A DNA stretch of 64,000 nt from an uncultured Gammaproteobacteria bacterium (lineage in GTDB: Bacteria; Patescibacteriota; Patescibacteriia; UBA9934). The notes beneath the pieces are model-generated. The model saw only the letters and a list, made by a program, of their open reading frames with translations. It was not told the origin of the DNA and ran no database searches. The stretch is from NCBI GenBank assembly GCA_964599455.1, contig CAZREA010000001.1:7687-71686 (forward strand). Direction: 5' to 3'. Shown one piece after another: positions 1 through 64,000 of this stretch. Every line of letters begins with the position of its first letter. The first letter of the stretch is position 1. Made by a program: the position numbers and the translations under genes.

Positions 1-87
1 AAATTATAACCAAGGAAAATTAGGACAATATTCAATGAAAATGGATGGATACGAAAACTGCAATCGGTGTTTTTATCCTAAACCGAT

Positions 88-588
88 GTGCGGCTGTTCT
101 ACTGGGAACTCCTAATGATTTCGGTGAATATGGCGAAACAAATTTGCGAGAAGACGATCAAAATATCGATTAGGTTTTATCGACCGAAGCAATACGGGAA
201 ATCTTCTTCGTTTTTGCTTGTCGCTACTCCATGTTTTTTCGGCGGAAAACGATATTGGTTTCTTTGCTCAAAGTGCAGTAGACGTGCCGGCGTTCTTTAC
301 TTTGTACGGAACGAATATACCTGTCGATCTTGCTCGGGTTTAGCTTACCGCTCTCAGCAAAAGAATCATGTCGGATCGAGAGCTATTTACTGGAAATATC
401 GGCGGATGGAAGAAGAGTTAGAGCGGGACTTTATGACAATGCGAAGCCGATATTTCAAAGGTGAACCAACTAAGCGCTATCGGAAATGGATGAAACGGAG
501 AGTAAAACACGCCATGTCATACGACGAGTTCATTCGTGCGGAATGGAAAATGCGTGGACTCACGAAATTTGTCGCAAACATCAAATGA
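88..588 (+). CDS. Cys-rich small protein with zinc-ribbon-like motifs (CSKCSRR...CRSCSG), immediately upstream of the serine recombinase; hypothetical, likely element-associated
   Basis: ORF track; paired Cys motifs; tight spacing (stop 588, next start 601) with recombinase gene. Confidence 0.4.
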   Translation: MRLFYWELLMISVNMAKQICEKTIKISIRFYRPKQYGKSSSFLLVATPCFFGGKRYWFLCSKCSRRAGVLYFVRNEYTCRSCSGLAYRSQQKNHVGSRAIYWKYRRMEEELERDFMTMRSRYFKGEPTKRYRKWMKRRVKHAMSYDEFIRAEWKMRGLTKFVANIK

Positions 589-600
589 TTTCGCAAAACT

Positions 601-2190
601 ATGAATACAGCACATAATTTAGTGACTATGGAGAAAAAAGCACTTCTTTATCTTCGCGTCTCAACCGATCGACAAGCGGAAAAAGGTTTTTCACTCCCAG
701 CTCAAGAGGAGGCTTGTCGCACATACGCGGCTACACATGGCTATACGGTAGAGCGTGTTTATCGAGACGAAGGCGAAAGCGCCCGTTCCGATGATCGCCC
801 ACAACTTCAAGAAATGCTTTTGCGTTGCGACGAAGGTGGCATTGCTGCAGTTATCGTTTACAAAGTTGATCGCTTTGCTCGTAACCTCGGAGATCACATA
901 CAGAATGCGGCAAGAATTCGAATGAAGAAAACCCAGCTTCTCTCCGTTACGGAAAATCTTAGCAACACACCCGAAGGAATGATGATTGAAGCTATTCTCG
1001 CAAGCGTAGCACAATTTTTTAGCGGTAACCTTGCGCGCGATGTGCTCAAAGGAATGAATGAGCGAGCAAAACAAGGAAAATGCAACTCGAAGGCGCCGCT
1101 CGGATATAAAAACATGCGCGAAATCATCAATGAAACCATGGAACATAGATACGTCATTCCCGACCCGATGACGAAAGATTACGTCATCCAAGCTTTTGAA
1201 AAGTTCGCAACGGGAAGCTATACCGTCGCCGATATTTGTGATTGGTTTTTCTCCGTTGGAATGACGCAGAAGAGAAACAAGGAAAAGCCAATCGCTGTTT
1301 CAATGGCGAGCCGCATGCTGAGCAATAAGTTCTACATTGGCGTTACTCGCTGGAATGGCATTGTGGGCGAGGGGATCCACATTCCCATTATTTCAAAAGA
1401 GCTATTCCAGCGCGTGCAGGTGGTTCTCGAAGATCGCGTTCACGGAAGAAGTAGAAAACGGAAAAATCTATTCTTGCTCCGTGGTCTCATGACGTGCGGG
1501 GAGTGCGGCGGAATTATCACCTACGAGAATCAAACCACGTCGTCGAAACGCGTGATCCCGTATTACCGCTGCAGTAAACGAAAGAATAGCCGAAAATCCA
1601 ATTGTTCCCAGTCGTATATACAAGCTGAAACGTTGGAGAAAGAAATGCTTCGCGCTGTTGAGGCGGCACGACTCCCGCAACGGATCGTGCTCAAAATTGA
1701 AAAGAAGCTCAAAGAGATTCATGAACGCGAACAAGAGTCCGTAACGCGAGAACGGAAACAGCTTCAGGCGAAAATTGACCAGCTCAACGACAAAGAACGA
1801 TCGCTGGTAAACAAATATCTGGAAAACAAACTCACCGAAGAGATCTACGAAACGATAAAGGAAGAAATCTCTTCCGAGCGTATCAGTTGCAAGGCACGCC
1901 TCGCCGCCGGCGAAAGCGCAATTCAAATAGCAATCAAAGTTTTGGAGCAAGCAGTCTCCTTTGCTCGTGATATCCCGGTCGCTTATAAACGCGCACCAGA
2001 CCCGATCAAGCGCCAATTCCTATCTACCCTCTTCAAAGAGATCGTGGCAAAAGACGGCGGCTTACAGAAGGTCGTCCTCAACGAACCGCTCGACTTTATC
2101 TGTCGCGATCTTCCCGGAATAAAAAACTCCCCCGTCAAATTCGACGGAGAAGCTTTTGGTGACCCTACCGGGAATCGAACCCGGATTTAA
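601..2190 (+). CDS. Large serine recombinase (resolvase/invertase-type catalytic N-domain, recombinase domain, Cys zinc ribbon, C-terminal coiled coil). The 3' end runs across the antisense of the tRNA-Glu 3' half.
   Basis: N-terminal LLYLRVSTDRQ...SLPAQ motif with catalytic Ser typical of serine recombinases; CGECGG...C zinc ribbon; Lys/Glu-rich coiled-coil tail. Alternative start at MEKK (628). Confidence 0.85.
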   Translation: MNTAHNLVTMEKKALLYLRVSTDRQAEKGFSLPAQEEACRTYAATHGYTVERVYRDEGESARSDDRPQLQEMLLRCDEGGIAAVIVYKVDRFARNLGDHIQNAARIRMKKTQLLSVTENLSNTPEGMMIEAILASVAQFFSGNLARDVLKGMNERAKQGKCNSKAPLGYKNMREIINETMEHRYVIPDPMTKDYVIQAFEKFATGSYTVADICDWFFSVGMTQKRNKEKPIAVSMASRMLSNKFYIGVTRWNGIVGEGIHIPIISKELFQRVQVVLEDRVHGRSRKRKNLFLLRGLMTCGECGGIITYENQTTSSKRVIPYYRCSKRKNSRKSNCSQSYIQAETLEKEMLRAVEAARLPQRIVLKIEKKLKEIHEREQESVTRERKQLQAKIDQLNDKERSLVNKYLENKLTEEIYETIKEEISSERISCKARLAAGESAIQIAIKVLEQAVSFARDIPVAYKRAPDPIKRQFLSTLFKEIVAKDGGLQKVVLNEPLDFICRDLPGIKNSPVKFDGEAFGDPTGNRTRI

Positions 2191-2231
2191 GGCTTGAGAA
2201 GCCTCTGTCCTAACCGTTAGACGATAGGGCC
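2157..2231 (-). tRNA. tRNA-Glu (anticodon CTC), CCA encoded
   Basis: Hand-folded cloverleaf of reverse complement GGCCCTA/TAGGGTC acceptor, anticodon stem GAGGC/GCCTT with loop TTCTCAA, T-arm CCGGG TTCGATT CCCGG. Confidence 0.7.
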
Positions 2232-2325
2232 TTTTTTGTTGATGACTCCGAAGAGGGCAGTCATCAGTAAAACGATGAAGAGTGTAACAGAGAGTTAAAA
2301 AAACGTAAATCATCCCCTTTGCCCC

Positions 2326-2355
2326 TTGACCCCTGTTTTCTTTGATTGCTATGGT
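2326..2355 (+). promoter_or_regulatory. Putative sigma70-like promoter (TTGACC -35, TATGGT -10, 18-nt spacer) upstream of the 2384 membrane-protein gene
   Basis: Sequence inspection only. Confidence 0.3.
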
Positions 2356-2383
2356 CCTTACTAGAGATTTTTAATGTACGTGT

Positions 2384-3100
2384 ATGGCCTTCCCTTATCC
2401 CGTTACCGCACCGCAAACTGATGCGTGGGATCTGTTAACTCTGGGGACTTTGCAGGACATGGGTGCGCAGGTCGCTAATTTTTTGCCACGATTGCTGGTA
2501 GCAGTGGTGGTGGTATTGATTGGTGTCTTGGTCGCGAATTTGTTAGAGCGACTGGCACGACAATTACTGGTATGGACACGGATTGAAGAATTTTTGCGTA
2601 AGACCCAGGTTCCCACCAGCGTTTCGCAAGGAACCATGACCATGAACATCGCGGATGTGGTGGCTTTTGTGGTGAAGTGGTTTGTGTTGTTGCTGACGTT
2701 TGCAAGTGCTGCTGATGTGTTGCGCTGGCTCCAGGTTTCGCGCTTTTTCGCCGCGGTCATCGAATATGTACCGAACATTGTTGTGGCCGTGTTATTGGTG
2801 GGTGTCGGTTTCCTGATTAGTCAATTTGTCTACAACTTGATGACCGGCACCGGAAGTACAGAAAATCCGCAACCAGTTCCCGCAGCCATGCGCATGTTTG
2901 CCGGTTTTGCGAAGTGGGCGATTATGGTATTTGTGTCGATGGCGGCATTGGTGCAATTAGGTATCGCCGAATCACTTATTCACATTGCTTTCTTTGGATT
3001 GGTAGCTATGCTCACCATTGCCGGTGGTTTGGCCTTTGGTTTGGGAGGTCGCGACAAGGCACGGCAAATTTTAGATGAGATTCATCCGCCGAAGATGTAA
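2384..3100 (+). CDS. Integral membrane protein with repeated conserved TM-helix units (mechanosensitive-channel-related TM_helix-repeat-like family); function unknown
   Basis: Multiple hydrophobic helices; repeated helix-charged-linker architecture; ORF track. Confidence 0.5.
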   Translation: MAFPYPVTAPQTDAWDLLTLGTLQDMGAQVANFLPRLLVAVVVVLIGVLVANLLERLARQLLVWTRIEEFLRKTQVPTSVSQGTMTMNIADVVAFVVKWFVLLLTFASAADVLRWLQVSRFFAAVIEYVPNIVVAVLLVGVGFLISQFVYNLMTGTGSTENPQPVPAAMRMFAGFAKWAIMVFVSMAALVQLGIAESLIHIAFFGLVAMLTIAGGLAFGLGGRDKARQILDEIHPPKM

Positions 3101-3322
3101 AGACACAGGTTTACACAGATTAAAAGTAATGCAGACAGATGCAAGATGAGCGCCTGTCTATATCGAGGATAACAAGGACTTCGAAACGAAAAGAGCGATA
3201 ACGGAGATGTTCGGATAAACAGACGCTTTGTGCGTCTGTTTGGTTTATACTAATGGAGAAGAGCGAAAGGTAAGTCTTGTAATCTGTCTGTACCTTCTCG
3301 ATCTGTGTAAATCTGTTCCCTT
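3101..3322. repeat. Intergenic structured element bounded by a 16-nt inverted pair ACAGGTTTACACAGAT (3105-3120) / ATCTGTGTAAATCTGT (3301-3316), with an internal 10-bp perfect hairpin (AAACAGACGC-TTTGTG-GCGTCTGTTT, about 3221-3246)
   Basis: Direct sequence comparison; the same 16-mer recurs at 21047 and 55809. Confidence 0.55.
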
Positions 3323-4987
3323 ATGTTTTCCGAACTCTTTCTCGAAATCGCCGCCGTGATCATGACTGCGGGCGTGCTCTCCATTGTTGCGTACGTCTTT
3401 CGGCAGCCGCTCGTGATCGCCTACATGATTACCGGCATTATTGTTGGCCCGGCTGCGTTGGCGCTTACAACATCGACCGATGTCTTTGAGACACTTTCGC
3501 ACGTAGGTGTGGCATTTTTGTTATTTATCGTGGGATTGAATGTAAATTGGCGCAATATTCGTGACGTTGGTTTGGTGTCGTTATTGTCGGGTATTGCCCA
3601 GATTTTTATTACGTCAGCGGCAGGGTGGGGTATTGCGACGCTTTTAGGATTTGATACCTGGACCAGTATTTTTCTCGGCATTTCGTTTTCCTTTTCCTCG
3701 ACGATCATCATCGTCAAAATGTTGTCGGATAAAGAGGATATCGAGCGATTATATGGGCGTATTGCTGTTGGTGCCCTTATCGTTCAGGATTTGGTCGCGA
3801 TGGTGATTTTGTTGTTTTTATCGACGTATGCGAACGGTGGATCGTTTACGGTGTTGTTTACCGACTCACTCCTTAAGGCGATTGCGGTGATCGTCGTTTT
3901 ATGGTTTTTAGCAAAGTTTGCTATTCCACCGGTATTTCGTTTTGCTGCGCGTAATCAAGAGCTTCTTTTTTTGCTTGCAATCGCGTGGTGCTTTGCCGTT
4001 GCGGGAGGATTGCAGCTATTGGGATTTGGTGTAGAGATTGGGGCCTTGATGGCAGGTATCGCGCTTGCAGGCACCGGCTTTCAGCATGAGATTGAAGCGA
4101 AAGTGCGTTTCTTGCGGGACTTTTTCCTCATCATTTTCTTTATTGTGTTAGGAACGCATTTAGTTGCTGATGATATTGGGTTACTCATTCAACAAGGTTT
4201 GGCATTCTCCGCCTTTGTGCTTATTGGCAATCCGATCATCATGTTTGTGATTATGCGCTTGCTCGGCTATCACCCGCGCACCGGTTTTTTGTCGGGCACA
4301 ACGGTGGCGCAGATTAGCGAATTCTCCTTTATCTTACTTGCAAGTGGTGTTGCGGCCGGTTTGGTTATGCCCCAAGCCATGCCATTGGCAACATTTGTGG
4401 GTTTGGCGACGATCACGGCTTCAACGTATCTTATTTCGTACAATGAACGTATTTTTGAATATCTGTCACGTTATCTCCCATTTTTGCATTCCGATACTCC
4501 CGAACGAGAATTTGCGAGCGAAGCCGCACCGTCCATCGTCCTTCTTGGCTATGATCGCATGGGACAAGAGGTTTTGCCGATGATTCAACATATTGCTAAG
4601 CATTATGTGATTATGGATTTTAATCCGGCAATTGTTGAGGAATTATCTCAGCATGGTTTGCCGGTGATGTATGGCGATGCAGGAAGTGAGGATGCGTTGA
4701 AACTGGCACGGCTTGAAAAAACGAAAATGGTGATTTCAACGATTCCGGACATGGAGGTGAATGCCGATATTATGGATTACATCCGTGCTCGTGGGGCCAA
4801 ACCGGTAGTTATCCTCACCGTGAAGTCATCAGAAGACGCGGCGCGGTGTTATGCTTTAGGGGCAACATTTGTGATTGTGCCGTCGATTTTAGGTGGTGCA
4901 CATTTCGCGCAACTTTTAAAGAAAGCAAAAATTCTTAAACGCGGCTGGACAGCGGTAGCGAAGGAGTATCACGCTGCAGAAAAGTAA
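3323..4987 (+). CDS. CPA2-family monovalent cation:proton antiporter (KefB/KefC-like) with C-terminal RCK/TrkA-N NAD-binding regulatory domain
   Basis: About 12 TM helices followed by a Rossmann-like IVLLGYDRMGQEV...DAGSEDAL motif typical of the TrkA-N domain. Confidence 0.85.
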   Translation: MFSELFLEIAAVIMTAGVLSIVAYVFRQPLVIAYMITGIIVGPAALALTTSTDVFETLSHVGVAFLLFIVGLNVNWRNIRDVGLVSLLSGIAQIFITSAAGWGIATLLGFDTWTSIFLGISFSFSSTIIIVKMLSDKEDIERLYGRIAVGALIVQDLVAMVILLFLSTYANGGSFTVLFTDSLLKAIAVIVVLWFLAKFAIPPVFRFAARNQELLFLLAIAWCFAVAGGLQLLGFGVEIGALMAGIALAGTGFQHEIEAKVRFLRDFFLIIFFIVLGTHLVADDIGLLIQQGLAFSAFVLIGNPIIMFVIMRLLGYHPRTGFLSGTTVAQISEFSFILLASGVAAGLVMPQAMPLATFVGLATITASTYLISYNERIFEYLSRYLPFLHSDTPEREFASEAAPSIVLLGYDRMGQEVLPMIQHIAKHYVIMDFNPAIVEELSQHGLPVMYGDAGSEDALKLARLEKTKMVISTIPDMEVNADIMDYIRARGAKPVVILTVKSSEDAARCYALGATFVIVPSILGGAHFAQLLKKAKILKRGWTAVAKEYHAAEK

Positions 4988-4988
4988 T

Positions 4989-5459
4989 ATGGTAAATTTT
5001 CATAGAGATAGTGGTCCAGATTCTCGTTGGACTTCGGGGAGAGCATCTCCAGAAAGAGGTAAACAAATGGGGAATGATGTTGAGGGCGATGCGGGTGTTG
5101 AGGATGCACCTGTGGTTGAATCTGTTGCTGCCGAGTCTGAGGTCGATCAAAAATTTGCTAAAGCCATTGCTCAATTAAAGACGTCATTTGATGTTCAAGA
5201 ACGTGAAGCTCCTGTGGACGGCTCTCCGTATGATCCTCTTCAACTAACAAGGAGAGGAAGAACGAAGGTGGAAGGAATGGGAATACAAGTTTCCGATTTG
5301 CAGAATTATGTTTTGCGCAAGCGTGAAGGAAGAACAAAGGAAGACATGCGTAAAGATCTTGCCCGTCGACAAGAACAGGAGGCTGCAAATCAGGCTGCCC
5401 TCGTTCGTTCTGATGCTGCGCGTCGTCTAGCTGATCAAGTTCGGAGAATTGCTGGTTAA
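4989..5459 (+). CDS. Hypothetical charged protein (acidic N-terminus, Arg/Glu-rich C-terminus)
   Basis: ORF track only; fills gap between antiporter and hrcA promoter. Confidence 0.3.
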   Translation: MVNFHRDSGPDSRWTSGRASPERGKQMGNDVEGDAGVEDAPVVESVAAESEVDQKFAKAIAQLKTSFDVQEREAPVDGSPYDPLQLTRRGRTKVEGMGIQVSDLQNYVLRKREGRTKEDMRKDLARRQEQEAANQAALVRSDAARRLADQVRRIAG

Positions 5460-5480
5460 TTTGTGATGTAGAGAATTCCC

Positions 5481-5520
5481 TTGACACCCCGAGTTAGCAG
5501 TCTATACTTATGACTGCTAA
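5481..5520 (+). promoter_or_regulatory. Heat-shock promoter with CIRCE operator: -35 TTGACA (5481-5486), -10 TATACT (5503-5508), CIRCE inverted repeat TTAGCAGTC-N9-GACTGCTAA (5494-5520) overlapping the -10
   Basis: Match to CIRCE consensus TTAGCACTC-N9-GAGTGCTAA; position directly upstream of hrcA-grpE-dnaK. Confidence 0.85.
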
Positions 5521-5528
5521 CTCTTTTT

Positions 5529-6272
5529 TTGGAAAGCCTTGTGCTTGACCAACGATTGGCTCAACTCCTGAAGCTTATTGTCGAGCGCTACGTGAAAACC
5601 GCGCAGCCAGTAAGCTCCAAAGAACTGTGCGACACCTATGGTCTCACGGTATCTTCGGCGACCATTCGTAACCACATGGCCGAGCTTGAGGCACAGGGAT
5701 ATATCACCCAGCCGCACACTTCAGCTGGACGAATCCCAACCGAACAAGCCTATCGCTACTATATTACGCACTTTGCCGAGACCGAACGTCATCGTCCGGC
5801 TATGAATGTCACGATCACCATTAAACGCGTTGTGCGTGCGCCGTCTTGGGAAGAGCGTTTGCATGCACTTGCACTCGAAGTTGCAGAAACCTCGGGTGAA
5901 GCGGTGATGATCGCGACGGCTCGACCGTGGAGTGCGACAGTGGGGATTGGCAACTTGCTGCGTAAGCCGGACTTTCGTAGCGAGAATGCGATCATGTCTT
6001 TGGCCGGAGCATTGGAACGATTTGATGGTGCGCTGCGTAATCTGTTGCAGGTTGCCAACGATGATGTCAAAGTCGTGCTCGGTGTTGAGAATCCGCTTGG
6101 GCCCGATCTTGCCTCTGTCGTCGTCCGTCATCGTTTGCCCGACGGCACACAAGGTGCGATGTCCATCGTCGGCCCCATGCGTATGGACTATCCGCGCAAC
6201 ATGGCGATTCTTTCACGCGCAAAAGAGATTATTGAAAAGAAGGGAAGTGAAGGTATTTCGTATAGAACATAA
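5529..6272 (+). CDS. hrcA: Heat-inducible transcription repressor HrcA (short form, TTG start)
   Basis: N-terminal winged-helix LTxRQxxIL...YxxxGxPVxSxxL-like motif; operon context with CIRCE, grpE and dnaK. Confidence 0.85.
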   Translation: MESLVLDQRLAQLLKLIVERYVKTAQPVSSKELCDTYGLTVSSATIRNHMAELEAQGYITQPHTSAGRIPTEQAYRYYITHFAETERHRPAMNVTITIKRVVRAPSWEERLHALALEVAETSGEAVMIATARPWSATVGIGNLLRKPDFRSENAIMSLAGALERFDGALRNLLQVANDDVKVVLGVENPLGPDLASVVVRHRLPDGTQGAMSIVGPMRMDYPRNMAILSRAKEIIEKKGSEGISYRT

Positions 6273-6275
6273 AAT

Positions 6276-6812
6276 ATGACTGACGAACCACTACAACCTC
6301 AACAAGACCCACAACCAGAATCACCGACTGCTACTCAACCCGACGAGTTAACGCAGCTCAAAGCCAAATGCGACGAGTATCTTTCCGGCTGGAAACGCGC
6401 GCTCGCTGACTACGAGAATGTCGCTAAGCAGCAAGCGCAAATGCGCGATGAAGATCGTCGTCGTGTGCGTGCGAATCTCGCCGAAGACTTGCTTGGTGTG
6501 GTCGACAACTTTGGATATGTCACCAAACACATTCCTGATGTCTCTGGCTGCAGCGAAGAATTCCAAAAGAAATTCACCTCTTGGATCTCCGGCATCCAGC
6601 ACATCGATCGACAATTCATGGAAGTACTGAAATCACTCGGCGTTGAACCGATTGAGTCTCTCGGAAAACCCTTTGACGCTCGACTCCATGACGCAGCCGG
6701 AGCAAAGAAGGTCGAGGGAACTCAAGAGGGAATAGTGATTGAAGAATTGGTGAGAGGATGGAAGATTGGCGACGTGGTGTTGCGACCGAGTAGGGTGATT
6801 GTGAGTGAGTGA
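6276..6812 (+). CDS. grpE: Nucleotide exchange factor GrpE
   Basis: Conserved GrpE core (ENxxKRxxRE-like, long helix then beta-domain); position between hrcA and dnaK. Confidence 0.9.
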   Translation: MTDEPLQPQQDPQPESPTATQPDELTQLKAKCDEYLSGWKRALADYENVAKQQAQMRDEDRRRVRANLAEDLLGVVDNFGYVTKHIPDVSGCSEEFQKKFTSWISGIQHIDRQFMEVLKSLGVEPIESLGKPFDARLHDAAGAKKVEGTQEGIVIEELVRGWKIGDVVLRPSRVIVSE

Positions 6813-7148
6813 TCGATTTATTTTATGGTAGAAAGAAAAAAGAAAATTGATTTTTTCATCGGAGCTTTTGTCATGATATTGATAATTCTCAATCACAACA
6901 CCTTTGATTTTAGCAAACAGGTTGGTACTCGTGAGGTCGATTGTGAAGATCCTTGTCTTCGTCTTTCTACAGAGGAGAGATCGGATGGAACTCGATATTA
7001 TGAACAACCGATTTATGACTTCAGTATCATTCCCCGCATTACCTTTGATCGCTTAAGAGCTGAGAGATTTTTCTGGGACATCATTATTATCAGCTTTGCC
7101 TTCTTGATACGTTATCTCTTTCATTCAAGTGAAAATAAAAATAAATAA

Positions 7149-9098
<1,950 letters not shown>

Positions 9099-9109
9099 TG
9101 AGGTAGTTT

Positions 9110-9718
9110 GTGAAATTAAAAAAGACGATTAAATTATTATTGATAACAGTAAGTGGCGGAGTTATTGGATATGTAATAATTCCGTTATCATACTTCATTT
9201 CAGGATTAGTAAAATGGAGTCCCTCGTTATCTCTTGATGGTTTACTACAGATAGTTTTAGCGATAATTACGATATCAATCGTATTCTACTATGAATATAG
9301 GGGTCCCAAGGTTGATGTGCGTTTCAGATATCTTAGTGGACGTGTATTGATGGATTTAAGAACAAAAAATGATATTCTCACAAATGATGGAGATATAGTT
9401 ATTGAAGCGTATTGCAAATCTGATAATTGTTTAAAATTTTCAGATAATAATGATTGGGAAGATATAAGTTTAGGAAAAGATGAGCAGGGATATCTTAAAT
9501 ACGTCTTAAAATATAAGTCACCAAATGAATTCAGAATTTCCGGAAAGAATAATGAAATAACTATCATGTCAGGTCATGTAAGTAGTGATAATTGGCATCA
9601 AAAAAAGAGTGGATGTGACTATATCGTATTTAAATTTAGAGGAAGAGTACAAAAGAAATGGGATATGAGTGAGGATGATGATTATGAAAAAGATTTATGT
9701 CCGTCTTCGAAAAAATAA
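9110..9718 (+). CDS. Hypothetical membrane-anchored protein, strongly AT-rich (GTG start); likely a recent insertion between dnaK and downstream genes
   Basis: ORF track; N-terminal TM helices; local GC far below window background. Confidence 0.45.
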   Translation: MKLKKTIKLLLITVSGGVIGYVIIPLSYFISGLVKWSPSLSLDGLLQIVLAIITISIVFYYEYRGPKVDVRFRYLSGRVLMDLRTKNDILTNDGDIVIEAYCKSDNCLKFSDNNDWEDISLGKDEQGYLKYVLKYKSPNEFRISGKNNEITIMSGHVSSDNWHQKKSGCDYIVFKFRGRVQKKWDMSEDDDYEKDLCPSSKK

Positions 9719-10155
9719 AATTGTTGCTCGATGGTGCGGGGGTGCAATATGAAACCGAGCATCACGATCCGACGTATACGAGCGAAGACGCATCACGCAT
9801 TCGTGGTTCGTCCATGCATGCCGGAGCGAAAGCGCTGGTTATTCGGGGAAGTAAATCAGGAAATCACTTCTTGTTTGTAATGCCTGCTGATTTGCGTATG
9901 AGTAGTAAAAAAGTAACGGCAATTATTGGCGAAAAGTTTTCATTTGCACCAGAGCCAGAGGCGGTTACTGGTTGTGTAAAGGGTTCGGTTCCGCCGTTTG
10001 GATCGGTGATTGGACTCAAGACGTACTGCGACCAACGACTCGCGGAAAGCATAATCATCAATTTTAACGCCGGTAGTCTGACAGATTCGATTGAGATGAA
10101 GTATGATGATTATTTCGCCATCGAAAAGCCGAAGATTGTGGATATTACGGAATAA
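9697..10155 (+). CDS. YbaK/ProX-type aminoacyl-tRNA trans-editing deacylase domain protein
   Basis: Single-domain protein with HxxxxTSEEA...GxxxPFG...NaGs pattern characteristic of the YbaK/ProRS-INS editing fold. Confidence 0.7.
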   Translation: MSVFEKIKLLLDGAGVQYETEHHDPTYTSEDASRIRGSSMHAGAKALVIRGSKSGNHFLFVMPADLRMSSKKVTAIIGEKFSFAPEPEAVTGCVKGSVPPFGSVIGLKTYCDQRLAESIIINFNAGSLTDSIEMKYDDYFAIEKPKIVDITE

Positions 10156-10160
10156 TAAAT

Positions 10161-10493
10161 ATGATTACGTATCAAGATTTTGAAAAAGTAGATATTCGTG
10201 TTGGAATGATTATTGCCGTTGATGATTTTCCTGAGGCTCGAAAACCAGCGTATAAATTGACGATTGATTTTGGAAGTGAAATTGGCATTAAAAAGTCCTC
10301 TGCTCAAATTACCGAATATTATCAAAAAGAAGAACTTATAGGTCGGCAAATTATTGCTGTTGTAAATTTTGCTCCCAAGCAAATTGGCAAATTTATTTCT
10401 GAGGTGTTGACGCTCGGTCTTCCGGATGCAGCAGATGGAGCTGTGCTTCTTTCGCCAACTCTTCAAGTGCCGAACGGTGGCAAGTTATTCTAA
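10161..10493 (+). CDS. tRNA-binding domain protein (CsaA/Trbp111/MetRS C-terminal Myf-type OB fold)
   Basis: F-KVDIRVG-I pattern with conserved spacing, as in CsaA and EMAP-II-like tRNA-binding domains. Confidence 0.75.
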   Translation: MITYQDFEKVDIRVGMIIAVDDFPEARKPAYKLTIDFGSEIGIKKSSAQITEYYQKEELIGRQIIAVVNFAPKQIGKFISEVLTLGLPDAADGAVLLSPTLQVPNGGKLF

Positions 10494-10500
10494 ACTTCCT

Positions 10501-10872
10501 ATGCACCTCGACTACGCTCTCTTATCCGAATTTGCCTCACTTTCCGTAAATGGTTTGCATAGCTTCATGCACGTGTTCGATAAAACAGCATTTAAGGAAA
10601 ATACTTCATTGATGTTACGTGGATTTTTAGCCGTAAAATGCTCGGAATTAGAAGGGGAGAACGCGTGCGAGATCTACATGACCGACAAGAATAATGTTAT
10701 TCTCGATAAAGGCCATATCATGAAAGGGAAGATTAAAGGACCGGCCGTGCAAATTGTCCTCAAGATCGCGGTTCCGATTCCTGCTCCGGGTACATATTCG
10801 TTGTGGATTCGAGTTGAAAATGGTGAACCGAAGCGGTTGCTGATGTGGAGCGCAGAAGTGAAGGCGGGCTAG
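10501..10872 (+). CDS. Hypothetical protein (likely beta-rich)
   Basis: ORF track; internal ATG at 10501 chosen because the upstream part overlaps the csaA-like gene. Confidence 0.4.
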   Translation: MHLDYALLSEFASLSVNGLHSFMHVFDKTAFKENTSLMLRGFLAVKCSELEGENACEIYMTDKNNVILDKGHIMKGKIKGPAVQIVLKIAVPIPAPGTYSLWIRVENGEPKRLLMWSAEVKAG

Positions 10873-10894
10873 TGGCCTTTTACTCCAACTCTCT

Positions 10895-11098
10895 ATGCCC
10901 ACTCTTTCTTCAAAATTCCAAAAACTCAAAAAACACTTTGCCCTCATTGCAAAGATTTTTTCGTTCGTGATTCTCCCGATCGCGCGATGGGGTTGGAAAA
11001 AATATCAGGCCAAAGGACGGCCGATCGTAAAAGAGCAAAAGCACGAGGTGATTGATGTTACCGGAACTGAAGTGAAAGATGAGGTTTCTTCGCGATAA
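10895..11098 (+). CDS. Small hypothetical protein with one hydrophobic helix
   Basis: ORF track only. Confidence 0.25.
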   Translation: MPTLSSKFQKLKKHFALIAKIFSFVILPIARWGWKKYQAKGRPIVKEQKHEVIDVTGTEVKDEVSSR

Positions 11099-11101
11099 TG
11101 T

Positions 11102-12145
11102 ATGTCCAAAGACTATTACAAAATTCTCGGTGTTGAAAAAAATGCTTCGCAAGATGATGTGAAGCGTGCGTTTCGCAAATTGGCACATGAACATCATCCG
11201 GATAAAGGGGGAGATGCGGAGAAGTTTAAGGAATTTAATGAGGCGTACCAAGTGCTGGGTGATACCGAAAAGCGTCAACGATACGATCAATTTGGCAGTG
11301 CCGATGGTCCGCAGGGGTTTGGTGGTGGCCAAGGATTCCCGAATGGATTTGATCCGTCGATGTTTGGTGATTTAGGCGATATCTTCGGCGACATGTTTGG
11401 TATGGGTGGTGGACGACGTCAACGCCAGTCTCAAGGAGAAGATTTGATGACCGAGATGACGATCTCTTTTAAAGAAGCGGTTTTTGGTATTGCAAAAGAA
11501 GTACCTATTACCAAATCACTACACTGTGCGCGTTGTGGCGGTGTGGGTGCGGAGCCTGGCACGAAGATGAAAACGTGCGACTCCTGTAAAGGAAAGGGCG
11601 TGACTATGCATGTGCAGCGAACGATTCTTGGTTCGATGCAAATGCGTGTTCCGTGTGCAGACTGTAATGGACGAGGTGAAAAACCTGAAAAGATTTGTAC
11701 CGAATGTCGTGGAGAAGGCATCGTTCGTGCACGAAAAACACTCAAGGTAAATATTCCTCCCGGAGTTGAAGACGGGGTGCAATTGCGGTTGCGTCATGAA
11801 GGTGAGGCGGTACAAGGAGGTGCGGCAGGAGATTTGTATATTTTGTTACATGTGACGCCTGATGCTCGTTTTCGTCGTGAAGGAACGACGGTTTACTCGA
11901 CAAAAGAGATCGGTTTTACGCAAGCAGCATTGGGCGATACGGTGACGGTTGACGTTGTTGACGGTAAAGTTGAAATGCAGATTCCCCAAGGAACGCAAAG
12001 CGGTGATGAATTGCGTTTGAAAGGAAAGGGTGTGCCTCATGCACGTGGTCGAGGTGATCACATTGTGGTGGTGAAAGTAAAAACGCCGACGAAGCTTGGT
12101 CGAAAAGAAGCTGATCTCATGAAAGAGCTGAACCATCGTTTATAA
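11102..12145 (+). CDS. dnaJ: Chaperone DnaJ (J domain, G/F region, four CxxCxGxG zinc repeats, C-terminal domains)
   Basis: HPD motif in YYKILGV J domain; CARCGGVG, CDSCKGKG, CADCNGRG, CTECRGEG repeats. Confidence 0.95.
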   Translation: MSKDYYKILGVEKNASQDDVKRAFRKLAHEHHPDKGGDAEKFKEFNEAYQVLGDTEKRQRYDQFGSADGPQGFGGGQGFPNGFDPSMFGDLGDIFGDMFGMGGGRRQRQSQGEDLMTEMTISFKEAVFGIAKEVPITKSLHCARCGGVGAEPGTKMKTCDSCKGKGVTMHVQRTILGSMQMRVPCADCNGRGEKPEKICTECRGEGIVRARKTLKVNIPPGVEDGVQLRLRHEGEAVQGGAAGDLYILLHVTPDARFRREGTTVYSTKEIGFTQAALGDTVTVDVVDGKVEMQIPQGTQSGDELRLKGKGVPHARGRGDHIVVVKVKTPTKLGRKEADLMKELNHRL

Positions 12146-12150
12146 CCATT

Positions 12151-13179
12151 ATGGATAAGAAATCCGCGCTTCCTTTGGTGATGATTGCGACAGGCATTCT
12201 GAGTGCTTTTGGTGTCGCTGCATATGTACGGCGCGATATGGTGCAAGATAAGGACAGTGTGGATGCATCGCAACCGTTGTACATGACCACCATGACGCAC
12301 ATGGAAAGTGCGTATAAAGATGATGTAGACGAAGAGCTTTTTCGTCGCCATGCGGCTGATATTCGTCGTACCGCTGAGCTGTTTGATGATTATGGAGCGA
12401 AGCTAGATATAGAATCTGAGCAGCCCTTTGCTCGAGCAAACACGATTTGGAATGACAATGTCCTTGCTTGGCTCGTGGAGCACGGCCATGGTGTGGGCAC
12501 GCATGCAGATTTTGGTGCTACAGGCATGAAGAATGAGGCTATTGCCATCGCTGCCTTTAAAGAAAATAAACAACTTGTTGATGACTTGGTTGGTGCTGAA
12601 CATAATCAAGGTGTGTCCGGTGGTTTGGGTCCATACGATTGGGTACAGGCGGCGCATGATGCGGGATTTGCCTATAGCAACGGCATTGTCGGGTTTGGCT
12701 ATCTGGCCATGCCCGAATCGGCGCGTCCTGATGGTTGGACCGATGAATATATTCGCCAAAATACCTATCACGATCCAGCGCCGGTGAGTCTTGAGGATCG
12801 TATTCACCCGCTCTTTTTGGCAAATGCTGATGATTTTGTGGAAGATGAAGGAGCGACATTTGTTGCCTTGACCGGTGAGTTTGGCGAACTTGCCAGCTTG
12901 GCGGAAGGACGAAGTAATTGCTTTCCTCGCTGTGAGTTCAATGAAGATGACATCGAGGCCTTTGTAAAAATGCTCGACGAAGCCATTTTGCTGCATAAAA
13001 ACCATTCCGATCGCGTCGGTCATATCAACGTACACATTCCCATGCAACTTTTCACGCAAAAGAATGCAGCAATGCTCGAAAAGTTTCTTATCGCGGTTCA
13101 GGAATATGTTGATCGAGGTGATATTGTATGGGGAACGCAGCAGGAGGTGTATGAAGCGGTAATGGAAGCGAGAAATTGA
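12151..13179 (+). CDS. Hypothetical N-terminally membrane-anchored protein; possible carbohydrate-esterase/hydrolase-like fold
   Basis: ORF track; N-terminal TM helix; conserved His/Asp-rich stretches, but no family motif I can name with confidence. Confidence 0.45.
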   Translation: MDKKSALPLVMIATGILSAFGVAAYVRRDMVQDKDSVDASQPLYMTTMTHMESAYKDDVDEELFRRHAADIRRTAELFDDYGAKLDIESEQPFARANTIWNDNVLAWLVEHGHGVGTHADFGATGMKNEAIAIAAFKENKQLVDDLVGAEHNQGVSGGLGPYDWVQAAHDAGFAYSNGIVGFGYLAMPESARPDGWTDEYIRQNTYHDPAPVSLEDRIHPLFLANADDFVEDEGATFVALTGEFGELASLAEGRSNCFPRCEFNEDDIEAFVKMLDEAILLHKNHSDRVGHINVHIPMQLFTQKNAAMLEKFLIAVQEYVDRGDIVWGTQQEVYEAVMEARN

Positions 13180-13227
13180 TTTGTTGTTATGAAGTAAGTT
13201 ACTGTTGTTCACGAAGTGTTAAGAATC

Positions 13228-13310
13228 AGACAGACCCTGACGCCAGGAAGGGTCTAGCAAATGACTGTGACAAAGGAATGTTTTAGGCCCCTCCTGGCGT
13301 CGGGGTCTGT
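13228..13310. repeat. Palindromic MITE/REP-like element, family GACGCCAGGAGGGGCCTAG. Near-perfect 27-bp inverted arms (CAGACCCTGACGCCAGGAAGGGTCTAG / TAGGCCCCTCCTGGCGTCGGGGTCTG) separated by about 25 bp.
   Basis: Direct sequence comparison with copies at 22259-22480, 34423-34496, 38471-38507 and 52183-52258. Confidence 0.7.
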
Positions 13311-13324
13311 TCTTCTTCGTTCAT

Positions 13325-14704
13325 ATGCCTCTCTCCCTCTACAACACCCTCACTCGTTCTCAAGATACGTTTCATCCGATGAAACCTGGTCATGTTGGGC
13401 TTTATTCCTGTGGGCCAACAGTTTATTTTCGACCAACGATTGGTAACTATCGTTCGTTTTTATTTGCGGATACATTGCGACGCGTGTTGGAGGCGAATAA
13501 TTTTTCCGTAACACATGTCATGAATATTACCGATGTAGGGCATTTGGTCGGTGATGGTGATGATGGTGTTGATAAAGTACAAATGTCGGCAGAAAAAACC
13601 GGAAAAACTGCTTGGGATATTGCCGCTGAATACACAAAGATTTTTTTAGACGACATTCGCGCACTCAATATTGAAATGCCCCATGTCATGCCGAAGGCTA
13701 CGGATCACATTGCAGAACAAATCTCCATGATTCAAACAATGGAGGAGAAGGGTTTCACGTACCGCACGTCTGATGGAATATATTTTGACACTGCAAAACT
13801 GCCAACGTATGGCAGACTTTCTGGACAGAAGAGTGAAGAAAAAGAAGAAGGTGCACGTGTTGCGATCAATCCAGAGAAGCGAAATTCAAGTGACTTTGCA
13901 TTATGGAAATTTTCACCAGAAGATGCAAAACGTCATATGGAATGGGATTCTCCATGGGGAAAAGGTTTTCCTGGTTGGCATATTGAGTGTTCTGCGATGT
14001 CTGAAAAATATCTTGGCGTACCGTTCGATATTCACACCGGTGGTATCGACCACATTGCGGTACATCACGAAAACGAAATTGCGCAGACGATGGCGGCACG
14101 TGGTGTTTTGGAAGCAAATGTTTGGATGCATAATGAGTTCTTACTTATCGACGGCGGCCGCATGGGTAAGTCGCTTGGTAACGCATATACACTAGATGAC
14201 CTCACTGCAAAAGGTATCGAATTAATCGCATATCGACTATTCGTTCTCGGAGCACATTATCGATCGCAATTAAATTTCACCTGGGAGTCAGCACAGGCAG
14301 CACAAAATGCGTACGAAAAACTTTGTGATACGGTGCGCGAATGGGATCAGCCTTCCGTTATCGATCAGAAGTCTCTTGAGCGATTCATGGAGCGTGTGAA
14401 TGATGATTTGGATACTCCTGGAGCACTGGCGGTGATGTGGAATCTGGTGAAGGATGAATCCTTATCGACTGCTGTTCGCGCCGCAACACTTTTAGCAATG
14501 GATAAGATTTTCGGACTTGGTCTTGAGCAGATAATTGCAACGCCGATCATGATTCCTGATGAGCTCCAAAAGCTTCTTGATGAACGTGCGCAAGCTCGTC
14601 AAAACAAAAATTGGAGCGAATCGGATCGTCTTCGCGATGACATTGCTGCTTTAGGTTACGAAGTAAAAGACACGGCCGATGGCCAACGTGTGCGACGTGT
14701 TTAA
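13325..14704 (+). CDS. cysS: Cysteine--tRNA ligase
   Basis: Class I HIGH-type motif in CGPTVY context and KMSKS-type RMGKSLGN; N-terminal LYNTLTR typical of CysS. Confidence 0.95.
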   Translation: MPLSLYNTLTRSQDTFHPMKPGHVGLYSCGPTVYFRPTIGNYRSFLFADTLRRVLEANNFSVTHVMNITDVGHLVGDGDDGVDKVQMSAEKTGKTAWDIAAEYTKIFLDDIRALNIEMPHVMPKATDHIAEQISMIQTMEEKGFTYRTSDGIYFDTAKLPTYGRLSGQKSEEKEEGARVAINPEKRNSSDFALWKFSPEDAKRHMEWDSPWGKGFPGWHIECSAMSEKYLGVPFDIHTGGIDHIAVHHENEIAQTMAARGVLEANVWMHNEFLLIDGGRMGKSLGNAYTLDDLTAKGIELIAYRLFVLGAHYRSQLNFTWESAQAAQNAYEKLCDTVREWDQPSVIDQKSLERFMERVNDDLDTPGALAVMWNLVKDESLSTAVRAATLLAMDKIFGLGLEQIIATPIMIPDELQKLLDERAQARQNKNWSESDRLRDDIAALGYEVKDTADGQRVRRV

Positions 14705-16449
14705 GAGCGATGTTTTTCTTCGAGACGTTTGTGTTGTTCTGTGAAGAATCCTTTTTCTTTTCCGGTTTGTAGACCTGCGTCAAGCATGGCGTCTATTTTA
14801 TAGTCAATTCCTTGTTGTAGTGATGTTCTCCAAGCATGCAGGGGTCCATCTTCATCTTTTTCTAATGCCACAATTTTTTTTGCAGCCAGATCAAGCTCGA
14901 TTGCTTTGTCCCAAAGAGTTTCCATTTCTGAGGTGGATCGCATGCCAGTGTCTGGATCAGGGAGACCATCTTTTAAATCGGTAACGATATAGGTATTATC
15001 AAGATTTTTTATACTTGATCCCACAACGAGCGTTTGATTGCCAAATTCTACATAGGTTTGCGCGAATACATGGAGTGCTTCAACGGCTGCTTTTTGTGTT
15101 GGACGTGAAGCGTCTGCAAGGTCAAGCGCTCTGATGACACCCAGGGCAACGACAGATGTATCATCGAGATACCCCTCATAAATCGCTTCCCGTTCTTCAT
15201 GATAGCTATCGGGCAAGGTATCAAAATCATGATGAATGAGTTGAGCAAAGCTACCAGCAATAGTGAGCGTGGGTTGTACAAGTACGCCACCGCGTAATGC
15301 TTGACCATATAGCTTCAATTCTTCTTCAGAGTAACCGCTCACTGCCGCAAGAATGCTTCTTCCTTCTTTGTGTAAACCATATTGATTACCATACAATGCC
15401 TGACATCGGAATACATCAACAACCGTTTCCTGCACACCTTCTTCAGTTGCCATAGCCTTGCCACAATCTTCCATCATGCTTTGCAGCGGTCCGTTTCTTT
15501 CCGCTAATTCTTTGGTGAAGGCACGATCAATTTCCAAAAGCGCCTCAGCTCGCGTTTCTTGATGTCCATCAGCAAAAGTGAGAATGTCATTTTCAGAAGG
15601 GAGTTCAAAGGTAAAGCCCATTTCTTTGCCCCCAGACTCGAGCGGGGATATCTTGCTGACTTCATGGATGATTTCCGCCGTTCTCTCATTTCGTTCCGCA
15701 CGTCGTTCAACGCTCTGTGATGCAAGGAGAGGAATACCGATAAACGCGCTCGCCAATAATAAAGGCTTTGCCAACGGTGAAGATGTTATGCGATCTAAAA
15801 GTGAACGCCAAGATGAAGAGGATTTTGCTTTTTCAATTACCGTAGGCGACAAGGTATCTTTTTCTTGCTCTTCTGATCTTCCAATGATCTCTTTCGGAGG
15901 ATTATCTAACAGTAAGGGTTCTTGTAAGATATGAACAAATGTTTCTTGCGAAGGAAGAGGGGGAATTTCTTTTGCAGACGGATCTTCGGTAGTCGCTTCA
16001 TGTGATATCTCTTGTTCTGAAAATATCTCAGATTGCCCGGTTGCTTCCTGACGTTCATGCTGACCTTGAAGTTCTATGAGTTGTTTGCGTAACCGATCAC
16101 GGCTTGTTTTACGCCCGATGTCGAGAGCGACAATGAGATGACGTAAAGATCCGAGTTCTTTTTTCATCGTCGTGGCTTTTTGTTTGGCTTCTTGCCACTG
16201 TGTTTCGGTTTGATTGGCGACTGCACGAGCTTGAGATTCTGTGTGAAAGGTTTTTGTATCAGCTCCGGGTCGCACGATATTTCTCACTTCCCGATTGGCT
16301 TTGGTAAAGGCGTTAAAAGCAGCATCTGTTTCATCAAGGATATCGATATAACGAAGCATACGTTCCTGTTCTGCGATCGACCAGGACGTGGGATTGGGAT
16401 CCTTTTCTTGTACTGCTCGTTCAAGACCAGATGGCAGCAGAAATTCCAT
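14701..16449 (-). CDS. Hypothetical large protein with a central TM helix (coiled-coil N-terminal part, globular C-terminal part)
   Basis: ORF track; convergent with cysS. Confidence 0.45.
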   Translation of the reverse strand: MEFLLPSGLERAVQEKDPNPTSWSIAEQERMLRYIDILDETDAAFNAFTKANREVRNIVRPGADTKTFHTESQARAVANQTETQWQEAKQKATTMKKELGSLRHLIVALDIGRKTSRDRLRKQLIELQGQHERQEATGQSEIFSEQEISHEATTEDPSAKEIPPLPSQETFVHILQEPLLLDNPPKEIIGRSEEQEKDTLSPTVIEKAKSSSSWRSLLDRITSSPLAKPLLLASAFIGIPLLASQSVERRAERNERTAEIIHEVSKISPLESGGKEMGFTFELPSENDILTFADGHQETRAEALLEIDRAFTKELAERNGPLQSMMEDCGKAMATEEGVQETVVDVFRCQALYGNQYGLHKEGRSILAAVSGYSEEELKLYGQALRGGVLVQPTLTIAGSFAQLIHHDFDTLPDSYHEEREAIYEGYLDDTSVVALGVIRALDLADASRPTQKAAVEALHVFAQTYVEFGNQTLVVGSSIKNLDNTYIVTDLKDGLPDPDTGMRSTSEMETLWDKAIELDLAAKKIVALEKDEDGPLHAWRTSLQQGIDYKIDAMLDAGLQTGKEKGFFTEQHKRLEEKHRS

Positions 16450-16616
16450 ATAGTCGTATTTTATCGCACTTCAGCGATTTCTTACGGAAGTCTTGCACAG
16501 GGTCTTGGATATTTTTGGCTAAAAATAAATAAAAAATCCCTGATTCTTCAATCGGGGATTTTTTAAGCACTCGAGTTAATAATAGCAGAAAAATGGGCTT
16601 TTGTCCATGTTTTTGC

Positions 16617-17480
16617 TCACAGCCATGACAAATTGAGCGTTTCTTTCCAATTGCCGCCTGTACTGCGCAAAAGCTGCGGATAGTCGAAGAACTGGGTGCC
16701 AAATTGGGATTTAAAGCGGGAAAAGCCTTGCCAACTTTCAGGCTCTCCCGGCGTCCAAAACAAGCCAAAATCCAAAAAGTGGATACCGACTTGCTGAGCG
16801 CGTACAAACCACCAGGCCATCAAACCAGTGCCCGCATCTACTTCTCGACCAGTGGGTGTACAGCACGAGACATGATGCAGTGAGGCTGATGTTTCGGGAA
16901 TATCAATGCAGGCAAAGGCCGCTTCGTACACCTCGCTCTCTTTTGGGCGCGCACCAACAATATGCACGAGTTCGCCGTGACCAACCATCTTTTCGGCCAA
17001 CATACCACAGAAGGCTTTTTTATGATCAGGTCGTAAGGTCGATCGACCTGAGACCTCGTAATACTGATGCAGCGTAATTGGTTCAATAATCCACCCCTGC
17101 TTTAACCAGTTTTTGTAATGACGAATAGCATGGGTTTGCCAATGTTGGGTGATATCTCCTTCGGGAACAATCGCAACACCGGTTCGGCTTTGATGAATAG
17201 CAAGTTTTGACAAAGTCCAGCCTGGCGGGATGTCTTGTCGGGTCAATCGCTGCCAGAAGATCATGCGCTTCATGCCCTCGGGTAAGGGCTTCGGTTCCTC
17301 GTCGCTGACATATCGACCAAAACCGCATGGTCCATAATTCCAGGTTACGCCTGCACAGGTAGGCGTGCCCACTAGTCGAAAATTCTTGCCTCGCCCTCGG
17401 GCATCGCGCTCTAAAAAAGCGGGATGACCGAGATGTTGTTGGTAACCATTCATGTTATTTTTTTTCTTCGGTTGTGGCAA
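16617..17480 (-). CDS. Possible FemAB-family / GNAT-fold aminoacyltransferase-like protein
   Basis: C-terminal GFSRFKSQFG motif resembles the conserved FemAB/MprF-C (G..FK..FG) signature; weak. Confidence 0.35.
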   Translation of the reverse strand: MPQPKKKNNMNGYQQHLGHPAFLERDARGRGKNFRLVGTPTCAGVTWNYGPCGFGRYVSDEEPKPLPEGMKRMIFWQRLTRQDIPPGWTLSKLAIHQSRTGVAIVPEGDITQHWQTHAIRHYKNWLKQGWIIEPITLHQYYEVSGRSTLRPDHKKAFCGMLAEKMVGHGELVHIVGARPKESEVYEAAFACIDIPETSASLHHVSCCTPTGREVDAGTGLMAWWFVRAQQVGIHFLDFGLFWTPGEPESWQGFSRFKSQFGTQFFDYPQLLRSTGGNWKETLNLSWL

Positions 17481-17910
17481 CGCTAAATCCCCGATTTACA
17501 CAGCCCGAAGCCATGAAAAGAGCGCTACCTGCGAGTGCGGCATCTTTCAAAAGTCCCATAAGCGACATTTGACCGCCACCGGCCAAGAGTCCAGGAAGAT
17601 GAATGATGAGTACAAACAGTCCAAGTTCAACGGCTAACAATGTTGCTGCCAATTTTGCGTATCGATTGATAACAATGGCGATGGCGCTCAAAATCAATCC
17701 TGCTCCTGAGAGATACACAAAGAAGAGCGGTGCGGGCCAACCGGCGAGCATACCCGTCATCATTTGGCCGTTGATAAAATGAAAGATACCAAAAATAAAG
17801 AGGGGAGTAGCAAACAGCCATCGTCCAGCCATTTGCAATTGCCCGTCACGACCTGCGCTGGGACCACAACCACACGAACCTTTCTCTGCACAGCATGAGC
17901 CATTCATCAT
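17455..17910 (-). CDS. DoxX-like small integral membrane protein (start uncertain; could be 17832)
   Basis: Four hydrophobic helices, length and topology like the DoxX/SURF4 family; the upstream Cys-rich stretch may be non-coding. Confidence 0.4.
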   Translation of the reverse strand: MMNGSCCAEKGSCGCGPSAGRDGQLQMAGRWLFATPLFIFGIFHFINGQMMTGMLAGWPAPLFFVYLSGAGLILSAIAIVINRYAKLAATLLAVELGLFVLIIHLPGLLAGGGQMSLMGLLKDAALAGSALFMASGCVNRGFSVATTEEKK

Positions 17911-17964
17911 AAAAAAGATGTTAAAATATACCTGGTTAATACGATAGCATGCTATACTTTTTCT

Positions 17965-18441
17965 ATGCCAGATGCCCGTGTGAATCCTGTGCGTGTCGAG
18001 CAACCCCCTCTTCCCGAGCAAGGAGAGGCTGTTTTAGAAAAATCTGATGAATCTTTAGAGCATGTATCAACCCGGAGCAAAAAAAAGAAGCCCCGTGCAA
18101 GCGATATTTCTCAACAAATTGCCGTTGCGCAATCCATCGCCCCTTCTGTTGTTGATAAGAAAGATGAAACATTGCAACGCATTGAGGAGATTTTAGCCGA
18201 AGACCTTGCTCCAACCTTCAAAACGCTTTCTGTGGAACAGCGAAAAAAGTTTAAGGAAGAAGGTGAGCGAGTAGCGCTTTTTATTCGTGATAGTGTGCGG
18301 CAGGGAAAACTTCATGCGGCGCAGGTTCTTCAACGCATTCAACGATGGTTTTTGTTGATCGTCGATAAAGCACGCAGCTATTGGTGGCTGACGCAAGAGG
18401 CCTATAAAAAATCACGCAAAATCATGGTGACGTTCTCCTAA
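17965..18441 (+). CDS. Hypothetical Lys/Glu-rich protein immediately upstream of the P-loop ATPase
   Basis: ORF track; 10-bp gap to the next gene suggests co-transcription. Confidence 0.35.
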   Translation: MPDARVNPVRVEQPPLPEQGEAVLEKSDESLEHVSTRSKKKKPRASDISQQIAVAQSIAPSVVDKKDETLQRIEEILAEDLAPTFKTLSVEQRKKFKEEGERVALFIRDSVRQGKLHAAQVLQRIQRWFLLIVDKARSYWWLTQEAYKKSRKIMVTFS

Positions 18442-18451
18442 CATTTCTTTT

Positions 18452-21040
18452 GTGGCCAAACAAACTTCCTCTTTTGATCCCGCGGCAGTTGCCTACAGCG
18501 AGAGCTTTGCCTATGACCAGGTTTCTCCGCTCATTCCTTTTCTTTTTTTGACGATTATTGTTTTGATAATCGGTTGGACGGCCTTATTTTTTATTCGCAA
18601 GCGTGCAGCCGAGGCCCGACGATTGGGTGGCGGCGATGATGCGCCGGTCACGCTGCGCATCATGTTACCAAAATTTTCAAACGAAGAAGATGCACGTGCG
18701 CGTGAAGTCCAGCAAACAACAAAAGAAAAAATTGGTGTTGCCGAAACACTGTTTGCGGCGTTTGGGGGCTTGAAGCCTGCACACGGACTCAAGCATTGGT
18801 TATTGGCACATGAAGATGTGTTTGCACTTGAACTTGTCGCGCATCAAAAATTGGTTACGTTTTACGCAACGGTTGCAAAAAAACATCAACACTTTTTTGA
18901 ACAACAAGTGCACGCCCAGTGGAGTAGCGCGTATATTGAAGAAGTGGATGATTACAATATCTTTTCTCCCAAGGGCGTGATTGTGGCGGGGTATATTATT
19001 CAAAAACGGGAAAGTGTTTTACCGATTAAAACATATAAGGATTTAGAGGCCGATCCATTAAATGCGCTCACCAATGCGTTGTCGCAAGTTGCTGATGGTG
19101 ATGGCGTGGTGGTGCAGTATATTTTGCGACCAACCCATGGTCATTGGCGTGAACTTGGTCAAAGAATTGTGCGCAACATGCATGCCGGCTTAAGTTTTTC
19201 GCAAGCAAAAAAAGGGAAACCAAGCCGAGGACTTTTAGAATCAAAAGAGGATTTTGACAAACGTGAGGCAAAACTTCGTGAACATAAACTTTCGGCGCTC
19301 GAAAATAAGATGCTTGAAGGCATTGAACAGAAAATTTCCAAAGCGGGTCTTGAAGCCAATATTCGGGTGGTTGCTTCGGCGCAAACTGCCGAGGCCGCAC
19401 AGGCGTATTTGGGGAATGTGTTGCAGGCATTTGGCCAATACAGTATTTACGAATATGGGAATAGTTTTGATAAACATATCCCTTCGTCAAAAAAGGAGAT
19501 TCTCAATAACTTTATTTTCCGTCAATTTAGCAAGAATCATCGCCTTATTTTAAATACCGAAGAGCTTGCGAGCTTGTGGCACCTGCCGCTGCCGACAACC
19601 GAAACACCGAATATTGAGTGGCTGCTCGCCAAAACTGCACCTCCACCAACAAATACGCCGTCAACCGGCCTTCATCTTGGTTTTAATGCCTATCGTGGCA
19701 AGCGAACCGAAGTCTTCATGAAGGAAGCTGATCGTCGTCGGCACATGTACATCATTGGTAAGACCGGTTCGGGTAAATCGGAGTTTATTAAAAATTTGGT
19801 GGCACAAGATATTAAAGAAGGCAAAGGTGTCGGTGTTATTGATCCGCACGGTGATTTGGCTGATGGTATTTTGGAACTTATTCCCAAAGAGCGTGTTGAT
19901 GATGTTGTCTATTTCAATCCATCTGACATGGAATATCCGATGGGGTTGAACATGCTCGAGGTTCCGCTTTCGGAAGAAGATGCCAAGCTTGATCCTGAAG
20001 AGCAACGCAAAATTCTTGCCAATCAACGCGATTTTGCCGTGCAAGAAATGATCAATATTTTCTACATGTTGTTCCCACCGGAAATGATTGGTCCGATGTT
20101 CGAGCACAACATGCGCAACTACATGCTTACGTTGATGGCTGATCCAGAGAATCCTGGTACGATTGTGGAAATTCCGCGCATGATTGCCGATGAAAAATTC
20201 CAAAAGCAATGGGTTTCCAAGGTTACCGATCCGGTGGTCAAATCCTTCTGGGAAGATGAAATGGCCAAAACATCCGACTATCACAAGAGTGAAATGATGG
20301 GCTACTTGGTTTCGAAAGTCGGTCGTTTTGTAGAAAACGAAATGATGCGCAATATCATTGGTCAAACCAAGTCTGCCTTTGATTTCCGTAAAATCATGGA
20401 CGAGAAAAAGATTTTGTTGGTCAATCTTTCCAAGGGTCAAACCGGTGAAGTAAACGCATCGCTCTTAGGTTTGATTATCGTTGCCAAGTTACAGATGGCG
20501 GCTTTCCGTCGTGCCGATATTCCTGAAGAAAAGCGTCAGGACTTCTATCTGTATATCGACGAGTTCCAAAACTTCATCACCCCCTCAATCGCAACGATTC
20601 TTTCTGAGGCACGTAAATATCGTCTCGACCTTATCATGGCTCACCAGTACATGGGTCAGTTGGTCAAAGATGGCAAGAGCGAAATTCGTGATGCCGTGCT
20701 TGGTAACGTGGGTAGTACGTTTGTGGCACGTGTGGGTCCTGAAGATGTGGAAGTGCTCGGTAAAATTTACGAACCCGTGTTTTCGAAATTCGATTTGATG
20801 AACACTGATAAATTTACATGGAACGTCAAGCTGATTATCGACAACGCCCAAGAAAAGCCATTTACCATGAAGGCCTACCCGCCAATCAAGGGAAATGCGC
20901 GTGTGGCCGAACTCTTAAAAGACATTTCGCGTTTGCAATACGGTCGTCCACGTGAAGAGGTTGAGAAAGATATCCTTGAACGCGCTGGTTTGAATAAGAA
21001 AAAGGAGATCGCCATGCCCGCACCTCCGCCGGTGTTTTAA
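18452..21040 (+). CDS. Membrane-anchored P-loop NTPase of the VirD4/TraG/TraD coupling-protein or HerA/DUF87-like class (862 aa)
   Basis: N-terminal TM helix; Walker A IIGKTGSGKSEF followed by IDPHGDLADGI; Walker B YIDEFQNF; EARKYRLDLIMAHQ arginine-finger/Q motif typical of the FtsK-HerA-VirD4 superfamily. Confidence 0.7.
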   Translation: MAKQTSSFDPAAVAYSESFAYDQVSPLIPFLFLTIIVLIIGWTALFFIRKRAAEARRLGGGDDAPVTLRIMLPKFSNEEDARAREVQQTTKEKIGVAETLFAAFGGLKPAHGLKHWLLAHEDVFALELVAHQKLVTFYATVAKKHQHFFEQQVHAQWSSAYIEEVDDYNIFSPKGVIVAGYIIQKRESVLPIKTYKDLEADPLNALTNALSQVADGDGVVVQYILRPTHGHWRELGQRIVRNMHAGLSFSQAKKGKPSRGLLESKEDFDKREAKLREHKLSALENKMLEGIEQKISKAGLEANIRVVASAQTAEAAQAYLGNVLQAFGQYSIYEYGNSFDKHIPSSKKEILNNFIFRQFSKNHRLILNTEELASLWHLPLPTTETPNIEWLLAKTAPPPTNTPSTGLHLGFNAYRGKRTEVFMKEADRRRHMYIIGKTGSGKSEFIKNLVAQDIKEGKGVGVIDPHGDLADGILELIPKERVDDVVYFNPSDMEYPMGLNMLEVPLSEEDAKLDPEEQRKILANQRDFAVQEMINIFYMLFPPEMIGPMFEHNMRNYMLTLMADPENPGTIVEIPRMIADEKFQKQWVSKVTDPVVKSFWEDEMAKTSDYHKSEMMGYLVSKVGRFVENEMMRNIIGQTKSAFDFRKIMDEKKILLVNLSKGQTGEVNASLLGLIIVAKLQMAAFRRADIPEEKRQDFYLYIDEFQNFITPSIATILSEARKYRLDLIMAHQYMGQLVKDGKSEIRDAVLGNVGSTFVARVGPEDVEVLGKIYEPVFSKFDLMNTDKFTWNVKLIIDNAQEKPFTMKAYPPIKGNARVAELLKDISRLQYGRPREEVEKDILERAGLNKKKEIAMPAPPPVF

Positions 21041-21046
21041 GGAAAT

Positions 21047-21168
21047 ACAGATTTACACAGATCGAAAAGATTAAGACAGATGACATACTGTGGAAGAGGG
21101 CCTGTAAAGCAAGATGTTTCTCTGCTACCTTTTGATCCGTCGTATTTTATTGATTTGTGTAAATCTGT
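21047..21168. repeat. Intergenic element bounded by ACAGATTTACACAGAT (21047-21062) and its inverse ATTTGTGTAAATCTGT (21153-21168). Fills the whole gap between the ATPase stop and the dnaX start.
   Basis: Direct sequence comparison with the 3105/3301 pair and the 55809 copy. Confidence 0.55.
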
Positions 21169-21173
21169 GTCCT

Positions 21174-22841
21174 ATGTCCTCCGACGTCCTTTTCCGCAAA
21201 TACCGACCCCAGCAATTCTCCGATGTTGCCGAACAGGAGCATGTCGTACGCACGATCCAAAATCAATTAGCGCAAGACATGATTGCGCAAGTGTATTTGT
21301 TTTCTGGACCGCGCGGAGTAGGAAAGACGACGATCGCGCGGTTGCTGGCAAAAGCATTGAATTGCGAAGGGCGACAAAAAGGACAGAGTGAGCCTTGTGG
21401 GACATGTGCATCGTGTACGGATTTTGCGTTTGGGCGAATGATGGATGTGATTGAAATTGATGCGGCATCGCAGACCGGCGTTGATGCAGTGCGAGAAAAC
21501 ATTATTGAAGGTGTTCGCTTTAGCCCGACACGCGGTAAATACAAGATTTTCATCATTGATGAAGTGCACATGCTGTCGACGGCATCCTTTAATGCACTTT
21601 TAAAAACGCTCGAAGAACCGCCAAAGCATGCGATTTTTATTTTAGCTACCACAGAACTGCATAAAATCCCTGCGACCGTTATTTCTCGCTGTCAGCGTTT
21701 TGTGTTTAAGCATATTCCGGCAGCGGCCATGATTGAGCGTTTAAAAACGTTGGCGATACGTGAAAAAAGGGAAGTTGATGATCACGTGCTTGCACAAATT
21801 GCTCGTTTGTCTGAGGGTTGTTTGCGTGATGCGGAGAGTTTGCTCGGGCAAGTGTTTGCGATTACTGATGAGCGGGTGACCCTCGGCAATGCATCATTGG
21901 TTTTGCCGGTCACGCATGCAACGGCGGTTGCCGACATGGTTACGCATCTTGCAAGCGGCGATGTTTCCACTGCGATCAACGTGTTGAATACGACGGTTGC
22001 CAGCGGTGCATCGGTGAAGCATTTGCATGATGAACTTTTAGAATATGCACGAGCCGTTTTGCTACAAACATTAGGGGGACTTGATCACGAGCGTTTTGAT
22101 GGCGAGTCGTTGGAGCGAATCAAGACAACGGCAACGCAGTTGCAATTGGCCGGAGCAACACGATTACTTGATGAGCTCTTGTCAGCTCGTGGTCGCAGTA
22201 CGCCATCTTTGTTTCCGCAAGTCGCATTAGAGATTGCGTTTGTGAAGGCTAGTGTCATCCCGACGCCAGGAGGGATCTCGAACTCGGCGAATATTTCTCT
22301 TCAGCAACGAACAGACTCCGACGCCAGGAGGAGCCTAGAAAATCCTCTTAAGAAACAAGAAAATCAACCAGGAGAAATAGATATTCCTCAGCAAAATTCT
22401 CAACCATTCCAAGAACCTCCGAAGGAATCTGCTAGATCCTTCCAGCCTGCCCTGAGTGAACGCGAAGGGTCAGGGTCTGATGCTCCTACCCCTTCGTCCC
22501 CTTCTGAATCCTCCACACCCCTCTCTTCCTCTGACCTTCGCGACAAATGGGGTCGCTGTTTGGAAAAAGCCAAGGCATCTGCAGGTCCGGGTTTTGGACT
22601 GGTGCTCGGCGTGGCCGAGTTTGTTGAAGTACAGGATGGCCGTGTGGTTGTTGTTTCGTTTCCTTACCAAATGCATCTCGATAAAATGAAAGATGCCAAG
22701 AATGCGCGTTTACTGCGTGATGCTATTGCGGAAATTGCCATGATGCCCGACATCGAGCTTTCATGTATTCTTGGCAAAAGAGCCGCTGCTGAAGATGAAG
22801 TAGGAACATTACTGGCTGAGTTTGGCGGGAGTGTGGTGTAA
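21174..22841 (+). CDS. dnaX: DNA polymerase III subunit gamma/tau. Carries an in-frame low-complexity insertion derived from the palindromic repeat family.
   Basis: GPRGVGKTT Walker A, clamp-loader motifs, Zn module CGTCASC; the provided ORF start at 21114 trimmed to the ATG at 21174 (MSSDVLFRKYRP). Confidence 0.9.
   Translation: MSSDVLFRKYRPQQFSDVAEQEHVVRTIQNQLAQDMIAQVYLFSGPRGVGKTTIARLLAKALNCEGRQKGQSEPCGTCASCTDFAFGRMMDVIEIDAASQTGVDAVRENIIEGVRFSPTRGKYKIFIIDEVHMLSTASFNALLKTLEEPPKHAIFILATTELHKIPATVISRCQRFVFKHIPAAAMIERLKTLAIREKREVDDHVLAQIARLSEGCLRDAESLLGQVFAITDERVTLGNASLVLPVTHATAVADMVTHLASGDVSTAINVLNTTVASGASVKHLHDELLEYARAVLLQTLGGLDHERFDGESLERIKTTATQLQLAGATRLLDELLSARGRSTPSLFPQVALEIAFVKASVIPTPGGISNSANISLQQRTDSDARRSLENPLKKQENQPGEIDIPQQNSQPFQEPPKESARSFQPALSEREGSGSDAPTPSSPSESSTPLSSSDLRDKWGRCLEKAKASAGPGFGLVLGVAEFVEVQDGRVVVVSFPYQMHLDKMKDAKNARLLRDAIAEIAMMPDIELSCILGKRAAAEDEVGTLLAEFGGSVV
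22259..22480. repeat. Copy or copies of the GACGCCAGGAGG palindromic element embedded in-frame in the dnaX linker. It is translated as a Pro/Ser/Gln-rich segment including SDARRSLENP.
   Basis: Left cores CCGACGCCAGGAGGGATCT (22261) and CAGACTCCGACGCCAGGAGGAGCCTAGAAAATCCTC (22312), right-arm remnant CTGCTAGATCCTTCC (22428). Confidence 0.65.
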
Positions 22842-22874
22842 AATAAAAACATATTCATTTGAGATTGACTGAGT

Positions 22875-23678
22875 ATGCCTGAAAATTATTATGATGTTCT
22901 CGGCGTGCATCGTGATGCTGCGGTGGAAGAAATAAAAAAAGCGTTTCGCAAATTAGCGCTTGATTGTCATCCCGATCGTCACCCTGATGATCCAGAGGCC
23001 GCGGATAAATTTAGAAGAATTTATGACGCGTATGCGGTGCTTTCTAACTCGCAGAAAAGAGCGCGATATGATCGGGGCGAATCTGTAAAAGAACCTCAAC
23101 AAGATCAACGCGTCTATCCTTCTTGGGATGAGGTGATGCAGGACTTTTTCATGAATCGTATCGATGCGCGTACGGCGGTTGATGGTGTTGTTGCAGATTC
23201 GGGTATTCCTTCGATGTATGTTGGGGGAACTATGGAGGGTCCGACAACGGGCGTGGAATTATCTTCATCATTTGATTATCAGATTGAAAAACTTGATACC
23301 GCCCTTGCTGGTCTTGTGCATACATTAGATGGAACTCGAGAGCGCAACGGGGAGCTTCCTTGGCACCCTGATCGTCTGCGCCGAGCTGCCTGTGGTCTTT
23401 TGCAAGAAGGCTATCTTTCTGATCAAGAATTCATGAAGTATATGGAGGAGATTGATCAGTATGAAGATCGTCAGCGAGAAAAGGAGTTCCTGCGAAAAAT
23501 GGGGATACGCATATCTCAAAAAGAATGGGGACAAATGAGTAGTTTGGAAAAGGAGGAGATACAGAAGAAAACTCGACCACTTCATGATCGATCTGATAAG
23601 GCGAATGATTCAGATAAACGCGCACAAATGCGCAAAGAGACTGAGAAAATGAAGAAAAAAGCCAATCCATTCCGTTAA
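22875..23678 (+). CDS. J-domain protein (DnaJ-like N-terminal domain only, HPD motif; charged C-terminal region)
   Basis: YYDVLGV...CHPDR J-domain signature; no Zn-finger or DnaJ C-domains. Confidence 0.75.
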
Positions 23679-23762
23679 AAGAAAGAGGGAACGCCTGAGT
23701 GCTTCCTCTTTTTTTGTTTTTCGGGTAGAGTGTTTGGTCCTGAAACAACAAGGAGGAAGGAC

Positions 23763-24392
23763 ATGCGGAAGATCTCGTTAGGAGAATTATCCGAGAAATT
23801 TGCCCTCGAGGCGGACAAATATCATGTAGACTTCGTGAACGGTTACGGCGACCGTGGCGATGATGACGCGGGTTATAACAAAGTCGCCGACATCGTCAGG
23901 AAAGGCGTGGACTGGCGTCGAAAACATCTGCGCCGTCAGACCGTGGTTATTCTGGCGGGTGGAAAAACGAATAATCCCAACCGTTCCGAGGCCGAGAGTT
24001 TGCGTAAGCATTTTGACCGGGTACTGTCCGGTCGAGAAGTGTACGTCGTGTTGCTTGATGGGGTTACCGAGACCCGCACTGCATTCGAGCTTCTGCATAA
24101 CGAGGTAGGCGAGATCAGGCATATGACCGCGTACTTCGAGGCCAGCAACGCGCTGAAAGGCTGGGTGCAGATGATGCGGTTCTATCCGAACGCGCGAAGC
24201 CGGTGGATCAACTTTGATCAGTTGGGACTCTTCCCGCTCATCGGACAACTCATCTTCAAGGGAATCCCTGCCGCCTTGCTGACGTTCGTTGCGCTGTACT
24301 GGGATCGTGCGCGCAAGTTCGAGATCAAGCGTCGTGAGCTGCACATCGCCAAGGCGCGTACGCTCTGGATCAAGCATCAACTGAAGAAGTGA
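23763..24392 (+). CDS. DUF218/YdcF(SanA/ElyC)-like domain protein, paralog A, with C-terminal hydrophobic helix; lies in the GC-rich island
   Basis: VVILAGG...SEAESLRKHF...LLDGVTETRTAFE matches the DUF218 core pattern (GGG...SEA..m...L...G.....E..S..T.eNa); strong SD AAGGAGGAAGG before the ATG. Confidence 0.5.
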   Translation: MRKISLGELSEKFALEADKYHVDFVNGYGDRGDDDAGYNKVADIVRKGVDWRRKHLRRQTVVILAGGKTNNPNRSEAESLRKHFDRVLSGREVYVVLLDGVTETRTAFELLHNEVGEIRHMTAYFEASNALKGWVQMMRFYPNARSRWINFDQLGLFPLIGQLIFKGIPAALLTFVALYWDRARKFEIKRRELHIAKARTLWIKHQLKK

Positions 24393-24407
24393 CTTTTCAC
24401 CCATCGT

Positions 24408-24449
24408 CGCCCGCACTCTGTAATTGGAGTGCGGGCGTTGTGATTTTTT
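24408..24449 (+). terminator. Rho-independent terminator (11-bp stem CGCCCGCACTC/GAGTGCGGGCG followed by a T-run)
   Basis: Sequence inspection. Confidence 0.6.
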
Positions 24450-24530
24450 GACAGCGACATGTATCATTGATACTTTAGTTTGTCCGATCATGGACAAGGG
24501 GTTTGCGTTATCAATTCCCGTGGAGGAAGA

Positions 24531-24704
24531 ATGTTTACCGGAAAAATGAAAGTGATGTATACGGCGGCCTTTCGGAAGGCTGCCGAAGATCCGGACATCG
24601 CTCGTTCAGTCGGCATGCGCCGCATCCATCAGATGATGCCACTCCTTCTGCACACAGAGGAGCGAAGACTTCGTCAAGATGCCCAGGCGCTGATGATCGA
24701 ATAA
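24531..24704 (+). CDS. Small hypothetical protein (57 aa) with strong SD GGAGGA; GC-rich island
   Basis: ORF track trimmed to the ATG with SD; basic, helix-rich. Confidence 0.4.
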   Translation: MFTGKMKVMYTAAFRKAAEDPDIARSVGMRRIHQMMPLLLHTEERRLRQDAQALMIE

Positions 24705-24728
24705 CCCTTTCTTTTTCATGGGGGATCT

Positions 24729-24980
24729 ATGGGTGATGCAGGCAAGTTGGTTATCAATTGTTCGCATGAAGAATATAGGGATGTCGATCGTGCGCTTGGG
24801 CGCGCGAGTCGTGTGGAGTTTACCTACGACTGTTTGCCGTACCCAGGCGAGCGGCGTTTTCGACTCACCATGCGCTGCCTCAAGGCAGCTGGTCGCGTGC
24901 GTGAAGAGGTGGCCGTCGTCTGTATCGAGGCGAGCATCCAGGGCCATGTTTATTGGAGTAATGCGACCTGGAAATTCTAG
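24729..24980 (+). CDS. Small hypothetical protein (83 aa) with Cys pairs; GC-rich island
   Basis: ORF track; SD-like GGGGGA upstream. Confidence 0.4.
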   Translation: MGDAGKLVINCSHEEYRDVDRALGRASRVEFTYDCLPYPGERRFRLTMRCLKAAGRVREEVAVVCIEASIQGHVYWSNATWKF

Positions 24981-25105
24981 TGTGGCCCCGTGCCGTAGCA
25001 GGTCCTTCCCGTGGATCTCCGGTGCGGGGCTTGTTATGTTGCGGAAACTTTTGCTACCGTGTTGCCTTGCCCGGCATCTATTTGTCGAGCAAAAGGAGGA
25101 ACGCA

Positions 25106-25741
25106 ATGAAACTGGTTAACCCTGACTATCTGCTGATTGCCACCTCGACGCAGAAGGTTGTTGTCTACTTCGTCGATGTTACTTGTCAGTGGGTTGTTCG
25201 TTCTCATGACGATCGAGGCTACGGCAATCTCGCCCAAACAGTCTCTCGAGACATTGTCGCCGACATCAGGGTCGATCGCGATCAGCCGCGGGTGCTTGTC
25301 ATCGCTGGGGGAGCGAGGGACCATGGCGGCCTTTCCGAGGCCAGGAGTCTTTTGCAACATTTCGCGTCGCTGCTCGCGAAGGTCGATGTCGATGTCCTTT
25401 TGCTCGAGGATGTCATTGATACCCGAACCGCACTCGAGATGCTCGAGCGTCATGTGGTCAAAAGCGAGATCTTCATTGCTGGCTACTTCGAGATCGGTGA
25501 GGCTTTCAAGGGCACTTGGCATCTTTGGTGGTGCTTCTGGAGCCAGATGCCGACCGTCAGAGCGATCAATTTTGATGACCTCGCAGGAGTTCACTTACGC
25601 AAGGCTAAGATTCGCGGTCTCTTCGCTGCTGGTCTCACCATCCTGGCAACGTTCTCCCGATTCTTTCGTGGTATCGAGCTGCGGAAGTATGGAAAGGGAA
25701 TTGCTGCCGAAGAGGTGAATCAAAAAGCGACCGCTCAGTAA
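25106..25741 (+). CDS. DUF218/YdcF-like domain protein, paralog B of 23763-24392, with C-terminal hydrophobic helix
   Basis: VLVIAGGARDHGGLSEARSLLQHF...LLEDVIDTRTALE parallels paralog A motif for motif; SD AAGGAGGA before the ATG. Confidence 0.5.
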   Translation: MKLVNPDYLLIATSTQKVVVYFVDVTCQWVVRSHDDRGYGNLAQTVSRDIVADIRVDRDQPRVLVIAGGARDHGGLSEARSLLQHFASLLAKVDVDVLLLEDVIDTRTALEMLERHVVKSEIFIAGYFEIGEAFKGTWHLWWCFWSQMPTVRAINFDDLAGVHLRKAKIRGLFAAGLTILATFSRFFRGIELRKYGKGIAAEEVNQKATAQ

Positions 25742-25755
25742 CTGCGTCCGTCCGT

Positions 25756-25800
25756 CGTCCGTATCCTGGAATTTTCGGGATACGGACGTTGTGTTTTTAT
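25756..25800. terminator. Bidirectional rho-independent terminator (11-bp stem CGTCCGTATCC/GGATACGGACG, T-rich tail) between convergent genes
   Basis: Sequence inspection. Confidence 0.65.
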
Positions 25801-25802
25801 TT

Positions 25803-26078
25803 TTACTTATCATCTTTTTTATAGAGATGTGCAAACAAGGGATCTGACTTGTAGTCAACTTTAAGTGCTGCTACAAGCTCTTCATCTCCACCTAAAAAGT
25901 TTCCGTTCGCATCGTACGCATAATACGCTTCATGCGTGGTTGCCGAAAGGTTGGGAATACCCATTTCTTTCGTTATTGTTTGTTGTTCTTGTAATTCAAG
26001 TACCAGGCGATGATTCATTGCCTTTGCCTCCGTAAGAGCTTCTGCTGCAGAGGCAAAATGGAATCGCTTCCATCCCAT
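25803..26078 (-). CDS. Small hypothetical protein
   Basis: ORF track; host-like GC. Confidence 0.3.
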   Translation of the reverse strand: MGWKRFHFASAAEALTEAKAMNHRLVLELQEQQTITKEMGIPNLSATTHEAYYAYDANGNFLGGDEELVAALKVDYKSDPLFAHLYKKDDK

Positions 26079-26228
26079 TTATCTGCGAGTAAAACACGAA
26101 AGGTTCCATTACCGGCCATTTTGGGATGATTCATAGAAAGAGAGTATACGTTGAGTATACTGAAATGTTTTTTACCCTGCAAAACAAACAACCTCCGCGA
26201 CACGAGCCGGAGAGGCTGTGTGCGGAGG

Positions 26229-26627
26229 CTACGATTTGCTGGCGAGTTTCTCAGTATGCTTCTTCGCGCCTCCAGGCAAGGCGATCCAGACAGCGGCGAG
26301 CATGATGCCCATGCTCAGCAGCCACTCGAACGGCCAGTAGGTGTGCGTTGCGATCGCACGCGAGAGGGGCGTATCGATACCCCACCCGCCCATGTGTCGC
26401 AACTCCGTGCCATGGCAGATCCACTCGCCGCCCCCTCGATCACGCCAGAGATCGCAGTCCTCATAGCGCTCGAATCCGAGCGCGAAGGCCGTGAGTGTGT
26501 CGTGCGGCGCGATGCCGTCTCCTTGTGTGTTGAAGAAGCGGCTCAAGCCGCCGATCCCGCAGGATCCGCAGAAGATACCCATGCCAATAATGAACATCGG
26601 GACTGAAATGAGTGGACGCAGTGACAT
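26229..26627 (-). CDS. Hypothetical membrane protein, GC-rich (start uncertain; ORF extends to 26675)
   Basis: ORF track; two hydrophobic helices; GC content like the adjacent island. Confidence 0.35.
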   Translation of the reverse strand: MSLRPLISVPMFIIGMGIFCGSCGIGGLSRFFNTQGDGIAPHDTLTAFALGFERYEDCDLWRDRGGGEWICHGTELRHMGGWGIDTPLSRAIATHTYWPFEWLLSMGIMLAAVWIALPGGAKKHTEKLASKS

Positions 26628-26801
26628 GTCGATCTCCTCTAAGGCTGAGTTGAGAACACGAGTATTTAGGAACAAAGTAAAGTATCAATGAAAACGCTTT
26701 TCGTCAAAAAGCTTGTCAAAAACAAGGTGAAGAAAACCGATCATAACTCGCTCGACGTATCACTCTGATTTTGATACGCTTTTAGCATTTTTAGGCAAAA
26801 T

Positions 26802-27203
26802 ATGAAATTAGATCAAAAGCTTGTTGACGCCTGTATTGCGTTTATACATCAGCGTTTTCCCAATCAAGATGGTGAAGCGGCGGCCATGTATACCGAGGAT
26901 GGTGAAATCCTTCTCAGCACATCTCCCGCAACACTAAACGAGAGCGCAACGTTATGCCACGAAGTTGGCGCACTCTGCGAAGCCTATGCGAAAAATAAAC
27001 GCATCACGGCTACCGTTTGTGTTTCACTTTCTGCTGACGGCAAGCTGAAAATCTTTTCTCCCTGTGGTATTTGTCAGGAGCGTTTGCTGATTTACGGAGA
27101 AGGCGTTGAATGCGCTGTTGCGAAAGATGACGAACCATCAGTATGGGAAATACGAACGCTGGGGCAACTGCAGCCATACTATTGGCGAAAGGCTCTCAAA
27201 TAG
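26802..27203 (+). CDS. Cytidine/deoxycytidylate deaminase-family zinc enzyme (cytidine-deaminase-like)
   Basis: CHEVGALCEA (H/C-A-E) and SPCGICQERL (PCxxC) zinc-binding motifs of the CDA fold. Confidence 0.6.
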   Translation: MKLDQKLVDACIAFIHQRFPNQDGEAAAMYTEDGEILLSTSPATLNESATLCHEVGALCEAYAKNKRITATVCVSLSADGKLKIFSPCGICQERLLIYGEGVECAVAKDDEPSVWEIRTLGQLQPYYWRKALK

Positions 27204-27210
27204 TGGGTCT

Positions 27211-27858
27211 ATGATTAAAACGATTATTTTCGATTTTGACGGTACGATTGCAAATACTTTTCAGCGAATGGTTGAAATTTATAATGAAATAGCTCACAAA
27301 TATCGATGCAAGAAAGTGTTATCAGATGATTTAGATAAGTTGCGTTCTGGTAAGCCTCAAGAGTTCATGCGAGCATTTGGTATTAGTCCAATGAAGTTAC
27401 TATTTTTGGTTGCTGCTATCCGAGGGAAGCTTAAACGGGATATCGGAGACATTACTATCCAACCGGGAATACCCGAAATGCTCGGTGAGCTAAAAAAGTC
27501 AGGGATTATTCTTGGAATTTTGACTTCAAATTCTCGCGAGAACGTAGAACGCTTTTTGACACAAAATAATCTCAAAGATTCCTTTTCATTTATTCATTCC
27601 TCCCGACATCTTTTTGGCAAAGATCGCATTCTTCGTTCGATTATAAATAAACAATCCTTAAAGTCCCAAGATATCGCATATGTTGGTGACGAAATAAGAG
27701 ATATCGAAGCTGCGAAAAAAGCTGGCGTCGTGAGCGTTGGGGTTACCTGGGGTTTTCAAACAGAAGCAGCCTTGCAAAACGTTCGACCAAATTTTCTTTT
27801 TTCAAATCCAAAGCAACTATATAATCTTCTGGCTGGCAATACGGAAGAGGTGCTATGA
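27211..27858 (+). CDS. HAD-superfamily hydrolase (phosphatase, PGP-like subfamily IA)
   Basis: FDFDGTI motif I, LTSNS motif II, K...GDEIRDIEAAKKAG motifs III/IV. Confidence 0.8.
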   Translation: MIKTIIFDFDGTIANTFQRMVEIYNEIAHKYRCKKVLSDDLDKLRSGKPQEFMRAFGISPMKLLFLVAAIRGKLKRDIGDITIQPGIPEMLGELKKSGIILGILTSNSRENVERFLTQNNLKDSFSFIHSSRHLFGKDRILRSIINKQSLKSQDIAYVGDEIRDIEAAKKAGVVSVGVTWGFQTEAALQNVRPNFLFSNPKQLYNLLAGNTEEVL

Positions 27859-28592
27859 ACTCTCTCGCGATTTTCGGAATCCTTTCAGGTATCTTCAGTG
27901 CCATCTCTTACCCACCCTACATTATTGCCATCTTGAAGGGTAAGGCAAAGCCAGAGCGCGCTTCATGGTTGATTTGGAGTGTATTGACTGCTATGGGTTT
28001 TTTTACCCAGCTTGCTGTTGGTGCCACTCATTCGCTTTGGCTTCCGGGCATTCAAGGAATTGGTGTGATCATTGTTCTGATCTTATCTATCCGTTATGGA
28101 TTTGGTGGACTTTTTAAAAGAGACGTGGTCACACTTATTGCGGCGGCAGTAACGTTATTGATTTGGTATTTTACAGACAATGCTGTCGTGGCTGTTTATC
28201 TCATCGTCTTGATTGATGCTATGGGTGCATGGCTCACGGTTCTAAAATCTTATAAGCATCCAGAAAGTGAAACATTGATCACCTGGGCACTTTCTGGTAC
28301 AGGAGGATTCTTTGGACTCTTGGCGGTTGGTGTTTACGATATGCCACTGCTTGCTTATCCATTCTATATTTTTATTTGCAACTTCGTCGTTGTCGTAGCT
28401 ACTTTCCTTGCTTTGATTGTAATTCCTCCAATTTTACAAATGCTTCCTGTACGGTTTGACTATCGAGTGCGATTGAAAAATCTCGTCCAGAGCCTAAAAA
28501 CCTCAAACGACCATCATTCGCTACAAGTAGTTGTCCGCCACCTCGAACATTTGCAGCATCGTTTTTATTTTCTATATAGTCCCTGGCATTAA
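27855..28592 (+). CDS. Hypothetical polytopic membrane protein (about 7 TM helices); 3' end may be shorter than the ORF
   Basis: ORF track; hydrophobicity; the C-terminal 45 aa look non-protein-like and overlap a convergent ORF. Confidence 0.5.
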   Translation: MNSLAIFGILSGIFSAISYPPYIIAILKGKAKPERASWLIWSVLTAMGFFTQLAVGATHSLWLPGIQGIGVIIVLILSIRYGFGGLFKRDVVTLIAAAVTLLIWYFTDNAVVAVYLIVLIDAMGAWLTVLKSYKHPESETLITWALSGTGGFFGLLAVGVYDMPLLAYPFYIFICNFVVVVATFLALIVIPPILQMLPVRFDYRVRLKNLVQSLKTSNDHHSLQVVVRHLEHLQHRFYFLYSPWH

Positions 28593-28734
28593 TCCAAAAT
28601 AACCAACCATCTGGGTAAACTTTTGGTGGAAGTATCATCATTGTCGATTTTGGGTCGTTGATGTCAATTTTGAATTTCTCTCCCACAAGTTGTAGTGCCT
28701 GCAGCTCGTTGAGTGATTGTTTAGCATTTTCCAT
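28399..28734 (-). CDS. Hypothetical small soluble protein (possible immunity-protein-like fold)
   Basis: ORF track; protein-like composition (PPKVYPDGWLFWINARDY). Confidence 0.35.
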   Translation of the reverse strand: MENAKQSLNELQALQLVGEKFKIDINDPKSTMMILPPKVYPDGWLFWINARDYIENKNDAANVRGGGQLLVANDGRLRFLGSGRDFSIALDSQTVQEAFVKLEELQSKQGK

Positions 28735-28867
28735 AATAGTTTTACTTTACCACAAATTTCTCAAGATCAGCTAATGAATAAAAAAGTAATCCCGACCCCG
28801 ATCAGATAGAACCAAGGAAAAAACTCGCTGGTCGCGGTCAAGAATTGATAGTAATATTATTGGATTC

Positions 28868-29269
28868 GTGATTCTACGTATGTACCAAATTACAAAACGT
28901 CTACTACCCAATCAGGATCTTCGATTCGAGATTGAAAAATTAGTAAAGGAGAACCACATCCAGGCCGGCGTTCTTCTATCTATTGTTGGATGTCTTACCA
29001 AATTACGTCTTCGGGTTGCCGACGGAAAGACGGTGAAGGAATGGACGGATCAATTCGAGATCGTATCGGGAACGGGTACCGTGTCTGAATCTGATTGCCA
29101 TCTTCATATTTCCGCTTCAGATCAAAACGGAAATACAATCGGTGGGCATTTGAAGGACGGTTGCCTCGTTGGTACAACGATTGAAGTGGTCATTCTCGTT
29201 TTTGAGGATGTCGCATACAAAAGAGAGCCTGATCAAGCTACCGGATACGATGAACTCGTCGTAAAGTAA
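28868..29269 (+). CDS. PPC-domain (DUF296) protein
   Basis: Architecture and HLHISASDQNGNTIGGHL motif typical of PCC/DUF296 proteins. Confidence 0.55.
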   Translation: MILRMYQITKRLLPNQDLRFEIEKLVKENHIQAGVLLSIVGCLTKLRLRVADGKTVKEWTDQFEIVSGTGTVSESDCHLHISASDQNGNTIGGHLKDGCLVGTTIEVVILVFEDVAYKREPDQATGYDELVVK

Positions 29270-29335
29270 TACAGACAAGCAACAGGTTCTTGAAGGTCCT
29301 TCGCTCGGCTGGGAGGCCTCGCTCAGGACAAAAAA

Positions 29336-29365
29336 GCACCAGCCTTTGCGGCTGGTGCTTTTTTG
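29336..29365 (+). terminator. Rho-independent terminator (AGCACCAGCC-TTTGC-GGCTGGTGCT followed by TTTTTT)
   Basis: Sequence inspection; abuts the 3' end of tRNA-Gln on the opposite strand. Confidence 0.65.
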
Positions 29366-29437
29366 GTTCCGAGACATGGATTCGAACCATGATTGACTGA
29401 TTCAGAGTCAGTTGTCCTGCCATTAGACGATCTCGGA
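29364..29437 (-). tRNA. tRNA-Gln (anticodon CTG), U1-A72 pair, CCA encoded
   Basis: Hand fold of the reverse complement: acceptor TCCGAGA/TCTCGGA, anticodon stem ACTGA/TCAGT with loop CTCTGAA, T-arm CATGG TTCGAAT CCATG. Confidence 0.75.
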
Positions 29438-29589
29438 GTTTTTGCGATCCGTCCTATCCGTTGCACTTTTTTACTATCCGTTCTCATCCGTTTTTTACCC
29501 CATCCACTATGCCAGACTTGGGGGGTCTTGCCAAGGTTTTTCGTCTTTGTATAAAATAAGAGAGCACTTATTCTTTACTTAAATGTGCT

Positions 29590-29772
29590 ATGGCTACGTT
29601 GTTTGCTGAAACGACCGAACTCGAAATGATCGTTTTGCCAGCAGTTACGAGCGAGGGTGACGATGACGCGGTAAGTGATGATGAAGACAAGGAGCCAGAA
29701 GGTGATGAATTGGATGAGGATCTTGATGAAGCTGAGGACGAAGACGAAGATGGCGAAGAAGGAGCTGAGTAA
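29590..29772 (+). CDS. Small highly acidic protein (D/E-rich, 60 aa), followed by a terminator
   Basis: ORF track; hairpin plus T-run at 29780-29810. Confidence 0.3.
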   Translation: MATLFAETTELEMIVLPAVTSEGDDDAVSDDEDKEPEGDELDEDLDEAEDEDEDGEEGAE

Positions 29773-29779
29773 TAAAAAA

Positions 29780-29810
29780 TTCCCTAAGCATGTGCTTGGG
29801 GAATTTTTTT
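29780..29810. terminator. Rho-independent terminator (TTCCCTAAGCA/TGCTTGGGGAA followed by TTTTTTT), probably bidirectional (A-run on the other side, dus 3' end at 29823)
   Basis: Sequence inspection. Confidence 0.6.
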
Positions 29811-29822
29811 CTGAGAGCTGGC

Positions 29823-30851
29823 CTACTGGCCTACCTGTGTCAAAATTTTCAGCAGCTCCTCTGCATCCTTTGCTCGCATCATCGGATCTTTATATATTTT
29901 AAAATTGGGAATTCCTTTGAAGTACCAAGAGAGATGCTTGCGGAATGTGGGTACTGATTCCGGACCGTATTGTTCCAGATGGAGTTCAAGATGACGCTTT
30001 ACAACCTTGAGACGCTCCTCGAGGGACACGACCTCAGGAGTCTCACCACGAGCGATCTGTACGTACTGTCTGAAGATCCATGGATTGCCAAGCGCACCAC
30101 GAGCAATAAGTACACCATCGCAACCGGAGATATGTAATGCTTCGTTGATACGATCTGCGGTATGGACGTCGCCATTGCAGAGCACAGGAATCGAGACCTG
30201 CTTTTTAGCTTCTCCCACCATATGCCAATCAGCAACGCCGGAGTAGCCTTGTTCCTTCGTTCGTCCGTGAATAGTAACGAGATTAGCGCCGGCATCCTCG
30301 ATGACTTTAATAAATTCCAGGCAGTCTTTGGGATTTTTCCAGCCCAGACGAATTTTCACCGACAAGGGGACCGTAATAACTTTTTTCATTTCACGGATAA
30401 TGGATGCGGCAAGAACAGGTTCTTTCATGAGTGCAGCGCCATTGAAATTGTGGACGATTTTATACACCGGGCAGCCCATGTTGATATCAAATCCTTCGGG
30501 CTGATGTTCTTCAGCGATTTTGGCGGCAGCCGCGGCCATTGTTTGGGGGTCGCTGCCAAACAGTTGCTGGACAAGAGGACGTTCGCTTTGATGAATATCG
30601 GTCATGTCGAGTGTTTTGTTGTTGCCTCGGACAACTGCTTCGGCGGAGACCATTTCACGAAAGACTATTAGAGGACCAGATGTGCCAGAAGGCCGGCCTT
30701 CAGAGGGTGAATTCTTTACATCTGGCCTACTGGCCCCACTGACCTGCGCATTCACTTCTCTCACCACCCGACAAAAAGCAGAATCGGTCATATCAGCCAT
30801 AGGCGATAGACAGATGATAGGTCTCTGCATTGATGACCAATTGAGTTCCAT
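29823..30851 (-). CDS. tRNA-dihydrouridine synthase (Dus family, TIM-barrel FMN enzyme)
   Basis: Dus family motifs (LAPMAD-like SPMADMTD, catalytic Cys region, KIRLGW). Confidence 0.9.
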   Translation of the reverse strand: MELNWSSMQRPIICLSPMADMTDSAFCRVVREVNAQVSGASRPDVKNSPSEGRPSGTSGPLIVFREMVSAEAVVRGNNKTLDMTDIHQSERPLVQQLFGSDPQTMAAAAAKIAEEHQPEGFDINMGCPVYKIVHNFNGAALMKEPVLAASIIREMKKVITVPLSVKIRLGWKNPKDCLEFIKVIEDAGANLVTIHGRTKEQGYSGVADWHMVGEAKKQVSIPVLCNGDVHTADRINEALHISGCDGVLIARGALGNPWIFRQYVQIARGETPEVVSLEERLKVVKRHLELHLEQYGPESVPTFRKHLSWYFKGIPNFKIYKDPMMRAKDAEELLKILTQVGQ

Positions 30852-30891
30852 AACGAACGATTGTATACTATCTTTACACTTTATTCAACCT

Positions 30892-31116
30892 ATGAAAAAT
30901 CTGACATTTTCCGAAGAAGAAATTTTTGAACGCATTGTCGAGGAGGGTATTTTTGAAGGTGCAGTTACCGAAGAGGAGTATCACACCTTGGTTGAAGAGG
31001 TTATTAACGACATGTTGGGCATGGGAGAATTGAATGACGATCAAAATTTGCAAGGACATATCGAACATTTGAAAGCTCGTTTTGGAGAGTACGAGAAACG
31101 GTTAGCTGATGCCTAA
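30892..31116 (+). CDS. Small acidic hypothetical protein (74 aa)
   Basis: ORF track trimmed to the ATG at 30892, because the upstream part is antisense to dus. Confidence 0.3.
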   Translation: MKNLTFSEEEIFERIVEEGIFEGAVTEEEYHTLVEEVINDMLGMGELNDDQNLQGHIEHLKARFGEYEKRLADA

Positions 31117-31133
31117 GAGAGCATAGGGAGGAT

Positions 31134-32504
31134 ATGCGCTTATCATTTCATGGTGCGACCGAAGAGGTGACCGGCTCTTGTTTTTTACTTGAAACAAGTA
31201 AGGGCAATATTTTGGTTGATTGTGGGATGGTGCAAGGTGAACGTGTTTGTTTGCTGCGCAATCTTGAATCGTTTGCGTTTGATGTCAAAAAGCTCGCCGC
31301 TGTTTTGGTTACCCATGCGCATTTTGATCATACCGGTCGTTTGCCTGAATTGGTGGCGCAAGGATATCGCGGCCCCATCTTCATGACACCTCCTACCAAA
31401 GCGATTGTCGATATTGTTCTCGAAGACTCGCTGAACATCATGAAAGAAAACGCCGAACGATGTGGTGATCCGTTGCCGTATAAAAAAGAAGATAAAGAAC
31501 AGATGCTCGCACAAGTAACGAGCATGAACTATCACACCACCTTCGAGCCGTTGCCTGGTATTGAGGTGATGTTTCATGATGCGGGACATATTTTGGGATC
31601 GTCATTTATTACCGTGCATATTCCGGTACACGAAACACAAACAGGCAAAGACATAACCTTGGCTTTTTCTGGTGATCTCGGCAACGACGATGTGCCGATT
31701 TTACCCGATACCGAACCATTGCATCGGGCAGATCTGGTGGTGTGTGAAACGACGTATGGTGATCGTGATCATGATCCAACGAAACAGCGCGCGCAAAAAC
31801 TGCTTGCTTTTTGTGAAGAAATTCTCAATCGTAAAGGAACATTGTTAATTCCTGCATTTTCGGTTGAACGAACGCAAGAGCTTTTATATGAACTTGATTT
31901 GCTGATTGAAGCAGGGAAGTTGCCAAAAGTTCCGGTGTATCTCGACAGCCCGCTTGCTATTCGTGCGACTGAAATTTACCGGCACTACAAGCACTATTTA
32001 CGCTTTGCCCATCCCATGATCACCGAGGATAAAGATTTCTTTTCTTTCCCGTCCTTGCGTGAAACGCTTTCAGTTGATGCTTCAAAAAAGATCAACGACG
32101 ATCAATGTTCAAAAATCATTATTGCCGGCAATGGCATGATGACCGGTGGTCGTATTTTGCATCACCTTATTCGTTATCTTCCCGATGCACGCAATGGCGT
32201 ACTGGTGATTGGCTTTCAAGCTTCGGGAACATTGGGAAGAAAGATTTTAAACGGAACCGATAGCGTACACATTTTTGGTAAGCCCATTTCTTGTCGTGCA
32301 AAAGTATCTTCGATTGAATCATTTTCTGCGCATGGCGATCGCGCCAAAATTGCCCGTTGGCTGCGGCCCCAAGAGGGAAGTGTACAAAAGGTGTTCTTAG
32401 TTCACGGCGACGAAGGAGCGAAACGCAGCTTTGCGCAATATCTCGCCAAAGATACATCAGCAGAAATCATTATTCCCCGGCTCCATCAGGTGTTTGAGGT
32501 ATAA
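31134..32504 (+). CDS. MBL-fold beta-CASP family hydrolase (RNase J/CPSF-like RNA-metabolising nuclease)
   Basis: HAHFDHTG motif II of metallo-beta-lactamase fold plus beta-CASP motifs A-C spacing. Confidence 0.8.
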   Translation: MRLSFHGATEEVTGSCFLLETSKGNILVDCGMVQGERVCLLRNLESFAFDVKKLAAVLVTHAHFDHTGRLPELVAQGYRGPIFMTPPTKAIVDIVLEDSLNIMKENAERCGDPLPYKKEDKEQMLAQVTSMNYHTTFEPLPGIEVMFHDAGHILGSSFITVHIPVHETQTGKDITLAFSGDLGNDDVPILPDTEPLHRADLVVCETTYGDRDHDPTKQRAQKLLAFCEEILNRKGTLLIPAFSVERTQELLYELDLLIEAGKLPKVPVYLDSPLAIRATEIYRHYKHYLRFAHPMITEDKDFFSFPSLRETLSVDASKKINDDQCSKIIIAGNGMMTGGRILHHLIRYLPDARNGVLVIGFQASGTLGRKILNGTDSVHIFGKPISCRAKVSSIESFSAHGDRAKIARWLRPQEGSVQKVFLVHGDEGAKRSFAQYLAKDTSAEIIIPRLHQVFEV

Positions 32505-33114
32505 GTGTTTTTCCCAGTTGTTCTCCGACCCACGTATAAAAATTAACAACTGATGGTGCTTCCAAAGAGAAAAGCGTTTTTTTAGGTTCATCGGTTGGGG
32601 GGAGCGTATCGATTTCCCGTGCTTCATTCGCTGCAATGACGATATCTCCTCGTTCCGGTTGGTAAACGATGACGGTGCCTTCCAAAACGGAAATTTGGAT
32701 TTTATCAAGCCATGGGTAATGAACGAGCGTTGCCAGACCATCAACAACAATCGTCGTTACTCTACTTGTGAAGGTTGCATCGCCCGATACCACGATGCGT
32801 CCATCAAGAAAAGTAAATGTTTCTTGCTCTTTACGACCATCGTCGAATAACAGAGAAGTATTCTGGTCAAGAAGAATAATCGTGCCGTCGATGCGATACG
32901 AGGCAAACTCGTTCGTAGTGGTGGTCACGGTTTCGCCGCGAATGTAGCTCCGCATGCCGTCATGAAGTGAGGAGTTGATGGGTTCGAGATTTTGATGAGA
33001 AGGGCCTCCGAGGCGGTTAGCGAGTAAAAGAATAAGAGCAATAGCGACAATAATGACAATAAGCCCGATGGTTCTTGCGGATAACTTTGTTGCTGAAAAG
33101 AGGGGTGATTGCAT
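32470..33114 (-). CDS. Hypothetical N-terminally anchored exported protein (beta-rich)
   Basis: ORF track; single N-terminal TM helix. Confidence 0.4.
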   Translation of the reverse strand: MQSPLFSATKLSARTIGLIVIIVAIALILLLANRLGGPSHQNLEPINSSLHDGMRSYIRGETVTTTTNEFASYRIDGTIILLDQNTSLLFDDGRKEQETFTFLDGRIVVSGDATFTSRVTTIVVDGLATLVHYPWLDKIQISVLEGTVIVYQPERGDIVIAANEAREIDTLPPTDEPKKTLFSLEAPSVVNFYTWVGEQLGKTLIPQTPDGAGE

Positions 33115-33130
33115 ACCGTGTGGTCAAGAT

Positions 33131-34000
33131 ATGAGAAGTTTCCCCAATCGTATCACAGCTTTTCGAAGAAAGCTTCTCGCTTGGTTTCGTATTGTCGGCA
33201 GAGATTTGCCTTGGCGACAAACGCATGATCCTTACGCGATCGTGGTTTCTGAAATTATGTTGCAACAAACCCAGGTCGATCGCGTCATTCCCAAATACCA
33301 GGCCTGGCTTCAGACGTTTCCTACTTGGGAAATATTAGCAAAAGCATCGACCACTGATGTATTAAAGGCGTGGAGCGGACTTGGATATAATCGTCGTGCG
33401 TTGATGCTGCAACGTCTGGCACAAACGATTGTTGTGCGTGGGAGTTTTCCGCAGGAGATCGATGACATGATCAAACTTCCCGGTATCGGACCCTACACCG
33501 CACATGCCGTTGCTGCCTTTGCTTTTCAAAAGAAAGGTGCAGCGCCGGTCGATACCAATATTGATCGCGTGCTGCGTCGGGTTTTCGGTAGACGTGACGC
33601 ACGTAAAAAAGAGATTGCCGAGCTCGCGCAAACGGTTGCGCCCAAAGATGTGTGGTCGTGGAATCATGCGCTGATGGATTTGGGTGCAACCAAGTGCATG
33701 GCACGAAATCCAAAATGCGAAACCTGCCCTCTTAAAGATATCTGTTTGTCATATCCCTGCATCGGAGATGATATTGTGAAAGTGAAGCAGAAGAAGTTTG
33801 AGGGTTCTGATCGGATGTATCGAGGGAAAATAGTAAAGATGTTGCAGGGAAGGGAGTTTTTACCGGTCCGGCAATTGGGAAGGCTGTTGGATTTGACGGA
33901 TAAAGAACGGATGAAACGGATTCTTGATGGGCTTGTAAAGGATGGATTTATTATTGTTGATGCACAGGGTTCTCTTCGGATTGCGGATAAGAATAGGTAG
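33131..34000 (+). CDS. HhH-GPD base-excision DNA glycosylase with 4Fe-4S cluster loop (MutY/Nth family; A/G-specific adenine glycosylase-like) plus C-terminal winged-helix-like extension
   Basis: LPGIGPYTA HhH, catalytic Asp context, CxxxxxxCxxCxxxxxC cluster; start trimmed to the ATG at 33131. Confidence 0.8.
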   Translation: MRSFPNRITAFRRKLLAWFRIVGRDLPWRQTHDPYAIVVSEIMLQQTQVDRVIPKYQAWLQTFPTWEILAKASTTDVLKAWSGLGYNRRALMLQRLAQTIVVRGSFPQEIDDMIKLPGIGPYTAHAVAAFAFQKKGAAPVDTNIDRVLRRVFGRRDARKKEIAELAQTVAPKDVWSWNHALMDLGATKCMARNPKCETCPLKDICLSYPCIGDDIVKVKQKKFEGSDRMYRGKIVKMLQGREFLPVRQLGRLLDLTDKERMKRILDGLVKDGFIIVDAQGSLRIADKNR

Positions 34001-34152
34001 AATGAAAAAGATCCTGACGCTAGGAAGGATCTATCATGACCATAAGCGATTGTTGCTCCGAAGGAATTTTTCTAGACCCTTCCTCTTCGCTTCACTCAGA
34101 GTCAGGGTTTTCCTCATCCGTTGTATCCGTCTTTAATCCGTCCTATCAGTTT

Positions 34153-34419
34153 ATGCTATACGAATTCTACGGTGACACCTGCCCGCACTGCATTGTCATG
34201 AAATCCATGGTGGAGAAACTTGAAAAAGAACTTGGTCTTACGGTTGAAAAGTTTGAAGTGTGGAATAATGAAGAAAATGCTAAAAAGATGGAAGAAATTG
34301 ATCGAGGCCTTTGTGGTGGTGTGCCGTTTTTTTACAATACCGATTCTGAGCAGTTTATCTGTGGATCAGCCGATGAAGAAACGCTCAGAAAATGGATGAA
34401 AGGCGAGAAGGTTGCGTAG
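34153..34419 (+). CDS. Thioredoxin-fold small redox protein (glutaredoxin/thioredoxin-like, CPHC active site)
   Basis: FYGDTCPHC motif, length about 88 aa from the internal ATG. Confidence 0.6.
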   Translation: MLYEFYGDTCPHCIVMKSMVEKLEKELGLTVEKFEVWNNEENAKKMEEIDRGLCGGVPFFYNTDSEQFICGSADEETLRKWMKGEKVA

Positions 34420-34422
34420 AAA

Positions 34423-34496
34423 AGACCTCGACGCCAGGAGAGGCCTAGAAAATTCCTGCGAAAGAATTTGCTAGATCCTTCCTGACGTCAGGATCT
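34423..34496. repeat. Palindromic MITE/REP-like element (GACGCCAGGAGAGGCCTAG ... CTAGATCCTTCCTGACGTCAGGATC) followed by a T-run; acts as or replaces a terminator
   Basis: Direct comparison with family copies. A partial hairpin of the same family lies at 34003-34030 (AGATCCTGACGCTAGGAAGGATCT). Confidence 0.7.
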
Positions 34497-34501
34497 TTTT
34501 C

Positions 34502-35392
34502 ATGCGATCTCTATCCATTCTTATTACAGGCTTTCTTTTACTGGGCGCTGGCTGCACCCCTTCTTTTGGTGCGACATTTTTTTCTGCAGAGGATTTAGGA
34601 TTTGCCGAAAATACCATGATCGTTCTTGAACAAACCTATCTTGGCATCAATCATCCCCTTTCTGATCAGGGAAAAAAGACGGTTACCATCTCTTCTTGGA
34701 ATCCTTCTGTGAGCGCGACGTTGTCTTGGATTCAGCAAGATCAACAAGAAACTGCTGAATCTCGGGCGGCGCGTGAAGCGGCTTTGCAGGCGCCAGTAGG
34801 ATCGGAGACAACAGTGCCTGATCCTGTTTATGAAACAGTGACAACCCAAGGAACGATTACGACTGATGCACTCGATGATGCTTCAGCTATCCTGCTGCCA
34901 AAAGATTGGACTGCAGGAGATCAGAATCTTTCTGGGCAAGGCAATGGCGTATTGTGGCTATCAAAGAAACAGTATGAAGAGTTGATTCAAACGCGATCAA
35001 CGCACCTTACCCTTGGCGCCTTTGATGCGGCACTGCAAAAGATTCATGACCTTTCCACAACCGCGCAACATGCACTGGCGGCATTACAAGGTACAGAAGC
35101 AAGTCAGCAAAACGATGCTTTAGGTGATGCAACCAAAATAACTGCCGACGCTGATTGGGGAACGATGACGCTGAGGCTTAATGATCAGCAAGTAAAAGTA
35201 AAAACCGTGACTGCGCAAAATGCGTTTGCTGCATATGTCATTTTGGCAAATCCTAACAATCCTCTTATTCTTAAAGTTACGCCCAAACCTTGGGCCCTTG
35301 GTATCGGTGTTTTTTCTGGCTCAGCATTCTGGCAACAGTTGGCTGGCTATGTGGTGACGCAGATTACGGTTTCTCCTTCTTCTCAACCATGA
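34502..35392 (+). CDS. Putative lipoprotein (signal peptide with LLGAGC lipobox), function unknown
   Basis: N-terminal signal/lipobox; ORF track. Confidence 0.5.
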   Translation: MRSLSILITGFLLLGAGCTPSFGATFFSAEDLGFAENTMIVLEQTYLGINHPLSDQGKKTVTISSWNPSVSATLSWIQQDQQETAESRAAREAALQAPVGSETTVPDPVYETVTTQGTITTDALDDASAILLPKDWTAGDQNLSGQGNGVLWLSKKQYEELIQTRSTHLTLGAFDAALQKIHDLSTTAQHALAALQGTEASQQNDALGDATKITADADWGTMTLRLNDQQVKVKTVTAQNAFAAYVILANPNNPLILKVTPKPWALGIGVFSGSAFWQQLAGYVVTQITVSPSSQP

Positions 35393-35414
35393 TCTTTTTT
35401 GATAGTATGGCTGT

Positions 35415-35936
35415 ATGAATACGATTTCCTCAACCTTGCAAATTCCGCTTCAAGGCATCATCCTGGAAGCACAGAAACACATCCCCGTTTCCGTGGTTGA
35501 TATTGCCAAAAGTTTGCATATAAAAATTTATAAAACCAAAGATTTAAAAGATGGAGAATCGGGATTGATCCGCAAAGAAGGAAATGAGTACATTATTTAC
35601 GTAAACAGTGCGCATCCCAATACGCGTCAGCGTTTTACGATTGCGCATGAAATCGCGCATTTTCTTCTCGATAAAGCGAAGCTCGATCAAGGTGATGAAA
35701 TTGTGGAAAATGCAAAGCGTGAAGTGGTGCTCTATCGATCCGATTCCGCCGACCAAGATAAGCAAACAGAAATGCGTGCCGATCAACTTGCTGCTGAAAT
35801 TTTGATGCCCGCTGAGGATTTCCTCAAGATTTGGAAAGAATCGCAAACACTCGAAGAAGTTGCAGAAAAGTTTCACGTTTCTGCTAGTGCAGCATCCATT
35901 CGTGCAAAATACTTGCTCGGCTTCATGGCCATCTAA
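35415..35936 (+). CDS. ImmA/IrrE-family (DUF955) zinc metallopeptidase
   Basis: HEIAHFLL HExxH motif in the typical ImmA context. Confidence 0.65.
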   Translation: MNTISSTLQIPLQGIILEAQKHIPVSVVDIAKSLHIKIYKTKDLKDGESGLIRKEGNEYIIYVNSAHPNTRQRFTIAHEIAHFLLDKAKLDQGDEIVENAKREVVLYRSDSADQDKQTEMRADQLAAEILMPAEDFLKIWKESQTLEEVAEKFHVSASAASIRAKYLLGFMAI

Positions 35937-35948
35937 ATTATTTCATCT

Positions 35949-36266
35949 ATGTCTGCTGCTGAAGATACCAGGAGGGAAGTGACCAAAAATGAAGAATACG
36001 GCAAGATTGATGAATTGGCACAACAGGCGCGTCGAAAAAATCATCTGCGCGAACAGCGTGTTCGTGACGCCATTAATCGTGTGTCGGTATTAAGTATCTA
36101 TCTGGTTTTCGGTTTTATTATCGGTAGTTTCTTTATATTTTTGCATCACTATTGGGCCATGGATGATTGGACAACATTGCAGTCGTGGTTTTTTACCATT
36201 GTCGCAGCTTTTTCTGGGTACGTGTTTCGTCACTGGCAGGACAATGGCATGGAGAGGGAGGAGTAA
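35949..36266 (+). CDS. Small membrane protein, hypothetical
   Basis: ORF track; two hydrophobic helices. Confidence 0.35.
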   Translation: MSAAEDTRREVTKNEEYGKIDELAQQARRKNHLREQRVRDAINRVSVLSIYLVFGFIIGSFFIFLHHYWAMDDWTTLQSWFFTIVAAFSGYVFRHWQDNGMEREE

Positions 36267-36267
36267 T

Positions 36268-37122
36268 TTACTCGTACTTCCCTAACCACCGCGCATCCAC
36301 TGCCACTTCAAGCTCTACAAAATATTTTTTTCCACTGACTGATTCCAATTCATTGCGTACGGATTGGCTAATTTCTTTAATGCCACGTGCGCCTTTGCCG
36401 ATGATCATCGGTTTGTAGCGTTCGGCATTGGTGTAGACGATGGCGTGTACATAGGTTGAACCGTTTTGTCGGTCGGAAATTTCATCGACTTCCACATGCG
36501 TCGAATAAGGGACCTCTTCTTTTAATCGTAAGAAAAGTTTTTCACGGATAAGTTCTGCCATCCATTCTTCGTTTGATAAATTGGTAAATTGAAATTCAGG
36601 GTAGGGAAGAATATCTGATTCTGGCATCTGTTCAAACAGCCATCGTTCTACACGATCGATGTCTTTTTTTGTTAATGCCGAAACTTCTGCATAGGCATCG
36701 AACTTTTTGGCGAGATCGCGATAATAATCAATAAAGTTTTTAGAACTTTTATCATCAACTTTATTAATGATGAGGATTTTTGGTTTCGTGACATGTTCGA
36801 CGAGTTTGAAAGCTTGTTTTTCTTCGTCGCCGACCGGACGGGTTGGGTCAACCACATACATGACTGCATCAACATCGCGCAAGGCATCTTTGGCGTAATC
36901 AAGAAGGCGCTGGGTAAGCCCGTCGCGTGCTTTTTGCATCACGCCCGGAGTGTCGACAAACACAATCTGTCCCTCTTCACGGGTAATCACGCCCTGAATG
37001 GGACGACGGGTTGTTTGGGGTTTTGGGGTCGTAATGGCGACCTTGGTGCCGACAAGGGTGTTGAGAAGGGTTGATTTTCCTACATTCGATCGGCCGATAA
37101 TGGCCACAAAGCCTGCTTTCAT
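36268..37122 (-). CDS. era: GTPase Era (GTP-binding domain plus KH domain)
   Basis: GRSNVGKST G1, DTPG G3, NKVD G4, C-terminal KH fold. Confidence 0.95.
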   Translation of the reverse strand: MKAGFVAIIGRSNVGKSTLLNTLVGTKVAITTPKPQTTRRPIQGVITREEGQIVFVDTPGVMQKARDGLTQRLLDYAKDALRDVDAVMYVVDPTRPVGDEEKQAFKLVEHVTKPKILIINKVDDKSSKNFIDYYRDLAKKFDAYAEVSALTKKDIDRVERWLFEQMPESDILPYPEFQFTNLSNEEWMAELIREKLFLRLKEEVPYSTHVEVDEISDRQNGSTYVHAIVYTNAERYKPMIIGKGARGIKEISQSVRNELESVSGKKYFVELEVAVDARWLGKYE

Positions 37123-37195
37123 AGTTGTTTTGCACGATACGGTATTTATACAACAAAAGCAACATTTATCGTGTTATACTACAGAAAATTTTCTT

Positions 37196-37798
37196 ATGCC
37201 TCGACCATCTTCATTGCGTTCATCAACTTCTTCTTCACCGCGACCACAGGATCGTTGGCACATGTGGGTTCTTACGTTGCTCGCACTTGCTATGGGATTG
37301 CTGACCATCACTTTGCTTATGAAGCGTAATGAGTTACTAACGGAAAAGATTGATACATTGCGGAACGCGCAAACGGATTTGCGCGAGAAAGTATCAGTAT
37401 TTCTTCAAGAACAAGAAGATGAGGAAAAGGCAGAAACAGCAAAGGAAAATGCGGCTATCACTATTCTTTCTCCAATAGCGAATGCTCGTATTCAAGATGC
37501 AAAGAATTTGATTGTTACGGGTATAGCTGCTCCGAATGCATATATTTGGGGATATATTAATACACCTTCTTCAGAAAAATTGGGTGCAAATACATACGCT
37601 AACGGTGGTACGACTCAAGCTGACGCAGGCGGAAACTTTACTCTACAGCTTGCTGAGCCATGTGCGACATCGATTGCTCTTGTCTTGGCTGCGGTTCCAG
37701 AGGAGCATATTCAGGACGAAGTTTGGGATGCTGCATATTTAAGCGAATCGCGATTTCTTACATTTGAAGGAGATCTACCTGGTGTTTGTACGCAATAA
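37196..37798 (+). CDS. Hypothetical membrane-anchored protein (TM helix, coiled coil, beta-rich C-terminal domain)
   Basis: ORF track trimmed to the ATG at 37196; upstream part is antisense to era. Confidence 0.45.
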   Translation: MPRPSSLRSSTSSSPRPQDRWHMWVLTLLALAMGLLTITLLMKRNELLTEKIDTLRNAQTDLREKVSVFLQEQEDEEKAETAKENAAITILSPIANARIQDAKNLIVTGIAAPNAYIWGYINTPSSEKLGANTYANGGTTQADAGGNFTLQLAEPCATSIALVLAAVPEEHIQDEVWDAAYLSESRFLTFEGDLPGVCTQ

Positions 37799-37830
37799 AA
37801 AATACCGCCCAAACGGGCGGTATTTTTTAT
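37797..37830. terminator. Bidirectional rho-independent terminator (ATACCGCCC-AAAC-GGGCGGTAT flanked by A-run and T-run) between convergent genes
   Basis: Sequence inspection. Confidence 0.7.
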
Positions 37831-38999
37831 CGATGGATAAGTTTAGTAACCACCTCGACATGCGGTGTGTGCGGGAACATGTCGATTGCACGGATGCTTT
37901 CGACCTCGTAACTTTTCGAGAGAATAACTAGTTCACGAGCAAGATTTTTGTAATTGCAGGACACGTAAACAATTTCTTTTGGCGCATTCGGTTTCATGAG
38001 ATCGTCGAGCGTGGTGGGATGAAGACCAGCGCGAGGGGGATCGATAATGGCGATGTCGGCGTTGTAGGCCAGCCAATCGATGTTTTCGGTGGGTGAGGCA
38101 AGATATTCTATGGTATCTTGCAGATTATTTAATTCGGCATTCACGTGAGCATCCTTAATTGCATCGGCAACGAGCTCGATACCGATGGTGCGTTTGGCAT
38201 CTTTTGCAAGAGCAATCGAAAAGAATCCCGTGCCACAATACAGATCAAGTAGTGTTTTATCTGAGAGGTCGCCGACGAATTCTCGCACGGTATCAAGAAG
38301 TGCTGATGCGGCATGAGGATTTGTTTGAAAGAAGGCATTAGGAGAAATACGATAGCGATAGCCGCTAATGTTTTCTTCAATGCATCCATCACCGAAAATA
38401 ACGTGCATTTCGTCGCCGTATGATACGTCCGAGGCGGTGTGATTGACTGTCCATAGAATTGTCGGATGAACAGACCCCGACGCCAGGAGGGGCCTAGAAG
38501 ATTTCTGTGTCAGTTCCGTGAGATTCTCTAATGCCATTTCAATTTTTCTTTTTTCACTATCATCCGTTGGCGTACTTGTGACAATCGTGATTATCGCTTG
38601 TCCAAGCGTCGTTGAACGAATGACGGCATAACGCAAGCATCCCACATTTGCTTTGCGATCATAAAAAGACAGTCCTGCTGTTTTCGTCCAATCGCGTACA
38701 ATATGAAAAAGCTCTTCAATACGTTCATCGGCGAGAAAGCAGGTATGGTCATCGATGACTCTCCACCATTTGCCTTTTTCCCGCAGCCCCACACTTCCTT
38801 GCCAATCAATCACAAAGTCCATGCGATTGCGATAGTGTGTAGTTTTTGGCGAAGCAATGATTTCCTCAATGCGAAGATCAAGGTTTTTGATTTTGAATGA
38901 ACCGTTAATATCGGAAAGTTTTTGCTGAAGCTGCTTTTGATAGGGAATGTGACTCCAACCACAGGAGCCACAAACGTCGGGATGAGGGCAGGGGGACAT
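37827..38999 (-). CDS. 23S rRNA (uracil-5)-methyltransferase, RlmD/RumA (TrmA) family. Has an N-terminal Cys cluster and carries an in-frame insertion from the palindromic repeat family.
   Basis: CxxxxxCGxC Fe-S/TRAM region, SAM-binding LDLYCGTG, DPPRAG motif; start trimmed to MSPCPHP. Confidence 0.85.
   Translation of the reverse strand: MSPCPHPDVCGSCGWSHIPYQKQLQQKLSDINGSFKIKNLDLRIEEIIASPKTTHYRNRMDFVIDWQGSVGLREKGKWWRVIDDHTCFLADERIEELFHIVRDWTKTAGLSFYDRKANVGCLRYAVIRSTTLGQAIITIVTSTPTDDSEKRKIEMALENLTELTQKSSRPLLASGSVHPTILWTVNHTASDVSYGDEMHVIFGDGCIEENISGYRYRISPNAFFQTNPHAASALLDTVREFVGDLSDKTLLDLYCGTGFFSIALAKDAKRTIGIELVADAIKDAHVNAELNNLQDTIEYLASPTENIDWLAYNADIAIIDPPRAGLHPTTLDDLMKPNAPKEIVYVSCNYKNLARELVILSKSYEVESIRAIDMFPHTPHVEVVTKLIHR
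38471..38507. repeat. Left arm of the palindromic element (CAGACCCCGACGCCAGGAGGGGCCTAGAAGA) lying in-frame inside the methyltransferase gene, where it encodes SSRPLLASGSVHP
   Basis: Direct comparison with family copies; reading-frame check on the minus strand. Confidence 0.65.
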
Positions 39000-39074
39000 A
39001 GAGAGGGGAAAGAAGGAATTGAGGGGAGAAGGGGGATGGAGGATGAGAACAGGGACTAGCCCCACTGGCCTTCT

Positions 39075-39539
39075 TTGGCTACTATGCTACACGTTCCTAT
39101 GCCTCTCGTCATCATTGCTCATAATATTCGCAGTCTCCACAATGTTGGCGCCATTTTTCGCAGTGCTGCTGCATTTGGGATTGAAAAAGTCTATTTAACC
39201 GGGTACACGGCCACGCCACCACGAAAAGAAATCGCGAAAGTCGCATTAGGATCGGAGAGATTGGTTCCGTGGGAAGCAGACGATATCACTGTTGTCATTG
39301 AATCGCTGAAGCAAAGTGGCTATAGTATTTGCGCACTCGAAACGACACCTGATGCGCAGCTCATTGATCAAGTACGGCAAGATCGCACCGCACTGATTCT
39401 CGGAAACGAAGTCGAAGGTATCGAGCCGGAAATATTGTCCCAATGTGACCAAAAGATCATCATTCCGATGCACGCCAAGCGATCGCTGAATGTTTCGGTT
39501 GCCGCCGGAGTAGCGATGTACGCCTTCACGCGCTTATAG
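39075..39539 (+). CDS. SpoU/TrmH-family RNA 2'-O-methyltransferase (SPOUT fold)
   Basis: SPOUT motifs (NIRSLHNVGAIFRSA, LILGNEVEGI, IPMHAKRSLNVSVAAGV). Confidence 0.8.
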   Translation: MATMLHVPMPLVIIAHNIRSLHNVGAIFRSAAAFGIEKVYLTGYTATPPRKEIAKVALGSERLVPWEADDITVVIESLKQSGYSICALETTPDAQLIDQVRQDRTALILGNEVEGIEPEILSQCDQKIIIPMHAKRSLNVSVAAGVAMYAFTRL

Positions 39540-39606
39540 CTCAGCTGGATAGAGTGTCTCCCTCCGAAGGAGAAGGTCGGACGTTCGAATCGTCCTAAGC
39601 GCACCA
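39530..39606 (+). tRNA. tRNA-Arg (anticodon CCG), CCA encoded; its 5' end overlaps the last codons and stop of the SpoU gene
   Basis: Hand fold: acceptor GCGCTTA/TAAGCGC, D-arm GCTC AGCTGGATA GAGT, anticodon stem TCTCC/GGAGA with loop CTCCGAA, T-arm GGACG TTCGAAT CGTCC. Confidence 0.8.
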
Positions 39607-39794
39607 GCCCTTTTTTAAGTTAATAATAGCAAAAAAGATACAGGGAAATCTTGAAGAAGTCGTACGAAGTGATAAGATAGATAGAGATTTATCAGATGAA
39701 ATTCTTAAATCCGTCTTTACTGTCCTGATCCGCCCGCCCTTTGTAGCTCTCAAGCATAATGCGAGAGCGAAGAAGGGTTCCATCCGTTTCCTCT

Positions 39795-40529
39795 ATGCCC
39801 ACTCTCTCTATCGTTATCCCTACCAAAAATGAAGAAGCCTTTTTGCCGATATTGCTTGAATCAATACAAAAACAGACACAACAACCCGATGCCATTATTG
39901 TTGCCGATGCAAAGAGTACTGATAAAACAAGGGAAATCGCCAAGAAATTTGGAGCAAAAGTCGTGGATGGTGACATGCCGGGTCCGGGAAGGAATTTGGG
40001 CGCGGCGGTGGCAACGACCGATCTTCTGCTTTTTCTTGACGCTGATGTTTCATTGCTTGAAGAGGATTTTATTCAGAAGGCATTGCGAGAATTTGAAGAG
40101 CGTGGGCTCGATATTGCGACGGCCGACGTTTTCCTTCCTGAAGGAGGATCATACGATAAAATGACGCATGAGTTTTACAATAAATATGCCCGGGCTTGGG
40201 GATCACTGTATCCGCATGCGCCGGGTTTTTGTATTTTTGTCACCAAAAAGTTGCATGATGCCATTGGAGGATTCGATCCTTCGGTGGTTTTTTGCGAAGA
40301 TCATGAATATGCCAATCGTGCGAGTAGAGTAGGGCGTTTTGGTTTCCTTAATAGTGTCAAAATTGCGGTCACCACCCGTCGACAAGAGCGTGATGGTCGT
40401 CTGAATATGGCGATCAAATATATGTTGGCCGAGATGCATCTTTTTTTCCTTGGACCCGTACGTCATGATAAATTTAAATACGGATTCGGGTACGATAAAA
40501 AGGTGATTGAAAAGATAAAGAAAAAATAG
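39795..40529 (+). CDS. Family 2 glycosyltransferase (GT-A fold)
   Basis: SIVIPTKNE...DAIIVADAKSTDKT...DAD motif pattern. Confidence 0.75.
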   Translation: MPTLSIVIPTKNEEAFLPILLESIQKQTQQPDAIIVADAKSTDKTREIAKKFGAKVVDGDMPGPGRNLGAAVATTDLLLFLDADVSLLEEDFIQKALREFEERGLDIATADVFLPEGGSYDKMTHEFYNKYARAWGSLYPHAPGFCIFVTKKLHDAIGGFDPSVVFCEDHEYANRASRVGRFGFLNSVKIAVTTRRQERDGRLNMAIKYMLAEMHLFFLGPVRHDKFKYGFGYDKKVIEKIKKK

Positions 40530-40556
40530 GGCAAAACTTTTGTTATACTAGGAGGC

Positions 40557-41132
40557 ATGCATCCTATCCCAGTTGAAATCGTGCCTTCGCATGTGCATGT
40601 ATCCGTCGCCGATCAAGCGTCTCTTTTTGGTGAACAATCGTTAACCATCGCGCATCGTCTGTCACAAAACGGTCAACATGCCTTGCATGAAACGGTTGAG
40701 ATTACCGGTAAACTCTTAAAGCGCTCGCTAAAATTACGAGTGCTAGGCCCCGAGCGCAAGCAAACGCAGGTGGAGCTGACGCCGACCGAGGCAAAGTTTT
40801 TAGGTATCGAGGCACCGGTAGCAAAATCAGGTGATCTTGCTGCGGCAGGGTCGTGCGTCATGATTGGACCTCAGGGAAAAGTAAAAGCTCAAGCAGTCAT
40901 CATCCCTCGACCACACCTGCATTGTTCTCCTGATGAAGCGCTTGCGTTGCGATTGGAAAACGGACAAGAGATCGCGATTGATTTGCTGCTCGATATTCCC
41001 CGAACACTCGAGGCGGTCATTGTTCGCGTACATCCTACCTACGAACTACGTTTGCATCTTCATGCTGATATTGCTCGCGAGCATTGGATTGCCGGACCGT
41101 GTTATGCCGAAGTACGACGCATTCATCGTTAA
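40557..41132 (+). CDS. PduL/EutD-type phosphotransacylase (two tandem PduL half-domains)
   Basis: HVHVS ... RVLGPERKQTQVEL ... GIEAPV..SGDL first repeat and RPHLHCSPDEA second repeat, matching PduL family conservation. Confidence 0.65.
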   Translation: MHPIPVEIVPSHVHVSVADQASLFGEQSLTIAHRLSQNGQHALHETVEITGKLLKRSLKLRVLGPERKQTQVELTPTEAKFLGIEAPVAKSGDLAAAGSCVMIGPQGKVKAQAVIIPRPHLHCSPDEALALRLENGQEIAIDLLLDIPRTLEAVIVRVHPTYELRLHLHADIAREHWIAGPCYAEVRRIHR

Positions 41133-41141
41133 GTATTTTTT

Positions 41142-42314
41142 ATGAAAACATTTTTTGCATTCACTTCTTTGTGGTCTCGCTTGGTTCTGGCGATGATGTT
41201 GTTTTATCCTGTGTCCATACATGCGGCTGATGCGGATTTAAGTATTTCTGCTGCATCCATTCGCTTTTCTGAAGAAATACTCTATGCAGGAGACGACGTG
41301 CGATTATATGCAACGGTGAGAAATTATAGTGACGTTGATATTTCGGCACAGGTTTTCTTTTATATTGGAGCAGAATTGGTAGGGAAATCGCAGTACGTTT
41401 CCGTTCTTGCCGATGGCGCGAGTGATGACGTGTATATCGATGTTACTATTCCCATCGGCGAATTTAATATTCGTGCTGTTGTGCAAGGACAAAGTCCTAA
41501 AGATACGAATGCAGCGAATGATGAAGCGGTAACGGGAACATTTTTTGGTATCGCTGATGAAGATCGGGATAGTATTGCCGATGATGAGGATAATTGTGTG
41601 GAAGATGACAACAGTGATCAAGCTGATAGTGATGGAGATGATGAGGGCGATGTGTGCGATAACGATCGTGATGGCGATGAGGTGGAAAATAGTATAGATG
41701 CATTTCCCGATGATCCAACAAAAACGCAAAACACCCCCTCAGCTCCTGTAACCGCTTCTCAAGAAGAGATTCCTTCGACACCAGTGACATCTGAACAAGA
41801 GACTGCACCAACGACTTCGACGACAACAAGTCCCTTACAAGACCAGGTTTCCAGTGCATCTGATACAGAAGATGACGCAACCGCTGCGAATTCTGTACAA
41901 ACCGCGATACTTCCTGATGCGATCACTGATGTGCTTTTTGGCTACGGTAAACTCGAAATTTCTCCTGATGCGCAATTTACCTATCGACAAATTGATTGGC
42001 GTACCTACGAATTTTTTGCAAATCCCACACCGGGTGATGATGCGATCACGTATGCGTGGGATTTTGGTGATGGTGCAACTTCGGCACAGCAAACAATTAC
42101 CCATTCTTTTTCGCATCCGGGAACATACAGCGTCACCCTTACCGCTGCTGATGATGCGGGAGTTGTTTCTGATGCGCAGTCTTTCACTATTTCCTTTTTT
42201 CATCTCCGTAACCCTTTATTGCAAGGGACGCTCGCCATACTCTTTTTAATCCTGTTTGGTTTGATATGGTTTTTGATGCAATTGCGACGACAACGTACTC
42301 GTGATGAGGTATGA
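41142..42314 (+). CDS. Cell-surface protein: signal peptide, CARDB-like N-domain, thrombospondin-type-3-like acidic Ca-binding repeats, PKD-like domain, C-terminal TM anchor
   Basis: DxDxDGxxDxxD repeat run; WDFGDGATS...THSFSHPGTYSVTL PKD signature; terminal hydrophobic helix plus RRQR. Confidence 0.55.
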   Translation: MKTFFAFTSLWSRLVLAMMLFYPVSIHAADADLSISAASIRFSEEILYAGDDVRLYATVRNYSDVDISAQVFFYIGAELVGKSQYVSVLADGASDDVYIDVTIPIGEFNIRAVVQGQSPKDTNAANDEAVTGTFFGIADEDRDSIADDEDNCVEDDNSDQADSDGDDEGDVCDNDRDGDEVENSIDAFPDDPTKTQNTPSAPVTASQEEIPSTPVTSEQETAPTTSTTTSPLQDQVSSASDTEDDATAANSVQTAILPDAITDVLFGYGKLEISPDAQFTYRQIDWRTYEFFANPTPGDDAITYAWDFGDGATSAQQTITHSFSHPGTYSVTLTAADDAGVVSDAQSFTISFFHLRNPLLQGTLAILFLILFGLIWFLMQLRRQRTRDEV

Positions 42315-43927
42315 TTCGCCGCTTGTTTTTAGCAGCAACCGAGAATGTGGCGAGCGCAGCAGCAATCGTCGGAATCTTTTCGCTTTTGTCGCGATTCATT
42401 GGCTTGGTTCGTGATTACATTCTTGTGGGCTCTATTGGACTTGGTGATACGCTTGATGCGTATTATGCCGCCTTTCGTGTACCGGATACGTTTTTTCAAC
42501 TCCTTATTGTCGGAACGCTATCTGCAAGCTTTATTCCTATTTTCTCTCATTATTTTTCGAAAGATCACGAACGGGCTTGGAGATATGTCAGTCACATGCT
42601 GAATGGCTTACTGGTACTTTTTACTCTCTGTTCGTTCTTGTTCGTTCTTTTTGCTGATGATATCGTTCCACTTATTGCCTGGGGCTTTAATCCTGATAAG
42701 CAGCTACTGACTGCATCGATGATGCGCGTGCTTTTTTTAGGACAATGTTTCTTTGCTTTAAGCATGGTATTTGGATCGGTACTGCAAGCAAGTCGTCGTT
42801 TTTTTCTGTATTCACTTGCTCCCATTTTGTACAACGTCGGTATTATTTTTGGGGCGGTCATGTTGGTGCCGATTTTTGGTCCATTAGGTCTTGCCTGGGG
42901 AACGGTGTTTGGAGCATTTCTTCATGCGCTTGTGCAGGGAGTGGGTGTGTTTGCGTTGGGCTATCGGTATCGTCCGTCTTTTTCTCTTGATCATGATGTA
43001 CGTAAAACACTGTTGCAAATGGGTCCGCGAACGCTCAGTTTAGCCATGACGCAAATAAACTTTTTAATCATGACGAGCATCGCGTCAACTTTTACTGCGG
43101 GTAGCGTGGCGATGTTGCAATATGCCTATAACCTGAATTTTTTCCCGATTGGCGTTGTGGCGGTGTCTTATGCGATTGCGGCTTTTCCTGCGTTTTGTGC
43201 TGCAGTACAAGAAAATAAAAAAGTCTCGCGAGCATTTGTTGATACGTTCTCAAGTACGGTGCGACAAGTCTTGTTTTTTATGGTGCCGGCAACCGTCCTT
43301 TTTCTTTTGTTGCGTGCGCAAATTGTGCGTTTGGTGTTGGGTGCACAGGGATTTTCTTGGGAAGCAACGATTATGACTGCTGATGTGTTGGCGTTGTTTG
43401 CCATCAGCTTCTGTGCGCAAAGTTTAGTCTACATTCTCGTTCGTGGTTTTTTTGCTTGCGAGAAAACGGCGATTCCTGTGGTTATTGCCTTAATAAGTAC
43501 CGGTATCAATATCGTTCTTTCATTTGTATTAGCTCCGATATGGGGACTTTTAGGTTTAGCGATTGCTTTTAGTATTGCAGCGGTCGTGCAATGCGCGGCA
43601 TTATGGGGATGGTTGCGTTTGTTGGTGGGATCGCTTGATGGTAGGAATATTCTACGTTCACTCGCGATTATTTCGTTTGCCGGTATGATTATGGCGATTG
43701 TCACACAGATCGCGAAATATGAAGTGGTGAAATACATCCCACTCACCACATATGTGGGTGTGCTGCTGCAATTTGTGATTGCGACCTCAATAGGAGGTTT
43801 TGTGTATCTTGGTATTGCAGCGTTGTTGCGTAGCCCAGAGTTAGTTTCTATTTTTGCAGGTTTGAAACGAAAAATGTTAAAACGCGCCGCACCAAAAGAA
43901 ATTCCTCAAAACCAAATCGGATCTTAA
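42311..43927 (+). CDS. murJ: Lipid II flippase MurJ (MviN), MOP superfamily
   Basis: 14-TM protein; N-terminal RDxxxAxxFGxxxxxDAYxxAFxxP motif typical of MurJ. Confidence 0.9.
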   Translation: MIRRLFLAATENVASAAAIVGIFSLLSRFIGLVRDYILVGSIGLGDTLDAYYAAFRVPDTFFQLLIVGTLSASFIPIFSHYFSKDHERAWRYVSHMLNGLLVLFTLCSFLFVLFADDIVPLIAWGFNPDKQLLTASMMRVLFLGQCFFALSMVFGSVLQASRRFFLYSLAPILYNVGIIFGAVMLVPIFGPLGLAWGTVFGAFLHALVQGVGVFALGYRYRPSFSLDHDVRKTLLQMGPRTLSLAMTQINFLIMTSIASTFTAGSVAMLQYAYNLNFFPIGVVAVSYAIAAFPAFCAAVQENKKVSRAFVDTFSSTVRQVLFFMVPATVLFLLLRAQIVRLVLGAQGFSWEATIMTADVLALFAISFCAQSLVYILVRGFFACEKTAIPVVIALISTGINIVLSFVLAPIWGLLGLAIAFSIAAVVQCAALWGWLRLLVGSLDGRNILRSLAIISFAGMIMAIVTQIAKYEVVKYIPLTTYVGVLLQFVIATSIGGFVYLGIAALLRSPELVSIFAGLKRKMLKRAAPKEIPQNQIGS

Positions 43928-43961
43928 TTTTTTCCGATTTTTTTCTGCTATACTTTCCCAT

Positions 43962-44753
43962 ATGCACAATCATCACCGTGATCCTGGCGTCCTGACGCAT
44001 TTCTTTCCCGGTGTGTTTATTGGAGCTGTCATAGGTTTGATTTTTGGAGCGTTTTTTATTGCCGACATCGCTCAAAACTCTTTGCGTACATATTGGGAAG
44101 TCGCACGAACAACGAAGCACGAAACTCTTCTTTGCGCAACATCATCAGATATTAAGATTGACATAACGCAAACTTTTTTTGACATACCAAGCGCCTTTTC
44201 TTTATCGCTTGGTGAGACATGGTTGGGTGAAATGAAAGGTGATCCTGCGAGCTATCATGTGCTCGAGGCTTCATCGAAATATGCGTATATCGGCAAAGCG
44301 CAGTCACCCGAAGGTATTTTTCCTTTGCAAACTCTCTATGCAGTTGATCTGTGTCAAAAGACTCTTGAAACAGTTCTTGACGGTACCGAGGGTGAAGTTC
44401 GTGTCATTGCTATTTCTCCAAACGCACAGCATGCATTCTTGGTGCATCAGGATGAAACAGAAAATCGTGAAGTGTTGGGGGTATATGAGCTTGAAACGGG
44501 AAAGATGTTTCATCTCGAAACTGAAACTGAGGAACCCGCTATGTTTATAGGTGAAGCACAATTTTCTGCTGATGGTTCGCAGATTGCGTATATACGTTTC
44601 AATGAAGCTATCGCTCAGATCTATGTGTGGTCATCTTTTCCTGAAACACGAACTGCGGAGTTATTCGATACATTTCCTCAACAAATAAACCAAGAACCTA
44701 GCAGCCACCGCCTGCTTCCTTGGGGACTCGGGCATGACCCTCGGTATCGGTAA
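43962..44753 (+). CDS. Hypothetical N-terminally anchored protein with beta-propeller-like repeats (TolB-like SADGSQIAYIRF)
   Basis: ORF track; single TM helix; weak repeat signature. Confidence 0.4.
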   Translation: MHNHHRDPGVLTHFFPGVFIGAVIGLIFGAFFIADIAQNSLRTYWEVARTTKHETLLCATSSDIKIDITQTFFDIPSAFSLSLGETWLGEMKGDPASYHVLEASSKYAYIGKAQSPEGIFPLQTLYAVDLCQKTLETVLDGTEGEVRVIAISPNAQHAFLVHQDETENREVLGVYELETGKMFHLETETEEPAMFIGEAQFSADGSQIAYIRFNEAIAQIYVWSSFPETRTAELFDTFPQQINQEPSSHRLLPWGLGHDPRYR

Positions 44754-44815
44754 ATCATTTTTCCATTTGGGAAGTGCTTGAAAGAGTATCGAATTTCCTT
44801 TAAGATACGGCCCTT

Positions 44816-46708
44816 ATGCCCAAATTTAAAAAATCTTGGATTATTGTAGGTATTGGCATTTTGGTCGTTGGCGGACTGGCTTTTGCCTTTTTCGGAGGAT
44901 CTGACGCAAGTCAGTACGAAATCATTACCGATACGGTGAAACGGGGAGATATTGTACAAACTGTTGATGTCACGGGTGAAGTTGAGTCATTGCAAGATAT
45001 TGATCTCTCTTTCGCAACTTCGGGAACGATTGGATCACTTCGTGTGGCGGTTGGTGACCGTGTTTCGGCAGGAGAAGTTTTGGCTACGCTGAATGCAAAT
45101 GATTTAGGCGCTGATGTCACTGCTGCACAAGCCGCACTTGCGCAAAAACTTGCCGGTGCCACCGATGAAGATATCGCTGTCGCTGAAGCTTCGGTAACAG
45201 TTGCTGAAGTTGCGTTGCAGGCTGCTGAGCTAGATCTGGTCGTACAGGAAGATGATTTGGTGTATGTAAAAAGTTCAGCCGATGCCTCGGTAGCAAGTGC
45301 CGCGCTCGTTGTCGAACATGCGCAAGCGGATATCGAGCGTGTTGTGGTTGATACCAAACTTGATGTTGCACAGTCACGCGAAGATCTTTTTGATGCGCTG
45401 ACTGATGCGAGTATTGCGGTGCGTTCAGGATTATCGGCAGCTGATACGGTGTTGGGTATCGAGAATCCCTTGCAAAATGATGATTGTGGTCAAGAGCTCG
45501 CAGCTGGAGATCCCGCATCCTTGTCTGCCGCTGAATATGCGTTTGAACGAGCAATGAAAAGTCGTGATTTGGCCGAGGAACTGGTGTATGCACTTACTGA
45601 CGACGCCGCGAATGATAATTTGGAGATTGCGATTGTTGCTGCTGAGAATGCACTGCACGATGCGTCGCTTGCACTTCTCTATACTCGCCAAGTTTTGGAT
45701 AAAACCTTTGCCGATTCCATTGACTGTTCTTTGGCTGAACTGGGAGTCATGAAAGATGATGTTGACGCTGCTCGTACAAACGTGCAAACCGAAACAACCT
45801 CACTTAATACCATCGTGCAAACGTATGAAACAACCCAGCAAGATGCCGAGACTACACAAACGAATGCCGAACAAGCGCTTGAAGACGCGCAGCAAGATTA
45901 CGAATCTGCAGTCGTAAAAAAAGAACGTGATGTAGCCACTGCACAAGCAGCAGTTACCAGTGCAAACTCGAGTGTCGCTGCACGTAAAGCTGATGTAGCA
46001 AAAACCGAAGCTTCGCTCGCACAGGTAGAGGCTTCTCCGCGAGCTGTTGATTTGGCTGCCTTGCGTGCCGATCTCTCTGCTGCTCAAGCTCGCTATGCGA
46101 AGGCAACGATCACTGCGCCTATCGGTGGTATTGTTACTGATGTTGCGTTTGATAGAGGAGAGCAGGCAAATGCGGGCACAACAATCGTGACAGTACAAGC
46201 CGATGCCGGGCAATATAAAATTCCTGTAAGCATTCCTGAATCTGATATCGCAAAAGTCTCCGTTGGAGATGCGGCAGACGTAACTTTTGATGCGTTTGGT
46301 GATGATGTGACGTTCTCTGCAACCGTCGCTTCTATAGATCCAGCTGAGAAGCTGATCGAGGGAGTGGTATTTTATGAAGCGACGATCGTGCTCGTGGATG
46401 AGTCCGCGTTCCCCCTTCCTTTTCAAGGAGGGGGCCAGGGGGAGGTTCGCAAGCAGGAGCTGCGCCCCGGCATGTCCGCCGACGTCACAATCACAACCGA
46501 AGAGCGCACAAACGCACTTTATCTCCCACAGCGTGCAGTACTTGAAGAAGAGAGTATGAAATTTGTCCGTATCCCAACGGATGATAAGGGGAACTTTGAG
46601 CGACGTACGGTAGTTACCAGCCTTCGCGCCGATGACGGATTCATAGAAATCGTCAGCGGCCTTTCCGAAGGTGAAGTGGTTATTGTTTCATTGAAAGAAA
46701 AGAAGTAA
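44816..46708 (+). CDS. Efflux-pump periplasmic adaptor / membrane fusion protein (HlyD/MacA family) with an unusually long Ala-rich coiled-coil hairpin (630 aa)
   Basis: N-terminal TM, biotinyl-lipoyl-like halves (VESLQDIDLSF ... TIGSLRVAVGDRVSAGEVLATL and ITAPIGGIVT), long heptad Ala/Glu/Asp region, C-terminal beta-barrel domain; upstream of ABC ATPase and FtsX permease. Confidence 0.75.
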   Translation: MPKFKKSWIIVGIGILVVGGLAFAFFGGSDASQYEIITDTVKRGDIVQTVDVTGEVESLQDIDLSFATSGTIGSLRVAVGDRVSAGEVLATLNANDLGADVTAAQAALAQKLAGATDEDIAVAEASVTVAEVALQAAELDLVVQEDDLVYVKSSADASVASAALVVEHAQADIERVVVDTKLDVAQSREDLFDALTDASIAVRSGLSAADTVLGIENPLQNDDCGQELAAGDPASLSAAEYAFERAMKSRDLAEELVYALTDDAANDNLEIAIVAAENALHDASLALLYTRQVLDKTFADSIDCSLAELGVMKDDVDAARTNVQTETTSLNTIVQTYETTQQDAETTQTNAEQALEDAQQDYESAVVKKERDVATAQAAVTSANSSVAARKADVAKTEASLAQVEASPRAVDLAALRADLSAAQARYAKATITAPIGGIVTDVAFDRGEQANAGTTIVTVQADAGQYKIPVSIPESDIAKVSVGDAADVTFDAFGDDVTFSATVASIDPAEKLIEGVVFYEATIVLVDESAFPLPFQGGGQGEVRKQELRPGMSADVTITTEERTNALYLPQRAVLEEESMKFVRIPTDDKGNFERRTVVTSLRADDGFIEIVSGLSEGEVVIVSLKEKK

Positions 46709-46741
46709 GGGCTGTTTGTAAGAACGCAGGCGTGAGCCTGT

Positions 46742-46770
46742 GGCTCCTCCTCCTTTTTAAGGAGGAGGCC
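46742..46770 (+). promoter_or_regulatory. Intercistronic hairpin GGCTCCTCCTCC-TTTTTA-AGGAGGAGGCC built from SD/anti-SD-like sequence, between the adaptor and ABC ATPase genes
   Basis: Sequence inspection; no downstream T-run, so it is not a canonical terminator. Confidence 0.4.
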
Positions 46771-46799
46771 GGGAGGAGGTTGTACCGCAGGGAACGAAG

Positions 46800-47474
46800 G
46801 TGAATATGATGTCTATCCGCAATTTGAAGAAAGAATACGTCAACGGTGAAGTTGTCACGCCTGTATTGCGTGGCGTTGATCTTGCTATTAAGCCAGGAGA
46901 ATTCGTTGCTCTGATGGGTCCATCTGGCTCAGGAAAATCTACGTTAATGCACATTCTCGGCTTTCTCGATCGCCCAACGTCGGGTGAATATCTCTTTGAT
47001 GGCAAGGAAGTTTCAGGATTAAGCGACGAACAGCTGGCACGCATGCGTCGTGATAAAGTGGGATTTGTGTTTCAGGCGTTCCATCTCCTTCCTAAAGCAC
47101 GGGTTATTGATAATGTCATCCTCCCGATGATGTACGCACATGTCCCGTTGAAAGATCGTCGACCCCGCGCAGAAAAAGCGTTGAAAGCCGTTGGTCTTGG
47201 TGACCGAATGGATCATTTGCCTAATCAGCTTTCGGGTGGACAGCGTCAGCGCGTGGCTATTGCTCGCGCCTTGGTGAATGAACCTTCGGTTATTTTTGCT
47301 GATGAGCCGACCGGAAATTTAGATTCGGTTTCCAGTGAACAGGTGATGGATCTTTTGGTGCAGTTGAATAAAGAAGGGAAGACGATTGTGATGGTGACTC
47401 ACGAACCTGATATCGCCGCCTATGCCAAGCGAGTGATTCGCATGAAGGACGGTAAAATTGTTGAAAGCGCCTAA
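46800..47474 (+). CDS. ABC transporter ATP-binding protein (MacB/LolD-like ABC domain)
   Basis: Walker A GPSGSGKST, signature LSGGQRQR, Walker B IIFADEPT, H-loop. Confidence 0.9.
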   Translation: MNMMSIRNLKKEYVNGEVVTPVLRGVDLAIKPGEFVALMGPSGSGKSTLMHILGFLDRPTSGEYLFDGKEVSGLSDEQLARMRRDKVGFVFQAFHLLPKARVIDNVILPMMYAHVPLKDRRPRAEKALKAVGLGDRMDHLPNQLSGGQRQRVAIARALVNEPSVIFADEPTGNLDSVSSEQVMDLLVQLNKEGKTIVMVTHEPDIAAYAKRVIRMKDGKIVESA

Positions 47475-48708
47475 TATGCAATCTGCTGATCTCTTCCAAT
47501 CTTCGTGGCAATCACTCATGCGCAATAAATCGCGCTCGCTGTTAACGATTCTGGGCATTGTGATCGGTATTGCGGCGGTTATTTTGATGTTATCGATTGG
47601 GCAGGGTGCTCAGCAGCTCATTCTGAATCAAGTTGCCGATCTCGGTTCGGATCAAATATTCGTTGAGCCTGGTTCGGGTGATGCCGAAGGTGGACCACCG
47701 AGTCCCTTCACCGAACAAACCATCACCCTTGATGATGTTGAAGCGCTTCGTCGGCGCGGTCCTTTTTCTTTTGTTTCCGCACAAGTGTTGACCAACACGA
47801 CCGTTGAAAGTGAAGAGGCGAGCTTGTTCACTGATGTTACTGGCGTTGATCAGTATCAATTGGAAGTTTTTCCTGCTGATATTGAAATGGGCAGATTTTT
47901 TGACCGTGATGATGTGGAAGGATATGGCAAGGTAGCGGTTATTGGGTACGATCTGGCAAAGGATCTTTTTGGTGATAATGATCCACTGGGCAAAACAGTG
48001 ACCGTAAAAAATGCTTCACTTCGCGTTATCGGCGTGTTGTCTCCACAAGGAACACGATTTTTTTCTAACCTCGATGGCTATCTCTATCTTCCTGTCACTA
48101 CTGCACTTCGTGATGTATTGGGGCAAGATACGATTTCATACATTGCCGCACGTGCGACGGGTGATCTCGAACAGGCCAAAGATGAAGCGCGGTACATTTT
48201 GCGCGATAGTCATAATCTCGACAATCCCGAAGGTGATTTAGCAAAAGATGATTTTCTCGTTTCGAGTCAGCAAGATGCGGCTGACACGATTGGTGTAGTC
48301 GGCGCGGCGTTGACCGCACTTCTTGCTTCAATCGCAGCTATCTCATTAGTTGTTGGCGGTATCGGTATCATGAACATCATGTTAGTTTCAGTGACTGAGC
48401 GTACAAAGGAGATTGGTTTACGAAAAGCGATTGGCGCAACATCAAAAGAAGTGTTGCGACAATTTTTAGTCGAAGCAGTGATGTTGACCTTGGGTGGTGG
48501 AGTTTTGGGTATGCTCATTGGTGTAGGATTATCTGTGCTTATTGCGGCAGTGTTAACAAATGTGGTTGATGGATGGGAATTAGTTATTCCTCCACAAGCG
48601 ATCGTGTTATCGGTTGTTGTCTCAACGATCGTCGGTTTAGTTTTTGGATTATATCCCGCAAAACGTGCGGCAAAATTGGACCCCATCGAAGCATTGCGTT
48701 ACGAATAG
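47458..48708 (+). CDS. ABC transporter permease, FtsX/MacB-type (large periplasmic loop plus four-TM FtsX domain)
   Basis: MacB_PCD-like periplasmic region then the FtsX-like domain motif GIMNIMLVSVTERTKEIGLRKAIGA. Confidence 0.9.
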   Translation: MLKAPNMQSADLFQSSWQSLMRNKSRSLLTILGIVIGIAAVILMLSIGQGAQQLILNQVADLGSDQIFVEPGSGDAEGGPPSPFTEQTITLDDVEALRRRGPFSFVSAQVLTNTTVESEEASLFTDVTGVDQYQLEVFPADIEMGRFFDRDDVEGYGKVAVIGYDLAKDLFGDNDPLGKTVTVKNASLRVIGVLSPQGTRFFSNLDGYLYLPVTTALRDVLGQDTISYIAARATGDLEQAKDEARYILRDSHNLDNPEGDLAKDDFLVSSQQDAADTIGVVGAALTALLASIAAISLVVGGIGIMNIMLVSVTERTKEIGLRKAIGATSKEVLRQFLVEAVMLTLGGGVLGMLIGVGLSVLIAAVLTNVVDGWELVIPPQAIVLSVVVSTIVGLVFGLYPAKRAAKLDPIEALRYE

Positions 48709-48713
48709 GTACC

Positions 48714-49370
48714 ATGTCTTTTATGAAAATATTGCGATATGTTCTGATTATTTTTCTTATCGGAATAATTTGTTTTCTTGGAATAAACATCTACATCCTC
48801 CAATCAACCAAAAACACCATCGTCACCGATCCTGAACTTACATCCGTCATCATTGTTCTTGGTGCAGGATTAAAGCCCGATGGAACACCGTCGGATGTTT
48901 TAAGAGATCGATTGAAGGTTGGAATTAAACTCTACAAAGAAGGGAAGGGAACGAAGCTACTTTTCTCGGGTGATAATGGACAGGTGCGATATGACGAAGT
49001 GAATGCCATGCGGGTCTTTGCGCTCAGTCAAGATATTCCCGAAGAGGATATTTTTCTCGATCATGCCGGTTTTGATACCTACGACACGATGTATCGCGCG
49101 AGACGTATTTTTGGCGTTACCGATGCCATTGTTGTGACGCAAGATTTTCATTTACCGCGTGCACTCTATGTTGCTGAGGCACTTGGGATACAAGTGCAAG
49201 GTGTCTCTGCGGATTTACAGCCTTATCTTTCTCGAACGCAGCAATATGCTCGTGAATGGTTAGCTCGACCAAAGATATTCATCGACATTCTTTTTGGCGC
49301 AAAGTCGAAGTATCTGGGAGATTCCATTGATATTACTGGTGATGGTCGACTTACGTGGGATGAGTTTTAA
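48714..49370 (+). CDS. DUF218/SanA(ElyC)-family envelope protein with N-terminal TM helix
   Basis: VIIVLGAGL...LFSGDNG...EVNAMRVFA...DHAGFDTYDTMYRAR matches the SanA/YdcF core. Confidence 0.7.
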   Translation: MSFMKILRYVLIIFLIGIICFLGINIYILQSTKNTIVTDPELTSVIIVLGAGLKPDGTPSDVLRDRLKVGIKLYKEGKGTKLLFSGDNGQVRYDEVNAMRVFALSQDIPEEDIFLDHAGFDTYDTMYRARRIFGVTDAIVVTQDFHLPRALYVAEALGIQVQGVSADLQPYLSRTQQYAREWLARPKIFIDILFGAKSKYLGDSIDITGDGRLTWDEF

Positions 49371-49663
49371 ATGCACAAACGCCGCCCTGTACGAAGGGCG
49401 GCGCCGAAGACGGGTTTGGTTATGAACCGTCTTTGCTGTCGTGTTCAGGATGGTGGCAGCCTTAGAAAGGGGATCTCCCCGTTGTAGAAATCGAGTATGG
49501 CACGCGTATTGGGAGAAAGAGATGTTGCAAAAAGCATCTTTTGGCAAATACTGGTTTATCTTACCTTGCCCACCCAGCTCCACTAGCCCGCCTTTTCTCT
49601 GGATATTTCCCTAACCTCTGTACATTTTTTGGTTTTCCTGCTAGGTTCTAGCGGGAGGTGTTC

Positions 49664-49828
49664 ATGCGTCGGAACCAATATAAGAAGACTGTGCTCGGAC
49701 TTGGGCCGCTCGAAGTTGTAGCCATCCTGATCGTCCTTGCTTTTACGATTGCTTTGGCGCATCTTGCTGGCCCCCACGACTCGTCGTGGCGAGACCTGAT
49801 CCCGGCCGAGTGGTGGCGTTTTCTCTAG
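49664..49828 (+). CDS. Small single-TM peptide (54 aa) in the about 550-bp leader upstream of alaS; good SD GGGAGGTG
   Basis: Manual translation; not in the ORF track (<60 aa). Confidence 0.3.
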   Translation: MRRNQYKKTVLGLGPLEVVAILIVLAFTIALAHLAGPHDSSWRDLIPAEWWRFL

Positions 49829-49927
49829 AGCCTTTGGCTCGTATCGTGACCGTTCTGCCTTTTGCCGGACGGTCATGTTCCTTTTTTAGGGAAATTTCGG
49901 TATTCTAGCTCTCGACTCTTTTCTATG

Positions 49928-51805
49928 CTTTCTACCTCCGACATTCGTCAAAAATATCTCGACTTTTTTGCCAAGCAAGGACACGCGGTTGTACCTTCGT
50001 CTTCCTTGGTTCCCGAAAATGATCCGACAACGCTTTTCACCGGTTCTGGTATGCAGCCGATGATTCAGTATTTGCTTGGTGCTCCGCATCCATTAGGCAC
50101 ACGTATTGCCGACAGTCAAAAATGTTTTCGTTCACAAGATATTGAGGAAGTCGGTGATAATCGTCACACCACCTTTTTTGAAATGCTCGGCAATTGGTCG
50201 CTGGGAGATTATTTTAAGAAAGAGCAAATTCCATGGATGTTTAAGTTTCTTATAGATATTGTGGGGCTTGATCCAAATAAGCTTTACATCACGTGTTTTA
50301 TTGGTGCGCCTCAATACGATATTCCGAAAGACACTGAGGCGGCTGAAATTTGGCAAAAGCTTTTTCGTGAAAAAAATATCGAAGCGCAGATTGCCGACAT
50401 TGGTTCGGAGGCCGATGGATATCAACGTGGCATAAAAGCAGGAGAACGCATCTTCTTTTACGATGGGAAGAAAAATTGGTGGAGTCGAAACGGTGGTCCT
50501 GAAACAACACCGATTGGTGATCCTTGTGGTCCGGATTCGGAAATGTTTTACGACTTCGGAACCGAACATAACTCCAAATACGGCGAACATTGTCATCCCA
50601 ATTGCGATTGCGGACGCTTCATGGAAATCGGCAATAACGTCTTCATGACGTATCGCAAACAAGATGAAGGTGTATTTGTTCCTTTACAAGCGCCAAATAT
50701 CGATCATGGTTCGGGCTTAGAGCGTATTGTTGCTGCAGCTCATCAAGATCCGGACGTGTTTAAACTTGATGTATTCATACAAGCTCGTGTTGCTATTGAA
50801 CGCGCTTCTGCAAAAACGTACGGAGCTAATGCAGACGAAACGTTTGCCTTTCGTGTCGTGCTCGATCATATTCGTGCCGCAACATTTTTAATGGCCGATG
50901 GCGTCATGCCGGCGAATAAAGATCAGGGCTATTACACACGTCGTCTTATTCGTCGTGCGGTGCGTTTTTCTCGAAAACTTGGTGTAGCAAATGCACTCGT
51001 TCGTGAAGTTTCTGATGCCTTTATTTCCACGTATCAAGACGCATATCCGAATCTTTTAGAAAAACGTGAGCAGATTTTGTCTGAAATGGAACGCGAAGAA
51101 GGGAAGTTTGCTAAAACCATCGAGCAAGGTTTGCGTGAAGTAAAAAAGATTTTCGATAAAACCGGAACATTTACCGGCAAAGATGCGTTTGATGTTTATC
51201 AGACATACGGATTTCCGTTAGAACTCACAACCGAAGAGTTGCAGCGTTCTCATAACATGGCCGTTGATGTTGAGGAATTCCGTGCAGAGTTTAAGAAACA
51301 TCAAGACTTGTCTCGTGCCGGTTCTGAGCAGAAGTTCGCCGGAGGCCTTGCTGATCATTCTGAAGAAACAACACAGCTGCATACCGCAACTCATTTGCTT
51401 CATCAGGCATTACGTGATGTACTGGGGTCTCACGTTGCGCAACGGGGAAGTAATATTACTGCTGATCGTTTGCGTTTCGACTTTAGCCATGGCGAAAAAA
51501 TGACGCCTGAGCAAATTGCTCGGGTTGAAGAAATCGTCAATGAACAAATTCACAAAGACATGCCCGTGCACTTTGCAATGCTGACCGTCGAGGAGGCTAA
51601 GGCTCGAGGTGCGATTGGGCTCTTTGAGGACAAGTATGCCCAGGTAGGCGATAAGATTAAGGTATACTTCATGGGTGATTATTCCAAAGAGATCTGCGGT
51701 GGTCCTCATGTGGAACATACCGGCCAGCTCGGAGGCATTAAGATTGTGAAAGAAGAGGCAGTGGCAGCGGGAATCCGAAGAATCAAGGCGGTATTGGGAG
51801 CTTAA
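49928..51805 (+). CDS. alaS: Alanine--tRNA ligase, truncated form (catalytic, tRNA-recognition and editing domains present; C-terminal C-Ala/oligomerisation domain absent)
   Basis: Class II motifs (FTGSGM, GNWSLGDYFK), editing-domain HxxxH...CGGPHV; ends about 250 aa short of canonical bacterial AlaS; start trimmed to MLSTSD. Confidence 0.9.
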   Translation, partial: LSTSDIRQKYLDFFAKQGHAVVPSSSLVPENDPTTLFTGSGMQPMIQYLLGAPHPLGTRIADSQKCFRSQDIEEVGDNRHTTFFEMLGNWSLGDYFKKEQIPWMFKFLIDIVGLDPNKLYITCFIGAPQYDIPKDTEAAEIWQKLFREKNIEAQIADIGSEADGYQRGIKAGERIFFYDGKKNWWSRNGGPETTPIGDPCGPDSEMFYDFGTEHNSKYGEHCHPNCDCGRFMEIGNNVFMTYRKQDEGVFVPLQAPNIDHGSGLERIVAAAHQDPDVFKLDVFIQARVAIERASAKTYGANADETFAFRVVLDHIRAATFLMADGVMPANKDQGYYTRRLIRRAVRFSRKLGVANALVREVSDAFISTYQDAYPNLLEKREQILSEMEREEGKFAKTIEQGLREVKKIFDKTGTFTGKDAFDVYQTYGFPLELTTEELQRSHNMAVDVEEFRAEFKKHQDLSRAGSEQKFAGGLADHSEETTQLHTATHLLHQALRDVLGSHVAQRGSNITADRLRFDFSHGEKMTPEQIARVEEIVNEQIHKDMPVHFAMLTVEEAKARGAIGLFEDKYAQVGDKIKVYFMGDYSKEICGGPHVEHTGQLGGIKIVKEEAVAAGIRRIKAVLGA

Positions 51806-51879
51806 TTTGACGGTTTTTCTTTAATCCTTTATTATTTTACCGCTTTCAGTTGAAGCTGAAACGCGTCCAAAACGCCATT

Positions 51880-52095
51880 ATGGCGGAAAAGCAATTTCTC
51901 GAAATGCGTGGTACTGTCCTTGAGGCACTGCCCGCTGGCGCGTTCCGCGTCAAATTGGAAAATGAGATGGTGATTACGGCATATCTTGCCGGCAAGCTCC
52001 GTCAGAATCGTATCCGGGTGATGCCCGGCGACGAGGTCAAGTGTGAGATTAGTCCATACGATCTCACCAAGGCACGAATCACGTTCCGGTTTTGA
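51880..52095 (+). CDS. infA: Translation initiation factor IF-1
   Basis: S1-like OB fold, [31 protein letters not shown]; start trimmed to MAEKQ. Confidence 0.85.
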
Positions 52096-52182
52096 ACCTT
52101 ACCCGTTCATTACCGAGCGGCATCTCGCGCTTGTGCAAAATCATCCGGTTTTTTGTGCCTGGGTGATTTTGTATAAAAAGGA

Positions 52183-52258
52183 CAGACCCCGACGCCAGGA
52201 GGGGCCTAGCAGACCCTTTTTGAAAGAATCCTTTAGATCCTTCCTGGCGTCAGGATCT
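52183..52258. repeat. Full-length palindromic MITE/REP-like element (CAGACCCCGACGCCAGGAGGGGCCTAG ... AGATCCTTCCTGGCGTCAGGATCTG) in the infA-rpmJ spacer
   Basis: Direct comparison with family copies. Confidence 0.75.
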
Positions 52259-52272
52259 GATCTATTCACTTT

Positions 52273-52386
52273 ATGAAAGTTCGCTCATCGGTTAAGAAAA
52301 TTTGTCGCGATTGCCAGGTGATTCGTCGCTTTGGTCGCGTTATGGTTACGTGCAAGACTCCTAAACATAAACAGCGTCAAGGTTAA
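52273..52386 (+). CDS. rpmJ: 50S ribosomal protein L36
   Basis: Manual translation [37 protein letters not shown] (Cys Zn-ribbon, classic L36); below the ORF-track length cutoff. Confidence 0.85.
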
Positions 52387-52389
52387 TCT

Positions 52390-52776
52390 ATGGCTCGTAT
52401 TGCTGGAGTTACTCTCCCTTCGCAAAAGCGCATCATTGTTGCGCTGCAATATATTTATGGTGTGGGTATTACTCGTGCCAAACAAGTGCTTGCAAAAGCG
52501 AAGGTCGACGAAGAGATTCGCGTGAAAGATCTCACTGCGGATCAAGAAAATGCTATTCGTACGATCGTTGAAAAAGAATATCGTGTCGAAGGTGATTTGC
52601 GACGCGATGTGCTTTCAAATGTGAAGCGTTTAAAAGATATCGGTTCTTATCGAGGTTCTCGTCATACCAAGGGTTTGCCGGTACGTGGTCAGCGTACCAA
52701 GAGCAATTCTCGTACGGTACGCGGAAACGTTCGTAAGACTGCGGGTAGCGGTCGCCGTATGTTGACTAAGACCTAA
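52390..52776 (+). CDS. rpsM: 30S ribosomal protein S13
   Basis: MARIAGV...GVGITRA signature. Confidence 0.95.
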
Positions 52777-52780
52777 TGCT

Positions 52781-53272
52781 ATGACTGAAGAAACACTTCT
52801 CAACGACCAGCCGACGACCGCCGCCGTAACCACGGATGATGCTTCGTCTTCTGATAAAACAGCCAAGGTAGTCAAAAAGTCGGATAAAATCATGACTGCC
52901 AAGGGTAAAAAGCGCACGCTCAAACAGGTGCCTCAGGGTCGTGCGTACATCCATGCCAGCTATAACAACACCATCTTGTCGCTTACCGATCCCCATGGCA
53001 ATTTACTTGCGTGGGCATCGGCCGGAAACTGTGGTTTTAAAGGACCAAAGAAAGCTACTCCGTATGCTGCCAGTGTGGTGGTGAAAAAAGCTGCAGAAAA
53101 GGCTGCACAATACGGTTTAAAAGATATTCATGTTTTTGTGACAGGAATCGGCAATGGTCGCGATGGTGCGGTTCGTGCCTTGAATGCTAATGGCTTCAAT
53201 GTACTCACACTTAAAGATACCACTCCGGTTGCACATAACGGTTGCCGACCACGTCGCGCTCGCCGCGTGTAA
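52781..53272 (+). CDS. rpsK: 30S ribosomal protein S11 (with N-terminal extension; an alternative start about 52889 is possible)
   Basis: HIHASYNNTILSLTD...G core. Confidence 0.9.
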   Translation: MTEETLLNDQPTTAAVTTDDASSSDKTAKVVKKSDKIMTAKGKKRTLKQVPQGRAYIHASYNNTILSLTDPHGNLLAWASAGNCGFKGPKKATPYAASVVVKKAAEKAAQYGLKDIHVFVTGIGNGRDGAVRALNANGFNVLTLKDTTPVAHNGCRPRRARRV

Positions 53273-53291
53273 TTTACGGCTTTGATTCTCT

Positions 53292-53912
53292 ATGGGTAAA
53301 ACATTACAACCACTTGGAAAACTCAGCCGTCGCGAAGGCGTACCGCTGTCGGCTTCTACTAGTGTCTTAAAGGTCATGCAGCGTCGTGCCTACGCTCCTG
53401 GTCAACACGGCAGTCCAACTGCACGTGCACCAAAGGTGTCGGTTTACGGCAAACAGTTGCGTGAAAAGCAGAAAGCCAAACGTTTGTATGGCATTTTAGA
53501 ACGTCAATTTCGTAACTATTTCACCAAAGCTGCGGCAACACAAGGCAACACCGGTGAAAATCTTTGTCGTCTTTTGGAAACTCGCTTAGACAATGTTGTC
53601 TATCGTTTGGGCTTTGCCAAAACCCGTCCACAGGCTCGTCAAATGGTTAGCCATTGCATGTTCATGGTGAATGGAAAGACGGTGAATATTCCGTCGTATC
53701 ATGTACGGGTAGGCGATACTCTGGAAATCCGTTCAAACAAAAAAGAAAAGAAAGTTTTTTCTGATCTGGGTGATCGGTTAAAGGTTCATACGGTTCCTGG
53801 TTGGCTTCATCGGGAGGAGATGAAGGGAAAGGTAGTCAGCACTCCTGCTGGTGAAGATTTGAAGGAAGTATTCGATCCCACACTTATCGTCGAATTTTAT
53901 TCCATGCGTTAA
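53292..53912 (+). CDS. rpsD: 30S ribosomal protein S4
   Basis: S4 N-domain plus S4 RNA-binding domain (LETRLDNVVYRLGFA). Confidence 0.95.
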   Translation: MGKTLQPLGKLSRREGVPLSASTSVLKVMQRRAYAPGQHGSPTARAPKVSVYGKQLREKQKAKRLYGILERQFRNYFTKAAATQGNTGENLCRLLETRLDNVVYRLGFAKTRPQARQMVSHCMFMVNGKTVNIPSYHVRVGDTLEIRSNKKEKKVFSDLGDRLKVHTVPGWLHREEMKGKVVSTPAGEDLKEVFDPTLIVEFYSMR

Positions 53913-53936
53913 TTCGCATTATCTTAATCTTCTTTT

Positions 53937-54689
53937 ATGGAGACTATCTTTCTTCCATCAAAAATGCACTTCGCTACTGGTGCTCAGGAACACGAGTCAA
54001 TTCTGACCGTAGAACCTTTGCATCATGGCTACGGAACAACCATTGGTAATGCATTGCGTCGTGTGCTGCTTTCTTCTCTTCCTGGTGCTGCAGTTACAGC
54101 CATGAAGATTAAGGGTGTACAGCACGAGTTCCAGGCAGTATCGGGCATTAAGGAAGATGTGCTCGACATCATGCTCAATTTGAAAAAATTGCGTCTCAAA
54201 GTACATGCCGATGAAGCAGTTACGTTGAAACTTTCTGCCAAAGGCGCGGGTGTAGTAACGGCGAAAGCTTTTGAGAAAAATGCTGATGTAGAAATCATGA
54301 ATCCTGATTTGGAGTTAGCGACGATCACTGCCGCTAGCGGAACATTGGAAATGGAAATTGTTGTTTCTCGTGGTCGTGGCTACTTGCCTACCGAAGAGCG
54401 CGAAGAACCAACTACCGAAATCGGCATGATTGCTATTGATGCCATGTTCAGCCCTGTACGTGATGTCAGCCTTAAAGTTGAAAATACCCGTGTGGGCGAT
54501 ATCACGAACTACGATAAGCTCATCATGACGATTGTGACCGATGGCACCGTTACTCCGCAGGAAGCTGTTGAACAAGGAACAAAAATTCTTCTCAATCACT
54601 TCACGTGGATTCAGGGTCAACTTAATCACGCCTCACTTACTGAACAAATTGCTCGCGCAGCCGAGGAAGCGCCGAAGCTTGATGAATAA
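53937..54689 (+). CDS. rpoA: DNA-directed RNA polymerase subunit alpha, short form (N-terminal assembly domain; canonical C-terminal DNA-binding domain apparently absent)
   Basis: alpha-NTD motifs (GYGTTIGNALRRVLLSS); 250 aa versus about 330 in typical bacteria. Confidence 0.9.
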   Translation: METIFLPSKMHFATGAQEHESILTVEPLHHGYGTTIGNALRRVLLSSLPGAAVTAMKIKGVQHEFQAVSGIKEDVLDIMLNLKKLRLKVHADEAVTLKLSAKGAGVVTAKAFEKNADVEIMNPDLELATITAASGTLEMEIVVSRGRGYLPTEEREEPTTEIGMIAIDAMFSPVRDVSLKVENTRVGDITNYDKLIMTIVTDGTVTPQEAVEQGTKILLNHFTWIQGQLNHASLTEQIARAAEEAPKLDE

Positions 54690-54692
54690 TGT

Positions 54693-55043
54693 ATGCGTCA
54701 TCGTAATAAAAATAAGATTCTTAGCCGCAAACGACCTGCTCGCAAGGCATTGATTCGCGATTTGGTGACGGCTGCGATTGTATACGAGCGCATTGAAACG
54801 CCGCTTGTACGCGCCAAGGTTGCTCGTCAGCAATTGGAAAAGTTGATCACGGTTGCAAAGAATCCGTCGCTTGCTGCGCGTCGTCGCTTGTTGGCGTTTT
54901 TTACAACCGAACAACCGGTGAATAAATTATTGGAAGTAATCGGCCCTCGCTATCAAGAGCGCAAAGGCGGATATACTCGTTTGATTAAAATGGGTACCCG
55001 TCAAGGCGATGCTGCTGAAACGGCGATCATTGAACTTGTCTAG
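54693..55043 (+). CDS. rplQ: 50S ribosomal protein L17
   Basis: MRHRNKNKILSRKRPARKAL start typical of L17. Confidence 0.95.
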   Translation: MRHRNKNKILSRKRPARKALIRDLVTAAIVYERIETPLVRAKVARQQLEKLITVAKNPSLAARRRLLAFFTTEQPVNKLLEVIGPRYQERKGGYTRLIKMGTRQGDAAETAIIELV

Positions 55044-55046
55044 TTT

Positions 55047-55406
55047 ATGGCTTATACGATTAATCGAAAAACCTACGAAGTCGATGCGACGGGAAAAATT
55101 CTCGGCCGCTTGGCAAGTGATATTGCCAAACATTTGATAGGGAAGACCAACGCGAACTATCTTCCGCATGTCGATATGGGTGATGACGTAAAAGTGGCAA
55201 ATGTTGCCGCTATGCGTGTTACCGGCAAGAAATACGAGCAAAAGAAGTATTTTAAGCATTCCGGTCATCCGGGTGGTATTAAAGAAACCACCATGCGCAA
55301 AATGTGGGAGAAAGATCCCGCAAGTGTGTTGCGTGCTGCCGTTTCTCGCATGCTTCCTAAGAATAAACATCGTGATGCTCGTTTGCAGCGTCTCATTATT
55401 TCGTAA
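55047..55406 (+). CDS. rplM: 50S ribosomal protein L13
   Basis: L13 family conservation (IDA.G..LGRLAS.IA). Confidence 0.95.
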   Translation: MAYTINRKTYEVDATGKILGRLASDIAKHLIGKTNANYLPHVDMGDDVKVANVAAMRVTGKKYEQKKYFKHSGHPGGIKETTMRKMWEKDPASVLRAAVSRMLPKNKHRDARLQRLIIS

Positions 55407-55408
55407 GT

Positions 55409-55804
55409 ATGGCACAACAGTATTATCATGCCGTCGGCCGTCGTAAGACCGCTGTCGCACAAGCTCGCCTTTCTTTGGGTGGTAGTGGTAAAATCACGGT
55501 TAATGATCGTGCATTTGAAGATTATTTCACAACCGAAACACTTCGTCTTACGGTTTTGCGACCGTTGACCGAAGCCGGTAAAACTGAAGGTGCCGACGTC
55601 ACCCTGAAGGTGCTTGGTGGTGGGTTGATTGGTCAGGCTGATGCCGCACGTTTGGCTATTGCTCGTGCACTCTTAAAGACCGATGAAAACCTTAAGCCTG
55701 CTTTGAAAGCTCCTGGACTTCTTACGCGTGATCCTCGTAAGAAAGAACGCAAGAAGCCTGGTAAGCGTGGTGCACGTCGTTCACCGCAGTGGCGCAAGCG
55801 TTAA
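55409..55804 (+). CDS. rpsI: 30S ribosomal protein S9
   Basis: C-terminal GKRGARRSPQWRKR typical of S9. Confidence 0.95.
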   Translation: MAQQYYHAVGRRKTAVAQARLSLGGSGKITVNDRAFEDYFTTETLRLTVLRPLTEAGKTEGADVTLKVLGGGLIGQADAARLAIARALLKTDENLKPALKAPGLLTRDPRKKERKKPGKRGARRSPQWRKR

Positions 55805-55808
55805 AACT

Positions 55809-55824
55809 ACAGATTTACACAGAT
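55809..55824 (+). repeat. Third copy of the ACAGATTTACACAGAT motif, 5 nt after the rpsI stop (no inverted partner found)
   Basis: Exact 16/16 match to 21047-21062. Confidence 0.5.
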
Positions 55825-55852
55825 CAAAACGGATAGTACAGATACAAAAAAT

Positions 55853-55877
55853 CCTCTCAAAAACGAGAGGGTTTTTT
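55853..55877 (+). terminator. Rho-independent terminator of the ribosomal-protein operon (CCTCTC-AAAAAC-GAGAGG then GTTTTTT)
   Basis: Sequence inspection. Confidence 0.7.
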
Positions 55878-55902
55878 GCTTGTCGTTACATGTTTGAGCA
55901 CT

Positions 55903-57675
55903 CTATCGTTCAGTAAAGATGTCATCAAGGTAGGCTGGACGAGCAGGTTTGGTGTAAAGATCTTCAAGACCATGCTTTTTAGCAACAGCTCCGAGATTCA
56001 GCTTTCCTGAGTCTTGACCCTTCTTTATATCTTCAAGAAGGGAGGAGTACTTTTCGAAATCGGTGACGAGACGATCTTGTTCTGATACACCTCGGCTACG
56101 TCCTTTTGCTTTTTGACCTTCGTAACGTAATTTTGCGGCTTCTTCCTCGGTAAGACCTGATTCTCGTAAAATGGCATTTTTTATCAAGTTGCCTCGTTGT
56201 GTGGTGTATTTAATATCTGCAGCTTCGAGCATGTGTTTCGCGAGAGAACTTACCGTTTCATATCGCTTGAGATACTCCTGAGAGAAAACAGGATGGCTTG
56301 AGACCTCGTCAGCATTAAATACCGTGTCGGGTGTTGTGGTGGGTTGCTCAGTGCTCGGAGCATCGGGTGTTGCTGTGGCGGCATCGATTTTTGAGCTTGT
56401 TTGTTCGATGGTAGATGATTGCGCTTGCTTTTCAAGAGCCACCCAGCTGTCTATGAGTTTTGTGGCACGTGAAAGTTTGAGCTCTTGTCCGATTTGCAAC
56501 GCATTAGGATTATCAAGATCGCTTTCACGTACGATAGAGCTCATAAGTCTTTCGAAGCGATCGCTGTTCGAGACCAAGCCCGCATCCTGCATCATGTCAA
56601 AGGTGATAGAGGTAAGCGTTTCGCCCTTTTCTACGGTATGTGTAAGGGACGCGGCATAAGTTTTTTCTAACTCAGCCGAAGGAGATTCAATCCCTCCTCC
56701 TATTTTACGGACTTCTCGAGACTTTGGAGTTGTTTTCTTCTCTGGACCGGATGCTTTTTCGGGAGAAGCCTCTTCGGTACGTTCTTTTTGAGCGGATGAA
56801 TCTTTATAATGATCGACTGCTAGCGTTGCAAGACCAAAAAAAGCGGCGGTTGCGAAGAGCGCGTTTCTTATTCTTCTGATAGAGCGCCCCATGAACGTTT
56901 GAGCTTCGGGTTTTGGTGCGGGTATTGATACTGTTGTGGCTGAAGAAGTAATCGGTGGCGTATCTCCCTTACTGTTTTTCGGGGTTTTTGGAGTTTCGTT
57001 GACCGGTTTTATTTTATGATTTTGCTTAAGAATATTTGAGATTTTTCGTAGCTCGCTTGCGGGCGTTTCTGATAATCTTTTATGAACTTCCTCTAACCAT
57101 TCCGTGACAAAGATCTTCTCTGCTGACAAGGATCTTCGTTCCATTTGACAAATCTTTTCCCTGATGAATCCCTTTGTCAATTCAGGATCCCCACTTTCTA
57201 ATATTTGGGACAGATTCTCAAGAGTAGTTCGTACGATGGGTACGAGATCGTTGTCATTGGGAAGTAATTCGCCATCTTTTCTTAATCGTCTATTTGGAGG
57301 AACGCATATTTCATCAGCCTGCATGCTTAAAAGATTGGTGAGATTTTCGTTTGCTAATGGTGATTCACGTTTTTGCCCCTTTTCTGCCTTTGAAGAAATA
57401 TTTTTTGCGGGTGCATGATCCTGTCTAACTTCTCCTGACAGAGACGGAATTATTCTAATAGGTGCGCTCTCCACATCTAATGGTGGCGCAGAATCTTGAT
57501 CACGAGTTTCTTCCCCTGCCGCTTCTTCTTCGGCAGTTCTATGCTCAGCTCCTCCTTCTGTTATTCGGAGTATAGTTGGGGATGATTTTGGAGCATTGTT
57601 CTCTATCGTATGTCGTGTAAGGGCTCTTAGATTTGGTTCTCTACCGAATTCAGAACCGGATGTTTCTTTTGTCAT
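55903..57675 (-). CDS. Hypothetical membrane protein with possible LysM-like peptidoglycan-binding segment and low-complexity Ser/Pro/Glu-rich regions
   Basis: ORF track; TM helix (FATAAFFGLATLAV); VEKGETLTSITFD...LQIGQELKL resembles LysM. Confidence 0.45.
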   Translation of the reverse strand: MTKETSGSEFGREPNLRALTRHTIENNAPKSSPTILRITEGGAEHRTAEEEAAGEETRDQDSAPPLDVESAPIRIIPSLSGEVRQDHAPAKNISSKAEKGQKRESPLANENLTNLLSMQADEICVPPNRRLRKDGELLPNDNDLVPIVRTTLENLSQILESGDPELTKGFIREKICQMERRSLSAEKIFVTEWLEEVHKRLSETPASELRKISNILKQNHKIKPVNETPKTPKNSKGDTPPITSSATTVSIPAPKPEAQTFMGRSIRRIRNALFATAAFFGLATLAVDHYKDSSAQKERTEEASPEKASGPEKKTTPKSREVRKIGGGIESPSAELEKTYAASLTHTVEKGETLTSITFDMMQDAGLVSNSDRFERLMSSIVRESDLDNPNALQIGQELKLSRATKLIDSWVALEKQAQSSTIEQTSSKIDAATATPDAPSTEQPTTTPDTVFNADEVSSHPVFSQEYLKRYETVSSLAKHMLEAADIKYTTQRGNLIKNAILRESGLTEEEAAKLRYEGQKAKGRSRGVSEQDRLVTDFEKYSSLLEDIKKGQDSGKLNLGAVAKKHGLEDLYTKPARPAYLDDIFTER

Positions 57676-57786
57676 ATATTACTTATATTTTAGCATGTAT
57701 GCATTGTGTCTTTTTTAAAAAATGTACTTTATCCACATTGAGAAGCGGGGATGGCAAGGAGGTTATTTTTAAGGTATCCTCTTTGC

Positions 57787-59268
57787 ATGTCTCTTTTGGC
57801 AAAAAATACGTTTCTCCTGACTATCGCATCGGTGGGGCAGAAGGCGATCTCTTTTCTTTATTTTGCCTTTGTTGCTCGAATGTTGGGTGATGAAACGTTG
57901 TTAGGATCGTATTTTTTGGCGTTGGCGTTGGTGACGACGATCGGTGTTCTTGACGACTTGGGCATGACCTCGGTACTGATTCGAGAGGTTGCCAAAAAGC
58001 CAGCTCAGGCAGCAGAGTTTTTAAAAAATGTGTTAGGCTGGAAGCTTTTTTTTGCTCCCATAGCCGTCATGGCAGCTTTTTTTGCTCCTACATTGTTAGG
58101 ATTTTCGGCCGAAACAACGGGTTTAGTTCAGGTTGCGATTGGTGTCATGTTGGCTGATACGTTGTCGTTGACGTTTTATGGGGTGTTGCGAGGATTGCAA
58201 AATCTTCGTTATGAAGCCATTGGGGTTTGTGTAGGACAGGTGTTGACGACCATTGTAGGAACTCTTGCGCTAGTGTTTGCCTCCGGTGATTTACGCTATC
58301 TTATTTTGGCATTGTTGATGGGGAGTGTGTGGAATGCGGTATTTTCTGGTTGGCAAGTGGTGCATCGATTAGGAAGGAGTGCATTGGTGCCAACGTGGAC
58401 AGCGGGAGTCACTCCACTGCGTATGGCCAGCATGTTTTTCTTGGCAGGTGTCTTCGTAAAAATTTATTCATACGTTGATTCATTTACTATTCGGCATTTT
58501 TTAGGAGAGGGAGCGGTGGGAGTTTATAGTGTTGCGTATAAATTGACCTATGCCTTTCAATTTTTGCCGTTGGCATTTGTCGGCGCGCTCTATCCCACCA
58601 TGAGTGCCGCTATGCATGATCGCGTTCAGGTGAAAAAGATCTTTTTGCAAAGCGAGTGGTACCTGGCAATGTTAGCTGCACCAATTATTTTTGGATTAAT
58701 CGCCCTTGCTCCTGAAATAGTGCATTTGGTGTATACCGAACGGTATGCAGCTGCGGTTCCAGCATTGCAATTTTTATTGATTGGGTTGTGGTTTATCTTT
58801 TTAGATTTTCCCATTGGTTCAACACTCAATGCAGCACATCAGCAACATGTAAAAACGGGTATCATGGGTGCAACCATGATCATAAATATTTTGGCAAATC
58901 TTACACTGATTCCTATTTTTGGTATTTCTGGTGCCGGTATATCGGCCATTATTACGTTTATTTTCATGTTTACGATCGGATTTTATTTCTTGCAACGCGT
59001 CATCTCTGTGAAGATCGGAGAGTGGTGGAAGACAGTTGGAGGTATCACCTTGGCAGGTTTGTGTATGTTGATGAGCGTTTCAGGACTTAAATGGCTTTTT
59101 TCAGGAATACATCCTTTGGCGTGGCTTGCGACCATTCCTTTAGGCGCAGGCATCTTCTTTTTCTGTGGATATATGTTTGGAGGGATCACTGCTGAACATG
59201 TTAAAGCGGCAACAACGTTAATAAAAGGCAAGAAAACGTATGGTCAAGATCCTGTTGCCAACGAATGA
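57787..59268 (+). CDS. Polysaccharide/oligosaccharide-unit flippase (Wzx/RfbX-like, MOP superfamily)
   Basis: About 14 TM helices; polysacc_synt-like N-terminal pattern; glycan-locus context. Confidence 0.75.
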   Translation: MSLLAKNTFLLTIASVGQKAISFLYFAFVARMLGDETLLGSYFLALALVTTIGVLDDLGMTSVLIREVAKKPAQAAEFLKNVLGWKLFFAPIAVMAAFFAPTLLGFSAETTGLVQVAIGVMLADTLSLTFYGVLRGLQNLRYEAIGVCVGQVLTTIVGTLALVFASGDLRYLILALLMGSVWNAVFSGWQVVHRLGRSALVPTWTAGVTPLRMASMFFLAGVFVKIYSYVDSFTIRHFLGEGAVGVYSVAYKLTYAFQFLPLAFVGALYPTMSAAMHDRVQVKKIFLQSEWYLAMLAAPIIFGLIALAPEIVHLVYTERYAAAVPALQFLLIGLWFIFLDFPIGSTLNAAHQQHVKTGIMGATMIINILANLTLIPIFGISGAGISAIITFIFMFTIGFYFLQRVISVKIGEWWKTVGGITLAGLCMLMSVSGLKWLFSGIHPLAWLATIPLGAGIFFFCGYMFGGITAEHVKAATTLIKGKKTYGQDPVANE

Positions 59269-60334
59269 TTATCTGCCTGCGACAGGAGGAGTTGCGAGAT
59301 ATTTGTATGCAGTAAAGCAATGCATCCCGGAAATGCGGGTTGATGTTTTTACTGATGGTTTTCCGAAGCTCTTTTCGTTGGTGAAATATGCGCTCAATCA
59401 ACCCGAAGAGGAAATCTGGACAAGCCATGTATTGCCCATAGGCACGGCATTTTTTATTTCTTCATTTTTTAAAAAACGACCGTACGTCGTCTTTTTGCAC
59501 GGTTTAGATTTTGACTTGGCGCGACGCAATATTTGGAAGCGATTTCTCGCAAAATGCATCTTGCGTCGTGCGCGGAAAATAGTCGCAAATACGCAGGCAC
59601 TTGCTCGTGAAGTAATGCAGTTCACTCGGCGTGAAGATGTAATCACGGTGTATCCTTGTGTGAGCGACGAATTTGTAGACATTTCGCAACGTGTTCGCAA
59701 AGGTTTTGAAAAACCTTCTTTGCAAGAGCTGACTAAGATGATGCTGGCAACGACTGCTACGCTTGCGGGCGTAAGTATTGCACAAAAAAAACCACATGCT
59801 ACATCGTCTTATAAACTGCTTACGGTTGCACGTTTGATTTCACGCAAAGGTCATCGTAAGGTTATTGATGCACTGCAGTATCTACCTCACGCGATATATA
59901 CCATTGTTGGTGATGGACCGTTGCGTGATGAATTGATTCAATATGTGAAAGAACGTCATCTTAGCGATCGCGTGACATTTTTAACAGATATTTCTGACGC
60001 CCAGCTCCCAGAAGTTTATGCCGCTCATGATGTTTTTGTCATGCCAGTGACGCAATCAGCAACGGATCGCGAAGGTTTTGGCATTGTGTATGCTGAAGCG
60101 GGTTTGTTTGGTTTGCCGGTGATAGCAACACGTTCTGCGGGAGTTGATGAGGTAGTTATAGATGGTGTAACGGGGTATCTAATTGATGATACACCTCAGA
60201 GTCTTCTTGAAGCACTGCAACACTTTGAAAAAGACCTCAAACTCGCTCGACGTATCGGAGTTCAGGGGAGAGAATATGTTCTTTCACACTTTACCGTTCA
60301 ACAAATGAAAGAATGCCTTCGTACATTGGTTTGA
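59240..60334 (+). CDS. Family 4 glycosyltransferase (GT-B fold)
   Basis: C-terminal EGFGIVYAEAGLFGLPVIATRSAGVDEVVIDGVTGYL matches the GT4 EX7E region. Confidence 0.8.
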   Translation: MVKILLPTNDYLPATGGVARYLYAVKQCIPEMRVDVFTDGFPKLFSLVKYALNQPEEEIWTSHVLPIGTAFFISSFFKKRPYVVFLHGLDFDLARRNIWKRFLAKCILRRARKIVANTQALAREVMQFTRREDVITVYPCVSDEFVDISQRVRKGFEKPSLQELTKMMLATTATLAGVSIAQKKPHATSSYKLLTVARLISRKGHRKVIDALQYLPHAIYTIVGDGPLRDELIQYVKERHLSDRVTFLTDISDAQLPEVYAAHDVFVMPVTQSATDREGFGIVYAEAGLFGLPVIATRSAGVDEVVIDGVTGYLIDDTPQSLLEALQHFEKDLKLARRIGVQGREYVLSHFTVQQMKECLRTLV

Positions 60335-60335
60335 G

Positions 60336-60432
60336 ATCCCGAGGACAGATATATCTTTGTTCTTGAACGAGCAACGTAGTGGCCTTCGGTTTACTCTGTT
60401 CTACGAAAAAAGATATATCTGTCCTCGGGATC
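60336..60432. repeat. Perfect 23-bp inverted repeat GATCCCGAGGACAGATATATCTT / AAGATATATCTGTCCTCGGGATC separated by 51 bp, bracketing the annotated ATG of the downstream GT2 gene
   Basis: Direct sequence comparison, 23/23 complementary. Confidence 0.8.
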
Positions 60433-61194
60433 GTTCCTTCGCGCTTTGTTCCCAAATATGCTAGCGTATATCTATCTGTGAACCCCCTTGTTTCTGTCAT
60501 TATTCCGACGTACAACCATGCCACGGCTTTACCGGCATGTTTAACATCGGTTCTTGCGCAGACGTATCAACCGCTGGAAATTATCGTTGTTGATGACGGC
60601 TCTACTGATCATACACAGGATGTTCTGCGTGCGTATACGGATCGAATTGTAGTGATTAAACAAGAAAATGCGGGTTCAAATCCAGCACGGAATCGTGGTT
60701 GGCATGAGGCAAAGGGCGAATATCTGCTTTTTTGTGATGCGGATCTTGTTCTTCGGTCTGAAATGATTACGAAAATGGTCCAGGTACTTGAAACGCATCC
60801 TGATGTGAGTTTTGCCTATAGCCCCTTTCGCTTTGGCTGGAAACGCTTCGTGAGTCCATCATGGAATCCCGAGCGATTGCGTCAAGCAAATTATATTCAC
60901 ACGAGCTCACTTATTCGGGCCAAAGATTTTTTTGGGTTTGATGAACGAATTAAGCGTTTGCAAGATTGGGATATCTGGTTGACGTTTCTTGCTCGAGGGA
61001 AGAAAGGCGTTCTTGTCCCCGAGGAGCTCTTTTCTGTGGCAATTCATGGAACATCTCGTATTGGCTCACAATGGTTGCCAAGTATCGCCTATAAAATTCC
61101 CTGGCAAATGATTGGTTGGATGCCAAAACGAATAAAGAAATATTTTGATGCTCGCACAATCATTCAAAAGAAACATCATCTTGAAGAAGTATGA
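60379..61194 (+). CDS. Family 2 glycosyltransferase (start uncertain; ATG 60379 lies inside the inverted-repeat spacer, alternative GTG about 60479)
   Basis: VSVIIPTYN...EIIVVDDGSTD...CDAD GT-A motifs. Confidence 0.7.
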   Translation: MAFGLLCSTKKDISVLGIVPSRFVPKYASVYLSVNPLVSVIIPTYNHATALPACLTSVLAQTYQPLEIIVVDDGSTDHTQDVLRAYTDRIVVIKQENAGSNPARNRGWHEAKGEYLLFCDADLVLRSEMITKMVQVLETHPDVSFAYSPFRFGWKRFVSPSWNPERLRQANYIHTSSLIRAKDFFGFDERIKRLQDWDIWLTFLARGKKGVLVPEELFSVAIHGTSRIGSQWLPSIAYKIPWQMIGWMPKRIKKYFDARTIIQKKHHLEEV

Positions 61195-61943
61195 TTTCTG
61201 TTTCATATATTGTTTTTTCCGATAGAGAAGAGATTGAAGTATTGCGTGAACACATGACTCGTATGCAGAGTCTTGCTCAGGGAGATGCCGAATATTTTTT
61301 AGTTGATTTTTCGTCGCGATCGGAAATTCTGGGATTACTTTCGCAATACATTCCTCGCGCGACTTACATTGCACCTTTGCCGAAAACGGGTTTTGCCAAG
61401 GCGGTAAATCAAGCTTTTACTAAGGCGACTGGCGAATACATCTTCTTTCTTCTTCCTCATTTTGCTATTACTTCATCACTTGTAGAAGAGGTACAGGCGC
61501 AATTTCAAGGTGATGATCAACTTGGCTATTTTCTTGGCGCGTTAAATGATAGCGCCTATCATGCCGTTCCCTATGTTTGTGTTCGTAGAGCAGTACGTGA
61601 TGGAGTGTCTCATAAAGTCGTTGGAAATCTTGATGAACAGTATGTGACTTCATTTGCGTTGGATGATTATCGGTTGTTGTCGGCATTAGCAGGATGGGAA
61701 GTGCGCTGTCATGCCAAAGGCCTTTTTAACGGACTACAGGAACAAAGCAGGGAAGAGATTCTTTCATTCCATGAACAGCGATTGGTGCGAAGAGATTTTC
61801 GGATCTATATGCGAAAATATGGTGATTGGGGACAATGGCTTGTTGCCTGGCTGCTTGAACCCGTTCGTCTGATAAGAACCGGTACGCTCTATGTGATCCT
61901 TGAAGGTATGATACAACTGCGCAATTTTCTTCGTTCTCGATAA
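61191..61943 (+). CDS. Hypothetical protein, GT-A-fold-like (possible divergent glycosyltransferase)
   Basis: ORF track; weak GT2-like pattern (AKAVNQAFTKATGEYIFFL). Confidence 0.45.
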   Translation: MISVSYIVFSDREEIEVLREHMTRMQSLAQGDAEYFLVDFSSRSEILGLLSQYIPRATYIAPLPKTGFAKAVNQAFTKATGEYIFFLLPHFAITSSLVEEVQAQFQGDDQLGYFLGALNDSAYHAVPYVCVRRAVRDGVSHKVVGNLDEQYVTSFALDDYRLLSALAGWEVRCHAKGLFNGLQEQSREEILSFHEQRLVRRDFRIYMRKYGDWGQWLVAWLLEPVRLIRTGTLYVILEGMIQLRNFLRSR

Positions 61944-61951
61944 TATCTTTT

Positions 61952-63556
61952 ATGTCGTTTTCTCTTGTTGATCAATTTTCCGTCAAACATCTCTTCTCGG
62001 TATTTGGATGTATTGCCTTGTTCCATGTGCTTGCCTTTGTAGTTCAGCATCATTGGATATCAGTAGTTGTATTGGGAATTTTTGGTATCGGAATGGCTAT
62101 GCTTGCCTGGTATCGCATGGATTGGGCGCTGGCAGTCGCTTTTTTAGAAGTAATCATCGGTGGACACGGACATCTTTTTTCGCTTTTAGATTTTGGCTAT
62201 CCGCTATCGTTCCGTATCGTGCTCTTTTTGGCCGTCATGCTCGTATGGGTCCTTCGTTTTCTCGCAAAAAAAGAACAGCCACGTTTTATTCTCCAACGTG
62301 ACCTACCCTTTGCGTTCCTTGTTTTTGCAGTTTTTGCTGGCATTATCAATGGTTTGATACAAGGAAACCCTCTTTCCGCATTAGTTGATGATGCAAATTC
62401 GTTTATTATTCTTGGCTACTTGCTGCCGCTCTCTACGCTTATTTGGAATCAGCAAACCCGCAAGCTTTTTCTCTCAACTTTTTTCGTAGGCGCATTGTGG
62501 GTGAGTATATTCACTATCGGTCTTTTGTACGCCTTTTCTCATCTGGACGCTGATGGTATCTGGACATTGTACACGTTTGTTCGTGATGCCCGATTGTTTG
62601 AGGTAACGCTCTTATCATCGCCAGCCGAAATCGTCTCAACGCTCTATAACGGTCAGTGGTATTTTCGGGTGTTTAGTCAGGGGCAGTTTTATGTGATTGC
62701 GTACTGGCTGCTCTTTTTGGCGGCAACCTGGATGATGCGCAAACATACGCAAGGTCATCATCCGCGCATTATTTGGCTTTGGCACATCTTACTTTTAGCT
62801 GCTCTGGTTGCGAGTTTGTCGCGCAGTTTTTGGGTCGCCCTAGTTCCCGGAGCATGTATCGTAGTAATTGGTGCAATTTGGGATCAGGTGCGCCTCCTTA
62901 CGCTCGTAAAGCGATCACTTATACTTATTCCTTGTGCTTTAGCTGGCATTGCCGTCTTGTGGCTCGCAATTACCTTTCCTGCTCCTGCACGTCCTGATTT
63001 GTATAGCTCCCCTTTTTATAAAGGCGAAAGTGATGATACACGAGAATTAGCTGTTTCGAGCCGTTGGAATTTGCTACCACCGATGATGGCAGAAATTCGT
63101 CAATCACCAATTATTGGTTCGGGTTTTGGTGAAGAAGTAACCTTTATTTCTGATGATCCGCGTGTTCGTGCGATCAATCCCACGGGCGAATGGACAGCCT
63201 ATCGTTTTGAATGGGGATTTTTGGATATTTGGTTGAAGATGGGGCTTTTGGGGCTTTTGGCTTTTGGCTGGATTCTCTTCATCTTTTTACAAAATACCAT
63301 CACTGCTTTGCGTACAAAGCGTGAAGATACTTGGTTGAGCGTAGGACTATGTGCGGGCATTGTCATGTTGTATGCGGCACACATGTTTTCTCCGTATTTG
63401 AATCACCCTATCGGATTGTTATTCCTTTTGATTGCGGCCATGTTGTTGCGTTGGCCAAAGCATGAAAAAGAAACCGATGAACAGCCTGTTCGCACCTCCT
63501 TATCATCTGTCACCACGCTCTATCAGAAAGCACCTGTCTTACAGGTGAAGAAATAG
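61952..63556 (+). CDS. O-antigen ligase/polymerase-like polytopic membrane protein (Wzy_C-type domain)
   Basis: About 12 TM helices with a central SLSRSFWVAL-containing loop typical of O-antigen ligase family. Confidence 0.6.
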   Translation: MSFSLVDQFSVKHLFSVFGCIALFHVLAFVVQHHWISVVVLGIFGIGMAMLAWYRMDWALAVAFLEVIIGGHGHLFSLLDFGYPLSFRIVLFLAVMLVWVLRFLAKKEQPRFILQRDLPFAFLVFAVFAGIINGLIQGNPLSALVDDANSFIILGYLLPLSTLIWNQQTRKLFLSTFFVGALWVSIFTIGLLYAFSHLDADGIWTLYTFVRDARLFEVTLLSSPAEIVSTLYNGQWYFRVFSQGQFYVIAYWLLFLAATWMMRKHTQGHHPRIIWLWHILLLAALVASLSRSFWVALVPGACIVVIGAIWDQVRLLTLVKRSLILIPCALAGIAVLWLAITFPAPARPDLYSSPFYKGESDDTRELAVSSRWNLLPPMMAEIRQSPIIGSGFGEEVTFISDDPRVRAINPTGEWTAYRFEWGFLDIWLKMGLLGLLAFGWILFIFLQNTITALRTKREDTWLSVGLCAGIVMLYAAHMFSPYLNHPIGLLFLLIAAMLLRWPKHEKETDEQPVRTSLSSVTTLYQKAPVLQVKK

Positions 63557-63565
63557 GATATACTT

Positions 63566-63961
63566 TTGTATATGGTTAAATCACTTCTGGTTTTTTTGGG
63601 ATTATTCCTGCTCATGGTCGGTCTTCTTCTTTATCTTTCCGACCACTATCCCAATCTTTTTTTCCTGTGGTTTATTTTACTTCTTGTCTTCTCTCATCTT
63701 CTTGGTGGCCGTGTTCAGCCGCTGTTAAACATGTATCCTTCGAAAGTGATTGCAGAGAAAAAGATCATGCGAGAGGGAAGAAGTTACCGTTTTGTTTTGG
63801 AAGAAATTACACGAACTCCCACCAGTCGTTATAATCCCGTAACTGTCACGGTACATGATTATCGTTCAGTTTGTATTGATGAAAAGGGTAAGCGATCTTC
63901 GGTAAAGCATTTGGGTCAAGATGAAAAGATAGCAAAGAAAAAGTTTCAAGAGATGGTTTAG
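63566..63961 (+). CDS. Small membrane protein, hypothetical
   Basis: ORF track; two N-terminal TM helices. Confidence 0.35.
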   Translation: MYMVKSLLVFLGLFLLMVGLLLYLSDHYPNLFFLWFILLLVFSHLLGGRVQPLLNMYPSKVIAEKKIMREGRSYRFVLEEITRTPTSRYNPVTVTVHDYRSVCIDEKGKRSSVKHLGQDEKIAKKKFQEMV

Positions 63962-64000
63962 TTTTCAAGAGAAATGATTGTTCCAACGCCATTAAGAAAA

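Follow-up and report, generated by a model that had tools for sequence, protein, structure and literature searches.

A GC-rich cluster of five genes, including an ancient duplicate pair, on a candidate phyla radiation chromosome

Introduction

Five genes of unusually high GC content, among them a pair of ancient duplicates, lie within about 3 kb of a candidate phyla radiation (CPR) chromosome. The locus raises the questions of what these genes encode, whether they form one functional group and where they came from. A sequence-only reading had taken the duplicated genes for DUF218/YdcF-like paralogs on an acquired island. Here the locus was analysed within the window, i.e. the whole stretch of 64,000 nt of DNA.

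Gene content and coding potential

The two tandem paralogs, A and B, were found to bracket two small open reading frames (ORFs), s1 and s2, as previously described, and the positions given for these four ORFs and for the minus-strand ORF m132 agreed with the sequence and the ORF list (Table 1). Another minus-strand ORF, m71, has a host-like composition (GC 0.39, GC3 0.33) and splits the GC-rich stretch; m71 and m132 may be co-transcribed. The flanking genes had been recognised correctly, with a Pfam DnaJ match (2e-25) for the J-domain gene and an NF006155 score of 165.9 bits (cut-off 129) for the cytidine-deaminase-like gene. The sequence and its junctions were identical in two Logan assemblies and one NCBI contig.

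Table 1. Genes and predicted signals of the cluster, with positions in the window.
Feature	Position	Strand	Description
SD of A, AAGGAGGAAGG	23750..23760	+	6 nt ahead of ATG; read from sequence
Paralog A	23763-24392	+	209 aa; GC 0.546, GC3 0.68; no homolog except B
Terminator of A	24408..24449	+	13-bp GC-rich stem, then TTGTGATTTTTT; -26.4 kcal/mol, z -5.2
Promoter-like P1, upstream of s1	24448..24483	+	-35 TTGACA, extended -10 TGATACTTT
s1	24531-24704	+	57-aa basic ORF, pI 10; GC1/2/3 = 0.62/0.38/0.59
s2	24729-24980	+	83-aa ORF, 4 Cys
GC-rich hairpin in s2-B spacer	24984..25031	+	whole-spacer fold z -2.2
SD of B, AAGGAGGA	25093-25100	+	read from sequence
Paralog B	25106-25741	+	211 aa; GC 0.538, GC3 0.61
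Terminator of s1-s2-B unit	25756..25800	+	15-bp stem and T run; -24.3 kcal/mol, z -5.0
m71	25803-26018	-	71-aa ORF, 91 aa if start is 26078; SD GGAGG
m132	26229-26627	-	132 aa; GC 0.60, GC3 0.76; SD GAGGAG
Promoter-like P2, upstream of m132	26672..26707	-	-35 TTGACG, extended -10 TGATACTTT

A codon model trained on A and B (cross-validation A to B +0.18 and B to A +0.33 bits/codon) showed that s2 and m132 were top-scoring in their called frames. The s2 frame was the best of six (+0.18 bits/codon against ≤ -0.17 elsewhere) and the m132 frame was preferred over an overlapping plus-strand ORF at 26151-26606 (GC3 0.76 vs 0.55; +0.18 vs -0.21 bits/codon). The m132 product contains a Cys/Trp-rich loop, and two transmembrane segments are predicted in it. 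Of the ORFs in the cluster, s1 had the least secure coding status, as its codon score was ambiguous (+0.18 in the antisense frame, exceeding +0.08 in frame) and its Shine-Dalgarno site (SD), GGAGGA, lies just 3-4 nt upstream of the ATG. The SD of s2 is weak (GGGGGA), and the lack of homologs leaves both small ORFs without conservation support, so that they, s1 above all, could be chance ORFs in a GC-rich leader and spacer, with the unit consisting of a long 5' UTR and B. This is very doubtful, since s1 and s2 were both called by two independent annotation sources, the GC1/GC2/GC3 profile of s1 matches that of A and B, the s2 frame outscored the other five, every overlapping alternative ORF was negative under the codon model and there was no Rfam family match at E ≤ 1.

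Translation and transcription signals

The SDs of A, s1 and B were found where they had been placed, and over 16 nt the SD region of A was 81% identical to that of B (family D8). A scan for AGGAGG sites with an ORF of ≥50 aa starting 4-12 nt downstream returned only A and B in the 64-kb window, in agreement with the claim of unusually strong ribosome-binding sites. The hairpin terminator of A was also confirmed, with a T run after the hairpin. The strong bidirectional terminator proposed after B held for its hairpin and plus-strand T run but not for canonical bidirectionality; on the minus strand, ACGGACGG comes after the hairpin and a U tract is missing. The hairpin in the s2-B spacer, where a weak terminator-like site was found at 25017-25029, might conceivably be an attenuator or processing site.

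Two matches to TTGAC-N15-TGnTAnnnT (-35/extended -10) were found in the whole window, and these were P1 and P2. They contain a shared 20-mer (TCATTGATACTTTAGTTTGT at 24464-24483 in P1 and TCATTGATACTTTACTTTGT at 26691-26672 in P2) which occurs in exactly two copies against 0.03 expected, each 44-47 nt 5' of a start codon. Overall, three transcription units are present: A by itself, which has a strong SD and a terminator of its own; s1-s2-B; and, on the other strand, m132, possibly with m71. From the promoter motifs, the s1-s2-B unit appears to be under a sigma-70-type promoter of the extended -10 kind, a near-identical copy of which would drive m132. This near-identity is a new point beyond the earlier description, and it implies co-regulation of the s1-s2-B operon and m132.

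The same 20-nt inverted repeats (24464-24483 and 26672-26691) could instead bound a mobile or invertible segment of 2.2 kb that carries s1-s2-B-m71-m132, given that their arms agree at 19/20 positions, lie 2188 nt apart and are unique in the window where chance predicts 0.03 copies. Such a segment is extremely improbable. Each arm is a complete -35/extended -10 promoter at the correct distance from a start codon, the similarity runs outward to the -35 box and does not end at an element edge, no transposase, integrase or invertase was found within or near the segment, the GC-rich paralog A lies outside it, and the arrangement was the same in 3/3 assemblies. In addition, an inversion between the repeats would change nothing because both units would carry their own promoter along.

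Relationship of the two paralogs

The paralogy of A and B was upheld with 35% identity over 182 aa (E 1e-20), and every motif quoted for the shared run was present in their alignment. Similarity between the two reached 70.9 bits in the called frame versus 42-46 bits in the antisense frames, and no similarity was found between the genes at the DNA level. The excess of nucleotide identity over the unrelated expectation gave z values of 6.6 (codon position 1), 9.9 (position 2) and 2.3 (position 3), 36 of the 66 identical residues were encoded by different codons, and third codon positions and synonymous sites were saturated. By these comparisons, A and B are ancient duplicates under purifying selection. 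Synonymous sites are saturated, yet GC3 is high in both genes, and the duplication would therefore be older than the arrival of the cluster.

Homology searches and the DUF218 assignment

A search of 5.8 billion proteins recovered only the query itself, while an exhaustive HMMER profile search of 1.84 billion representative proteins recovered A and B alone. The homolog search with m132 likewise returned only itself. The cluster genes had no match in Pfam, NCBIfam, PADLOC, PHROGs, PDB sequences, viral contigs, phages or plasmids, and beyond the A/B pair no homolog of any cluster gene was found in the databases searched.

The naming of A and B as DUF218/YdcF-like failed in every sequence test, and the HMM searches supported DUF218 for neither paralog. 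Pfam (including PF02698) and NCBIfam gave no match at E ≤ 1; hhalign against 37 SanA-type DUF218 proteins gave a probability of 0.15% (E 0.39) and paired a different strand from the motif-based reading; an unfiltered SanA HMM scored A and B at -1.0 and -1.1 bits; and BLASTP against the DUF218 protein of the window itself returned nothing. That protein (48714-49370), which had been correctly named DUF218/SanA, is a genuine member (1e-26) with 7142 relatives.

A and B could still be extremely divergent DUF218 (SanA/ElyC/YdcF) proteins in envelope-precursor metabolism. By eye, the run '(I/V)xAGG...SEAxSL...(D/E)TRTAxE' recalls the DUF218 run 'SGG/SGD...(D/S)E(A/V)xxM...T(Y)(E/D)(N/S)', and strands and helices come in the same order. 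The best Foldseek match of A in the viral library BFVD was a Marseillevirus (giant-virus) DUF218 protein (E 6.7e-3, probability 0.99, TM 0.42/0.49) and a second DUF218 protein stood at rank 20, which may be read as a weak fold-level hint among equally weak HUP/Rossmann matches. The YdcF fold has been described as adenine-nucleotide alpha-hydrolase-like (PMC12176290), the class of most of the weak structural matches to A. DUF218 proteins (PF02698; E. coli SanA, ElyC, YgjQ and YdcF) also share with A and B a Rossmann-type alpha/beta domain of ~140 residues, a glycine-rich strand end that precedes a helix start of the S/D-E-A type, and membrane association in most members (predicted for A and B), and a bona fide member is encoded in the same genome.

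We nevertheless consider this kinship distinctly unlikely. SanA, ElyC and YgjQ are anchored by their N terminus with a domain in the periplasm, whereas the architecture of A and B is reversed, with a C-terminal hydrophobic helix and no N-terminal hydrophobic segment, signal peptide or other export signal. PF02698 and NCBIfam were silent for A and B although they detected the SanA of the window, the hhalign, SanA HMM and BLASTP results were equally negative, the top 50 PDB structural matches contained no DUF218 structure, and DUF218 proteins have relatives in the thousands against none for A and B. Finally, SanA function requires the His of a Thr-His-Glu triad (PMC12176290), and after beta4 neither A nor B has a conserved counterpart of this residue (YFEASNA / YFEIGEA).

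Predicted structure and possible function

The AlphaFold model of A (pLDDT 76, pTM 0.66) showed a beta-alpha-beta x5 core with a long C-terminal helix. The structural model is fragile, as just one of five models of A was confident, at a moderate level, and the model of B failed with a pLDDT of 47. The predicted secondary-structure order of B was the same as that of A. The predicted parts of A were a Rossmann/HUP-like alpha/beta domain (~20-150), a C-terminal hydrophobic helix at 159-180 and, after it, a highly basic tail. Foldseek matches (pantothenate synthetase, PPAT, NadE, MnmA, cytidylyltransferases and DUF218) were all weak and all Rossmann/HUP folds, and no structural match of A reached E<1e-3. 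From the model we infer that A and B carry a generic Rossmann/HUP-like alpha/beta domain.

Rossmann folds of the HUP class, or adenine-nucleotide alpha-hydrolase-like folds (pantothenate synthetase, PPAT/NMNAT cytidylyltransferases, and PP-loop ATPases including MnmA, NadE and argininosuccinate synthase), were the commonest class among the weak matches and share with A and B the predicted strand order, a three-layer sandwich and conserved polar residues at the C-terminal edge of the sheet. However, TM-scores were just 0.25-0.42 with E ≥ 4.6e-3, and A and B lack both the HxGH/(T/H)IGH nucleotidyltransferase motif and the SGGxDS PP-loop, with AGGKTN in A and AGGARD in B. The invariant polar residues (DDxGY, AGG...SEA, (D/E)TRTAxE, YFE and INFD) would lie in the loops after each beta-strand. 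These loops form the usual ligand-binding edge of Rossmann-like folds, which suggests that A and B are probably ligand-binding or catalytic.

An amphipathic or transmembrane C-terminal helix had been proposed for both proteins. The Kyte-Doolittle value of this segment passed the transmembrane threshold in A (1.76) but not in B (1.32), the helix of B being less hydrophobic and more amphipathic. The membrane topology of A is ambiguous because a basic tail follows the hydrophobic segment. The C-terminal helix would hold each domain at the membrane. Our best guess, drawn entirely from fold class and hydrophobicity, is that A and B would be membrane-associated proteins or enzymes binding a nucleotide or nucleotide-linked substrate; they may form a hetero-oligomer, with the co-regulated two-transmembrane m132 protein and the two small proteins.

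The suggestion of an envelope-stress or defence module found no support, as there was no PADLOC or PHROGs match. Under a defence (or abortive-infection) reading, the two paralogs would sense a ligand through CARF/SLOG-like Rossmann domains fused to a membrane-active helix, and would have small partner proteins. A sensor with a membrane helix, small ORFs next to it and a probably imported accessory status would be consistent with this, and weak Foldseek matches to the Csm6 CARF domain and YpsA/SLOG were obtained (probability 0.5-0.8, TM ~0.3). These were no better than the matches to metabolic Rossmann enzymes, no signal-generating enzyme, nuclease or known defence gene was found nearby, and known defence families are widespread whereas the A/B family is a singleton, so that this function deserves hardly any credence.

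Composition and origin

The reported GC rise of the island (57-60% against about 45%) was real but its level was overstated. GC was 0.537 over 23763-25800 and 0.528 over 23763-26680, while other windows of the same size had a mean of 0.456 (sd 0.016-0.019, maximum 0.50) and 0 of ~1100 reached the island value. Only individual 300-bp windows reached a GC of 0.57 or more, the highest value (0.63) falling inside 26250-26549. The island was not continuous, with GC of 0.41-0.45 over 25800-26250 at the site of m71. This interruption by a gene of host composition counts against import as a unit.

The excess was almost wholly at third positions (GC3 0.59-0.76 in the cluster vs 0.44 ± 0.08 for genes of the window), with normal GC1 and GC2 in the cluster genes. 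Genes at 52390-55804, which from position and size we take to be the ribosomal-protein genes of the window, had ordinary GC3. The tetranucleotide deviation of the island (z 2.9) was matched by that of an unrelated AT-rich stretch at 8501-10500 (z 2.8), a point against import. The proposed acquisition from a higher-GC donor is plausible from the GC3 shift and the strong ribosome-binding sites, although no donor was found; the confinement of the excess to GC3 and the uniquely strong ribosome-binding sites favour import from an unsampled higher-GC donor.

A search for marks of an insertion turned up neither a mobility gene nor direct repeats at the flanks, and no tRNA adjoins the cluster; the closest one (Gln, 29364-29437) lies 2.7 kb off with host-composition genes between. 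Nothing of 22875-29269 was conserved at the 80 nearest dnaX loci. The closest of these loci were from Patescibacteria with ≤46% identity, and no genome was close enough to show an empty site. Like compositionally atypical islets of horizontal gene transfer, the cluster has a local GC/GC3 shift, atypical translation signals and accessory orphan content, and it lies downstream of dnaX in a variable stretch without synteny. Unlike them, it lacks an integrase, direct repeats and an insertion site beside a tRNA, and no donor was identifiable.

The cluster could also be native, consisting of rapidly evolving genes specific to a CPR lineage that has barely been sampled, with GC3 raised by a local process. 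Every protein checked from the genome was a singleton at 90% identity, the nearest dnaX was just 46% identical, many neighbouring genes likewise lack a Pfam family, and the missing mobility genes and insertion scars fit as well. This origin is unlikely, since other family-less genes in the window show ordinary GC3, and five genes in three transcription units have a common GC3 shift, codon preference and strong SDs which the intervening m71 lacks. Moreover, the deep-branching native SanA and dnaX find thousands of relatives whereas A and B find none in the 1.84 billion representatives.

Overall, we give a probability of roughly 55% to the reading that the locus, rather than encoding a DUF218 pair, most probably came in whole, from an unsampled donor of higher GC. 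For the biology of these deep-branching Patescibacteria (CPR), it would represent an orphan accessory cluster of modest interest.

Gene content and coding status of the GC-rich cluster

All ORFs that a sequence-only reading had placed in the GC-rich island were recovered: the paralogous proteins A and B, the two small ORFs s1 and s2 between them, and m132, a membrane ORF on the minus strand. The ribosome-binding sites were also as described, with AAGGAGGAAGG for A, GGAGGA for s1 and AAGGAGGA for B. They were exceptional when set against the rest of the window, in which AGGAGG with an ORF of 50 aa or more starting 4-12 nt downstream was present at two sites in the 64 kb, those of A and B.

Features of the GC-rich cluster and its flanking genes (positions in the window)
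Feature	Position	Strand	Description
J-domain protein			Flanks the island; Pfam DnaJ 2e-25
A	23763-24392	+	209 aa
P1	24464-24483	+	20-mer copy 1 of the promoter-like element; 47 nt before s1 start
s1	24531-24704	+	57 aa
s2	24729-24980	+	83 aa, 4 Cys
B	25106-25741	+	211 aa
m71	25803-26018	-	Small gene within GC dip; GC 0.39, GC3 0.33, ordinary host composition
m132	26229-26627	-	132 aa
P2	26691-26672	-	20-mer copy 2 of the promoter-like element; 44 nt before m132 start
Cytidine deaminase	26802-27203	+	Downstream flank; NF006155 165.9 bits (cut-off 129); PDB 3b8f 1.9e-29

A and B were upheld as paralogs, with an alignment of 182 residues that was 35% identical (E 1e-20). Six-frame comparison of the two genes gave 70.9 bits in the annotated frame versus 42-46 bits in antisense frames, and no significant A-B similarity was found at the DNA level. 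In the codon alignment, nucleotide identity exceeded the expectation for unrelated sequences with z of 6.6, 9.9 and 2.3 at codon positions 1, 2 and 3, respectively, and 36 of the 66 identical residues were encoded by differing codons. These comparisons indicate that A and B are real genes and that the pattern is that of an old duplication in which the protein was evidently kept by purifying selection. A codon model trained on A and B (cross-validation of A to B +0.18 and B to A +0.33 bits/codon) gave s2 and m132 +0.18 bits/codon each, the top of six frames in both cases. Overlapping alternative ORFs scored negative throughout, including a plus-strand ORF at 26151-26606, and s1 was ambiguous (+0.08 in frame, +0.18 antisense). 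At the strand conflict between the plus-strand ORF and m132, the gene callers disagreed: one Logan assembly was annotated with the plus ORF of 116 aa and the other with the minus ORF of 132 aa, and the NCBI source annotation did not include m132. On GC3 and codon scoring, the minus strand is favoured. Two independent Logan assemblies and the NCBI contig had the same sequence and junctions at the locus, which is therefore no assembly chimera. Logan contig L001 was 100% identical to the window and L002 was identical at the protein level, so that no dN/dS information was available from polymorphism.

The terminator hairpins after A (-26.4 kcal/mol, z -5.2) and after B (-24.3 kcal/mol, z -5.0) were real and both had a T run 3' of the stem. 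The terminator of B had been called bidirectional; it was not canonically so because no U tract followed the stem on the minus strand. The two terminators (24408-24449 and 25756-25800) had a common tail, CG-TTGTG(A/T)TTTT, and the regions from SD to start of A and B were 81% identical over 16 nt, with the similarity of the coding DNA lost. The likeness of terminator tails and SD regions is consistent with duplication of the whole SD-gene-terminator cassette. The spacer between s2 and B (24978-25110, plus strand), with a fold z-score of only -2.2, contained a long GC hairpin at 24984-25031 and a second stem in which CUUUUGCU pairs with AGCAAAAG just upstream of the GGAGG of B. Folding of this spacer could modulate the translation of B. 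No RNA family was found with Rfam at E≤1 across 23500-27000.

Promoter elements and transcription units

The cluster comprised three transcription units. A was a unit to itself and had a terminator of its own, the T tract of which overlapped the -35 box of the next promoter. A 20-mer, TCATTGATACTTTA(G/C)TTTGT, was present in exactly two copies in the window, with 0.03 expected, one upstream of s1 (P1) and one upstream of m132 (P2). When P1 and P2 were aligned, the likeness reached TTTTTGAC-N11-TCATTGATACTTTASTTTGT, and in each a -35 box TTGAC(A/G) was separated by a 17-nt spacer from an extended -10 TGATACTTT. P1 and P2 were the sole matches in 64 kb to the pattern TTGAC-N15-TGnTAnnnT.

A rival reading, in which the 20-nt repeats bound a segment of mobile or invertible DNA, is unlikely, as no recombinase was present, the likeness of the repeats extended outward into the -35 box, paralog A lay outside the segment that they bound and the arrangement was the same in all assemblies. 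Most simply, duplicate promoters or operators would drive s1-s2-B and m132, the latter perhaps together with the small gene downstream, and the two units would be co-regulated.

Base composition

The GC rise was real, with its size overstated in the sequence-only reading: GC was 0.537 for 23763-25800 and 0.528 for 23763-26680, not 57-60%. Windows of the same size elsewhere had a mean of 0.456 (sd 0.016-0.019) and a maximum of 0.50, which placed the island at z 4.3-4.6, a value reached by none of about 1100 other windows against a background of 64 kb of host sequence. A GC of at least 0.57 was seen in single 300-bp windows only, with a peak of 0.63 inside m132. The island was also discontinuous, with GC of 0.41-0.45 between 25800 and 26250.

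GC3 was 0.68 for A, 0.59 for s1, 0.60 for s2, 0.61 for B and 0.76 for m132, and 0.44 ± 0.08 on average for the genes of the window. GC1 and GC2 of the island genes were normal and the GC excess was nearly all at third codon positions, a mutational or codon-usage signature rather than an amino-acid effect. The GC3 and codon signature and the strong SDs were common to the five island genes and not to m71, the small gene between them. The genes at 52390-55804, which we take to be ribosomal-protein genes, did not have raised GC3. In tetranucleotide composition, 8501-10500 (distance z 2.8) was as deviant as the GC-rich island. A 202-aa ORF at 9110-9718 (plus strand), directly after dnaK, was a low-GC outlier with GC of 0.305, GC3 of 0.24 and no Pfam family.

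Homology searches and the DUF218 assignment

A word-indexed search of 5.8 billion clustered proteins with A returned A only, an exhaustive HMMER search of the A+B profile against each of 1.84 billion representatives returned A and B only, and the protein search with m132 matched itself only. By contrast, the SanA of the same genome had 7142 relatives. Nothing was found among IMG/VR viral contigs with the A+B profile, m132 and s2, or among INPHARED (GenBank) phages and PLSDB plasmids, and searches of PDB sequences with the cluster proteins gave nothing meaningful. The six cluster proteins had no family in the PADLOC-DB defence models at E≤1, and PHROGs gave nothing below E 0.1. With PADLOC and PHROGs empty, the envelope-stress or defence role proposed earlier gained no positive evidence and its probability is very low.

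A and B had been labelled DUF218/YdcF-like. The label failed in Pfam, NCBIfam, BLASTP, hhalign and unfiltered HMM searches, and with all five sequence and profile tests negative, DUF218 membership is not supported at the sequence level. Neither protein matched PF02698 (Pfam gathering score 27.6 bits) or any NCBIfam model at E≤1, and BLASTP against the window's SanA gave no match. This SanA (48714-49370), used as positive control, matched PF02698 with 93.8 bits (E 1e-26) and is a genuine DUF218 protein, as had been read from the sequence. Comparison by hhalign of the A+B profile, a query of two sequences (Neff 1.5), with an alignment of 37 SanA-type homologs, a target of the SanA branch only, gave a probability of 0.15% and E 0.39 over 19 columns. 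An HMM of the 37 SanA-type proteins with all filters off scored -1.0 and -1.1 bits for A and B.

A putative Thr-His-Glu catalytic triad, T125/H149/E182 in SanA, is needed for SanA function (PMC12176290). The alignment of the window's SanA showed the invariant T119, H143 and E178. In A and B, the triad Thr (TRTA) and the acidic residue (INFD) could be placed by eye only, and no triad His was conserved after beta4 (YFEASNA / YFEIGEA), this placement also being by eye, with no significant alignment to guide it. In SanA, ElyC and YgjQ the anchor is N-terminal and the domain lies in the periplasm, whereas the architecture of A and B was reversed, with the hydrophobic helix C-terminal and an N-terminus without a hydrophobic segment (KD19 maximum of -0.09 in the first 30 residues of A).

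Predicted fold and membrane segments

AlphaFold produced one moderately confident model out of five for A (pLDDT 76, pTM 0.66), with a five-strand beta-alpha Rossmann-like core followed by a 49-residue C-terminal helix. The model of B was of low confidence (pLDDT 46.7), so the DUF218 protein at the top of the structural matches was obtained from the A model alone. Foldseek with the A model against the PDB and viral libraries gave nothing at E<1e-3. Rossmann/HUP enzymes, among them UDP-GlcNAc 2-epimerase, pantothenate synthetase, SDRs, PPAT, NadE and MnmA, made up the best weak PDB matches, Csm6-CARF and YpsA were also matched, and no DUF218 entry was present in the top 50. In the viral library, the top match was a Marseillevirus DUF218 protein (E 6.7e-3, TM 0.42/0.49), itself weak, and a second DUF218 protein was at rank 20 amid cytidylyltransferase-like proteins. 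YdcF is described as adenine-nucleotide alpha-hydrolase-like (PMC12176290). Together, the structural matches and this description hint at a HUP-class Rossmann fold and no more; A and B would be a new sequence family within a known fold class.

The polar residues invariant between A and B were in loops after predicted beta-strands, namely DDxGY (beta1), AGG...SEA (beta2) and (D/E)TRTAxE (beta3), with further invariant residues YFE at beta4 and INFD at beta5. As these lie at the ligand-binding edge of Rossmann-like folds, both A and B are probably still ligand-binding or catalytic. Segment 159-177 of A had a KD of 1.76, above the transmembrane threshold, and the tail beyond it had 11 Lys/Arg in 29 residues. 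The corresponding segment of B (169-187, KD 1.32) was weaker and more amphipathic.

Genomic neighbourhood and origin

The island was flanked by a J-domain protein and a genuine cytidine deaminase, in agreement with the sequence-only reading. The nearest dnaX genes, among the matches listed from GTDB representative genomes, were at most 46% identical and belonged to Patescibacteria, including Magasanikbacteria, Komeilibacteria, Falkowbacteria and Uhrbacteria. The upstream order of a small ORF (158 aa, g158), a VirD4-like ATPase and dnaX was conserved in the dnaX loci listed; this order, at 17965-22841 (plus strand) in the window, was kept at L003, L006, L016, L020, L022, L025, L026, L029, L045 and others. 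The VirD4/TraD-like coupling-protein ATPase (862 aa) was 49-61% identical among Patescibacteria loci. Because gene order and ATPase are conserved across many of these loci, the ATPase gene seems to belong to the CPR core and not to a conjugative element. The region 22875-29269, bounded by the J-domain and PCC-domain genes, was not matched in any of the 80 nearest dnaX loci listed, which indicates that the island sits in a variable stretch downstream of dnaX. Besides the J-domain and PCC-domain proteins at its ends, the region contained the island and the deaminase, together with a HAD hydrolase and a membrane protein of 245 aa.

By type, the deaminase was a PRK08298 / putative blasticidin-S-deaminase (PDB 3b8f). 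The 11 homologs of it in JGI metagenomes (loci L083-L093) were 50-67% identical on contigs with GC of 0.30-0.66, and no neighbours were common to the 11 contigs, which suggests that the deaminase is itself a widely exchanged accessory gene. Other genes of the window included a MurJ-family lipid II flippase (42311-43927, plus strand) and a Polysacc_synt membrane protein for polysaccharide biosynthesis (57751-59268, plus strand) with a weaker MurJ match. With these and SanA, the host is already equipped with envelope-precursor genes that are conventional and ordinary in composition.

The neighbours were housekeeping genes (Dus, beta-CASP RNase, endonuclease III, thioredoxin, DnaK/DnaJ and CysS). 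No integrase or transposase was found among them, there were no flanking direct repeats and the closest tRNA was 2.7 kb from the island. Of the hallmarks of an island, deviant composition and codon usage were thus present, and mobility genes, a tRNA-adjacent site and direct repeats were absent. The protein, viral, phage and plasmid searches gave no donor homolog of the cluster. The proposal of horizontal acquisition was supported in part, by the composition and codon deviation and the strong SDs, with mobility genes, insertion marks and a donor lacking.

Interpretation and significance

The cluster is best described as an orphan, probably imported and co-regulated cluster, a reading to which we assign a probability of roughly 0.55. 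It would have come from a higher-GC, unsampled donor, possibly a higher-GC CPR lineage or its mobile elements. The A-B duplication would predate the transfer, because the synonymous sites of the pair have reached saturation, yet the foreign GC3 is kept in both. As a biochemical guess, which we consider improbable as it stands, A and B could be proteins or enzymes that sit at the membrane, bind a nucleotide or a substrate linked to one, and act together with the co-regulated two-transmembrane m132. A wider proposal is more doubtful still: that A and B found an unseen Rossmann/HUP-like family with a C-terminal-helix anchor and that a membrane module, complete in itself and passed on horizontally, is made up of A and B, the two small proteins and the co-regulated Cys/Trp-rich protein with two transmembrane segments. 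Such a module would serve envelope modification or ligand-gated defence and would circulate in unsampled CPR bacteria or their mobile elements.

The sequence-only reading was largely borne out, with GC figures that were too high and with its DUF218 label and functional suggestion unsupported. As an orphan cluster restricted to its lineage, the locus belongs to a kind often met in CPR genomes; its compositional signature is clean and two of its units share a promoter. In practice it counts among the many orphan accessory loci of Patescibacteria, and no long-standing question is made testable by it. The dropping of the DUF218 label of A and B is one of the most useful outcomes, together with the compositional signal at synonymous sites and the promoter common to two units, which is a handle for expression studies. 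Should the cluster be a functional module that was imported, the Rossmann/HUP fold class would gain a new sequence family, and the cluster would be a sample of a gene pool, belonging to a donor lineage or to a mobile element of CPR, that is not represented among about 15 billion catalogued proteins.
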